NCBI GenBank assembly: GCA_032718475.1
Contig: JAUCBJ010008839.1
Span: forward strand, 1-64,000
DNA length: 64,000 nucleotides
Direction of reading: 5' to 3'
From: Nemertoderma westbladi
Lineage: Eukaryota; Animalia; Xenacoelomorpha
The number at the start of each line of letters is the position of its first letter. Position 1 is the stretch's first letter. Made by a program: the position numbers and the translations under genes. The notes below the pieces were generated by a model, which did not search any database, had not been told where the DNA came from, and saw only the letters and a list, made by a program, of their open reading frames with translations. Positions 1 through 64,000 of this stretch are shown here, piece after piece.

Positions 1-3000
1 AGGTATGTTCAGATGTTGAATGCTCTCATCCTCGTCCCAATCATAAAGGTCTGCTTGAGTAGTAGCGAAGTTCTTTATAGCCACCATTTTCACTAACCTT
101 ATGCTGTGTTCTCCTAGTTCGTCCTGGGGGGTGGACAACGCTCCGACATAATAATCAGCTGTTATTGTAGATTTCCAAACTTGCATAATGCCTGACATGT
201 TGAGCTTAGTTTGGAACTTGGGTTGTCCAGCAAATATATCTTCGGCTAACTCTTTATCGATAAATGTTCCTGTGCTGCCGGAGTCCAGGAGGGCGTTCAC
301 TACATAACTCCTCTTAGGTCCGTGAACCCTTACCTGTACCACAGGAAACTCTCGGATCCCTACATTGGAGGATGTCTCTTTCCAAGGTGGTTGTCGTTCA
401 GAAGTAGTTAGAGTAAAGTCGTTCTCTGTATCTTTCTCATATGTTAGTGCTCGATACACTGCGGTATTTATCATGTAACAGGATTCGTTTTCGTCAGAGA
501 ACTCGTCTGTATAGAATCCTTCCATCTCAGATTGATCAGTGTCGTTCACATCACTGAATTGGACATGTAGCTCGGAATCACTTACCTGATTCGGACCATT
601 TCGATCGAATTCAGCGTGCAACAAGATATGATGTTTCGCACCACACTTTGCACACCTTATGTCAGAGAAACAGGTTCGCCGTTGGTGTCCTTGTCTGAGG
701 CAATTATAACATAACCGCTTATCCCACATGACTTCGCGTCTCTCCGTTAATGATTTCTTTAGAAATTCATCACACCTATTCAAATAGTGGGTCCCGTCAC
801 ACAGCGCACATTTTGGTTTGATGTTACTTACCTTATTCTGAGTCACATTGTGTACACTTGCCTTTTCTTCGGGTTTTCTCACCTGAATTCTCTTGGGAGA
901 CGTGGGAGGAGTTTTTCTTACCTGTTCCCTCCTGTCATTTGTTCGAGACTTAAATTTACTTACCTGATCTTTAGGCATTTTATTCACGTAATAAGATCTA
1001 TCCGTGTCCTTCCCGCTATCTTCTCCTTGAGAAGTCTGGCTTTCGCCGTCATCGGTATAACATACTGGTGTTATTTTTCTCCTAGAGACGGGTTTTTCAC
1101 TTACCTTGTTTTCCGGTGTCTTCTCTCGGGACTGCTTGAGGAGTTGCAATTTCACTTCTCCATCCAAGAATGACATGAGATCAGCCATGGTAGGGTCTCG
1201 TCGTTGTTGTTCCATCATATAAAGTACTTTCTTATCCCAGCGTGTGCCTACCCCACCTTTCGGTAAAGTAGAAGCCACAGCTCCAATGACCATAGAACTT
1301 TGGTATTCATGAGACTTACCTAACCAATCTAATTGTCTACAGATCTCTTGAATCTCATCGGAAAACTCTATTATCCCACTGCTGATGAACTTTCTGGGCG
1401 CTACTAATTTTGCATATAAATACTTAGCGATATTATTCCTATTACCATACCTGATGTTTAGTGTATCCCAAACTTGTCTTAATCCGTCTGGATGTCCAAT
1501 AAACTTTAACGCCATTAACTTGGGAGATCCTTCCAAGCACTCGATGAGGTATCTCAGTTTTTCTCCATTAGATAGTACAGAGTTCTGTATGTTATCTTTG
1601 TAATATTCATTAAAAGGTAACCATTTCATCTCATCTCCATTGAACTTGACGATCTCTCCAACCTTTACCGCTTGCCGGGCTTCGGTTCTAGCCATTTGAC
1701 GCGTAAAACTTTCTTGGGCCATCGTGCTATTTAATATCGAGTTATCGGTATATAAATTTCTCGGATTATGATCAGTTCTATAGGGAATATCATTATCAAC
1801 AGGTCTATAATTACCCTTAATAGGGTTCACTATAGGAGTTTCTACTTCGCTAGCAGTATATATGCGTGTAGGCTCCACACCTTGCGCATGCAATACTTCA
1901 GACCTAACAGGTTGACACATTGTTACAGAGGGTGGTGGTATACCCTTTTGGGTATTTACTAATTTATCGCGTTCTAGCGCGATACTTTGCTGCACTTCTT
2001 GCAACTCTAGCCTACTTTCCCTTACTGTGCCCTTGAACTGCTGGACAGTCTCCTGCATCTGTCCGAGCAGGATATCCATCCCCCGCCGTCTCTCGTCCAC
2101 CCATTCGACCGCCGAAGCGGGAGTCGCCAACGTTGTAGCGGGCGGACGAGGGACAACGGGCGACAAATTGTGAATATTTCGCTCGGGGTCCAGGACCTGA
2201 ACTGTCTCTTGGGCAGTTCTGCGGGGCACAGGTAGCTTAGTGCTATGCAGAGGGAATTTAGAGGTAGTTTCAGGGAGCACATGTGCGTCTATCACCGAAG
2301 GGGTGATTTCAAGAACAGGCCTAATTATTTCAGGCTCATCTACTATAGTAGGGAGTCTTTCTATTTTAATTATTTGGTCTGTGGGCTCTGTACTACCTAC
2401 TTTGGTGTTATTTAGTTGCCTTCTAACAGCTGGAGGCAAATCAGGCAATTTCTGCCGGTGGAATGTTCTTTTACGTCTGCTTAGGCGAGATCGATTTCCT
2501 CCGCCTTCGGTGTCGGTGGTATCGCCTTCCTCAGATGATGTATACCCCTGTCTCTTGGGAGTAGATCGACTCATCATCTGCATATTGCTCGCTGTTAACT
2601 GTTTATTGAAGTTGTCTTGCCTCTCTTGAAGATTTTCCAACTCTAGTTGGGTTGCCTCTTCAGATGCCCTCCGTTCTGCTTCTGCCACCTTTCTTTCCGC
2701 TTCGGCCTCTGCCATTGCCGCCTTTCTTTCTGCTTCTGCCGCTTTTGCCTCTGCCGCTGCCTCTGCCGCTGCCGCTTTTGCCTCTGCTGCTGCCTCTGCT
2801 GCTGCCAATTTTCTTTCTGCTTCTGCAGCTACCACTGCTGCTTTCTTTCTGTCTTCTATACGTTTTTTCTTTACTTGTTCTTCTCTTTCTCTAGCGATGC
2901 GGAGTTGTTCATCGAATTTAGCTTGGTTCGCCGCTAACCTATCCACATCAATCGCATCTAACACAAGTTTGGCTCCTTCGCTATTAGGGCTAAGTCCCTC

Positions 3001-4020
3001 TAGCCTTCTCCTCAACTCTTCATCTCCCACAAAACGCTGATAGTCTGACAGATAGATATCAATGGCATCCTTCTTATGCGGTTTCTCTGCCGTCGCTTCA
3101 CTTTCCACTTGGGAAAAAGTAGCGTCTGTTGATTCTCCATGGGTTGAGCGCTCCTCCAACTGAGCCTTCCACTGAGCTGCTCCTTGAACCTGGCGACTCA
3201 CCCGTTGAAACCAAGTCTTTACGGCAACTTGCAACGACGTGTCTTGTCTTCTTTTAGAAGCCTCCTCAAAGGCGGATAAGATTAGCCTAATCCGCAGAAC
3301 TCTTTCTCTAACTTGATAAAGCAGCGATCCCTGCTCTTGAGGTCCTTGAGGTTGTTGAAAAAGTTGCTTTTCTATTCGCTCCATAGAGCTGAAGAATCCC
3401 TGTGCGTATCCGGCTGCGGACCTCTTCCACACAGCTGGATCGATGGTTTCCTTGGCTACTCCCATCCGGTGTATGTCATCCCAGGCAGCTTCTGATAAAT
3501 CAAACGGGAGTCCGGGTCCGGGGAAGTTCCATTGCGACTCGACAATAGACTTCAGTTCTTCACTAGTGTAGCCCGCGTAGCTATCTCTAGTTGACCGTTG
3601 ACTTCTCGCCCAATCGATCTGGTGTTCTTCCACCGCGATCAATAACCCAGCGAGCACGGCTGCAGGAAGGATGAGAAGGGGATCCGTATAAACCGCATCC
3701 GTCATCTCTGCTCCGCTCTCGGGTGTCAGCTCTACAGTATCCTCACTACTGGAGCTGCTGGGCCGCTGAGGAATAAGTTCTTGACTAGCGGGTTGTTGCT
3801 GTTCCGCTGCTTGTTGGTCCCGCTTGACCTGAGCTCGGGTGCCTATGATAGACCTACGATGTTGGACCAGCCTAGGTTCTGTTATTACTACTGGAGGGAT
3901 GACCTTCCTCACAGTGGGAGGTGAACTGGATTTACGACCAGACGTTTGTACGTCTCTATCTGAGTCGCAGATAGTTACATCTAATAAACTGTCTGACAGG
4001 TTCTGCTTAGTATCAGACAT
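1..4020 (-). CDS. BEL/Pao LTR retrotransposon Gag-protease polyprotein, 5' part (>=1340 aa, continues off the window)
   Basis: Manual translation from ATG 4020 stays in one frame at every point checked. It contains the BEL-type triple Cys/His cluster CALCDGTHYLNRC / CYNCLRQGHQRRTC / CAKCGAKHHILLH (~610-810) and the aspartic protease motif ALLDSGSTGTFI (~260-300). It is absent from the ORF track, consistent with no stop inside the window. Confidence 0.92.
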   Translation of the reverse strand, partial: MSDTKQNLSDSLLDVTICDSDRDVQTSGRKSSSPPTVRKVIPPVVITEPRLVQHRRSIIGTRAQVKRDQQAAEQQQPASQELIPQRPSSSSSEDTVELTPESGAEMTDAVYTDPLLILPAAVLAGLLIAVEEHQIDWARSQRSTRDSYAGYTSEELKSIVESQWNFPGPGLPFDLSEAAWDDIHRMGVAKETIDPAVWKRSAAGYAQGFFSSMERIEKQLFQQPQGPQEQGSLLYQVRERVLRIRLILSAFEEASKRRQDTSLQVAVKTWFQRVSRQVQGAAQWKAQLEERSTHGESTDATFSQVESEATAEKPHKKDAIDIYLSDYQRFVGDEELRRRLEGLSPNSEGAKLVLDAIDVDRLAANQAKFDEQLRIAREREEQVKKKRIEDRKKAAVVAAEAERKLAAAEAAAEAKAAAAEAAAEAKAAEAERKAAMAEAEAERKVAEAERRASEEATQLELENLQERQDNFNKQLTASNMQMMSRSTPKRQGYTSSEEGDTTDTEGGGNRSRLSRRKRTFHRQKLPDLPPAVRRQLNNTKVGSTEPTDQIIKIERLPTIVDEPEIIRPVLEITPSVIDAHVLPETTSKFPLHSTKLPVPRRTAQETVQVLDPERNIHNLSPVVPRPPATTLATPASAVEWVDERRRGMDILLGQMQETVQQFKGTVRESRLELQEVQQSIALERDKLVNTQKGIPPPSVTMCQPVRSEVLHAQGVEPTRIYTASEVETPIVNPIKGNYRPVDNDIPYRTDHNPRNLYTDNSILNSTMAQESFTRQMARTEARQAVKVGEIVKFNGDEMKWLPFNEYYKDNIQNSVLSNGEKLRYLIECLEGSPKLMALKFIGHPDGLRQVWDTLNIRYGNRNNIAKYLYAKLVAPRKFISSGIIEFSDEIQEICRQLDWLGKSHEYQSSMVIGAVASTLPKGGVGTRWDKKVLYMMEQQRRDPTMADLMSFLDGEVKLQLLKQSREKTPENKVSEKPVSRRKITPVCYTDDGESQTSQGEDSGKDTDRSYYVNKMPKDQVSKFKSRTNDRREQVRKTPPTSPKRIQVRKPEEKASVHNVTQNKVSNIKPKCALCDGTHYLNRCDEFLKKSLTERREVMWDKRLCYNCLRQGHQRRTCFSDIRCAKCGAKHHILLHAEFDRNGPNQVSDSELHVQFSDVNDTDQSEMEGFYTDEFSDENESCYMINTAVYRALTYEKDTENDFTLTTSERQPPWKETSSNVGIREFPVVQVRVHGPKRSYVVNALLDSGSTGTFIDKELAEDIFAGQPKFQTKLNMSGIMQVWKSTITADYYVGALSTPQDELGEHSIRLVKMVAIKNFATTQADLYDWDEDESIQHLNIP

Positions 4021-4139
4021 GACTATGTATACCGTTGAATGTCTACTGCTGTATTACAGTCTGAGTAAGTCTAGTAACTCAGTATTACCTGCTAGTCTAG
4101 TAATTAATTACCGGTACTGCTACTCAGTATAGCGTGATA

Positions 4140-4530
4140 TATATAATATATTAGAATACCGGTATACTTATAGTATATATAACTATATAAGTATTATTAC
4201 AGACTAGGTTTATCACAGAATACCGGTATAATTTTAGCACAAATATATATAAATATATAATAGGCCTATCTGAATACCGGTATACAGCTTACAGTTTGTA
4301 GGATATATAATTCTGAAATAGAATTAATTACAAGTACCGGTATAATTTCAGCCTAGATTTATAGAAATAAAGATAATAGGCCTATCGTAAATACCGGTAT
4401 GCAGTTTACACTTATAGTGTATATATATAAGTATAATTACAAACTAGAATTAATTACAAGTACCGGTATAATTTCAGCCGAAATTTATAGAAATAAAGAT
4501 AATAGGCCTATCGTAAATACCGGTATATCA
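4140..4530. repeat. Imperfect direct repeats (~126 bp period) in the BEL leader
   Basis: ttaattacaagtaccggtataatttcagcc at 4324 and 4450; aaagataataggcctatcgtaaataccggtat occurs twice. Confidence 0.8.
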
Positions 4531-5499
4531 ATTATTTCAAAATAATTGAATTTCTGATACTTTAGGGTTACTTGGTTACTTTACTTACTTTATTACCGTT
4601 ATTTGAGCAGTAATCCAACTGATATTGAGGCCTAATGGTTGTATGGTAGGCCTACGATTTATAAATCGTTAGATTTGATTTATAATATATATATACCCGT
4701 TTTAATGGGTTTTGTCAATGTTTGAAATAAATGTTATTATTTCTGGGGAGTAATCACTACACAAAGCGGTACGCTTTCAGTGAAGTGTTACGTACAGGAC
4801 ACTAAAACAAATAATTCTAATTTACCTAAGTTACTTAATACTACAAATTACGTACAATTCGGGTGAGATTACAATCTCTAAATAAATGCAAAAATTTACA
4901 AAAACGCAAAATACGAATTTTTAGGGTAATTTTACAAGAAGTCTACAAACCAGCCTAACAAAGGGTTAGAAATCTGATTATTACAGCGGACAGGGTACTA
5001 CGGTATTTGAAATAATAAGTAGTAGTAAATACACTGCGTTGTCTAGATAGGAAAATGCCACCGCCTGACGACCTATAGCCGTATCGCTATAGGTTCTACG
5101 TTATGTATCACGGAGTGTTCCTACCTAGAAGTTAATAGAGCTAATCGAATGTGCCTATCAACCACTTTACAACACAAATATAATGCCTACAATAATTACT
5201 TCGGAAAGTACCGTACACTAAACCCTAAATTAGGTACGAGTACTTGTATAACAAATAATCAGTAGTTAAATATACTTGAACAGCTAAAAGAACCACGGCA
5301 TCTGCTGGAGTGACCGATGCACAAAATCACCAGTCTTTACCTACGCCGAGCAGCCCGTGTAGTACCGGGGTTAATTTAACTATAACGGTATGTATAACAA
5401 ACACAATTACTGTAGGAACAAACTTAGGGACTTGAATGTTGCGAATAATCGCATAAACTCTGAATAATAAATATTACGCTACGCGTACAAACTACTCAA

Positions 5500-6030
5500 A
5501 CAAAATACAGACCGAACACCGACAGACTACTATCAAGCCTAAACAAACTACGGTATATGCAGACTCCGAAATGATTAGGGAGTATGCGCTCTAACCCAGT
5601 AGTGCGACTTATTCTTTAGTTGGGGGTTTACCTTACAGCGTTGCTGCCCCTACTGCCTAATCGTACTTAATCGGACAGATGATCTACACACGCGGCAATC
5701 CGTTCAGACCTAATAACAGCCAGACAACTATCCAGCCTACAAATTATTTAAATAAAAGTATACGCTACCCGTACAGACTTACACAAACAAAGTACAGACT
5801 AAACGATGGCAGACTACTCTCAAGCCTAAATAAACTACAGGACATGCAGACTCCGAAATGATTAGGGAGTATGCGCTCTAACCCAGTAGTGCGACTTATT
5901 CTTTAGTTGGGGGGTTTACCTTACAGCGTTGCTGCCCCTACTTCCTAACCGTACTTAATCGGACAAGTGCTCTACACACACTGCAATTCGTTCGGACTTA
6001 ACAGCAATCAGACAACAGCTCAGCCTACAA
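5500..6030. repeat. Tandem duplication (~287 bp period) in the BEL leader
   Basis: Near-identical blocks cagactccgaaatgattagggagtatgcgctctaacccagtagtgcgacttattc... at ~5560 and ~5847. Confidence 0.9.
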
Positions 6031-7551
6031 ATTGTCTGTACAATCTGATCAGGTTTACACGCCTTCTGTTCAATACTGGCCTACAAACAAATAAAACTTG
6101 ACAGAAATAAGTAAAAATCTCAATAAAAAACCAGGGCTGCAGTCCCTGATTAATTATTAAGGCCTACTGGTATATAACAATCAAAATCGAATAATACTGC
6201 TGTAGGTACCGGTCCGGATGATCAGGCAGTCAGGCCTACTGGTTACCGGTCGACCGGTACTTTCGACTTTATTGCTTACTGCAATAAAGAAGCTATATCC
6301 TTTAATGTTCGCGCTTTCAGACCTTTGGCAGTTTAACCCGCCAAATTAGAATGTCTTCTAGATAATAAATCTGCTTTTTAGTCTATGACAAGTATTTGAT
6401 TCACTACACTAGTCGAAACCAATCCGTGCGCGACCATTCACCCGCTGGATATTCCCGGGAGATTGGGTTCGACGGTTTAATTTTTATTGCTATGTAAGCC
6501 TAATGTATTATTCGACTGACAGTACTATATAATCTCTGACAATATTATTCACCTTCGGTAATATTAACAGTTCCTTTAGGACGTGGCGCTTTATCTACAT
6601 AAACAGAGTTATGACTTAAACTACTCACAACGATATGGCTTAATTATAATTCACATATATGGCGCATTCTTTAGGAATTGCTTCTTTAACAGACTCACTC
6701 ATACACTATGCTGCACAATACTGCACACTAATCTGCCAATCTTCACTGATTTTAGTCACATATAAAAGGAACACAGGCTGACTCATGTAGGGTCTATCAA
6801 ATAACATTAGATTCACTTCAAACCACTTTAACATAAGTCACAATCGTTTATCTGTAACCCTTCTCTCTTACCTTCGGTATATCAAGAACATTGGGTTTCG
6901 GGGTTGTTTATCGTTATTCCAAATATAATAATTCATCAACCGTATTATGAAGAACTGACGGTAAATAGCAGTATAAAACAACAATGAAAACACTGATTGT
7001 TATGAGTTTGCAATGTTTCAGCAGTCAGCATGTATGATCAGTCAGCAGTCATCAGGTATGTTAAATTGCAGTTAAAGGATATATGCCCTTTATAATTAAA
7101 CCTACTAGTGTACGACTAAAAAGCAGTACAGCACAAAAATACTTCCAAGCCGTTCTTTCTTTGGCTCAAGACTGAATGTAAACACTGCACATAGGCATTG
7201 CGTCATTTCTCGGAAATTTTCTGTACAAGGAGCCACAAAAACGCTCTCATTGGCTGACTGAACTGAGAGACGCCGTAGAACAAAGGAAATCAACACGTAT
7301 GAATGTCAGCTGTTAACCGTAGTCATAGTAACTACTGTTCAAGAGTAGCTATCACCCCTTTGCGTCACGAATTGCCATAGAATCATAAAATATGCCTTAC
7401 ACAGTACACATACGGAGGAAATAGGTCTTAGATCCTCTAAAAACACCGATACAGCAATAATACGGTCTCTTACACTTATTAAATCAACTACAGAGTATTT
7501 TAATGTAAAAGATAATAAAAATAACGGGGCAATTCAGCAAAGGCTTTTACA

Positions 7552-8995
7552 TATCTGTTTGTTTTGACTGTGCCTCGTGCCCAGCAGTATGGCTAATTTC
7601 AATTCTTATACCATTATACAAGGGTAAAGGACCAAGATCATCCCCAGATTCGTATCGAGGAATAGCCCTGCTTTCATGCATTATGAAATGTTACACCTCT
7701 TTACTTTTCAAGCGGCTCTACCATTGGGCTGAATCTCACAATATTCTTCCCGATGAGCAATATGGATTTCGTCGCGGCCGATCAACCTTAATGGCTGTAC
7801 AGAAACTGCGCTCTGCAATTGTCTCTACTTTTAGTCAAGGAGGACAACTCTATTGTGTATTCATTGATTTTTCTAAAGCTTTCGACTCTGTCGACCGTCC
7901 AAAGTTATGCTCTAAGCTGTGTACTCTTGGCGTAAGCTCAAAATTTATTGCTGTAATTTGGTCTCTCATAGCTTGTAATTTCATAAGAATTAGCATCGGT
8001 TGTTATTTGCTGCCCCCAATTATCCAATTAGTCGGTATGGTGCAGGGTGATAAACTATCTCCTCTTCTATTTTCATTATTTATTGCTGATCTACCCGCAG
8101 CTATTGCCGGTATCGGTTTATTTTGTTTATTGTATGCCGATGATTTAGCCATTTATAGTAGCTCGCTCGCTTCTTTACAACAGTCTCTAGATAATTTAAG
8201 TACCTACTGCGATGACAATCTATTAACCGTTAACTTGAGCAAAACTAAAGCCATCAAGTTCCGAAGAGGAGGTCGCATGGCTGCCACAGATATACTCAAA
8301 TACAAAGGGAACGAAATCAAGTTTGTAAATTCTTTTAATTACCTGGGGTTCATTCTAACGTCCAAAAACACTTCGACGGGTCACTATGTCCACCTTCGGA
8401 AAAGAGGAGTAAGTGCGTCGGTGCGCATTGCATCTCTCGTAGTTCTCTCTTCGGTTTCGCTGGAAACAGCAAAGAAATTGTGGAATCTGGTAGTTTTACC
8501 TTCGTGCACTTATGGTTGCTCAACGTTTATACAAAGTGACGACGTTTCAGCGCTTGATCATGTCGTCAAATGCCGCGGGTTTTTCTTCAAACTCTGGTGT
8601 GGCCTGAGCAAATTTGCTTCAACGACGCGGTTACTAGATGCCATTGATAACAATTCAGTACACGATATCAATCTAGCTAATCTAACAGCTAAAAGAAGAC
8701 GTATCGCGGCGCAATATATTAGTAACGGATACCATCACAAGCTATGCTCCAAAGCTAACTGCTGGCGTCCCCAAGATGATTGCCATTGTCGGCTCTGTAA
8801 TTCTCCAGCAAGAATTGAACACGCTCAGGTCTGCTCTGCGCTTCCACAAAACATACCTGCTTTCAAACTCGCAGTCCATCTTAACAGCCTTATTTAATCT
8901 ATCTTTTCTTTAAGTATGTTTTATTTATTTATTAATAATTTTACTGTGCTAATTTTAACAATCCGATGCGGATTAAATTACAGCTCATCATCATA
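7552..8995 (+). mobile_element. Non-LTR retrotransposon 3' portion: RT plus C-terminal Cys/His domain (clade uncertain, RTE-X/CR1-group-like)
   Basis: ORF 7683-8897, frame open back to ~7554 (PAVW...IPLYKGKG...SYRGIALLS). Motifs EQYGFRRGRST, FIDFSKAFDSV, GMVQGDKLSPLLF, LYADD, YLG; C-terminal HHKLC...CHCRLC...H...C. Confidence 0.9.
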
Positions 8996-9606
8996 AAGCA
9001 ATACACTTAATTATAATAGTCCCATTGTTTCCAGGGCTTAATTAAAATAAAGAACGCGTGACTTAAAATTAACTTCGATTCCATCCCTTTTATCTATTCA
9101 TTCTTTTCATTAACGTATTTCCTGTAAGTTTATTCAAAGAAAATCCCCAATGATCAATTATAAGTTAGTGGCTGGAGGTCTTCCATCCTGCCTATGAGAT
9201 TTAATGAGCTCCTTTGGGTGAAAGAGAATTGATAGTTATAGAAGTGACTTCTCAGCTCCCCTGTAGGAGGTATCCTATCAAACTTTGTATAGCACAAATG
9301 TTACTGATACTTATACACATTTTACGGTTTTATACATTTACAACGTGCAATTGTGCAGAATTGTAAAAATATATAATTTTATGACATCTTTTTTTAGTCA
9401 TTATCTCCTCTTTTTCATAATGTAGGTACCGGTACCTAATACTGTTATTATTCTTCTGTTTTCACTAGTACCGGTATTACAGTATAAAATAGTATAGGTA
9501 ACGCGTCATTATACTGTAGTCCCTTTGGTGGTTAGGTCCAGAGGCTTTAGGTCCTGCGGTGGAGTCTTACTGTAGGTAATGACGCGGAACCATTGAGTAT
9601 ATCGCA

Positions 9607-9963
9607 GGTGACTACAAAACAAAGACCCAAATAATAAAGACCTGTGCAAAACAGATGTGTTAACTTTCGTTTATTGTTTTGGTTCCCCAAAACGCCTCTG
9701 TAACCTGCTCCTTTACTAAGTTGCTCCTTTAAATGGCAATGTGACCTAACGTCCTATGGCAATGGGACATAACGCTGTTTGGGACGTAACGCGACTTTAC
9801 CTCTTTGTTTTGTACGGGCCCCAAAGAATAGGTGCCATTGCATTTAAAGGAGAAGGTCAGTAAAGGAACAGGTTACAGAAGCGTGTTGGGGAAACAAAAA
9901 CAATAAACGAAAGTTAACACATGTTACAATATTATGCAGGTCTTTATTATTTGGGTCTTTGGT
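9607..9963. mobile_element. Palindromic MITE, family A (long TIRs)
   Basis: aaagacccaaataataaagacctg...gttaactttcgtttattgttttggttcccc...tgtaacctgctcctttact is mirrored by its reverse complement at 9860-9960. Same family as 60697-61115. Confidence 0.8.
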
Positions 9964-10529
9964 ATCAAAACTATTGTGATATGTGTGTCACCATGCCTAC
10001 TCTACCATATACTATCATTGTTAAAGTGACCGTTTATTGTTTTTCTTAGAAAAACCCGCCTCTGAAACCTGCTCATTTCCCTCAATTGGTGAAGTGATCG
10101 TTTATTGTTTTGGGTAAAAAAGCCCGACTCAGTAATCTGCTCCTTGAACTTTAAACAACTGACAGTAGTTTTCTGTATTAATTACAGTCTGGATGTGGAA
10201 AAAAAGGTGACCTAAAAGTAAATTGAAGAAAAAAAAGGGTAAAGAGAGTAAATAAAGGGACAAAATGAGCAAAAATTAGTAAATAAAAAATAACTGCCAA
10301 TAATGTATATCAGGTACGGCGAGGTAATTACTTAGTAGTTACACAGAGTGGTGATACCAATAAAAATATATGACTGAAACTAAACGAGAAACTAAAATCG
10401 GAACTGAATAAGAGGCGGTGACATACTAAAACTTTAATACGTTGAATGTTGAATTTAATTTAATAAGTCATCACCGTTGTTACCGTGATACAAAACACGT
10501 ACCGTAAAACAAGCGCGAAATCGCGCAAA

Positions 10530-10556
10530 GGTCCACGCTACGCGGACCTAAAAAAA
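10530..10556 (+). mobile_element. Possible Helitron/Helentron-type terminal hairpin
   Basis: aggtccacgctacgcggacct followed by an A-run; the other end was not found. Confidence 0.3.
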
Positions 10557-11468
10557 ACAATTACTAAATGTTAGTAAAAAGGAAGATGGAAATTAGGAGA
10601 TTCTCTTAGTAAAACAGTATTAATCAAATTAAAAACTGCGAATTATTGGTAAACTTGATTTAAATAATAATATCAATTAAATAAATTCAATATAATTATA
10701 CTGATGCCCTACAATAATTATAATTTATATACATTTTAATTCATCATTAAGTAATATTAATATAAGCCCGTATGCATAAAGCGAGTGGGGAGAAAACAAA
10801 ATATTTCGTAGGGGACAAAATATATATTTTTTTCATTTATTATTGTTTATTTTTTAGTTATTATGGCCAATGTTTGCACACGCTCATGGTTTAACAATAT
10901 CATTTGTTGGCATTACGATAGGTTCACAGAATGAACCTAAGTTCGCTTTTATTTTAATATCAAAAATATTTAAATTATGATATTAATCAACTATATTATT
11001 CATCAATATTTTAACATTCTACATTTTCGATCAATATATGATAGTTTCAATATTTTGGACTAATTCGCAGAAAAATGTAAAGAAATATCACATTCTATTC
11101 AATTGATAAATTGTGCAACTATGATAAATTAAACGAAGCCCGCCAGGTCCATTCTACTGACGAGTCACAAATCACTAACTATTTACGTGATGGCATAAAT
11201 TCCAACTTTTAGCCACCACTTCTTTTGTTGACAAAAAAAATGTGACTTGCACCCAATAATATAAATTAAAGAACACCATGGTTGCTTGGTTTCAATGGGA
11301 GTGGTTCCACTGGTAAGTAATTCATATTAAAAATGTTTGGTATAAAAGGAAGTTCGGTATGATTGAAAAAAAAAATAAAGATTATACCAATAATTTTCTT
11401 TACTTAGAAGTTGAACTTTAGTATAAAATTATTTTCAAGACATTTAAAAGGCATTTAACATTTAACAA

Positions 11469-14400
11469 TTCCTTATGTACGAAGTTTCGTACATAAGGAA
11501 GTTTGGTACATAAGGAAGTTTGGTACATAAGGAAGTTTGGTACATAACGAAGTTTCGTACATAAGGAAGTTTGGTACATAAGGAAGTTTGGTACATAAGG
11601 AAGTTTGGTACATAACGAAGTTTCGTACATAAGGAAGTTTGGTACATAAGGAAGTTTCGTAAATAAGAAAGTTTGGTACATAAGGAAGTTTGGTACATAG
11701 GGAAGTTTGGTACATAAGGAAGTTTCGTAAATAAGGGAGTTTGGTACATAAGGAAGTTTGGTACATAAGGAAGTTTGGTACATAAGGAAGTTTGGTACAT
11801 AAGGAAGTTTCGTAAATAAGGAAGTTTGGTACATAAGGAAGTTTGGTACATAAGGAAGTTTGGTACATAAGGAAGTTTCGTAAATAAGGAAGTTTGGTAC
11901 ATAAGGAAGTTTGGTACATAAGGAAGTTTGGTACATAAGGAAGTTTAGTACATAAGGAAGTTTCGTAAATAAGGAAGTTTGGTACATAAGGAAGTTTGGT
12001 ACATAAGGAAGTTTCGTAAATAAGGAAGTTTGATACATAAGGAAGTTTGGTACATAAGGAAGTTTGGTACATAAGGAAGTTTGGTACTAAAGGAAGTTTA
12101 GTACATATAAAAATAAAAGGAAATTTGGTACATAAGGGAGTTGGGTACATGAGGAAGTTTGGTACATAAGGGAGTTTGGTACAAAAGGAAGTTTGGTACA
12201 TATAAAAATAAAAGGAAATTTGGTACATAAAGAAGTTTCGTACATAAGGAAGTTTGGTACAAAAATAAGTTTGGTTCATATAAAAATAAAAGTAAGTTTG
12301 AAACATAAGAAAGTTTGGTACATAGGAAGTTTGGTACATAGGAAGTTTGGTACATAAGGAATTTTGGTACATAAGGAACTTTCGAACATAAGGAAGTTTG
12401 GTACATAAGGAAGTTTCGAACATGAAGTTTGGTACATAAGGAAGTTTTGTATATAAGGAAGTTAGGTACATAAGGAAGTTTGGTACATAAGGAAATTTGG
12501 TACATAAGGAAGTTTGGTACATAAGGAAGTTTGGTATATAAGGAAGTTTCGTACATAAGGAAGTTTGGTACATAAGGAAGTTTGGTACATAAGGAAGTTT
12601 GGTACTAAAGGAAGTTTAGTACATATAAAAATAAAAGGAAATTTGGTACATAAGGAAGTTGGGTACATGAGGAAGTTTGGTACTTAAGGAAGTTTGGTAC
12701 ATAAGGGAGTTTGGTACAAAAGGAAGTTTGGTACATATAAAAATAAAAGGAAATTTGGTACAAAATGGAAGTTTAGTACATATAAAAATAAAAGGAAATT
12801 TGGTACATAAGGAAGTTTTGTATATAAGGAAGTTAGGTACATAAGGAAGTTTGGTACATAAGGAAGTTTGGTACATAAGGAAGTTTCGTACATAAGGAAG
12901 TTTGGTACATAAGGAAGTTTCGTACATAAGGAAGTTTGGTACATAAGGAAGTTTCGTAAATAAGGAAGTTTGGTACATAAGGAAGTTTGGTACATAAGGA
13001 AGTTTGGTACATAAGGAAGTTTAGTACATAAGGAAGTTTCGTAAATAAGGAAGTTTGGTACATAAGGAAGTTTGGTACATAAGGAAGTTTCGTAAATAAG
13101 GAAGTTTGATACATAAGGAAGTTTGGTACATAAGGAAGTTTGGTACATAAGGAAGTTTGGTACTAAAGGAAGTTTAGTACATATAAAAATAAAAGGAAAT
13201 TTGGTACATAAGGGAGTTGGGTACATGAGGAAGTTTGGTACATAAGGGAGTTTGGTACAAAAGGAAGTTTGGTACATATAAAAATAAAAGGAAATTTGGT
13301 ACATAAAGAAGTTTCGTACATAAGGAAGTTTGGTACAAAAATAAGTTTGGTTCATATAAAAATAAAAGTAAGTTTGAAACATAAGAAAGTTTGGTACATA
13401 GGAAGTTTGGTACATAGGAAGTTTGGTACATAGGAAGTTTGGTACATAAGGAATTTTGGTACATAAGGAACTTTCGAACATAAGGAAGTTTGGTACATAA
13501 GGAAGTTTCGAACATGAAGTTTGGTACATAAGGAAGTTTTGTATATAAGGAAGTTAGGTACATAAGGAAGTTTGGTACATAAGGAAATTTGGTACATAAG
13601 GAAGTTTGGTACATAAGGAAGTTTCGTACATAAGGAAGTTTCGTACATAAGGAAGTTTGGTACATAAGGAAGTTTGGTACATAAGGAAGTTTGGTACTAA
13701 AGGAAGTTTAGTACATATAAAAATAAAAGGAAATTTGGTACATAAGGAAGTTGGGTACATGAGGAAGTTTGGTACTTAAGGAAGTTTGGTACATAAGGGA
13801 GTTTGGTACAAAAGGAAGTTTGGTACATATAAAAATAAAAGGAAATTTGGTACAAAATGGAAGTTTAGTACATATAAAAATAAAAGGAAATTTGGTACAT
13901 AAGGAAGTTTTGTATATAAGGAAGTTAGGTACATAAGGAAGTTTGGTACATAAGGAAGTTTGGTACATAAGGAAGTTTCGTACATAAGGAAGTTTGGTAC
14001 ATAAGGAAGTTTCGTACATAAGGAAGTTTGGTACATAAGGAAGTTTGGTACATAACGAAGTTTCGTACATAAGGAAGTTTGGTACATAAGGAAGTTTGGT
14101 ACATAAGGAAGTTTGGTACATAAGGAAGTTTCGTACATAAGGAAGTTTGGTACATAAGGAAGTTTCGTAAATAAGGAAGTTTGGTACATAAGGAAGTTTG
14201 GTACATAACGAAGTTTCGTTCATAAGGAAGTTTGGTACATAAGGAAGTTTGGTACATAAGGAAGTTTGGTACATAAGGAAGTTTGGGACATAAGGAAGTT
14301 TCGTACATAAGGAAGTTTCGTACATAAGGAAGTTTGGTACATAAGGAAGTTTGGTACATAAGGAAGTTTGGTACATAAGGAAGTTTCGTAAATAAGGAAG

Positions 14401-17400
14401 TTTGGTACATAAGGAAGTTTGGTACATAACGAAGTTTCGTACATAAGGAAGTTTGGTACATAAGGAAGTTTGGTACATAAGGAAGTTTGGTACATAAGGA
14501 AGTTTGGTACATAACGAAGTTTCGTACATAAGGAAGTTTGGTACTAAAGGAAGTTTAGTACATAAAGAAGTTTGGTACAAATGGAAGTTTAGTACATATA
14601 AAAATAAAAGGAAATTTGGTACATAAGGAAGTTTTGTATATAAGGAAGTTTGGTACATAAGGAAATTTGGTACATAAGGAAGTTTGGTACATAAGGAAGT
14701 TTGGTACATAAGGAAGTTTCGCACATAAGGAAGTTTGGTACAAATGGAAGTTTAGTACATATAAAAATAAAAGGAAATTTGGTACAAATGGAAGTTTAGT
14801 ACATATAAAAATAAAAGGAAATTTGGTACATAAGGAAGTTTTGTATATAAGGAAGTTAGGTACATAAGGAAGTTTGGTACATAAGGAAATTTGGTACATA
14901 AGGAAGTTTGGTACATAAGGAGGTTTGGTACATAAGGAAGTTTCGTACATAAGGAAGTTTGGTACATAAGGAAGTTTGGTACATAAGGAAGTTTGGTACT
15001 AAAGGAAGTTTAGTACATATAAAAATAAAAGGAAATTTGGTACATAAGGAAGTTGGGTACATGAGGAAGTTTGGTACTTAAGGAAGTTTGGTACATAAGG
15101 GAGTTTGGTACAAAAGGAAGTTTGGTACATATAAAAATAAAAGGAAATTTGGTACAAAATGGAAGTTTAGTACATATAAAAATAAAAGGAAATTTGGTAC
15201 ATAAGGAAGTTTTGTATATAAGGAAGTTAAGTACATAAGGAAGTTTGGTACATAAGGAAATTTGGTACATAAGGAAGTTTGGTACATAAGGAAGTTTGGT
15301 ACATAAGGAAGTTTCGTACATAAGGAAGTTTGGTACATAATGAAGTTTGGTACATAAGGAAGTTTGGTACTAAAGGAAGTTTAGTACATATAAAAATAAA
15401 AGGAAATTTGGTACATAAGGGAGTTGGGTACATGAGGAAGTTTGGTACATAAGGGAGTTTGGTACAAAAGGAAGTTTGGTACATATAAAAATAAAAGGAA
15501 ATTTGGTACATAAAGAAGTTTCGTACATAAGGAAGTTTGGTACAAAAATAAGTTTGGTTCATATAAAAATAAAAGTAAGTTTGAAACATAAGAAAGTTTG
15601 GTACATAGGAAGTTTGGTACATAGGAAGTTTGGTACATAGGAAGTTTGGTACATAAGGAATTTTGGTACATAAGGAACTTTCGAACATAAGGAAGTTTGG
15701 TACATAAGGAAGTTTCGAACATGAAGTTTGGTACATAAGGAAGTTTTGTATATAAGGAAGTTAGGTACATAAGGAAGTTTGGTACATAAGGAAATTTGGT
15801 ACATAAGGAAGTTTGGTACATAAGGAAGTTTGGTATATAAGGAAGTTTCGTACATAAGGAAGTTTGGTACATAAGGAAGTTTGGTACATAAGGAAGTTTG
15901 GTACTAAAGGAAGTTTAGTACATATAAAAATAAAAGGAAATTTGGTACATAAGGAAGTTGGGTACATGAGGAAGTTTGGTACTTAAGGAAGTTTGGTACA
16001 TAAGGGAGTTTGGTACAAAAGGAAGTTTGGTACATATAAAAATAAAAGGAAATTTGGTACAAAATGGAAGTTTAGTACATATAAAAATAAAAGGAAATTT
16101 GTTACATAAGGAAGTTTTGTATATAAGGAAGTTAGGTACATAAGGAAGTTTGGTACATAAGGAAGTTTGGTACATAAGGAAGTTTGGTACATAAGGAAGT
16201 TTCGTACATAAGGAAGTTTGGTACATAAGGAAGTTTGGTACATAAGGAAGTTTGGTACTAAAGGAAGTTTAGCACATATAAAAATAAAAGGAAATTTGGT
16301 ACATAAGGAAGTTTGGTACATAAGGAAATTTGGTACATAAGGAAGTTTGGTACATAAGGAAATTTGGTACATAAGGAAGTTTGGTACATAAGGAAGTTTG
16401 GTACATAAGGAAGTTTCGTACATAAGGAAGTTTGGTACATAAGGAAGTTTGGTACATAAGGAAGTTTGGTACATAAGGAAGTTTCGCACATAAGGAAGTT
16501 TGGTACAAATGGAAGTTTAGTACATATAAAAATAAAAGGAAATTTGGTACAAATGGAAGTTTAGTACATATAAAAATAAAAGGAAATTTGGTACATGAGG
16601 AAGTTTGGTACATAAGGGAGTTTGGTACAAAAGGAAGTTTGGTACATAAGGAAGTTTGGTACATAAGGAAATTTGGTACATAAGGAAGTTTGGTACATAA
16701 GGAAGTTTGGTACATAAGGAAGTTTGGTACATAAGGAAGTTTGGTACATAAGGAAGTTTGGTACTGAAGGAAGTTTAGTACATATAAAAATAAAAGGAAA
16801 TTTGGTACATAAGGAAGTTGGGTACATGAGGAAGTTTGGTACATAAGGGAGTTTGGTACAAAAGGAAGTTTGGTACATATAAAAATAAAAGGAAATTTGG
16901 TACATAAAGAAGTTTCGTACATAAGGAAGTTTGGTACAAAAATAAGTTTGGTACATATAAAAATAAAAGTAAGTTTGAAACATAAGAAAGTTTGGTACAT
17001 AGGAAGTTTGGTACATAGGAAGTTTGGTACATAGGAAGTTTGGTACATAAGGAATTTTGGTACATAAGGAACTTTCGAACATAAGGAAGTTTGGTACATA
17101 AGGAAGTTTCGAACATGAAGTTTGGTACATAAGGAAGTTTTGTATATAAGGAAGTTAGGTACATAAGGAAGTTTGGTACATAAGGAAATTTGGTACATAA
17201 GGAAGTTTGGTACATAAGGAAGTTTGGTATATAAGGAAGTTTCGTACATAAGGAAGTTTGGTACATAAGGAAGTTTGGTACATAAGGAAGTTTGGTACTA
17301 AAGGAAGTTTAGTACATATAAAAATAAAAGGAAATTTGGTACATAAGGAAGTTGGGTACATGAGGAAGTTTGGTACTTAAGGAAGTTTGGTACATAAGGG

Positions 17401-20400
17401 AGTTTGGTACAAAAGGAAGTTTGGTACATATAAAAATAAAAGGAAATTTGGTACAAAATGGAAGTTTAGTACATATAAAAATAAAAGGAAATTTGGTACA
17501 TAAGGAAGTTTTGTATATAAGGAAGTTAGGTACATAAGGAAGTTTGGTACATAAGGAAGTTTGGTACATAAGGAAGTTTCGTACATAAGGAAGTTTGGTA
17601 CATAAGGAAGTTTCGTACATAAGGAAGTTTGGTACATAAGGAAGTTTCGTAAATAAGGAAGTTTGGTACATAAGGAAGTTTGGTACATAAGGAAGTTTGG
17701 TACATAAGGAAGTTTAGTACATAAGGAAGTTTCGTAAATAAGGAAGTTTGGTACATAAGGAAGTTTGGTACATAAGGAAGTTTCGTAAATAAGGAAGTTT
17801 GATACATAAGGAAGTTTGATACATAAGGAAGTTTGGTACATAAGGAAGTTTGGTACTAAAGGAAGTTTAGTACATATAAAAATAAAAGGAAATTTGGTAC
17901 ATAAGGGAGTTGGGTACATGAGGAAGTTTGGTACATAAGGGAGTTTGGTACAAAAGGAAGTTTGGTACATATAAAAATAAAAGGAAATTTGGTACATAAA
18001 GAAGTTTCGTACATAAGGAAGTTTGGTACAAAAATAAGTTTGGTTCATATAAAAATAAAAGTAAGTTTGAAACATAAGAAAGTTTGGTACATAGGAAGTT
18101 TGGTACATAGGAAGTTTGGTACATAGGAAGTTTGGTACATAAGGAATTTTGGTACATAAGGAACTTTCGAACATAAGGAAGTTTGGTACATAAGGAAGTT
18201 TCGAACATGAAGTTTGGTACATAAGGAAGTTTTGTATATAAGGAAGTTAGGTACATAAGGAAGTTTGGTACATAAGGAAATTTGGTACATAAGGAAGTTT
18301 GGTACATAAGGAAGTTTGGTATATAAGGAAGTTTCGTACATAAGGAAGTTTGGTACATAAGGAAGTTTGGTACATAAGGAAGTTTGGTACTAAAGGAAGT
18401 TTAGTACATATAAAAATAAAAGGAAATTTGGTACATAAGGAAGTTGGGTACATGAGGAAGTTTGGTACTTAAGGAAGTTTGGTACATAAGGGAGTTTGGT
18501 ACAAAAGGAAGTTTGGTACATATAAAAATAAAAGGAAATTTGGTACAAAATGGAAGTTTAGTACATATAAAAATAAAAGGAAATTTGGTACATAAGGAAG
18601 TTTTGTATATAAGGAAGTTAGGTACATAAGGAAGTTTGGTACATAAGGAAGTTTGGTACATAAGGAAGTTTCGTACATAAGGAAGTTTGGTACATAAGGA
18701 AGTTTCGTACATAAGGAAGTTTGGTACATAAGGAAGTTTGGTACATAACGAAGTTTCGTACATAAGGAAGTTTGGTACATAAGGAAGTTTGGTACATAAG
18801 GAAGTTTGGTACATAAGGAAGTTTCGTACATAAGGAAGTTTGGTACATAAGGAAGTTTCGTAAATAAGGAAGTTTGGTACATAAGGAAGTTTGGTACATA
18901 ACGAAGTTTCGTTCATAAGGAAGTTTGGTACATAAGGAAGTTTGGTACATAAGGAAGTTTGGTACATAAGGAAGTTTGGGACATAAGGAAGTTTCGTACA
19001 TAAGGAAGTTTCGTACATAAGGAAGTTTGGTACATAAGGAAGTTTGGTACATAAGGAAGTTTGGTACATAAGGAAGTTTCGTAAATAAGGAAGTTTGGTA
19101 CATAAGGAAGTTTGGTACATAACGAAGTTTCGTACATAAGGAAGTTTGGTACATAAGGAAGTTTGGTACATAAGGAAGTTTGGTACATAAGGAAGTTTGG
19201 TACATAACGAAGTTTCGTACATAAGGAAGTTTGGTACTAAAGGAAGTTTAGTACATAAAGAAGTTTGGTACAAATGGAAGTTTAGTACATATAAAAATAA
19301 AAGGAAATTTGGTACATAAGGAAGTTTTGTATATAAGGAAGTTTGGTACATAAGGAAATTTGGTACATAAGGAAGTTTGGTACATAAGGAAGTTTGGTAC
19401 ATAAGGAAGTTTCGCACATAAGGAAGTTTGGTACAAATGGAAGTTTAGTACATATAAAAATAAAAGGAAATTTGGTACAAATGGAAGTTTAGTACATATA
19501 AAAATAAAAGGAAATTTGGTACATAAGGAAGTTTTGTATATAAGGAAGTTAGGTACATAAGGAAGTTTGGTACATAAGGAAATTTGGTACATAAGGAAGT
19601 TTGGTACATAAGGAGGTTTGGTACATAAGGACTTTTCGTACATAAGGAAGTTTGGTACATAAGGAAGTTTGGTACATAAGGAAGTTTGGTACTAAAGGAA
19701 GTTTAGTACATATAAAAATAAAAGGAAATTTGGTACATAAGGAAGTTGGGTACATGAGGAAGTTTGGTACTTAAGGAAGTTTGGTACATAAGGGAGTTTG
19801 GTACAAAAGGAAGTTTGGTACATATAAAAATAAAAGGAAATTTGGTACAAAATGGAAGTTTAGTACATATAAAAATAAAAGGAAATTTGGTACATAAGGA
19901 AGTTTTGTATATAAGTAAGTTAAGTACATAAGGAAGTTTGGTACATAAGGAAATTTGGTACTTAAGGAAGTTTGGTACATAAGGAAGTTTGGTACATAAG
20001 GAAGTTTCGCACATAAGGAAGTTTGGTACAAATGGAAGTTTAGTACATATAAAAATAAAAGGAAATTTGGTACAAATGGAAGTTTAGTACATATAAAAAT
20101 AAAAGGAAATTTGGTACATAAGGGAGTTGGGTACATGAGGAAGTTTGGTACATAAGGGAGTTTGGTACAAAAGGAAGTTTGGTACATATAAAAATAAAAG
20201 GAAATTTGGTACATAAAGAAGTTTCGTACATAAGGAAGTTTGGTACAAAAATAAGTTTGGTTCATATAAAAATAAAAGTAAGTTTGAAACATAAGAAAGT
20301 TTGGTACATAGGAAGTTTGGTACATAGGAAGTTTGGTACATAGGAAGTTTGGTACATAAGGAATTTTGGTACATAAGGAACTTTCGAACATAAGGAAGTT

Positions 20401-21950
20401 TGGTACATAAGGAAGTTTCGAACATGAAGTTTGGTACATAAGGAAGTTTTGTATATAAGGAAGTTAGGTACATAAGGAAGTTTGGTACATAAGGAAATTT
20501 GGTACATAAGGAAGTTTGGTACATAAGGAAGTTTGGTATATAAGGAAGTTTCGTACATAAGGAAGTTTGGTACATAAGGAAGTTTGGTACATAAGGAAGT
20601 TTGGTACTAAAGGAAGTTTAGTACATATAAAAATAAAAGGAAATTTGGTACATAAGGAAGTTGGGTACATGAGGAAGTTTGGTACTTAAGGAAGTTTGGT
20701 ACATAAGGGAGTTTGGTACAAAAGGAAGTTTGGTACATATAAAAATAAAAGGAAATTTGGTACAAAATGGAAGTTTAGTACATATAAAAATAAAAGGAAA
20801 TTTGGTACATAAGGAAGTTTTGTATATAAGGAAGTTAGGTACATAAGGAAGTTTGGTACATAAGGAAGTTTGGTACATAAGGAAGTTTGGTACATAAGGA
20901 AGTTTCGTACATAAGGAAGTTTGGTACATAAGGAAGTTTGGTACATAAGGAAGTTTGGTACTAAAGGAAGTTTAGCACATATAAAAATAAAAGGAAATTT
21001 GGTACATAAGGAAGTTTGGTACATAAGGAAATTTGGTACATAAGGAAGTTTGGTACATAAGGAAATTTGGTACATAAGGAAGTTTGGTACATAAGGAAGT
21101 TTGGTACATAAGGAAGTTTCGTACATAAGGAAGTTTGGTACATAAGGAAGTTTGGTACATAAGGAAGTTTGGTACATAAGGAAGTTTCGCACATAAGGAA
21201 GTTTGGTACAAATGGAAGTTTAGTACATATAAAAATAAAAGGAAATTTGGTACAAATGGAAGTTTAGTACATATAAAAATAAAAGGAAATTTGGTACATG
21301 AGGAAGTTTGGTACATAAGGGAGTTTGGTACAAAAGGAAGTTTGGTACATAAGGAAGTTTGGTACATAAGGAAATTTGGTACATAAGGAAGTTTGGTACA
21401 TAAGGAAGTTTGGTACATAAGGAAGTTTGGTACATAAGGAAGTTTGGTACATAAGGAAGTTTGGTACATAAGGAAGTTTGGTACTGAAGGAAGTTTAGTA
21501 CATATAAAAATAAAAGGAAATTTGGTACATAAGGAAGTTGGGTACATGTGGAAGTTTGGTACATAAGGGAGTTTGGTACAAAAGGAAGTTTGGTACATAT
21601 AAAAATAAAAGGAAATTTGGTACATAAAGAAGTTTCGTACATAAGGAAGTTTGGTACAAAAATAAGTTTGGTACATATAAAAATAAAAGTAAGTTTGAAA
21701 CATAAGAAAGTTTGGTACATAGGAAGTTTGGTACATAGGAAGTTTGGTACATAGGAAGTTTGGTACATAAGGAATTTTGGTACATAAGGAACTTTCGAAC
21801 ATAAGGAAGTTTGGTACATAAGGAAGTTTCGAACATGAAGTTTGGTACATATATTTCGAACCTATAAAAATAAAAGGAAGCTTGGTACATAAAAGGAAAG
21901 TTTGGTACATATAAAACTATGCTTGGTACATATAAAAGGAAGGTTTTTTG
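11469..21950. repeat. 17-bp satellite (AAGGAAGTTTGGTACAT)n, ~10.5 kb, with higher-order repeats
   Basis: Read directly. Recurrent 27-bp variant (ggaagtttagtacatataaaaataaaa). Matching ORF-track translations recur at offsets of 1092 and 4693 bp. Confidence 0.98.
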
Positions 21951-21987
21951 GATATTTGTAATTTAATCTAACGTAAAATAATTATTT

Positions 21988-22620
21988 ATTACATGGCAAA
22001 AAATTCGAACTTTTTTCAACACTCTCGAGGCATTATATTTACCGAGCGCCAGCGAGGATAATAAAGGGTCGAGAGAATATTGAAAAAAAGGTTACCGGTA
22101 TATGTTTTTTCCCATGTACTCATGTACAGTAATACGTAATTTTATTCTAAAATTTGTACTTTTTTGTTTCTCAATTCATTAATTTATTGCTTCCATAGTT
22201 ACTGCGATTCTAATTACTCTACTCTTCAACTCCTGATGCTGCCTTACTCAATGTTAAATAATTTAGTGTTCTCGAAAATTTATTACGTAACTAGAGAGCC
22301 GATTAACTACAATTGGATATTGAGTTCCGTTTTCGAGTTCGCCTTGTAGGCAATCAAGTTGCAATAACTTTTGAGTGTGTGAATGCATTTTGCTCAAATT
22401 ACCTGCAAACCTTTCCTACTTCGCTGCTCGCTGCTCTTTCAATACATGTAATAAAATTTAAAATATTCCACCAAAAATATTTATTCTACATTTTTCGGCG
22501 GGAAAAAAGTAAAACCAATGCTATCGTATGGGTTACCCTTTTTCCCTAGGAAAAAAGTACTACTTTTTCCTCCCGATTTTGAGGTGTATTCGATCGAAAA
22601 AGTAACAATTTAAGAATAAA
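21988..22620. mobile_element. Non-autonomous inverted-repeat element(s)
   Basis: tacatggcaaaaaa / ttttttcccatgta (21990-22118) and imperfect TIRs tttattctaaaatttgtacttttt / aaaaagtaacaatttaagaataaa (22141-22620). Confidence 0.5.
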
Positions 22621-22947
22621 ATACATATAAATAACGTTAGTTAGGCCGCCTATTTTTACGTTAAATATTAACTCAAAATATTAAAAAATACAAATTAAAA
22701 TATCCGGTCATAACTGTCAATTTTTAACGACATAATGTCCTGATTCACATTTGTTGTGTAGGGGTGTAAGACTCAAGTAACAAAAACCATACATTGAATT
22801 TTTTACGAATGTCTGACATATACCCAACGTTAGATTAACGATGATGGTTTGCAGGGTTAATACCTGAATCATCGAATTAAAAACAATAAACTGTAAATAA
22901 TTTAAAATATTACAAGTAAACGTCGAAATATTGACGAAATTAGTCGA

Positions 22948-25900
22948 TCACTTCTTCTTAACGAGTATCAGTTGATCCTGTGATGCATTGACAGTGACAC
23001 CCATTCTATCAGCCGCCTGTCTCATATAAATATCTTCCTTGGGTGTCCAAACACTGCGAGGGCACTGTATGGAAGGTGTCACTGTGAGAGACTCCAACAT
23101 CTCATGTATGGTCTCCTTGGTGGTCTGGCTCACCGGTGGGCAGGAACCAAGGTTGGGGGAGTGATTTCCAAGGGGTGAACGGGAGGCCAGAGCAGCAGAG
23201 TGGTCACTTAGGGGAGAGCGGGAACCCAGAGCAGCAGAGTGGTCAGTTAGGGGAGAGCGGGAACACAGAGCAGCAGAGTGGTCAGTTAGGGGAGAGCGGG
23301 AAGCCAGAGCAGTAGAGTGGTCAGTTATGGGAGAGCGGGAACCCAGAGCAGTAGAGTGGTCAGTTAGGGGAGAGCGGGAAGCCAGAGCAGCAGAGTGGTC
23401 AGTTAGGGGAGAGCGGGAACCCAGAGCAGCAGAGTGGTCAGTTAGGGGAGAGCGGGAACCCAGAGCAGCAGAGTGGTCAGTTAGGGGAGAGCGGGAACCC
23501 AGAGCAGCAGAGTGGCCAGTTATGGGAGATCGGGAAGCCAGAGCAGCAGAGTGGTCAGTTAGGGGAGAGCGGGGAGCCAGAGCAGCAGAGTGGTCAGTTA
23601 GGGGAGAGCGGGCACCAAGAGCAGCAGAGTGGTCAGTTATGGGAGAGCGGGAACCCAGAGTAGCAGAGTGGTCAGTTAGGGGAGAGCGGGAAGCCAGAGC
23701 AGCAGAGTGGTCAGTTAGGGGAGAGTGGGAAGCTAGAGCAGTAGAGGGGTCAGTTAGGGGAGAGCGGGAACCCAGAGCAGCAGAGTGGTCAGTTAGGGGA
23801 GAGCGGGAACCCAGAGCAGCAGAGTGGTCAGTTAGGGGAGTGCGGGAAGCCAGAGCAGCAGAGTGGTTAGTTAGGGGAGAGCGGGAAGCCAGAGCAGCGG
23901 AGTGGTCAGTTATGGGAGAGCGGGAAGCCAGAGCAGCAGAGTGGTAAGTTAGGGAAGAGCGGGAAGCCAGAGCAGCAGAGTGGTCAGTTATGGGAGAGCG
24001 GGAACCCAGAGCAGCAGCGAGTGGTCAGTTAGGGGAGAGCGGGAAGCCAGAGCAGCAGAATGGTCAGTTAGGGGAGAGCGGGAAGCCAGAGCAGCAGAGT
24101 GGTCAGTTAGGGGAGAGTGGGAAGCCAGAGCAGCAGAGTGGTCAGTTATGGGAGAGCGGGAACCCAGAGCAGCAGCGAGTGGTCAGTTAGGGGAGAGCGG
24201 GAAGCCAGAGCAGCAGAGTGGTCAGTTATGAGATAGCGGGAACCCAGAGCAGCAGAGTGGTCATTTAGGGGAGAGCGGGAACCCAGAGCAGCAGAGTGGT
24301 CAGTTATGGGAGAGCGGGAACCCAGAGCAGCAGAGTAGTCAGTTAGGGGGGAGCGGGAACCCAGAGCAGTAGAGTGGTCAGTTAGGGGAGAGCGGGAGGC
24401 CAGAGCAGCAGAGTGGTCAGTTAGGGGGGAGCGGGAACACAGAGCAGCAGAGTGGTCAGTTAGGGGAGAGCGGGAAGCCAGAGCAGCGGAGTGGTCAGTT
24501 ATGGGAGAGCGGGAACCCAGAGCAGCAGATTGGTAAGTTAGGGAAGAGCGGGAACCCAGAGCAGCAGAGTGGTCAGTTGGGGGAAAGCGGGAACCCAGAG
24601 CAGCAGAGTGGTCAGTTAGGGGAGAGCGGGAAGCCAGAGCAGCAGAGTGGTCAGTTAGGGGAGAGCGGGAAGCCAGAGCAGCAGAGTGGTCAGTTAGGGG
24701 AGAGCGGGAAGCCAGAGCAGCAGAGTGGTCAGTTATGAGATAGCGGGAACCCAGAGCAGCAGAGTGGTCAGTTAGGGGAGAGCGGGAACCCAGAGCAGCA
24801 GAGTGGTCAGTTATGGGAGAGCGGGAACCCAGAGCAGCAGAGTAGTCAGTTAGGGGGGAGCGGGAACCCAGAGCAGTAGAGTGGTCAGTTAGGGGAGAGC
24901 GGGAAGCCAGAGCAGCAGAGTGGTAAGTTAGGGAAGAGCGGGAGGCCAGAGCAGCAGAGTGGTCAGTTAGGGGGGAGCGGGAACCCAGAGCAGCAGAGTG
25001 GTCAGTTAGGGGAGAGCGGAAAGCCAGAGCAGCAGAGTGGTCAGTTAGGGGAGAGCGGGAAGCCAGAGCAGCAGAGTGGTCAGTTATGAGATAGCGGGAA
25101 CCCAGAGCAGCAGAGTGGTCAGTTAGGGGAGAGCGGGAACCCAGAGCAGCAGAGTGGTCAGTTATGGGAGAGCGGGAACCCAGAGCAGCAGAGTAGTCAG
25201 TTAGGGGAGAGTGGGAACCCAGAGCAGCAGAGTGGTCAGTTAGGGGGGAGCGGGAACCCAGAGCAGTAGAGTGGTCAGTTAGGGGAGAGCGGGAAGCCAG
25301 AGCAGCAGAGTGGTAAGTTAGGGAAGAGCGGGAGGCCAGAGCAGCAGAGTGGTCAGTTAGGGGGGAACGGGAACCCAGAGCAGTAGAGTGGTCAGTTAGG
25401 GGAGAGCGGGAAGCCAGAGCAGCAGAGTGGTAAGTTAGGGAAGAGCGGGAGGCCAGAGCAGCAGAGTGGTCAGTTAGGGGGGAGCGGGAACCCAGAGCAG
25501 CAGAGTGGTCAGTTAGGGGAGAGCGGGAAGCCAGAGCAGCGGAGTGGTCAGTTATGGGAGAGCGGGAACCCAGAGCAGCAGAGTGGTAAGTTAGGGAAGA
25601 GCGGGAACCCAGAGCAGCAGAGTGGTCAGTTAGGGGAGAGCGGGAAGCCAGAGCAGCAGAGTGGTCAGTTAGGGGAGAGCGGGAAGCCAGAGCAGCAGAG
25701 TGGTCAGTTATGGGAGAGCGGGAACCCAGAGCAGCAGCGAGTGGTCAGTTAGGGGAGAGCGGGAAGCCAGAGCAGCACAATGGTCAGTGAGGGGAGAGCG
25801 GGAAGCCAGAGCAGCAGAGTGGTCAGTTAGGGGAGAGTGGGAAGCCAGAGCAGCAGAGTGGTCAGTTATGGGAGAGCGGGAACCCAGAGCAGCAGCGAGT

Positions 25901-28470
25901 GGTCAGTTAGGGGAGAGCGGGAAGCCAGAGCAGCAGAATGGTCAGTTAGGGGAGAGCGGGAACCCAGAGCAGCAGAGTGGTCAGTTAGGGGAGAGCGGGA
26001 GGCCAGAGCAGCAGAGTGGTCAGTTAGGGGAGAGCGGGAAGCCAGAGCAGCAGAGTGGTCAGTTAGGGGAGAGCGGGAAGCCAGAGCAGCAGAGTGGTCA
26101 GTTATGAGATAGCGGGAACCCAGAGCAGCAGAGTGGTCAGTTAGGGGAGAGCGGGAACCCAGAGCAGCAGAGTGGTCAGTTATGGGAGAGCGGGAACCCA
26201 GAGCAGCAGAGTAGTCAGTTAGGGGGGAGCGGGAACCCAGAGCAGTAGAGTGGTCAGTTAGGGGAGAGCGGGAAGCCAGAGCAGCAGAGTGGTAAGTTAG
26301 GGAAGAGCGGGAGGCCAGAGCAGCAGAGTGGTCAGTTAGGGGGGAGCGGGAACCCAGAGCAGCAGAGTGGTCAGTTAGGGGAGAGCGGGAAGCCAGAGCA
26401 GCGGAGTGGTCAGTTATGGGAGAGCGGGAACCCAGAGCAGCAGAGTGGTAAGTTAGGGAAGAGCGGGAACCCAGAGCAGCAGAGTGGTCAGTTAGGGGAG
26501 AGCGGGAAGCCAGAGCAGCAGAGTGGTCAGTTAGGGGAGAGCGGGAAGCCAGAGCAGCAGAGTGGTCAGTTATGGGAGAGCGGGAACCCAGAGCAGCAGC
26601 GAGTGGTCAGTTAGGGGAGAGCGGGAAGCCAGAGCAGCAGAATGGTCAGTTAGGGGAGAGCGGGAAGCCAGAGCAGCAGAGTGGTCAGTTAGGGGAGAGT
26701 GGGAAGCCAGAGCAGCAGAGTGGTCAGTTATGGGAGAGCGGGAACCCAGAGCAGCAGCGAGTGGTCAGTTAGGGGAGAGCGGGAAGCCAGAGCAGCAGAA
26801 TGGTCAGTTAGGGGAGAGCGGGAACCCAGAGCAGCAGAGTGGTCAGTTAGGGGAGAGCGGGAGGCCAGAGCAGCAGAGTGGTCAGTTAGGGAAGAGCGGG
26901 AGGCCAGAGCAGCAGAGTGGTCAGTTATGGGAGAGCGGGAACCCAGAGCAGCATAGTGGTCAGTTAGGGGAGAGCGGGAACCCAGAGCAGTAGAGTGGTC
27001 AGTTAGGGGAGAGTGGGAAGCCAGAGCAGCAGAGTGGTCAGTTAGGGGAGAGTGGGAAGCCAGAGCAGCAGAGTGGTCAGTTAGGGGAGAGTGGGAAGCC
27101 AGAGCAGCAGAGTGGTCAGTTAGGGGAGAGTGGGATCCCGGAGCAGCAGAGTGATCAGTTATGGGAGATTTCCCAGAGAGACCACCATGAGTAGATGGGG
27201 CCCGGTTATCCCCAGACTGGTCTTTATCCCCCCGATTCCTCGTCTCCCCAGACTGATCTCCAGACCCTCTACCAGACTTCCCCGAACTCTCACCGAATAT
27301 ATTATTACACATCACCTTCTCAAAATGCTCAAACTTGACGACATCTTTCTCTAACTCATTTAACTCGTTGTTGATACATTGATCGTACGGTTTTATAAGT
27401 TGAGCCTTGATCAAGGCCAGTCTGGCGCCCCGGTAACCCCCTTTCATTCGCTTTGCCTTCCCGGCTAGATAGAAACACTTTACCTTTTCTTTATCCGCCA
27501 CGGGAATGTTATGAATAACTTTATTTGTGTACTTCAACACTTTTTGCCATTCTCCCATCTTGTAAGCACAGATCGCCGCGTTGCTATAGACAACCTGACT
27601 GCACTTATACCAGTCGGTCTGCTCTTCCTCGCTTTCTAAAGTACAATCCTCGACTATATGGGTCGCTTTTAGGTACTTCTTGAAGGCCCAATCGAACTGT
27701 TTGTGTTTGTAAAGGTCATTCCCGTAATATTTCTCAGTCATAAACGCGCGTTTAACTTGTGAGAATGTTAGAGCGCGTCTCTCGTACTCGTCCATGGAGT
27801 AATTATCCTGGTTGGACGTCCTGGAAGTTCTCGAGGACGATAACCCACAGAGGTGGAATCCGTGGCCCCAACCTTAGTTGCCCGGCAACCACCCCTCTGG
27901 GGCCAATAGGAAGCGAGCGGCCTCCCCCCAGACGCATCGTGCTCACGGCCACGTCCACCCCGGGCCACATACGGCCCGCGTTCAATCGGAACCGCTCCGG
28001 ACGTCGGCGTAGGTACGTGGAGTCCATCGGTTCGTCGGCGAACTCGTGGAGTCGTGGTACATGTTGTAGTGGATCGTTACGAAGGCGCCCTCCGGTACGA
28101 GAAGTCCGTCGCCGGGGGTTATAGTCTCCTTAAGGACGCTGACGACAGGGAAGTAATCAGAGATGTCAGTCATTCGGTGTGTCATTAACCGAAAGGGAGA
28201 CTCATTGGAATCCGTGGCTTCGCCACCCACCCCTAAACAGTCTGGGTTTAAGTATTTCATGACATCCTCTTCCTCGAAGTAGTTCTTATACGGTACAGGT
28301 TTAATAGGTTCCGGCATTCCGTATTCCATTTCGCCGACATCGAATATAACTCCCTCCTCTCCGCGGAGTCGGTTTACGTCTATCGGGTCTCGGATCGACT
28401 CGCCGAAATCCCGATTCTCGTTTCGTTCCACCGCCGACATATCTGTGCACTCATCGATAAAAATAGCCAT
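22948..28470 (-). pseudogene. FKBP6: FKBP6/shutdown-like piRNA co-chaperone (FKBP PPIase + TPR + C-terminal tail); intronless, disrupted as assembled
   Basis: Three ORF pieces: 28470-27982 (SPFRLMTHRMTDIS...VLKETITPGDGLLVPEGAFVTIHYNMY), 28027-27803 (DSTYLRRRPERFRL...GVDVAVSTMRLG...PRIPP) and 27795-26728 (TPR: GNDLYKHKQFDWAFKKYLKA...SNAAICAYK...KCFYLAGKA...AQLIKPYDQCINNEL). A shutdown-like tail lies at 23133-22948. The first, TPR and tail pieces share one frame. May be an intact gene with assembly errors. Confidence 0.82.
23178..27165. repeat. 39-bp minisatellite (~100 units) inside the FKBP6-like coding region
   Basis: Unit gagtggtcagttaggggagagcgggaa(c/g)ccagagcagca; the minus strand encodes SPLTDHSAALASR. 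Confidence 0.97.
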
Positions 28471-28493
28471 GAGGAGTCGAGTAACGTTTACAC

Positions 28494-28501
28494 CCGGAAG
28501 T
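28494..28501. promoter_or_regulatory. ETS-type motif CCGGAAGT just upstream of the FKBP6-like ATG
   Basis: Exact consensus match 24 bp upstream of ATG 28470. Confidence 0.35.
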
Positions 28502-28799
28502 ATTGCTGTATTACATAGTTATAAAGGTTCCCCAGTCGCCCAGTCTACGTTTACAACAAAATATTTTCATGCAAAACTGGACGAGCGCAACGAGGCTTTT
28601 GGTTAAAATAACGTGCCACTGTAACCTGCTCCTTTCCCTAAATTGAGAATTTAATATTGAGGCGGGATATTAATTCGCCAAGGCGGGATTTGCGTCCAGT
28701 TGTTTTCCCCCAGTCTCAACAAATTTACCAAATAAATGGTTACGTTCCGCCAGAAGGCACTACTCTGTGCATTCATTCATTACTTCCTTGTCTTTCTTA

Positions 28800-30814
28800 G
28801 TAATATCAGAGAAAGAGATAACTAATTGTATAAATTTAGGAAATACCGTGTTTTACCTGATTATAATAATTACTGCAAATATAGAAACCTTGTCCAACGG
28901 GAAATAAAAAAAGCTAAATCTGAATATTTGTACAACAAAATAAGTGAGAATAAAGATAATCCTAAAAGTCTATGGTCTACCCTAAAATCTTTAGGTTATA
29001 AAAACCTTAAATCTAAATCGAATATTGTTCTGCAAGATAACGGTGAGCTGATTCATGATCATACTCTAGATAGTAATTTATTTAATAATTATTTTCCTAA
29101 TGTTGCCTCTAATTTAGTTAAGAAGTTACCGTTATCAAGTAATAAATATAGTATAGGGTCCGAAACTCTAAATAATTTTTATTTAGAAAAGTTACAAAAT
29201 TCAGAAAAGTTATTTTTAAAACCCGTTTCTGAGGATTTCGTTTCTCAAAATCTACTTAGCCTATCAGCCTCAAAAACTACCGGTCTAGACCTATTACCTG
29301 CCCGTTTTCTTAAGGATGGTACTGAAGTACTTAAAGTGCCTATTACTTTTATTATTAATTACTCTATCGTAGATAATGTAGTACCAGACGAACTGAAATT
29401 AGCTAAGGTTGTTCCTCTGTATAAAAAGAATAGTAAAGTAGAACCCTGTAATTACAGACCTGTTAGTATCTTAAGTATTGTATCTAAAATTCTAGAACGT
29501 TCTGTTTTTCTACAGCTGGAAGCACATCTAAGTAGGCTAAATCTGATCTATGAACTTCAGTCCGGTTTTCGTAAATCATATTCTACAGACACCTGCCTTA
29601 TTAACTTAACTGATACAATTAGATGTAATAACGCAAAGGGTTTATATACTGGTATGGTAATGTTGGACCTACAAAAGGCTTTCGATACTGTAGATCATGA
29701 AATTCTGCTTGGTAAGTTAGGCCTGATGGGTGTAGGTTCTATAGACTGGTTCAAGTCCTACCTGTCAGACAGAGGTCAAACTGTAGTTTTTAGCAAATCG
29801 CAGTCTACTGTACAAGAGATTACCTGTGGTGTACCGCAAGGTAGTATATTAGGTCCTCTGCTTTTTGTATGCTATGTAAATGATATGATAAGTACGCCAC
29901 ATTGGATAACTGCTTATCTGGAGAAAGTACAGTGAAAAATATTTTCTCGAAAGTTAACAGTAGGCTTAGGTTTCTATACAGAAATAAAAATAGTTTAAAG
30001 TAACTTTGCTCTTCTTTAATACAGTGTCACATGGACTATGCATGCTCTTCTTGGTATGAAGGCTTAACCAAACAGCTTAAATGTAAATTACAAGTTGCTC
30101 AGAATAAAGTAGTACGATTTATTAAAGACTACAAACCTAGGCACCACTTAACTCTTAACTACTTAACTTAGATAATAGAGTTAAGCAGCTACGCCTTAAC
30201 CATGTGCATAAAGTGTATAATGGTAAATGTCCCAATTACCTAAAACAAAAATTCAACAGAGTACGCGATACACACTCTTACAGTACCAGAGCTAGTGCTT
30301 CAAACTTTTACCTCCCGAATTGTAAATCCTTTGAATCTGATACTTTCTTTTTTAACGGCATTAAAAATTGGAACGCTCTGCCCTGCCTAATGAAATTAAA
30401 AACCTAGATAATCAACATTATTTTAAATCTGCAGTTAAATCTCACCTCCGTGTGCAATGTAAAAATAGGTACAATAGTCCTACAGTAAGTTATTAGTGTA
30501 TGAATTATTTACTATTTATACTGTAATTACGTTTTATAATAAATTGTTCTGTACATTACATCTTTATCGTTGAGTCGGACATTGTCACGCTCTCGGTAAA
30601 GTTGTACATGTACATAGTGTAATTACGTTTTATATTGGTTTTAGGTTAGCGTAGTGTAATATTGTATTTGTTACCCGCTTGGAAATAAGCTGCAAAGCTT
30701 TAGGGGTAATCCTATATGTTATGTTGGACAATACCTTTATACCGGTACATTGTTTGGTGTATTTGTTATTGTTTTTACATAATGTATAAATAAATCTATC
30801 TATCTATCTATCTA
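28800..30814 (+). mobile_element. 5'-truncated, internally deleted CR1-group (Crack-like) LINE
   Basis: ORF 28826-29935: [46 protein letters not shown]. The YADD region is deleted at ~29893 (jumps to [10 protein letters not shown] in another frame). Later HSYSTR...FFNGIKNWNALP; ends aataaataaa(tcta)n. Confidence 0.92.
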
Positions 30815-32027
30815 TGTTAATATTGTTACGGGAATTACATTTACTAGGCCTATTCAGATGTTTACCCAATTATTAGATTGCCTACCGACATTGATAGCAC
30901 TTATTTCGGTTTTTGCACCAAACGTTCACGTAACAAACTGTGTAAATCAATGTTCTTGCTAACTTATTTAAATTTTACTAAGATCGATTAATCTAAATCT
31001 TTCGAAACCTAAGAAATACTAGGAATTGCCATATATTATATTCGTTTTATTGAAATTAAACAAACATATTTATATAACTTACACATATTGCGCCATAATA
31101 TGTTATAGAAAAAAGTAATTCCTAGATACAGAGCAATTTTTTGTTCGCTTCGCTCGATTTTTATGGGCAACAACAATGTTGCTTACATCCTAATAATAAT
31201 TCGTCGTCCCACAACCATTTTGATCTGCCTGCAAAATTTCGGTGCCGGTACAATTTCGGCAGAATCAGTACGAAGTTTCCCACGTGAACTGAACATACAT
31301 ATATAATACGTCAATACCATCTAAGCCGAGTCAGGGGGTGGGTTGGGGGAGTGGGGCTTGAGGCAAATCCCATCTCCATGCTTAATTATCAATAAGGAAA
31401 AAGAGCAGGTTATTGGACGTTATTATAACCAAAACAATAAACTAAAGTCAATAGAACGGGTTTCAGTTAAATTTTTTGGAGTAAGAAATTGTTATTTGCA
31501 TTGATTTCTCCTGGAGAGGGGTGAATTTTGATTGCATCGAATTGGACTGTATCCACCCCTATTTGCCAGGCATGGAGGCCTATCTGAGATATATTGAGTA
31601 TATAATAGGAAAACATATAATAGTTTGTCCATAATATTTGTTTATGCCAGTAGGTAGACACGGAACGACGAGCTTTTGTGGAGGTTGATCTCTCCTACTC
31701 CTGAGGAAGTGGAAGCATGAAGAATATGGAAAGATCTGAGGGCCACAATGATTCATTGTCAATATGGGCTGGGCCCAGCATAAAAGGTTGCGATATCTTC
31801 TGTAGTCAGGGTCCATTGTGGGATTCTATAGAATTGGCTCAACTGCAGCTCCGGAAAAAGGTGGTGCCCTTTGAAGAATATACCTACTCCCTCCAGATCT
31901 TAGACAGTATGGTAAGCCACGCTGACTGAGCAGACTGCAGATACAGTTTACTGACACCCCCAAGCTGGCATGAACTGCGAATACACCTGCTAACGTTGGA
32001 GGTAAATAGGTGAATAAAACCTGTAAA

Positions 32028-32805
32028 AGTAGGTGACACGTTCGTGGGCCCTTCGCGCAGCACGGGGTAGGTGACACGTTCGTGGGGTCTTCGCGCAGCA
32101 CGAGGTTGGTGACACGTTCGTGGGGCCTTCGTGAAGCACGAGGTACTACTAGGATCGGCATGCTGCATTGCAGCTGCATTTTTAAGAATGCTGTGCCGGC
32201 TTGTCAACAAAATTGCACCGCCACAACTCCCTATCACCCATGACATTTGCTAGATCATCCGCATCTTCAAGGCCAGTGTCCTTTAAGAGGCGTCTCAAGA
32301 AAGTCATGGGCTGTCCACCATGCTTATTCACTCCATGAGGCTGCCAAAGTACAAGATTATGCACTGGCTGGTCCTCACGGCGAAAGCAATGTCCTGCAAA
32401 GCGGAGTCGATTTTGTTCTAGTGTCAAGCTTGGGGGAACCAATGAGACACCTCCAATGTTATATAGTGTCTGGTTGGAGATGTGTGCATTGTACTTGACA
32501 CAATGTACCCGGCGTAGCATTCTTGTGAATGTGCCATCCAGAGATTTGGTGTCCTCAGCAGTTAGAGCCCAGCATGGACTCCCGTAGAGGAGTACTGGAA
32601 CTACTGCTGCTCTAAATAATCGGACCTTAAGTTTCCGATTAATTCTAGGTGACTTCCAAATCCTGGAAAGCCTATTCAAGGCTGCCCATGCCTTTCCCTT
32701 ACGTATTCGAAGGTCCTCACGAGGTACGAGGTAGGTGACACGTTCGTGGGGTCTTCGTGAAGCACGAGGTAGGTGACACGTTCGTGGGGCCTTCGCGCAG
32801 CACGA
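32028..32805. repeat. 38-bp tandem repeat interrupted by an RTE insertion
   Basis: gtaggtgacacgttcgtggg(g/c)(c/t)cttcgcgcagcacga: 3 units at 32028-32146 and 2 units at ~32729-32805. Confidence 0.85.
32144..32720 (-). mobile_element. RTE-clade LINE 3' fragment
   Basis: ORF 32182-32679 (KLKVRLFRAAVVPVLLYGSPCW, RLRFAGHCFRR, DRELWR) preceded by IRKGKAWAAL; short (GTA)n tail; cacgaggtac on both flanks. Confidence 0.88.
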
Positions 32806-33364
32806 TGTCTAGCTGAGCCGTTGGGTAGCAATAGAGTTAGTGGACTTTTTCAATCCCCATAGCAGCCGGCGGTTGATGTGTGTCCTTATTATAATTTCTA
32901 AACTTTTGATAGACTACATGTGTACCAAGTTTGGTTCCATTTCATCAATGACAGAACAGGAAATACGTGGTATTATACGTGGTATTGATTGATGATTACT
33001 GGTATTGAACTGCTATTGGGCCTCCAATAACTGTTTGCTTTATATGTACAATGTTACCTTTAAATAGAAATGATAACACATTATTATGGTGTTGCGTACG
33101 AGTAGTGATATAAATAGTGTTGAATGATATATAAATATATCAGAGAAAGAGAGAAGATAAAATCATATCTATAAAGGGTGAACCCCTTTACTTGTACTAC
33201 CACTGTCACGAGTGTCACCCCCTCATCCCTTCAAAAATATAACTAGACAAGCCAATTCATAGAATTAATTGTTTACTCACACACAAAGGGCGTTGTTGTT
33301 TGTGTATAAAGTACAATGGTGAACAGGTATTGTATTCGAGAAAATTATAAACCAGCCATACAAA

Positions 33365-34804
33365 ATGCTATTAAGAGAAGCTATTGAATTAGTATTGATG
33401 TCTTTACAGCATTTATCTGCAGTCACGTGCATTGTAGAAAATTATAAAACGGAGATGATCACGAAAATATGCAAGAACAATCAATTAATATTAACGTTAA
33501 AAGTTTCCAATATTATTATCTCGCTAAATATAATGTCTATCCTTTTGTTTGTATTCGGTGCCGACCACCCGAATAAAACGCACTTCTCTTTGAACAAGGA
33601 CGAGGCCGGGAATAAATACCGGGCGAAGTTTAGCGAGCGCCCGTTCGCTGCGGGCGCAATGCGGTACGCGTTCACGGGAGTCTACAGCGGGGCTGGGATA
33701 CCGAAAAACGGAGAGCAATGTGTCGTTAAAGTCTACAAACAGCGCGCGAATAATAGAGACATTAGAAACTGTCTCCCGGACGTGGCGGCGAGTAGAACCG
33801 CTGCTTCGTACGCAGAACGGTTCATGGAAGTGTGCGGAACGCGGTTCCCAGCCCATTCAGTAGAGTTTGTGGTCCCGTTAATCGCGCAGATGGATAAAAT
33901 ATCGCGATTTGAAGTTCTCGGGACTATCCCGATCTACACAAACGATCTCGTATCCGCGATGGATTTCGTTACCATCGAGCCCTTTATCGGAGACCGTTAC
34001 CAAAGATTCAGCGACAACGGATGTTACGAAGCTCACGGTTGCGAGTTTCTAACGGCCTTCTCTCATTGGACGTTGGTGATAAGTGATAACGAGTGCCTTG
34101 TGTGCGACCTACAGGGAGTCCGTAAGGAGGGCAGATACGTGTTGACCGACCCCGCGATACATTCAGCTGAACAACGTTTTGGGTTAACCGACTTCGGTCT
34201 GGAAGGAATCGACCGTTACATGGAGTCCCACAGATGCAATGAGTTCTGTCGCGCGTTGGGTCTAAGTGAACGCTGTTCAGAACAATCAGTCGGTGAGGAA
34301 CTGCCATTCAGCGTGGAACAATCAGTCGGCGAGGAACTGTCAGTCAGTGTGAGACAATCAGTCGGCGAGGAACTGTCAGTCAGCGTGGAACAATCAGACG
34401 GTGAGGAACTGTCAGTCAGTGAGGAACTGTCAGTCAGCGTGGAACAATCAGACGGCGAGGAGCTGTCAGTTAGTGAGGAACTGTCAGTCAGCGTGGAACA
34501 ATCAGTCGGTGAAGAATTGTCAGTCATCTTCGAACAATCAATCGAATCAGTCGGTGAGGAACAATCAGTAAGTTCCAATCCCCATGTCAGCAACTACGCC
34601 AATAAATACGTTGAATCCCAAACGAAACTAATTGGTAATATTGATCAGAAACGTAAGACTAATAATAATTACGCAGATCTATTCGTTAAAACTCAAACAA
34701 AACCAAAAGTCAAACGTCACCACAAACTTAAAACGTTAAAAACATTATCCAAGGTGTTACAACATGTATTGGCTGTATATGATGCGATAGGAGCCATCGT
34801 ATAA
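33365..34804 (+). CDS. Alpha-kinase (eEF2K/MHCK-type atypical kinase) with acidic repeat tail; more likely start is ATG 33533
   Basis: PFAAGAMRYAF, CVVKVYK, IEPFIG.YQRF..N, AFSHWT, LVCDLQGV, YVLTDPAIHS, FGLTDFGLEGI and the zinc motif HRCNEFC..LGL; uninterrupted single ORF. Confidence 0.92.
   Translation: MLLREAIELVLMSLQHLSAVTCIVENYKTEMITKICKNNQLILTLKVSNIIISLNIMSILLFVFGADHPNKTHFSLNKDEAGNKYRAKFSERPFAAGAMRYAFTGVYSGAGIPKNGEQCVVKVYKQRANNRDIRNCLPDVAASRTAASYAERFMEVCGTRFPAHSVEFVVPLIAQMDKISRFEVLGTIPIYTNDLVSAMDFVTIEPFIGDRYQRFSDNGCYEAHGCEFLTAFSHWTLVISDNECLVCDLQGVRKEGRYVLTDPAIHSAEQRFGLTDFGLEGIDRYMESHRCNEFCRALGLSERCSEQSVGEELPFSVEQSVGEELSVSVRQSVGEELSVSVEQSDGEELSVSEELSVSVEQSDGEELSVSEELSVSVEQSVGEELSVIFEQSIESVGEEQSVSSNPHVSNYANKYVESQTKLIGNIDQKRKTNNNYADLFVKTQTKPKVKRHHKLKTLKTLSKVLQHVLAVYDAIGAIV
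34275..34570 (+). repeat. Coding 39/21-bp repeats (SVEQSVGEELSV) in the alpha-kinase tail
   Basis: gaacaatcagtcggtgaggaactgtcagtcagc repeated ~7 times in frame. Confidence 0.85.
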
Positions 34805-36891
34805 ACTCATATATTATTTCCAACAATAACATCCCGTGCAATAATTCATCACGATTTTCTTTTTACGGAAATTTATCCAAAATTAACAGATTAGAATAGT
34901 TTCTAATTAATAAACAAAGATATTATTTTTCATTTTTTCATAAAGAAATATAAAACCCTGGCAGATTCATATGGAAAAATTTCCTTTAAAAATAGTTAAT
35001 CAAATTGTTCAAAGTATTAATATCTGTATGTATTGTAAATATATTTTATATGTTTTTATATGAAATATTACCGGTACTCAATGGTAATATCTAATATCCT
35101 TATACATCCTATGCAGTATTATAGGATAATAGACTAGCATAATAAACTTCAGGGATATTCATTATTTTCTAGTTACCAAGTAGGATTTTGTTATTGTTGT
35201 TTTTGTTACTCAAATTGAAGGCTATTCTGTTCTAATGTATGCTGTATTTATATGAATAATAATTGTGGAATGCTGTTTATTTATTTACAAAAAATAAAAT
35301 AATTTATTTTAATTAATGTAATAAATAATTAGGTAATCGAAATCAGAAAGATATTCAATTTCACTCTGCTTACAATGGGCCTCACCTCATACTTACATTT
35401 AATTTAAACAACCGGTTCAATACATAACAATAACATTAATAACATAATGCGCGATTTGAAGACGTAACCATATCTCTATCGTGTAACTCAAATGAATACC
35501 ATCAACATAGAAGGACATAAGTCTTCTTGATTCAGCGCTGTGAGGATTGTTGGAAGTTGCAGTAAAATTTTGTGAAGGTGGATTTCCATAACTATTGTGA
35601 CCCATCTCCATGTAATGTATGTCTGTAGTGAAGTTTCCGTTCTTGTGCCTCTGTTTCATGTAGGCATTATCTTGTGAAAGAGGTGTATGTGTTTGGTTTA
35701 GCTTTCCATATGATGAATTGCTTGAGGGATAATTGCGGATTATCCTTTCACTGTGAGCAACATTCCTTTTCATTTGAGGTTGGATATTTTCCTCGCTTAG
35801 TGGAGAAAAATAGTTGTTGGTATGAACAGGTGGAATGACTGTAGGTTGCCTATTCAAAGGGATATAGTTGCCTCGACGTCTCTGGGGGGGATATCGATGT
35901 GGTGAAACAGCTTCACCTTGGATTTTATCTACAGTTGTATCATGTGGAAAGTTGTTAATTGAGTTGCAGTTGGTATTTACTGGCTGTAATCTTATATTCT
36001 GTATGCTAATACTCTGAATATTTCTTTCAACAGTTAGTTCGCCTTCTACAGAGTTAATATTATTAGCTAACTTGTTTTTGTGAAAAGGAGGGCCGCTACA
36101 GCTTTGGGAGATATCCATTTGTGCTGACTTTGTTGTCTTTTCTTTCGCATTATTCAACTGTTTCAGTCGGATTTCTAAAACCATCCTGGAGTGACGTTCT
36201 TCATTCACTTCATCAGTTAGCTGCTTTACCCTCTCAGTCAAAGAATCATTCTGATTGTTCAACACACAGAGCTTCGATTGTACATTAGCAATGGCAGCTA
36301 GCATTTCCTTTCTTAACTGCTCCACGGCTGGATTTTCTTCCTCAGCAGTCTTTTCTTTTTCTTTGTCTCTTGCTAGCCTTTTACGACACACTGTAGTGAA
36401 GTGTTTATCAAGTACAGACCTCTGAAGTTCATAGATGTCAACTACCATTTCATGAGATGATTGTCTAGTACGCAATTGTAAAGCCATACTTTGACAGGGA
36501 GACATTAAGCTCTTAACTTCATGGTACAGCATATCACGCTGTACAACCCTTACATCGTTAACTTTTTCTTCTAAGGCCTTTAGTGCCTCTTTCCGCGGTA
36601 CTTTCGAAATGGATTTCAGAATGTGTGCACCTGGTATGAGTGAATTGTTACCAACGTCAGTATTTTCAGCTCTATTGGTGATCCTGATGCTTCAAGGCAG
36701 TACCGGTAACAACAATATCGTCGATATCACATATTTTAATGTTTTCCAAACAGTGCTTTAACCAATTCCTCAGGTTACTTCTGGCTGTATCACCAAACTG
36801 GATGCGTTTGTAATTAGATGCTAAGAAATGGGCATATAAGCAGAGATATGCGCCGCAGTCGGTGCCATTTTGCTGGCTAGGAAACTGCCGC

Positions 36892-38929
<2,038 letters not shown>

Positions 38930-39202
38930 AAAGTTAGAATCTACTGTCCATTCTTTGTTTTTATCGTTCTTTGAACTCCTGATGAGGTTGAGGAGATAAC
39001 ATAGTGACTCCACGATTGGAGGTTCTTTAGGTGTGGAGCGATATGTTGTCGATAGACTGCATAGAGTATAAACCTTTCTTTCTGGAATGTTAGCCACGTG
39101 CAGCACAAAGTGCGTACCGTCACAATCGGGAAATATAACATAACACATGGACTCCACCTCACAAACAGCAGTGACATAACGAATAATAACGATCCATAAC
39201 GA

Positions 39203-41010
39203 GTTGCAGATCGGATAGGGTTGGGGTCCATGGTGCCGAGGTTGGGGGCCGTGTTGCAGATCGGATAGGGTTGGGGTCCATGGTGCCGAGGATGGAGGCC
39301 GTGTTGCAGATCGGATAGGGTTGGGGTCCATGGTACCGAGGATGGAGGCCGTGTTGCAGATCGGATAGGGTTGTTGGGTCCATGGTTCCGAGGATGGAGG
39401 CCGTGTTGCAGATCGGATAGGGTTGGGTCCATGGTGCCGAGGATGGAGGCCGTGTTGCAGATCGGATAGGGTTGGGGTCCATGGTACTGAGGATGGAGGC
39501 CGTGTTGCAGATCGGATAGGGTTGGGGTTCATGGTGCCGAGGATGGAGGCCGTGTTGCAGATCGGATAGGGTTGTTGGGTCCATGGTTCCGAGGATGGAG
39601 GCCGTGTTGCAGATCGGATAGGGTTGTGGTCCATGGTGCCGAGGATGGAGGCCGTGTTGCAGATCGGATAGGGTTGTGGTCCATGGTGCCGAGGATGGAG
39701 GCCGTGTTGCAGATCGGATAGGGTTGTGGTCCATGGTGCCGAGGATGGAGGCCGTCTTGGTGATTGGATAGGGTTGGGGTCCATGGTGCCAAGGATGGAG
39801 GCCGTGTTGCAGATCGGATAGGGTTGTTGGGTCCATGGTTCCGAGGATGGAGGCCGTGTTGCAGATCGGATAGGGTTGTGGTCCATGGTGCCAAGGATGG
39901 AGGCCGTGTTGCAGATCGGATAGGGTTGTTGGGTCCATGGTTCCGAGGATGGAGGCCGTGTTGCAGATCGGATAGGGTTGTGGTCCATGGTGCCGAGGAT
40001 GGAGGCCGTGTTGCAGATCGGATAGGGTTGTGGTCCATGGTGCCAAGGATGGAGGCCGTGTTGCAGATCGGATAGGGTTGTTGGGTCCATGGTTCCGAGG
40101 ATGGAGGCCGTGTTGCAGATCGGATAGGGTTGTGGTCCATGGTGCCAAGGATGGAGGCCGTGTTCCAGATCGGATAGGGTTGGGGTCCATGGTGCCGAGG
40201 ATGGAGGCCGTGTTGCCGATCGGATAGGGTTGTGGTCCATGGTGCCAAGGATGGAGGCCGTGTTGCAGATCGGATAGGGTTGGGGTCCATGGTGCCGAGG
40301 ATGGAGGCCGTGTTGCAGATCGGATAGTGTTGGGGTCCATTGTGCCGAGGATGGAGTCCGTGTAGCCGATCGGATAGGGTTGGGGTCCATGGTGCCGAGG
40401 ATGGAGGCCGTGTTGCAGATCGGATAGTGTTGGGGTCCATTGTGACGAGGATGGAGACCGTGTAGCCGATCGGATCGGGTTGGGGTCCATGGTGCCGAGG
40501 ATGGAGGCCGTGTTACAGATCGGATAGGGTTGGGGTCCATGGTGCCGAGGATGGAGGCCGTGTTGCAGATCGGATAGTGTTGGGGTCCATTGTGCCGAGG
40601 ATGGAGTCCGTGTAGCCGATCGGATAGGGTTGGGGTCCATGGTGCCGAGGATGGAGGCCGTGTTGCAGATCGGATAGTGTTGGGGTCCATTGTGACGAGG
40701 ATGGAGACCGTGTAGCCGATCGGATCGGGTTGGGGTCCATGGTGCCGAGGATGGAGGCCGTGTTACAGATCGGATAGGGTTGGGGTCCATGGTGCCGAGG
40801 ATGGAGGCCGTGTTGCAGATCGGATAGGGTTGGGGTCCATGGTGCCGAGGATGGAGGCCGTGTAGCCGATCGGATAGGGTTGGGGTCCATGGTGCCGAGG
40901 ATGGAGGCCGTGTTGCAGATCGGATAGGGTTGGGGTCCATGGTGCCGAGGATGGAGGCCGTGTTGCCGATCGGATAGGGTTGCGGTCCATGTACCGAGGA
41001 TGGAGGCCGT
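39203..41010. repeat. 50-bp minisatellite (~36 units)
   Basis: gtgttgcagatcggatagggttggggtccatggtgccgaggatggaggcc, with 52-bp variants and a 250-bp higher-order duplication. Confidence 0.97.
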
Positions 41011-42397
41011 GGATATTACTTTCACGAACGCTGAGAACCTTTTAAACCTCGAGATACTGGTAGTAATGATACTGCAGATTATTGTGGATGATCGCGAACC
41101 GCGATGTGTTTAGCAGTTTTCAGAGGGGCCCAACAATGCATCATAGGGATGTGTGACCATCCATATATACCGGTATGGAAGCGTAAGGGTGTATGCACAG
41201 TATGTAGGCGTACGGTTCCAATACATCGTATTGAAACATTTCATTAAAACGTAAAACAGCAATTAGTGTTTCTACTAAATGTTCATGCGAAATTAAATGG
41301 TTTCCAAAAACTTTGGCGTGGTTCTAATTTGACACGTGCACGTTAAGCACAATATTAACGGGTTTTATAGAAGGCCTCCTCAGACTAACAGCAGGCTTCA
41401 GTCGACGCCCATACCCGCTACCTATTCCAATCGAATTACGTCAACTTTGATGACATTGACGCGCCGAGACACAATAATTAGCGCCATTTATAGGCATTCT
41501 TGACTTCTTGGTAGCTGTTATAAAGTAGCGTTAACAACTATCTACATTGAATATATAGTAATGGAGATATATGAGTATCTTTTAGAGAACCTGTATATGA
41601 GAAATGGATAATATTGAAATATTAAAACCGTTACTGCGACTGCGTCATATTTTTATTGTAATTTTCGTTGCAAGAATTCAGCAATGGGTTCGAACTGGTG
41701 AGTGGTGACCCCCAAGATGGAATTCTGGCGCTGCGCTGGCGCCTCACAATGGCGACAGGAAATGACAGTTTGGCGGCCATGAAGACGTAAAGTGCGGACA
41801 TTCAAGATATCAGGTAATACTTTCAGGACTACCTTTTATATGATTCGAAATATGATTCGAAATAATATTCATTTCCGCATTTGCTTAGCTGTGCCCAACG
41901 ATAACTTCATTAATATGAAATCACTCATTCATCCAAAATACCATTCATGTTTTTATGGCATCAGTAATTTAATGCGGAACACCGCGCAAAAAAGGATAAG
42001 ACAATAAAAAGTAGTCAATAAAGTATGATTTAGGCCTACATGAGTTACCTTAGTTTAATGAGTTCGGGACTAAGGCAATGTATTTCGCAATCAAGATTCA
42101 CGAAATTGTTGTCGACGAGTTATTTGAGAAGATAAAAACTTACATCTGAATCTTTAATAACTCTTGAAAGTTTATGAATAATCACCACTGGGTGTAAACA
42201 TCTAATAAAATACTGTAGGTACAACAAAGTGCTAGAATTTTTTGAGCTTGTCTCGAAACTAAACTCTTGGTAGATAGGCCTACAAGTGCTGCAGTTAAAC
42301 AAAGGGTTGGTTTTACATAAGATATTACTTGTATTATACGCAGCTAGTTTTTCAATTAGACCGTACATTTTTATTTCCAACATTTAAAATAAATAAA

Positions 42398-43575
42398 CGC
42401 CACTAATTGAATGATTTCACACCAAAAAAAATTATTTAGCACCAAATATATCTTTTTGTAGCACCAATTTACATCCCCCAATTTTGAATATCTCTCTCAC
42501 CAAAAACAATTAGTCATCCCCCAAAAACAATTAGTCATCCCCCAAAAACAATTAGTCATCCCCCAAAAACAATTATTCTTTCCTCCCCCAAAAACAATTA
42601 TTCATCACCCCAAAAACAATTATTCAATCTCCCTAAAATAATTATTTGTCAACCAAAAATAATTCTTCCAGCACCAAATATTTTATGGAAAATTTAATTA
42701 TACAAATATTTTCAATATTTATTTCCATAAATCAAACAAAATGTTTGATCATATTCCTACCAATGATTCTCGGGTGAGTACAAAACACAGACCCAATTAT
42801 GAAGACCTGCATAATCTTGTAACATGTTAACTTTTGTTTATTATTTTGGTTCCCCCAACACGCCTCTGTAACCTGCTTCTTTACAAACCTGCTCCTTTAA
42901 ATGGCAATGGGACCTAAACGCTCTTTGGGACCTAACGTTCTTGGGTCCCAATGCGAGATTAGGACATGTACAGAAACAGAACGGCAGTATCCCAACCAAG
43001 TCTTGGTTGGGTCTTTGTTTTGTACTCACCCGACGATCGAAAATATGAATTTATTTTGGGGGGAAATTTATTTATTTTAGGGGAAAATGTATTTATTTTG
43101 GGGGAAAATGTATTTATTTTGGGAAAATTTTTATTTATTTTGGGAAAATTTGTTTTTATTTTGGGAAAATTTGTATTTAATTTGGGATAATTGTATTTAT
43201 TTTGGGAAACTTTGTATTTATTTTGGGAAAATTTGTATTTATTTTGGGAAAATTTGTATTTATTTTGGGAAACTTTGTATTTATTTTGGGAAAATTTGTA
43301 TTTATTTTGGGAAAATTTGTATTTATTTTGGGAAAATTTGTATTTATTTTGGGGGTTTTGTCATTTATTATTTTGGTGTGAATAATTGGTTTTGGGGAGC
43401 ATTTATTTATTTTGGTGTTGTATAATTGTTCTTGATGTTTGAATAATTTTATTTGGGGTGACTTTATTTTATTTGGTGTTGAATAATTTTTTTGGGATCA
43501 CATTATTTAAATTGGTATAATATAATTTTTTGGTGAAATTTTCATCGATTTTGGTATGACTTTAATTGGTAGCCA
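42398..43575. mobile_element. Foldback-like element with tandem-repeat arms
   Basis: Left arm has ~21-bp ccccaaaaacaattagtcat repeats; right arm has oppositely oriented 21-bp ttgtatttattttgggaaaat repeats. Confidence 0.65.
42770..43033. mobile_element. MITE related to family A, nested in the foldback centre
   Basis: TIRs tcgggtgagtacaaaacacagaccca / tgggtctttgttttgtactcacccga; interior matches family A. Confidence 0.75.
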
Positions 43576-43578
43576 TAA

Positions 43579-43641
43579 ATAAATGACAAATTTCTTAGAT
43601 TGTTGCGTTGAACGCAACAATCTAAGAAATTTGTTATTTAT
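43579..43641. repeat. Near-perfect 63-bp palindrome
   Basis: 31-bp arms, one mismatch, 1-nt centre at 43610. Confidence 0.9.
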
Positions 43642-45979
43642 ATTTCAGAAATCCCTGGATTTTACGAAGAGAGTTGAACCATTTATTTAATTTCCTTAAA
43701 CTAACGCAATATATTTAATAAAGTTGATGAAGCAAAAAGCAATCTGTGAAGTGGGCTCAGAAAATCCCAACCAGGTGCAAGCTTTTCTAATCTTTGCAGT
43801 TTAGATCAATTTTGGTGATTGTTGGTAACTGATATAGGCCTGCAGTACGTGATACCCCCCCACACATGGTGCTGCTGTCAACAGGGAGAGTATATCATCC
43901 TTTATAATCCCACTTCAGCCACCCATCTAATGAGCTTCCATGAGTTAGTTACATTGTCTTCCCTCCTTTTTTGATAGGCTACTTCATGTTATTAAGAATT
44001 TCAAAGGTAAGTTTCCATTGGCCAATCTTGTTTAATTAATTATCCAATGAAATTCTAAATACCATTGCATTATTGGCAGCAAGTGAATATCATATAAACA
44101 TTTTGGAAAGCACAGAACAACGTAGTATTTTTGGATTTTCCTTGTAAAGTTGTTTTACTACACTAAATTATATTAATTATTATTAATTTGGTTACAGAAA
44201 CCGAAACGAACTATGTATTACTTCGGGGTCAGGCACATAGCAGCTCTACTAATGTGAAGTTTAGTACATTCGAAACCCTTTGTTAATTATTAACTGTCCA
44301 TTAAACTATTGTAACAGACCTAATTGCCGCTCCCCTAATTTTGTTTTGTGTTTAGTTTGGGTAGGCCTGTTCCGTATGGTATAGTCGTGAGAGTAAAAGC
44401 ATACCAGCCCGTTTCCAGTACCACTCAGCCACACAGGTGCTACAAGGACTCATTTAGCTAATTGTATGACTGTTATGAGGTCCTGCATTAAGTGGCAATA
44501 GCATGAATTCTATTACAATTTGGAAAACTTCGATTATTTTATTTCCTCCCTCTGGCTCTAACGCAAACACCCTATCCCATCGCAACTCCTCTTATCGCCT
44601 TCCTCCTAATCAATATGACCTGCGTCGATTGAGACGGATTATTTTACCGATGGCCAATTGAGAAGGTTGACGTTTTAATCGAAAAGCACTTGGCTTTTAA
44701 AACTGACAAATTAAGTGTAATACAAATAAATTTTTCAAATAGGGTTGGGGTGTGAATATCGTTTGGTTAAAAACTATTGGATGAATCGATTTGAGGGGTG
44801 CAAATGTGCCGCGTTATAAAATCTATTCTCATTGGCTGACTCAGATTCGGTCATTTAGCCTGAATCCGCTGAGACAGGCCCACCGGTGGTACATTACGAT
44901 TACAGGGCGCAGATATAATGTATGTATGATACCGGTACATCCTAACGCGAAGTACTGTATAAAAAAACTAAAACCATACAAATATTTGGCCTCAAACCTT
45001 CTCCACGCCACATTTTAACAACATACAGTACCTTAATAATAAAATTACTTTGACCAATTATTTAAAGCAAAAATAAAATGTGACGTGAAGACTTTTCACG
45101 TCACATTTTCGCGTCAAAATTAAAATGTTGTGAAATCGCTGTCAACTTCACATCAAATTTACAACTATTTCACAACACATTTATAGCCCATAGAAGTCAA
45201 TGTTAGAAAAGTTTGTCTTGTTGTCACCGATATGGGCCATCGTAAACCTTGAAATCGTCTCGCTATTGCGTGGCTCGCCCATCCAGGCAGTTAGTTAAAT
45301 TATTTACAATAATAATTAAATGTGATACTAGTTTCAATTATCTCATTTGGCCTTGAAGGCTGATAGTTTTCCTAAATTGCGATAAAAGATTAACCGGTAA
45401 AAGAACACTCATCAATAATTACTGGTGGTTAATATTTCCCTATTATATGATCACCCTCTGACCTTGCACCATGATGAATCCCAGAACCTGCACCATGGAT
45501 GCAAATTACCACTCCCTAATAGTTTATGCACCGCAGTTGTAGTAGCAGAATCCCGAATAGCTAAAATATAAAAAAAATCTATGAAAAAAAAAAGGAAAAA
45601 TTATGATCAGAATTGGTGCGTGGTAAACCCTCTATCTGTAGTCTTAGTTGTTATGCGAGCTGCGATATATTTTAACAGTTAATATATTACGTAATATCTA
45701 CCAGATTACGTTTTATAAGTGAAGCTACTGTACTACAGTAGTTGTTTTATAGGCACATGTTTGTTTAAATGCTATTCTATTGTTGCAGGTTACATTTTAC
45801 ATACAACATTCCATACATTTGCCATTTTAGAATTATGTAGTTATAGATTATCCTACACACACACGTTGTCGGTTATTAGTTTTGCGACATTCAAAAGAAT
45901 ATACTCCCAGCAGCTTCCCGAAACCACTAATAACTTATTAATTATATTTCATGGACTTTGATACCTGTACGAAGTAACA

Positions 45980-46045
45980 ATGGTACAATTATTACAATTG
46001 CTCTGCGTTGTAGTCAGTGTGTTTGATATTAGCTATGGGAGACAG
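45980..46045 (+). CDS. Astacin-like metalloprotease exon 1 (signal peptide)
   Basis: MVQLLQLLCVVVSVFDISYGRQ, then CAG|GTAAG; phase 0. Confidence 0.65.
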
Positions 46046-47104
46046 GTAAGCAAAGTGTTTTTTACATTATTTTGTACAATAATATGCAGTGGTGGTGGAA
46101 AGTGGTGTACCCATAGATTACATGCATCATCACAATCTGTTTCTCGGTTTCAATCGGTGTTCAATCGGTTTCAGTTCATAAGAGTAACTGTATTATAGAA
46201 CCTTATTGTGGATGTAAGGCGTCGCCCGCAGCTGGTTAGGTTCCTATAACCATATGGATATGAACCTGTTGAAAAATTAACGCTGGGACCTGGTTTCTTA
46301 ATAGGCCTATATAAGGTTAATGAAATATAATGTTTACTATCCTTTTTTTATAGATAATATCAATTCAGTTTTTCCATTTTTTTGAACCGTATCGATCCTT
46401 TTTGTAATTTTTTTGAACTACAGCCTATTCTTTTTTTCTTTTGAAAATATAAATTCCATTTTTTGGCTGGGAGGGCTGGCTGGAGATATCCTATGTATGG
46501 TGATGATGATGAGCTGATAGTTGGTAGTTGATTTCTCTGTAGCCGCCAAACTGCAGCTTATTAACCAATCAAAATAAAGACATTAAAGGGGGCAGATTAT
46601 TGATGTTGCGGATGCGGCCTACAACAATTTTAGTTTTTATCACGGAATTGTATAATGTCTTACAGTTGGCTACTTGTCGTGACCATATAACCTATTAACA
46701 TCTCGCGGAAATTATTCCATTAAGTTACCTATACACTCTACACATACAATCTAACAGCCTAATATACCGAACCGTTTACCAGTAACTGTAAACACTAACT
46801 TTTAACACTGTCGTAAATTTTCAAAACTTTTAAACTTTTTTTTAAAACTTTTTCCTTGATTATATATCGATTCAAAACTTAAGCCGTAAACATTATGAGA
46901 AAATACCATAATACAGTAACTTATCCTACTTTATTATCTTGTGCTTACATGGAATGCTATATATTTATAGATCTCTATTTAGCATTCCATGGCTTAGAGT
47001 ATTTTTTCAGAACTATATATTTTTATATAATATTCTATTATATATATTCTATATTTAATTTTATATATTCTATATTTATTTTTATATATTTTTATTAATT
47101 TCAG

Positions 47105-47173
47105 CTGCCTCTGGAATACAGTTTACATAGACACAAAACCCGCCACGGTTACAAAGAGGACCAAACGCCCGAG
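47105..47173 (+). CDS. Astacin-like metalloprotease exon 2 (propeptide)
   Basis: ttttcag|LPLEYSLHRHKTRHGYKEDQTPE|gtaag; 69 nt, phase 0-0. Confidence 0.6.
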
Positions 47174-47677
47174 GTAAGATGTTCAAAAACAAAGGTGACT
47201 AGACTGAAAATCGAAGTGTTAGTTTCAGTTCCTATTGGAATACTATAAACTATAAACCTACTATAAAAATTTAACATTATTTGGTTTTTTTTATTTCACC
47301 AGAAACAAAATTTAATGAGAATTTCACATTAAAACGGCTTATATGTAGAGATATTTTAGTTCTCGAGTAATCGCTGTATTTCCGTCTACAACTCTGCCCG
47401 CAAATATACTACATAGGGTGCAGCAGTTGTTTTATAGGCACATGTTAGTTTAAATGCTGCTCTATTGTCGCAGGTTACATAGAACATTCCAGACATTTGA
47501 CATTTAGAAACGTATTTATAAATTGTATTGACGTACAACACTGCGTTAGAACTGTCTTAAAAACAATATCTTTAAAACCCACTTAACACCAACAAATAAA
47601 CTACATATTGTTAATTAATAACACATAGGCCTAATGATTGGTTGTCAGATCTACTATGACTAAATTATTTGTTTCAG

Positions 47678-47773
47678 TTTGGACGAATTTACAAAAACTA
47701 CGAGACGTTTCGTGAGAACGCTAACCCAATCGCAGCTGCAAAGGGAAATCATCATAGATTTGTCTCACCTGAG
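47678..47773 (+). CDS. Astacin-like metalloprotease exon 3 (propeptide)
   Basis: tttgtttcag|FGRIYKNYETFRENANPIAAAKGNHHRFVSPE|gtata; 96 nt, phase 0-0. Confidence 0.55.
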
Positions 47774-47921
47774 GTATAAAAATAAATTTACGACCGATCG
47801 AGTTTCTTGCCTTCTTGTCTGTACATACTGATAGCACACCACGGATGAGGTATAAAAATAAATTTACGACCGATCGAGTTTCTTGCCTTCTTGTCTGTAC
47901 ATACTGATAGCACACCACGGA
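47770..47921. repeat. 76-bp exact tandem duplication including the exon 3 donor
   Basis: tgaggtataaaaataaatttacgaccgatcg...cacaccacgga twice. Confidence 0.92.
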
Positions 47922-48149
47922 GCATCAATTTAACTTTAAGATATGGCATAATTTCCATTAATTATTGTTTTCTGTTGTTGTATAGTAGGCCTATAATACA
48001 CCACATTCTTACTCTATCGCACGATGACCAATCGCACTGTAACCGACGACTTGACTGGAAATAATTATGTGTAACTGTGTTGGTATTACGGTGGGTGGGA
48101 ATCTATATAGTGTTTATCAGATGCATGGGCGGTAGTAAATAGGGAGATC

Positions 48150-51100
48150 AGCTGTTGTTGACGTGGACGATAGCACTGCCATAGACACAGCTCTATTGCG
48201 GACGTGGAATATTGCACTGCCATAGACACGGCTCTATTGTGGACGTAGAATATTGCACTGCCATAGACACAGCTCTATTGCGGACGTGGAATATTGCACT
48301 GCCATAGACACGGCTCTATTGTGGACGTAGAATATTGCACTGCCATAGACACAGCTCTATTGCGGACGTGGAATAAGCACTGCCATAGACACAGCTCTAT
48401 TGTGGACGTAGAATATTGCACTGCCATAGACACGGCTCTATTGTGGACGTAGAATATTGCACTGCCATAGAGACAGCTCAATTGTGGACGTAGAATATTG
48501 CACTGCCATAGACACAGCTCTATTGCGGACGTGGAATATTGCACTGCCATAGACACGGCTCTATTGTGGACGTAGAATATTGCACTGCCATAGAGACAGC
48601 TCAATTGTGGACGTAGAATATTGCACTGCCATAGACACAGCTCTATTGTGGACGTAGAATATTGCACTGCCATAGACACGGCTCTATTGTGGACGTAGAA
48701 CATTACACTACCATGGACACGGCTCTATTGTGGACGTAGAATATTGCACTGCCATAGACACGGCTCTATTGTGGACGTAGAATATTGCACTGCCATAGAC
48801 ACGGCTCATTGTGGACGTAGAATATTGCACTGCCATAGACACAGCTCTATTGTGGATGTAGGATATTGCACTGCCATAGACACAGCTCTATTGTGGACGT
48901 GGAAGATTGCACTGCCATAGACACAGCTCTATTGCGGACGTAGAATATTGCACTGCCATAGACACAGCTCTATTGTGGACGTAGAATATTGCACCGCCAT
49001 AGACACGGCTCTATTGTGGACGTAGAATATTGATCTGCCATAGACACAGCTCTATTGTGGACGTGGAATATTGCACTGCCATAGACACGGCTCTATTGTG
49101 GACGTAGAATATTGCACTGCCATAGACACGGCTCTATTATGGACGTGGAATATTGCACTGCCATAGACACGGCTCTATTGTGGACGTGGAATATTGCACT
49201 GCCATAGACACGGCTCTATTGTGGACGTAGAATATTGCACTGCCATAGACACAGCTCTATTGTGGACGTGGAAGATTGCACTGCCATAGACACAGCTCTA
49301 TTGCGGACGTAGAATATTGCACTGTCATAGACACAGCTCTATTGTGGACGTAGGATATTGCACTGCCATAGACACGGCTCTATTGTGGACGTAGAATATT
49401 GCTCTGCCATAGACACAGCTCTATTGTGGACGTGGAATATTGCACTGCCATAAACACGGCTCTATTGTGGACGTAGAATATTGCACTGCCATAGACACGG
49501 CTCTATTGTGGACGTAGAATATTGCACTGCCATAGACACAGCTCTATTGTGGACGTGGAATATTGCACTGCCATAAACTCGGCTCTATTGTGGACGTAGA
49601 ATATTGCACTGCCATAGACACGTTTCTATTGTGGACGTAGAATATTGCACTGCCATAGACACAGCTCTATTGCGGACGTAGAATATTGCACTGCCATAGA
49701 CACAGCTCTATTGTGGACGTAGGATATTGCACTGCCATAGACACGGCTCTATTGTGGACGTAGAATATTGCACTGCCATAGACACAGCTCTATTGTGGAC
49801 GTAGAATATTGCACTGCCATAGACACGGCTCTATTGTGGACGTAGAATGTTGCACTGCCATAGACACAGCTCTATTGTGGAAGTTGAAGGTTGCAGTGCC
49901 ATGACACAACTCTTATTGTGGACGTAGGATATTGCACTGCCATAGACACGGCTCTATTGTGGACGTAGAATATTGCACTGCCATAGACACGTTTCTATTG
50001 TGGACGTAGAATATTGCACTGCCATAGACACAGCTCTATTGTGGACGTAGGATATTGCACTGCCATAGACACGGCTCTATTGTGGACGTAGAATATTGCA
50101 CTGCCATAGACACGGCTCTATTGTGGACGTAGAATATTGCACTGCCATAGACACAGCTCTATTGTGGACGTAGAATATTGCACTGCCATAGACACTGCTC
50201 TATTGTGAACGTAGGATATTGCACTGCCATAGACACGGCTATATTGTGGACGTAGAATATTGCACTGCCATAGACACAGCTCTATTGTGGACGTAGAATA
50301 TTGCACTGCCATAGACATAGCTCTATTGTGGACGTAGGATATTGCACTGCCATAGACACGGCTCTATTGTGGACGTAGAATATTGCACTGCCATAGACAC
50401 AGCTCTATTGTGGAAGTTGAAGGTTGCAGTGCCATGACACAGCTCTATTGTGGACGTAGAATATTGTACTGCCATAGACACAGCTCAATTATGGACGTAT
50501 AAAATTGCACTGCCATAGACACGGCTCTATTGTGGAAGTTGAAGTGCCATGACACAGCTCTATTGTGGACGAAGAATATTGTACTGCCATAGACACAGCT
50601 CTATTGTGGACGTAGGATATTGCACCGCCATAGACACAGCTCTATTGTGGACGTGGAAGATTGCACTGCCATAGACACGGCTCTATTGTGGACGTGGAAG
50701 ATTGCACTGCCATAGACACAGCTCTATTGTGACGTGGAATATTGCACTGCCATAGACACAGCTCTATTGTGGACGTAGAATATTGCACTGCCATAGACAC
50801 AGCTCTATTGTGGACGTAGGATATTGCACCGCCATAGACACGGCTCTATTGTGGACGTAGAATATTGCACTGCCATAGACACAGCTCAATTGTGGACGTA
50901 TAATATTGCACTGCCATAGACACAACTCTATTGTGGACGTGGAAGATTGCACTGCCATAGACACGGCTCTATTGTGGACGTGGAAGATTGCACTGCCATA
51001 GACACAGCTCTATTGTGACGTGGAATATTGCACTGCCATAGACACAGCTCTATTGTGGACGTAGAATATTGCACTGCCATAGACACAGCTCTATTGTGGA

Positions 51101-54100
51101 CGTAGGATATTGCACCGCCATAGACACGGCTCTATTGTGGACGTAGAATATTGCACTGCCATAGACACAGCTCTATTGTGGACGTAGAATATTGCACTGC
51201 CATAGACACAGCTCTATTGTGGACGTAGGATATTGCACTGCCATAGACACCGCTCCATTGTGGACGTGGAATATTGCACTGCCATAAACTCGGCTCCATT
51301 GTGGACGTGGAATATTGCACTGCCATAAACTCGGCTCTATTGTGACGTGGAATATTGCACTGCCATAGACACAGCTCTATTGTGACGTGGAAGATTGCAC
51401 TGCCATAAACACGGCTACTTTGTGGACGTAGAATATTGCACTGCCATAGATACAGCTCTATTGTGGACGTAGAATATTGCACAGTCATAGACACAACTCT
51501 ATTGTGGACGTAGGATATTGCACTGCCATAGACACGGCTCTATTGTGGACGTAGAATATTGCACTGCCATAGACACGGCTCTATTGTGGGCGTAGAATAT
51601 TGCACTGCCATAGACACATCTCTATTGTGGAAATATAATATTGCACTGCCATAGAGACAGCTCTATTGTTGACGTAGAATATTGCACTGCCATAGACACA
51701 GCTCTACAGTGGACGTAGAAGATTACACTGCCATAGACACAGCTCTATTGTGGACGTAGAATATTGCACTGCCATAGACACAGCTCTATTGTGGACGTAG
51801 AATATTGCACTGCCATAGACACGGCTCTATTGTGGACGTAGAATATTGCACTGCCATAGACACAGCTCTATTGTGGAAGTTGAAGGTTGCAGTGCCATGA
51901 CACAGCTCTATTGTGGACGTAGAATATTGCGCTGCCATAGACACAGCTCTATTGTGGACGTAGGATATTGCACTGCCATAGACACGGCTCTATTGTGGAC
52001 GTAGAATATTGCACTGCCATAGACACGGCTCTATTGTGGACGTAGAATATTGCACTGCCATAGACACAGCTCTATTGTGGACGTAGAATATTGCACTGCC
52101 ATAGACACTGCTCTATTCTGAACGTAGGATATTGCACTGCCATAGACACGGCTATATTGTGGACGTAGAATATTGCACTGCCATAGACACAGCTCTATTG
52201 TGGACGTAGAATATTGCACTGCCATAGACATAGCTCTATTGTGGACGTAGGATATTGCACTGCCATAGACACGGCTCTATTGTGGACGTAGAATATTGCA
52301 CTGCAATAGACACAGCTCTATTGTGGAAGTTGAAGGTTGCAGTGCCATGACACAGCTCTATTGTGGACGTAGAATATTGTACTGCCATAGAAACAGCTCA
52401 ATTATGGACGTATAATATTGCACTGCCATAGACACGGCTCTATTGTGGAAGTTGAAGTGCCATGACACAGCTCTATTGTGGACGAAGAATATTGTACTGC
52501 CATAGGCACAGCTCAATTGTGGACGTATAATATTGCACTGCCATAGACACAGCTCTATTGTGGACGTGGAAGATTGCACTGCCATAGACACGGCTCTATT
52601 GTGGACGTGGAAGATTGCACTGCCATAGACACAGCTCTATTGTGACGTGGAATATTGCACTGCCATAGACACAGCTCTATTGTGACGTGGAATATTGCAC
52701 TGCCATAAACACGGCTCCTTTGTGGACGTAGAATATTGCACTGCCATAGACACATCTCTATTGTGGAAATATAATATTGCACTGCCATAGAGACAGCTCT
52801 ATTGTTGACGTAGAATATTGCACTGCCATAGACACAGCTCTACAGTGGACGTAGAATATTACACTGCCATAGACACAGCTCTATTGTGGACGTAGAATAT
52901 TACACTGCCATTGACACAGCTCTATTGTGGACGTAGAATATTGCACTGCCATAGACACAGGTCTATTGTGGACGTGGAATATTACACTGCCATAGACACA
53001 GCTCTACAGTGGACGTAGAAGATTACACTGCCATAGACACAGCTCTATTGTGGACGTAGAATATTGCACTGCCATAGACACAGCTCTATTGTGGACGTAG
53101 AATATTGCACTGCCATAGACACAGCTCTATTGTGGACGTAGAATATTGAACTGCCATAGAGACAGCTCAATTGTGGACGTCGAATATTGCACTGCCATAG
53201 ACACAGCTCTACAGTGGACGTAGAAGATTACACTGCCATAGACACAGCTCTATTGTGGACGTAAAATATTGCACTGCTATAGAGACAGCTCAATTGTGGA
53301 CGTAGAATATTGCACTGTCATAGACACAGCTCTATTGTGGACGTAGAATATTGCACTGCCATAGACACGGCTCTATTGTGGATGTAGTATATTGCACTGC
53401 CATAGACACAGCTCTATTGTGGACGTAGAATATTACACTGCCATAGAGACAGCTCAATTGTGGACGTAGAATATTGCACTCCCATAGACACAGATATATT
53501 ATGGACTTGGGATATTGCACTGCCATAGACACGGCTCTATTGTGGACGTAGAATATTGCACTGCCATAGAGACAGCTCAATTGTGGACGTAGAATATTGC
53601 ACTGCCATAGACACAGCTCTACAGTGGACGTAGAATATTGCACTGCCATAGACACAGCTCAATTGTGGACGTAGAATATTGCACTGCCATAGACACAGCT
53701 CTACAGTGGACGTAGAATATTGCACTGCCATAGACACAGCTCTATTGTGGACGTAAAATATTGCACTGCCATAGAGACAGCTCAATTGTGGACGTAGAAT
53801 ATTGCACTGCCATAGACACAGCTCTATTGTGGACGTAGAATATTACACTGCCATAGAGACAGCTCAATTGTGGACGTAGAATATTGCACTGCCATAGACA
53901 CAGCTATATTATGGACTTGGAACATTGCACTGCCATAGACACGGCTCTATTGTGGAAGTTGAAAGTTGCAGTGCCATGACACAGCTCTATTGTGGACGTA
54001 GAATATTGCACTGCCATAGAGACAGCTCAATTGTGGACGTAGAATATTGCACTGCCATAGAGACAGCTCAATTGTGGACGTAGAATATTGCACTGCCATA

Positions 54101-54314
54101 GACACAGCTCTATTGTGGACGTAGAATATTGCACTGCCATAGAGACAGCTCAATTGTGGACGTAGAATATTGCACTGCCATAGACACGGCTCTATTGTGG
54201 ATGTAGAATATTGCACTGCCATAGACACGACTCTATTGTGGACGTAGAATATTGCACTGCCATAGACGCAGCTCTATATTGTGGTTGTGGACATGGAAGA
54301 TAGCATGTCCACAA
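48150..54314. repeat. 41-bp satellite (~150 units)
   Basis: ctctattgtggacgtagaatattgcactgccatagacacag; a block of shared variants recurs at a 1913-bp offset (50118 vs 52031). Confidence 0.98.
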
Positions 54315-54470
54315 TCTAATCGGTTAATATCCGTATGCATTATTTAAGCGGGACGAATTTAAAAACTATATTTAATAAGTTTATTGAGTAACTTCCAAGT
54401 GTACGATTTATATCAAATCTTCCCCTCATTCAAATACGTGCAGTGCATAAAATTAACTCAAAGACTCAGA

Positions 54471-54795
54471 CAGGGTTGCCACTCTAGTTCAGTTTCAATT
54501 TTCCCTGACTTTATGAAAAAATTCCATGACTGCAGGTACACAGCATTTTTATAGAATACAGTATACTTATATATTATTGGCCGCTTTATTATATTCCAAA
54601 CAATGTTACGAGTTAAGCAATTAGAGTGCACCTATATTTAGTGATGCGAGGAAATCAAAAGGCGAGCGAAGCGAGCAGAAAAATTGTACCCATTTTCGCT
54701 TATGAAACATGTTCTGTATATCACATTCCCTGACATTTCAAGAAAAAATGAAATTCCCTGACTATTCCAGGTATTCCAAGTGAGTGGCAACCCTG
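54471..54795. mobile_element. hAT-like MITE with 5-bp TSD (TCAGA)
   Basis: 14-bp TIR cagggttgccactc / gagtggcaaccctg; tcaga on both flanks. Confidence 0.85.
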
Positions 54796-55149
54796 TCAGA
54801 TTGTTGAGTGGAGTATAAAAGTTGATGGAGCTGAAGTAGCAAAAGTTTAACGGAGAAAATAAAATTTCTGACCAGTAAGAAGTCGGATGGTCAAACTATC
54901 TCTGTTTCTAAATTCCATGCAATATCAGTACGATATGTAGAAATAATATTCCACGACAACATGGTGTATATCGGATACATACAGTATTTATAAAAAACAA
55001 TTATTAACAATTTATTTAGTGATTCTAATTTTATAAAAATATATCATAACAATTTATTATTTATCTATAGTTACTAATATTAGTATAATTATATCTCATT
55101 TCTCATGAACTTAAATGTTTAACAACATAAAGTAAACTTCAGTTGGTTC

Positions 55150-55439
55150 CAGGGTTCCGGAGTTCTGACACTAAAGAACCGACTATCTCGTCAAAAAATA
55201 AATTATACTTCGAATACAACTCTGACTAGGACCAAAAAATATAAAACAATTGAAAAAATAGACTCATGGTAATAACGTGGGCTAAACAATCATTCTCAAA
55301 AATTACTTTCATTTTTTAATAAACAAACCATTATTTTGTTCTAAATAATGCTGAATTTTTGAGTCGTTGTCCTGTGCATAAATTTTTAAGGACTCCAGCT
55401 AAAAACATGGACTAGAGGGGACTCAAATCCGGAACCCTG
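55150..55439. mobile_element. hAT-like MITE just downstream of the NELF-B stop
   Basis: 12-bp TIR cagggttccgga / tccggaaccctg; no clear TSD. Confidence 0.55.
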
Positions 55440-55457
55440 ATAATTACAAACAATAAA

Positions 55458-56120
55458 CTAATCGGACTCCATATTATCTGAAACATCAGTATCTTCGTCG
55501 TCTTTACTAAGAACTGATTTATCCAGTTTATCTCTCAACGTAGTGTACGCTTTATGCACCGGCACGGAATGCTCCTCGCCAGGACGAACAACTTCCAGGA
55601 TCGTAACGAGAATATCTACTGGCATCTTATAGGCCACGAAGTACAGCAAGCGAACCACGTGTTTGATAACGTTCTCCTGGGAAGACGAACTTCGTAGCAG
55701 AAACTCGTCGAACACACCTTGACAGAACGCGGGTCTGGCGAACTCGTCCGGTATCGAGCACAAAGAGGAAACGAGTCCGTTTATCAGACTATCGTTCTGC
55801 CAGATATCCAGTTCGCAGTCGGCTAGTAACGGCAACAAACGCGGGATGTTGTGTCTCCCGTAGTTTCCGTTACAGACTTTATCTACGTATTGGAGGGTTA
55901 TTAGCACGGCTAGTTTGTTGCATTTAATCCCGGCGACCACGGTCTTTGGGAGGGGCTCGGGTGTGGGCAGGGAGCCCGGCTCATCCTCGGGGTGGTCCCG
56001 AGCTAACTCCTCGATTATACGGGAGTCCGACAGTCGGATCTGGTCGTCCACCATCACGGACTGGATGGACGGGACGAGTTTACTGATGGTGTCGGAGGAT
56101 AGACGCGGCTCCTTAAACAC
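55458..56120 (-). CDS. NELFB: Negative elongation factor B (COBRA1), exon 2
   Basis: Acceptor ttattacccag| then VFKEPRL...SVMVDDQI...VFDEFLL...QENVIKHVVRLL; stop at 55458. Confidence 0.93.
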   Translation of the reverse strand: MFKEPRLSSDTISKLVPSIQSVMVDDQIRLSDSRIIEELARDHPEDEPGSLPTPEPLPKTVVAGIKCNKLAVLITLQYVDKVCNGNYGRHNIPRLLPLLADCELDIWQNDSLINGLVSSLCSIPDEFARPAFCQGVFDEFLLRSSSSQENVIKHVVRLLYFVAYKMPVDILVTILEVVRPGEEHSVPVHKAYTTLRDKLDKSVLSKDDEDTDVSDNMESD

Positions 56121-56772
56121 CTGGGTAATAAAGATAATAAAGTAAAACTAATTTAAACTAAAACATGTAAATAAAATTTATCGAAACTTAAAGCCTCGGT
56201 TATATTATTATTAGGAACTTGTGTGCGCATCGATTATACCATACTTCCGGGATCCGTAGTAGACTTCCGGGATGCGTCATGGACCAATTTCTAGCAACTT
56301 CCGGGTCAAACCCGCTAATTCTGGTTACCAGTAATCTACTTAACATAGCGAAGTGAAAAAAAAACAAATTATTATAAAATAAAACAACTCGAAAAAGTTT
56401 AAAGTAAAAGACAGACAACAGAACCGTTAAAAAAATATAATTAAATTGAGATAAGTTGTTGAGTTAGACAATATATAATAATAGATACCTAGGAACCTGA
56501 GCTGAAGATTAATAATAATTAATTAATCAATGATGGGGAACTGGACGAGAGTAACATCTCGTCTTAGTGTTAAATAATCAATTAAGGGAAAGAAGCGGGT
56601 TACAGTGGCAAGTTATTCTAACCAAAACAATAAACAAATATCAATAGAACAGGTTACAGTTACAGTATATTTTTAAGAGTTTTCAATTTTCCCCTTGAGA
56701 ATATCTGCTTAAATCACACCATACATCTAAAATAAAACAATACCGCGGTATGTAAATATCACACGACAATAC

Positions 56773-57846
56773 CTGGGAATCTATAATATCCCACGCCGAT
56801 AAGGCGAGGTTAGCTAATCGGAGTAGCAAAGCGATCTCTCGGTTATCGCGGGGTAATCCTTCACTAACAACCACCACCTGCTCCAACAGGTTAACTATAC
56901 TACGAGATATCGTGTATATCGCGAAGGGGTCGCACAATATCATCGCGATATCCCCGAGTACCTCCTGCCCTTTACGCAACCCGTCGAGGTACTTCTCCAA
57001 CTGAATCCCCCGTTTAGTGTCTATCATTCGCTCCCGGATACACGCATCCAGACACCACGCGAACTTATGACACAAATCCACCTCGCAAATCGCGTTGTTA
57101 TTCGCATCGTGCAGCGCCATTAACAACTCCGCTCGCAATGTGCAATAATGGACATTGCGTGTTCGCAGGAACAATGTGCGAAGAAACTGCAACGTAACAT
57201 CGTACAGTTTAACCTGCTGGCCTATCATTTCTAATTGTTTAGCTATTAGTTCGCTTTGCCTGCGAGTTTTAGGGGAAACAGAATATAAGGAATTCTTCGT
57301 GGATAAACTGAACATGGATTCCTCTTTGTGCGAAACATATTCCGTTAGTAAAGGGGATAATTCGTCGCCGAATAAACTCTGATTCTGTCGCCAAATATGT
57401 CGTTTAACTTCGATGGGACAATCTCGATACAATTCTTTATCGGTAACAAGTTTTTTTATTGTTCCGGGAGGGATTGTATCCACACGTTGTAGTAAATGCA
57501 TTACTATCGGTCGCAGCACAGGCACTTTTATTACTGGGTAGGACTTCGCTAAGAGTTCTAGCAACTGTTTCTGCCCGGATTTCTGGTCCGGTGGTTCCGT
57601 TTTAGAGGCCAAGGCGTCGATTCGCTCCATCAGACGGGTTCGCAACTCGAGGAATACCGACTGGTGGAACTGCAGCCGTCGGACGTTGTGCAGGTCGAGT
57701 AGCGGCAAGGCCGGTTGCAACGAAGGGAGGAGAATTCCGTTCTCCGTTTGGAACTCCTCGATCGCTCGCAGGGGGTCGCTGCAGTTAGTCAACGTGTCCC
57801 TGAGATACTCGCTGCCTGGGATACCGATCTCTTCGAGTCCCGACAT
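56773..57846 (-). CDS. NELFB: Negative elongation factor B (COBRA1), exon 1
   Basis: LRDTLTNCSDPLRAIEEFQTENGILLPSLQPALPLLDLH, LQFLRTLFLRTRNVHYCTLRAELLMALHD, HKFAWCLDACIRE; donor CAG|GTATT after IIDSQ; spliced length 578 aa. Confidence 0.95.
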
Positions 57847-59845
57847 TGTACTTGTAGGCCTAACAACGGTTGCGTTTTGCGTACGGTCGGCACGGTAGCA
57901 GGAAAACAGGCAGTAAAATGAAAAGCTACAAAGGTGACCAAGTGCAAGTACTACTGCTGGCAGCCCAGCAGCATACTAGTCAGCTAGTAGGAGTAGCTGA
58001 GTAGGCCTACCGTAGAACCGTGCCGTTCGTTATCGGTCACTGGTAGCCGGTAGCGTAAACTAAAAAATGGAGGGAATGATTAAAATATTAATAAAAAAAA
58101 TAAATAAAAAAATATATAATAAAAATTAAAAATAAAACGATGGAATGCAGTTTCGTGTACCAGTAAATTTTTGCATAGGCAACCAATGACTGAATGATGA
58201 ATCGAACTAGAGCCTTTCTGCCTTTAGAGTTAAATTCAAATATGCTCAATCCAGCAATCCAACAAAAGTTATTGGGAAGTTTGGTTTGGTGTGTTAGAGG
58301 TGTAAAGGCATGACTCATGGTACAGCAGCAGCTTGGAGTCAGGCAGTACTGGTGCAGGCTGCAGGGCGGCCCTTTCATCAGTTCATTGCAAAACCCAGAA
58401 TCCCCATCACTTTTCATTTTGAGAAAAACGCAAGACTTTGAACCTTCTGCGATTGATGATCAAACTATGAAATCAACCCAAAATTTCTCAGCAATTTTTG
58501 ACGTATGGCCTTTTCACACTTTAGCTACGCCTACGATATGCAATACCGGTACCGGTTGCCGGTAAATGATTATTACTTTTACCGCATTGCGATGCTGTGC
58601 GATGTGAGTACGGTTCTCGCTACCCCGGGATCTGATATTTCTCTCAGCATTCTGCGGAGCAGGCGAAGCCTTAAATAATAATAAAAGTTAAAAACTCTTT
58701 TATTAATCTATAACATATCAAATGAAATAAAAATAAGAATATTACCCGCAGGAACACCCGTGCAATAATTAATAATCAATAATTAATAAAATGGTTGAGT
58801 CAAACAATTCAGTAACGAAGGTTGGTAATAGCGCGATACGGGTCGGCAGGGCCCGCGGTATTAGGTGGGTATGGGTCGGTACAACTCTGTATTATATATA
58901 TCGCTGATTCTCTACTCCATGCATGTCGTTATGGCCCTGTATGCATCGGTAGCTAATGCCCAGAAACCCCAGATGATACCAAAATAAACTCCATAGATCT
59001 GTATAGTGATCTTATTTGAATTTACCTCTCTTTTATGAAAGCTCTACTGTAGTCCGATTAATTCAATGTTTACCTTCGCAAAAACTCACCTACGCGAAAC
59101 TGATTCCATCGGCTACGCGTAGCCTACACCGACGCGGGAAAGTCAAACCCCAAAGACAGGTTGACAACATGTAATATGTTGCTTAATAAATGTTATAATG
59201 TGCTACATAACAACACTTGTACGGAATATAAGATTCCTTTAAAATATAAATTGTGGAAAAATTATGTAAGTCGATAAATATTTTAATTTTTATCTCACGA
59301 AAAGCGGCGTTACATTATTTATTATAGATGATTCGTAACTTGCATTACGGATGGATTTATCATGTAAATTAAATAAATAATTTTTAATAGTTTGAAAATG
59401 ACAATTCAAATGTATCAGTTCTGAGATATACTGTTGCATGTAGGCCTGAAATAACATTAAAAAAATTATATTCATTCAGCCAGATAGATCTGGTTGAATG
59501 ATAGATCATAAATCATAAATAATATAACACACTTCTTGGGGCCTTCGCCCACACGGATGGGGGTAAACGCTACACCTACTTTTAGACTGGTTAGTAAAGA
59601 AGCAGGTTACAGAGGCGGGTTGAAGGAACCAAAACAATAAATGAGATCTGGTACTATTTCAGAAAACCAAATTTAATTGAGAATAAACACCTTGAGAATC
59701 AACACTCAGATGCATAGGCCTACAGGCTTATAAATACTGTTCATAGGCGTATGTACGCGTATATAGGTGTATATGTAGGTGTAGGCATTTACCCATTACC
59801 CCCATATGTGGGTGTAGGTGTAGTAATTTACCCATTAACCCCACA

Positions 59846-60132
59846 CGTAAGTCCAGATGAGCCTTTGTGTAGAGTTACAATTATTGGACCTAGTCGTTCG
59901 CCCCCTAGCGGTCGACGGATGAACTACAGAAGTCTGTCTGTGTGTATAATTTCTAAACGTTTTATAGACTATGTAATATGTATACCAAATTGGGTTCCAT
60001 TTCATCAAAGATTCACCGACTTATTAACATTCAAATATTTTCGTTGCCAGCGACGACGACAAAAACAAACACGACGACAGGCGGGTCAACTAATTATAAT
60101 TATATCCCCACGTTAAGGCTCACCTGGACTTA
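59846..60132. mobile_element. Non-autonomous inverted-repeat element
   Basis: TIR cgtaagtccagatgagcctt / aaggctcacctggacttatg; the interior tagacta...taccaa.ttg.gttccatttcatcaa is shared with ~32910-32948. Confidence 0.65.
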
Positions 60133-60374
60133 TGTAGCTCGCCCCGCTGCACACACAGTAGCACACAACATTATTTAGGACTGAAGCACATACAGTAGGC
60201 CTAGGCATAATTATATGTAGGGCCTTGCGAATTATTTTTTCTTTTTACATTTTTGTAATTATTTTTTTGAATTTTTTTCGAAAATATTTTTTTTCTTTTT
60301 TTTCGATATTATTAATTTAATTTTTTCGAAAGTATTTTTCTTTTTTCGAAAGTATTTTTTGTTGAAAATGCCGG

Positions 60375-60625
60375 CTAACCCAACATCATGCTCTTCCAGA
60401 TCTCACGATGACCATACACTTTCCAAGATTATCCCTATTCCCAAGTCCTGTGTTCTTGAGCATTTGAGGAAAGTATTTGGCTGTCCACCGCGCCTATTCT
60501 CACCAGCAGACTGCCATAGTACAAGGTTGTGTACAGGATCATCCTGAGGCAAAAATAATTCCCAGCAATCTTAAAGCGGCGTCTCTACAGGGTGATGCTG
60601 GGTCTTAGCAATGAGTGAATGTTAT
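60375..60625 (-). mobile_element. Degenerate RTE 3' fragment
   Basis: Resembles 32200-32440 (PVHNLVLWQ, GGQP.TFL); lies between oppositely oriented ttttcgaaagtattttt arrays (60290-60360, 61475-61525). Confidence 0.5.
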
Positions 60626-60696
60626 ACACGTAATATAATATACTATACTAATAATATACTATACTATGCTATAGGCCTACCTGGTAATCACTATCA

Positions 60697-61115
60697 GGGT
60701 GACTACTGTACATAACAAAGACCAAAGACCCAAATAATGTATAAATTGAATTGAATAAATTGAATAATGAATAAATAAATGTATAATATTGTAACATGTG
60801 TTAACCTTCGTTTATTGTTTTGGTTCCCCAACACGCATCTGTAACCTGCTCCTTTACTAACCTGATCCTTTAAATGGCAATGGGACCTAACCCTCTATGG
60901 CAATGGGAACTAACGGTCTTTGGGACCTAATACGACTTTAGCTCTTTGTTTTTCGCCCCAAAGGGCGTTAGGTCCCATTGCCATTAAAAGGACCAGCTAA
61001 GTAAAGGAGCAGGTTACAGAGGCGTGTTGGGGGGAACCAAAACAATAAACGAAAGTTAACAATATTATACAGGTCTTTATTATTTGGGTCTTTGGTCTTT
61101 GCTTTATAGTCACCC
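60697..61115. mobile_element. Palindromic MITE, family A, near full length
   Basis: gggtgacta...caaagaccaaagacccaaataat / attatttgggtctttggtctttg...tagtcaccc with long arms. Confidence 0.85.
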
Positions 61116-62190
61116 CGATCAATATACCGAATGTTACATTGATACCATTCAGAGATTCAGTATCAATACAGTGCTGTCCTGGCACAAAGTTTCACATTCT
61201 ACTTCATCAGGCTTCAGGTTAAGTTCAGGTGCTTCTAGTAAATAACTCCTCGCCAATTCGAAAATTGACAGTGTGGTTTAGTGCATAGCATATTTCCCAT
61301 AATTTTGACAACTACTTGGTTCTCAATTTAAAATCTCAATTTATAAAAATATTAATTTGTAATTGGATATTCTTAAATATTGGCAAATAATGATTTTTTT
61401 TAAAACTGCCTCAATTTCGGACTGGGCCAGTTCAATACACATATAATAATAACAATAAGAATCATTATGCTTTAGAAAAAAAATACTTTCGAAAAAAAAT
61501 AAAAAAAATATTGAAAAATACTTTCAAAATGAACCATGCTATCCAACACGCTTATTCTCTCTGAGGACGCCAAAGAACTTGTTTGTGCACTGGCTGAATA
61601 TAATGGTTGCTGCTGGTCCTTAAAGTAATGTGGAGGCCGGGAACGGTTCCGCTATATGGTATAATCGTGATTACGGGTAGGTGTGAATTAATTAACTTCA
61701 CAGTGTACAACGCACGCTATTTCTTTTCGTCATGCGTCAATCTGTGTCCATTTCTGTTTACACAGATCACCTACAGTAGTTTTTAAGAATCGCCACAATC
61801 CATTCCACCCGCATGCGATATTAATATTCACACTTCAGCTAACCTTCTTAGAGGTTATTAGAGGCAGGTCGCAATCAAAAGCCGTGATTTAAACCAATTA
61901 AAGTATTGGGATTACAGGTAGATAGTTAGCATTATCTTAACCGGCCTGCAAAATGCTAATACAGTAATAAGGTTAACTGGCCAGGTTAATCTTATCTTAG
62001 GTGGTGTATATAGTTGTATCTAATCTGATGGCTTTAGTGTTTACGGTAGCGGTGCAAGTGGTATGATAAATCGGTATTGGGCTACAGTATATTTCATAAT
62101 TCCTGTAATAATTAAAGGATTATTACAGGATTAGAACGAATGATTTATTGTAGTGTAGAGGGAGTTATTGCGTATTTCTTACTTCAACTT

Positions 62191-62558
62191 TTATTATAAG
62201 AAGGGATCTAGGGGTCTTAACCTCGAATGATAAGTTTATTTTACCGAAAATAACTTATCTTTTATTGGCGCAATTGTACGACTAATCCCATCACATGCGT
62301 ACTTTTTAACCGGGTAGTGTACAAATTTAGGAATCGCGTAATTTTTTCTTGAAATTAATATCTCATATCTCTCCAAACCACGTACGCGTTTCGACCTTAC
62401 TGGGTCTCATCAGCGTGGTGTCGGATTCGAACCTGGGACCTCGAGGCGGAAGCCGAGACTACAACCACTAGGCCACCTAGGTTAAGACCCCTAGATCCCT
62501 TCTTATAATAAATGTATAATAACAAACACCTCGAAAAATACAGCTTGCCAACACATTG
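62191..62558 (-). mobile_element. Non-autonomous element: tRNA-like head plus hammerhead ribozyme within 34-bp inverted repeats
   Basis: IR 62190-62223 / 62479-62512; direct repeat ttacttcaactt at 62179 and 62559; A box TGGCCTAGTGG and B box GGTTCGAATCC on the minus strand. Confidence 0.75.
62377..62419 (-). ncRNA. Minimal type I hammerhead ribozyme
   Basis: ACCACG-CUGAUGA-GACC(CAGUAA)GGUC-GAAA-CGCG-UA-CGUGGU: intact core, 6-bp stem I, 4-bp stem II, palindromic ACGCGU stem III, GUA cleavage triplet. Confidence 0.85.
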
Positions 62559-62884
62559 TTACTTCAACTTAACTTTTCTTACTGAAACTTCACTTTACTG
62601 TAAAATTTTGTGTGGTTGAAATTTTAATGAGTAATGTTTATTTTTAACAAAAACAATCGTTTATTTCAACTGACATCCACTATAATAAAGGCTTGTATTT
62701 TATTTACATATCAATTTAATTAAAAAAAAACTTTTAATTTTTAATTACTTCTAGTACGTTTATCTAACTCTAAAAAGGACAACAATTACAGTAGCTGTTT
62801 GTTTATAATGGGTAACTTTAAAACGAAAATAAGCCTGAAAGTTGAAATTGTTTCGAAACCTTTGTCTTGGAAAGAAAGTCAGAA

Positions 62885-63416
62885 CGGAACCTTAAGATTC
62901 TATTATTTATCCGTATGGCAGCAGTAGTTCCAGTACTCCTCTATGGGAGTCCATGCTGGGCTCTAACTGCAGAGGATACCAAATCTCTGGGTGGCATTTC
63001 ACAAAAATGCTGCGCCGGGTTCATTGTGTCAAGTACAATGAACACATCTCCAATCACACTCTATACAGTACAACATTGGATGTGTTCCATTAATCTCCCC
63101 TAGCTTGACACTTGAACGACGGAACCACCTCCGCTTTGCAGGACATTGCTTTCGCCGTGAGGACCAGCCAGTGCATAATCTTGTACTTTGGCAGCCTTAT
63201 GGAGTAACAAGCATGGTGGACAGCCCATGACTTTCTTGAGACGCATCTTAAAGGACACTGGCCTTGAAGATGCGGATGATCTAGCAAATGTCATTGGTAA
63301 TAGGGAGATGTGGCGGCGCAATTTTGTCGTCAATCTGGGACAGCATTCTTAATATATATGTAATATAAATAATGCAGTTGCGATGCAGAATGCCGATCGT
63401 AGTAGTAGTAGTAGTA
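62885..63416 (+). mobile_element. RTE LINE 3' fragment, decayed copy of the 32144-32720 family
   Basis: AAVVPVLLYGSPCWALTAEDTKSL shared; frameshifted; ends gccgatc(gta)n. Confidence 0.88.
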
Positions 63417-63649
63417 ACCTCAACAAATAATTTTTTTTATTATGATTAAAGTGAAATACCAACAGTTTTTACTGGTTCGGGCAACTGCAAAGACTCTAAT
63501 TTGCTACAACAAATATACATTCTGAGTGTGTAGATGATTTTTTTTGAAATTTTGTTTAAAATTTATCTAAATTTAATCTAATAGTTATCTTTTGATCTAA
63601 TACAGATGTTATATAATTTAATAATAATAATTTTGTCACTTATTCGCAG

Positions 63650-63872
63650 GAGAATGAGTTGCATGTAGCTAATACTGTAACGGTCGATGGAGATATGATC
63701 ATGAATTCTCGTCAGTACAGGAAGTTTCGTAGCATGTTGGACAACGACGAACCAGATCAGCATTCCGATGCCCTGAGTCATACGGATAAGATGAGTAAAC
63801 GGAAGGGAACGGAAGACCTGACAACACGTTGGCCGCAAGGGAAAGTTCCGTATAGGATAAACCCAATACTAA
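63650..63872 (+). CDS. Astacin-like metalloprotease exon (propeptide switch and start of catalytic domain)
   Basis: ttattcgcag|ENELHVANTVTVDGDMIMNSRQY...SKRKGTEDLTTRWPQGKVPYRINPIL|gtaagt: DGDM (EGDI-like Asp switch), basic processing site, RWPxGxVPY. HEXXH is not in the window. Confidence 0.85.
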
Positions 63873-64000
63873 GTAAGTTGGAATGCAGCACTGGCATGTT
63901 TCCGATCCTAAAATCAGATAGGGGGACTCTGGACCCGGTCAAAATTCAACCCTCTCCAGGGGATGGTTATTGGAAGCATTTAGCGAGAACTCAAAATATT

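What the first reader, a model, noticed from the sequence alone, without database searches (positions are those of the whole stretch)
62179..62570. tRNA-headed hammerhead ribozyme mini-element inside perfect inverted repeats
Seen: on the minus strand a tRNA-like head (A box 62475-62465, B box 62433-62423) runs directly into a complete minimal hammerhead (62419-62377), with predicted cleavage between 62383 and 62382. The unit lies between perfect 34-bp inverted repeats, one extended by a ~46-nt tail, and the whole is bracketed by a 12-bp direct repeat. Known: minimal hammerheads with palindromic stem III typify Penelope-like element pLTRs and animal retrozymes, Schistosoma Sm-alpha couples Pol III boxes to a hammerhead, and Penelope-like insertions often carry partial inverted terminal copies. 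Inference: a Pol III-driven, self-processing non-autonomous element, possibly mobilised by a Penelope-like RT, and a candidate new SINE/retrozyme family.
Basis: partly seen in the sequence, partly recalled or inferred. Interest (0 to 1): 0.85.

Follow-up and report, generated by a model that had tools for sequence, protein, structure and literature searches.

The report
Penelope-pasted tRNA-headed hammerhead retrozyme copy
This 368-base insertion, absent from another copy of the same chromosome site, is one member of a young, abundant, protein-free animal repeat that puts a tRNA-like promoter motif in front of a predicted self-cutting hammerhead RNA, a layout known from blood flukes, and its mirror-image ends suggest that a Penelope-type retrotransposon enzyme likely copied the RNA into both strands of the cut DNA at once.

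Summary
Public contigs show more. The element is a young, abundant repeat with sharp ends. One contig carries the empty site with a single copy of the 12-bp repeat, so that repeat is a true target duplication and the insertion is polymorphic. One contig closes on itself with a 411-nt period. In it the 'tail' follows the body in direct orientation, so the inverted repeats are not termini. They are the unit's own 3' end, copied a second time backwards during insertion; 12 other listed junctions show inversions at other breakpoints. Inversion plus one-sided tail is the published Penelope signature. Best reading: a non-coding, Sm-alpha-like retrozyme/SINE pasted by a Penelope RT-endonuclease priming on both target strands at two RNA start sites. 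Pol III transcription, self-cleavage and the partner enzyme are untested. Promoter plus hammerhead is published for Schistosoma, and retrozymes as Penelope passengers are proposed in print. This scan already noted what looks like the same 411/412-bp family in this genome and similar elements in others. New variant of a known kind; interest 0.45.

The parts
62179..62190 (+). Left copy of the 12-bp target-site duplication
   Evidence: Identical to 62559-62570; an empty allele holds one copy only (X3 record 17)
62190..62223 (-). 3' end of the long copy (34-nt segment); its end is the proximal 3' boundary of the family and likely one reverse-transcription start
   Evidence: 21 (X2) and 24 (X3) contigs leave the element at 62190 into unrelated flanks (table 7)
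62224..62376 (-). Non-coding AT-rich body; one T4 run at 62250-62247 on the predicted RNA strand
   Evidence: 5, 6 and 8 stops in the three sense frames of 62478-62190, longest open stretch 56 codons
62377..62419 (-). Type I hammerhead motif with minimal palindromic helix III; predicted cut 62383/62382; predicted to fold as a dimer
   Evidence: Sequence; Rfam HH9 E 5.2e-05; two copies co-fold at -31.7 kcal/mol, the energy of the dimeric hammerhead, against -11.7 per monomer
62423..62433 (-). B box of a tRNA-type internal Pol III promoter (predicted)
   Evidence: Matches the recalled consensus; no variant at 1% or more
62465..62475 (-). A box of a tRNA-type internal Pol III promoter (predicted)
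   Evidence: Matches the recalled consensus; 31 nt from the B box
62476..62483 (.). Head-to-head junction of the long copy's 5' end with the inverted short copy; AGGTT also follows 62476 in the uninverted unit (microhomology)
   Evidence: 15 X3 contigs continue behind 62476 with AGGTTCTT...; junction letters
62479..62512 (+). Inverted second copy of the 34-nt segment
   Evidence: Perfect reverse complement of 62190-62223
62513..62563 (+). One-sided AC-rich tail; in the family unit it follows the 34-nt segment directly; its end is the distal 3' boundary and likely the second reverse-transcription start
   Evidence: X4 contig with 411-nt period; 45, 37 and 42 contigs leave the element at 62563; 33 of 51 nt are A or C
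62559..62570 (+). Right copy of the target-site duplication; its first 5 nt equal the family's tail end

Best explanation
This is one recent, polymorphic insertion of an abundant 411-nt non-coding repeat that likely is transcribed by RNA polymerase III from its tRNA-type boxes, is predicted to self-cleave only in pairs, and was likely pasted by a Penelope-type reverse transcriptase-endonuclease acting in trans. Shown: the unit, its abundance, the empty site, the duplication and the inversion. Inferred mechanism: the enzyme made a staggered cut with 3' overhangs and both 3' ends primed cDNA on the element's RNA. The top strand started at the proximal site (62190) and copied body, ribozyme and head, stopping at the head's 5' edge (62476). 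The bottom strand started at the distal site (tail end, about 62563, where the target's 3' end can pair with the RNA) and copied about 80-85 nt. The two cDNAs were joined head to head at a short microhomology and the gaps were filled. This gives the 12-bp duplication, the 34-bp 'inverted repeat' (the stretch copied twice) and the one-sided tail (the stretch between the two starts). The copy runs through the predicted cut site, so its template was uncut or re-ligated RNA. A lone transcript cannot form helix III and would likely stay uncut, which fits a SINE-like route for solo copies. Tandem units would cut in pairs and likely give 411-nt circles, the retrozyme route.
For: Abundance and ends: summed contig depth 4.5e5-6.8e5 at 62360-62403 against 18-37 in the flanks, in three DNA runs of two studies. 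Youth: 649 of 856 (X2) and 1928 of 2297 (X3) contigs are 95% alike or better, and only 4 substitutions and 1 deletion reach 1%. Empty allele: X3 record 17 joins 62178 to 62559. Unit: an X4 contig of 441 nt carries 62190 at positions 2 and 413, with the tail in direct orientation; 4 X3 contigs also show the direct tail. Inversions: 12 other listed junctions, 7 that land in the inverted arm or tail and 5 opposite-strand joints in the body. One (62422 to 62488) has an inverted arm 6 nt longer than ours, so it is no deletion of this layout. Two clusters of 3' ends, near 62190 and near 62563. Literature: inverted 5'-truncated copy plus a 30-40 bp tail at one end is the Penelope signature (PMC8557442). 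Purified PAc cleaves and extends both strands, starts at two sites that delimit the tail, in an AC-rich stretch, and uses uncut RNA (PMC11167929). One X3 contig has an inversion joint at 62382, the first base after the predicted cut; with 12 junctions over about 290 positions this is a weak hint only (about 4% by chance).
Against: No partner enzyme was found: no Penelope RT or GIY-YIG motif in the window's six frames, and no genome was held. PAc starts without homology to the target, whereas here the tail end matches the target over 5 nt, and over 4 more after a one-base gap. The tail is 46-51 nt or more, longer than the published 30-40. A T4 run at 62250-62247 could stop Pol III before the 3' end, and the strand bias in T runs is not significant (P about 0.09). 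The head is no callable tRNA. The 411-nt closure rests on one low-depth contig from a run labelled as another organism, whose RNA status is a guess; it shows head-to-tail order, not a circular RNA. Eight of nine frog retrozyme dimers did not cleave in vitro, and metazoan Penelope hammerheads cleave weakly even as dimers. The direction of the 5 opposite-strand joints is not given by the tool.
Confidence: 0.62

Rival explanations
1. The unit is the pseudo-LTR of a protein-coding Penelope element that has a tRNA-like head, and this locus is a 5'-truncated stump of it, as earlier agents concluded for similar elements in other genomes.
For: Same insertion signature. Retrozymes are related to pLTRs. 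Unchecked notes e1-8796959, e1-9502131, e1-9820579 and e1-9983900 report that arrangement elsewhere. Contig tables are cut, so a path into an ORF could be hidden.
Against: The X4 contig closes after 411 nt with no room for an ORF. No frame stays open through ribozyme and body, unlike PAc, whose ORF starts in stem II. Contigs that leave the tail end disagree after a few letters (agreement 0.45-0.53).
Confidence: 0.13
2. The RNA is mobilised by a LINE (RTE, L2 or CR1 type) and the inversion arose by twin priming, with the tail end as first primer site and 62190 as a chance internal site.
For: The layout (3' piece in sense, 5' piece inverted, target duplication) is also that of L1 twin priming (recalled). 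Microhomology at the tail end. LINE-type RT ORFs and a very abundant LINE-like fragment lie in the window. An unchecked note, e1-10596620, reports a 412-bp array joined to a LINE tail.
Against: The internal site is recurrent, not random (21 and 24 contigs end at 62190). No poly(A) or simple-repeat end. No BLAST similarity between the element and the LINE pieces of the window. The two pieces overlap by 34 nt.
Confidence: 0.15
3. The boxes are a silent relic. Arrays are read through by other promoters, cut and circularised, and this copy stopped at the head by ordinary truncation while copying a circle. Insertion is still by Penelope, but the element is a plain non-LTR retrozyme and no SINE.
For: No RNA evidence for a Pol III start. 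T4 inside the unit. The listed 5' breakpoints are spread along the whole unit.
Against: Both boxes are perfect and invariant in the family, though the family is so young that this says little. This copy and one listed joint (62472) stop at the head's edge. Sm-alpha, of the same layout, appears to be Pol III-transcribed.
Confidence: 0.08
4. A MITE or Helitron-like DNA element with subterminal inverted repeats captured a SINE head and a hammerhead.
For: Perfect 34-bp inverted repeat, asymmetric position, AT-rich site.
Against: The inverted repeat is not part of the family unit; arm lengths and breakpoints differ between copies; the unit occurs head-to-tail.
Confidence: 0.02

Closest known systems
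Sm-alpha / Sj-alpha SINE-like hammerhead retroposons of Schistosoma (PMC6765202 and PMC2770079, passages; Ferbeyre 1998 and Laha 2000 not seen)
   Same: tRNA-related Pol III promoter followed by a type I hammerhead; non-coding; thousands of copies; tandem and dispersed forms.
   Different: No sequence relationship tested. The review says single Sm-alpha copies carry the promoter at the 3' end and cannot propagate; this solo copy has the promoter at its 5' end with the ribozyme uncut. The passages read name no mobilising enzyme and no inversion-plus-tail pattern for Sm-alpha.
Metazoan non-LTR retrozymes (PMC7229834, passages; Li, Clavereau and Pollet 10.64898/2026.07.22.740005, parts 1-3 of 5)
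   Same: Type I hammerhead in a short, low-GC (40%), non-coding unit that occurs head-to-tail; target duplication longer than 4 bp; proposed Penelope passengers.
   Different: Term searches of PMC7229834 found no Pol III or SINE mention in the main text, and the parts of Li et al. that I read name no tRNA head. The published Penelope link rests on co-occurrence and pLTR similarity; here it rests on the insertion signature at a site whose empty allele is known. This locus is a monomer and would not count as 'active' under Li et al.
Endonuclease-bearing Penelope-like elements, e.g. PAc of Anolis (PMC11167929, parts 1-2 of 4; PMC8557442 and PMC4209133, passages)
   Same: Inverted 5'-truncated copy, one-sided tail, AT-rich target, hammerhead with short palindromic helix III, AC-rich 3' region, two 3' boundaries.
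   Different: No ORF; tRNA-type head; tail somewhat longer; microhomology between tail end and target.
tRNA-derived SINEs in general (own knowledge)
   Same: A and B boxes at the 5' end, dispersed high copy number, target duplication, polymorphic insertions.
   Different: No LINE-like or simple-repeat 3' end seen; ribozyme; head-to-tail units; inversions.

Membership tests
Type I hammerhead ribozyme | Conserved core (CUGANGA, GAAA, NUH) with helices I and II | tested here: met
   1 hit in the window, 0 in 100 shuffles
Type I hammerhead ribozyme | Stable helix III as a monomer | tested here: not met
   2 bp with a 2-nt loop; not formed in the fold
Type I hammerhead ribozyme | Palindromic helix III that allows a dimer (metazoan and Penelope type) | tested here: met
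   ACGCGU; co-fold minimum equals the dimeric hammerhead, -31.7 kcal/mol; prediction only
Type I hammerhead ribozyme | Loop 1-loop 2 tertiary contact | tested here: inconclusive
   The HH9 alignment has gaps in the helix I internal loop
Type I hammerhead ribozyme | Stem covariation across copies | tested here: inconclusive
   No variant at 1% or more in 62377-62419
Type I hammerhead ribozyme | Self-cleavage | not testable with these tools
   Needs an in vitro assay; one joint at 62382 is a weak hint
Non-LTR retrozyme | Head-to-tail units, each with a type I hammerhead | tested here: met
   Family level only: one X4 contig with 411-nt period; this locus is a monomer
Non-LTR retrozyme | Short, low GC, no ORF | tested here: met
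   GC 0.40; longest open stretch 56 codons
Non-LTR retrozyme | Target duplication longer than 4 bp | tested here: met
   12 bp, empty allele
Non-LTR retrozyme | Linear and circular monomer RNAs in tissue | not testable with these tools
   Only contigs were on offer
tRNA-derived SINE | A and B boxes at tRNA spacing | tested here: met
   consensus recalled
tRNA-derived SINE | Head traceable to a tRNA | tested here: inconclusive
   No call at default; an undetermined minus-strand call at 62413-62480 appears only at 75% threshold, with two other calls nearby
tRNA-derived SINE | Pol III transcription | not testable with these tools
   No raw RNA reads; T-run strand bias not significant
tRNA-derived SINE | LINE-derived or simple-repeat 3' end | tested here: not met
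   None in the sequence; no similarity to LINE pieces of the window; other LINEs of the genome not tested
Penelope-like element (insertion signature) | Inverted 5'-truncated copy with a tail at one end | tested here: met
   This locus and 12 other listed junctions
Penelope-like element (autonomous) | RT plus GIY-YIG ORF | tested here: not met
   No ORF in the element; no such motif in the window
Penelope-like element (passenger) | Sequence shared with the pLTR of a coding Penelope element in the same genome | not testable with these tools
   No genome held
Sm-alpha / Sj-alpha | Sequence homology to the Schistosoma families | not tested
   No tool gave these sequences; same layout only

The most novel reading that the evidence does not exclude
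A tRNA-headed SINE family whose partner is a Penelope enzyme and not a LINE, with a dimer-only hammerhead that switches between two life cycles: lone transcripts stay uncut and insert as promoter-first solo copies, while tandem transcripts cut in pairs, circularise and seed arrays. This insertion is a genomic record of both target strands priming at the two start sites found in vitro for PAc, on a non-coding template.
Probability: 0.4. Interest if true: 0.7.

Novelty: new variant of a known kind. Interest (0 to 1): 0.45.

Why it matters
SINEs are taught as parasites of LINEs. A tRNA-headed element with a Penelope insertion signature, a known empty site and a very young family would name a second partner and could explain how Sm-alpha-type repeats move. 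It also offers a short non-coding template with two mapped 3' boundaries for the only purified Penelope system, where the origin of inversions and tails is still open. Each ingredient is published separately, and this scan has met the family before, so the gain is in evidence and testability more than in surprise.

Tried and rejected
Whole-genome BLAST for copies and partner: no genome held. Other copies in the window: none. So no sibling sequences could be aligned, and no covariance model was built. No RNA holder listed; this says nothing on expression. T-run strand bias as support for Pol III: 1 T run against 5 A runs, P about 0.09, rejected. Folding z-scores of head and ribozyme alone are unremarkable (-0.5 and -1.2; -2.1 with extended helix I). 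Summed contig depth as copy number: rejected, because overlapping contigs are added up. Penelope protein motifs (recalled) in six frames of the window: 0 hits. MITE/Helitron reading rejected (see rivals). Lunse et al. 2016 is not held; known only through the review. Paper searches for a published tRNA-headed, Penelope-mobilised hammerhead SINE found none by title or abstract start; subscription journals, Repbase and bioRxiv supplements were not visible and may hold one.

Full report
Observation. On the minus strand an A box (62475-62465) and a B box (62433-62423) match the recalled consensus fully and lie 31 nt apart. Three bases later a type I hammerhead begins (62419-62377), with the full core, a 6-bp helix I, a 4-bp helix II and the palindrome ACGCGU in place of helix III. 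The predicted cut is 62383/62382. Rfam HH9 matches at E 5.2e-05 but below its gathering score. A full descriptor gives 1 hit in the window and 0 in 100 shuffles. The 34-bp inverted repeat and the 12-bp direct repeat are perfect. The head is not callable as a tRNA. The window looks like animal DNA: satellites, LINE-type RT frames, a BEL/Pao-type frame and a COBRA1 match.

It is a young, abundant, mobile family. The window has one copy and no genome was held, so I laid public contigs on the locus. Four of eight listed runs were used. In three DNA runs of two studies, summed contig depth rises from 18-37 in the flanks to 4.5e5-6.8e5 at 62360-62403, with edges near 62190 and 62563. The tool warns that this is no copy number. 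Overlapping contigs could inflate it about 30-fold (my estimate), which still leaves several hundred copies or more. 649 of 856 contigs in X2 and 1928 of 2297 in X3 are 95% alike or better. Only four substitutions and one deletion reach 1%, none in the boxes or the ribozyme. X1 may be the source of the window and is not independent support.

The direct repeat is a true target duplication. One 934-nt contig of X3 runs from 61700 to 62178 and goes straight on at 62559 (record 17). It lacks 380 bp, which is the 368-bp element plus one copy of the repeat. X1 bridges the left junction of the filled allele with no differences over 61700-62218. The insertion is therefore polymorphic and likely recent.

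The inverted repeats are a scar of insertion and not the element's termini. A 441-nt contig of X4 carries 62190-62476, then 74 other letters, then the tail and the 34-nt segment in the opposite orientation to the window, and returns to its start with a period of 411 nt. On the RNA strand the unit is head, hammerhead, body, 34-nt segment, tail, spacer, head again. Four X3 contigs show the same direct tail. X4 is labelled as another organism and its RNA status is a guess, so this shows head-to-tail order and no more. In the window the tail and a second copy of the 34-nt segment are turned round and placed in front of the head. Other loci do the same at other breakpoints. Among the joints listed, 7 lead from a shortened body into the inverted arm or tail (six rows of table 5 and one of table 5c), and 5 are opposite-strand joints in the body. 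The tables show only the best-supported rows (15 of 75 and 15 of 22). Contigs leave the element in two clusters: 21 and 24 at 62190, and 45, 37 and 42 at 62563.

Mechanism. An inverted, 5'-truncated copy with a 30-40 bp tail at one end is the described signature of Penelope-like elements (PMC8557442, passages). The purified PAc protein cleaves and extends both target strands, prefers AT-rich DNA, starts at two internal sites that delimit the tail, and uses uncut RNA (PMC11167929, parts 1-2 of 4). The geometry here fits. Both pieces are antisense to the RNA as read inward from the 3' ends of a staggered cut. The long piece starts at 62190 and ends at the head's edge. The short piece starts at the tail end and stops after about 80-85 nt. 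They meet at a 5-nt microhomology. The flanks are 66% and 72% AT. One point differs from PAc: the target's 3' end matches the tail end over 5 nt, and 4 more after a gap, so priming here may have been helped by pairing. All of this is inference from anatomy; no partner gene was seen.

Role of the ribozyme. Helix III cannot form in a monomer, while two copies co-fold into the dimeric hammerhead. Such motifs work as dimers and often weakly (PMC4209133 and PMC7229834, passages; 1 of 9 frog dimers cleaved). This copy spans the cut site, so its template was uncut or re-ligated. One X3 joint falls on 62382, the first base after the predicted cut. That is a single contig and about a 4% coincidence, so it is a hint only. 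Against simple Pol III transcription, a T4 run lies inside the unit, and the T-run strand bias is not significant.

Comparison. Promoter followed by hammerhead is the layout of Schistosoma Sm-alpha, described as apparently Pol III-transcribed (PMC6765202, passages; PMC2770079, passages). Non-LTR retrozymes are proposed as non-autonomous Penelope derivatives (10.64898/2026.07.22.740005, parts 1-3 of 5, supplements not seen). Small-RNA-headed passengers of non-LINE retroelements are also known (PMC10886601, listing and passages). The element works like a retrozyme and meets the sequence-level tests for one. It fails the LINE-tail test of a classical SINE and the ORF test of an autonomous Penelope element. 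Six searches found no paper that joins a tRNA head, a hammerhead and Penelope mobilisation, within a library that lacks most subscription journals and Repbase.

Earlier findings. I derived the 411-nt unit and the empty site before reading that other agents had noted 411/412-bp tRNA-headed hammerhead repeats in this genome, as arrays and as a polymorphic mirror-image insertion, and similar elements in other genomes. A look-up by sequence found nothing, so identity with those families rests on size and description. The notes are unchecked and add no weight. They supplied two rivals: a coding Penelope pLTR and a LINE partner.

Verdict. Real, active and well defined; a new variant of a known kind. 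Confidence in the Penelope-pasted, Pol III-headed retrozyme reading is 0.62. Interest 0.45.

Noticed in passing
Metagenome loci L077, L085, L090, L147; viral locus L191: Complete type I hammerheads lie between two tRNA genes in phage-like tRNA arrays, and the predicted cut falls at the 5' end of the next tRNA: one base before the ARAGORN start of tRNA-His(GTG) in 4 loci (the G-1 position, by recalled tRNA numbering) and exactly at the start of tRNA-Tyr in 1. Worth its own study.
   Followed up: partly
L079, L089, L106, L108, L119, L122, L123, L144, L154-L156, L166, L169; viral L192-L195, L198, L202: Hammerhead cores 5-7 nt behind a tRNA gene, mostly tRNA-Glu(TTC), with a long branched helix III whose base varies in a paired way by eye. 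Of 120 metagenome loci, 30 matches had helix II of 4 bp or more; 23 of these follow a CCA and 20 have a GUH with a helix I of 4 bp or more. The pattern asked for a T-loop upstream, so the link is partly built in. Rfam at gathering score missed the tRNA-adjacent hammerheads in the 9 loci tested.
   Followed up: partly
window 60770-61096; also 9620-9961, 42786-42962, 59589-59644: A second, older fold-back repeat family (76-84% alike) with long internal inverted arms and no hammerhead core; MITE-like.
   Followed up: no
window 62885-63407 and 32144-32637: Broken 3' piece of a LINE-like RT gene, two copies 84% alike; summed contig depth up to 1.9e6, higher than the element's.
   Followed up: no
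window 55461-58459 (minus): COBRA1 (NELF-B) matches in long open frames, 430 codons in one piece, which may be a retrocopy or a gene with few introns.
   Followed up: no
window 1-4053 (minus), 7509-8897, 28826-29935, 33323-34804: A long DUF1759 frame (BEL/Pao-type, name recalled), two LINE-type RT frames and an alpha-kinase frame.
   Followed up: no
window 11481-21851, 23171-27168, 37719-38937, 39203-41011, 48155-54277: Large tandem arrays with 17, 39, 4, 50 and 41-bp units; the 17-bp array has higher-order repeats and strong GC skew.
   Followed up: no
window 62420-62428 with 62372-62376 (minus): The 3' part of the B box region can pair with the bases behind the hammerhead and lengthen helix I, so the tRNA T-arm and the extended ribozyme are predicted to be alternative folds.
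   Followed up: partly
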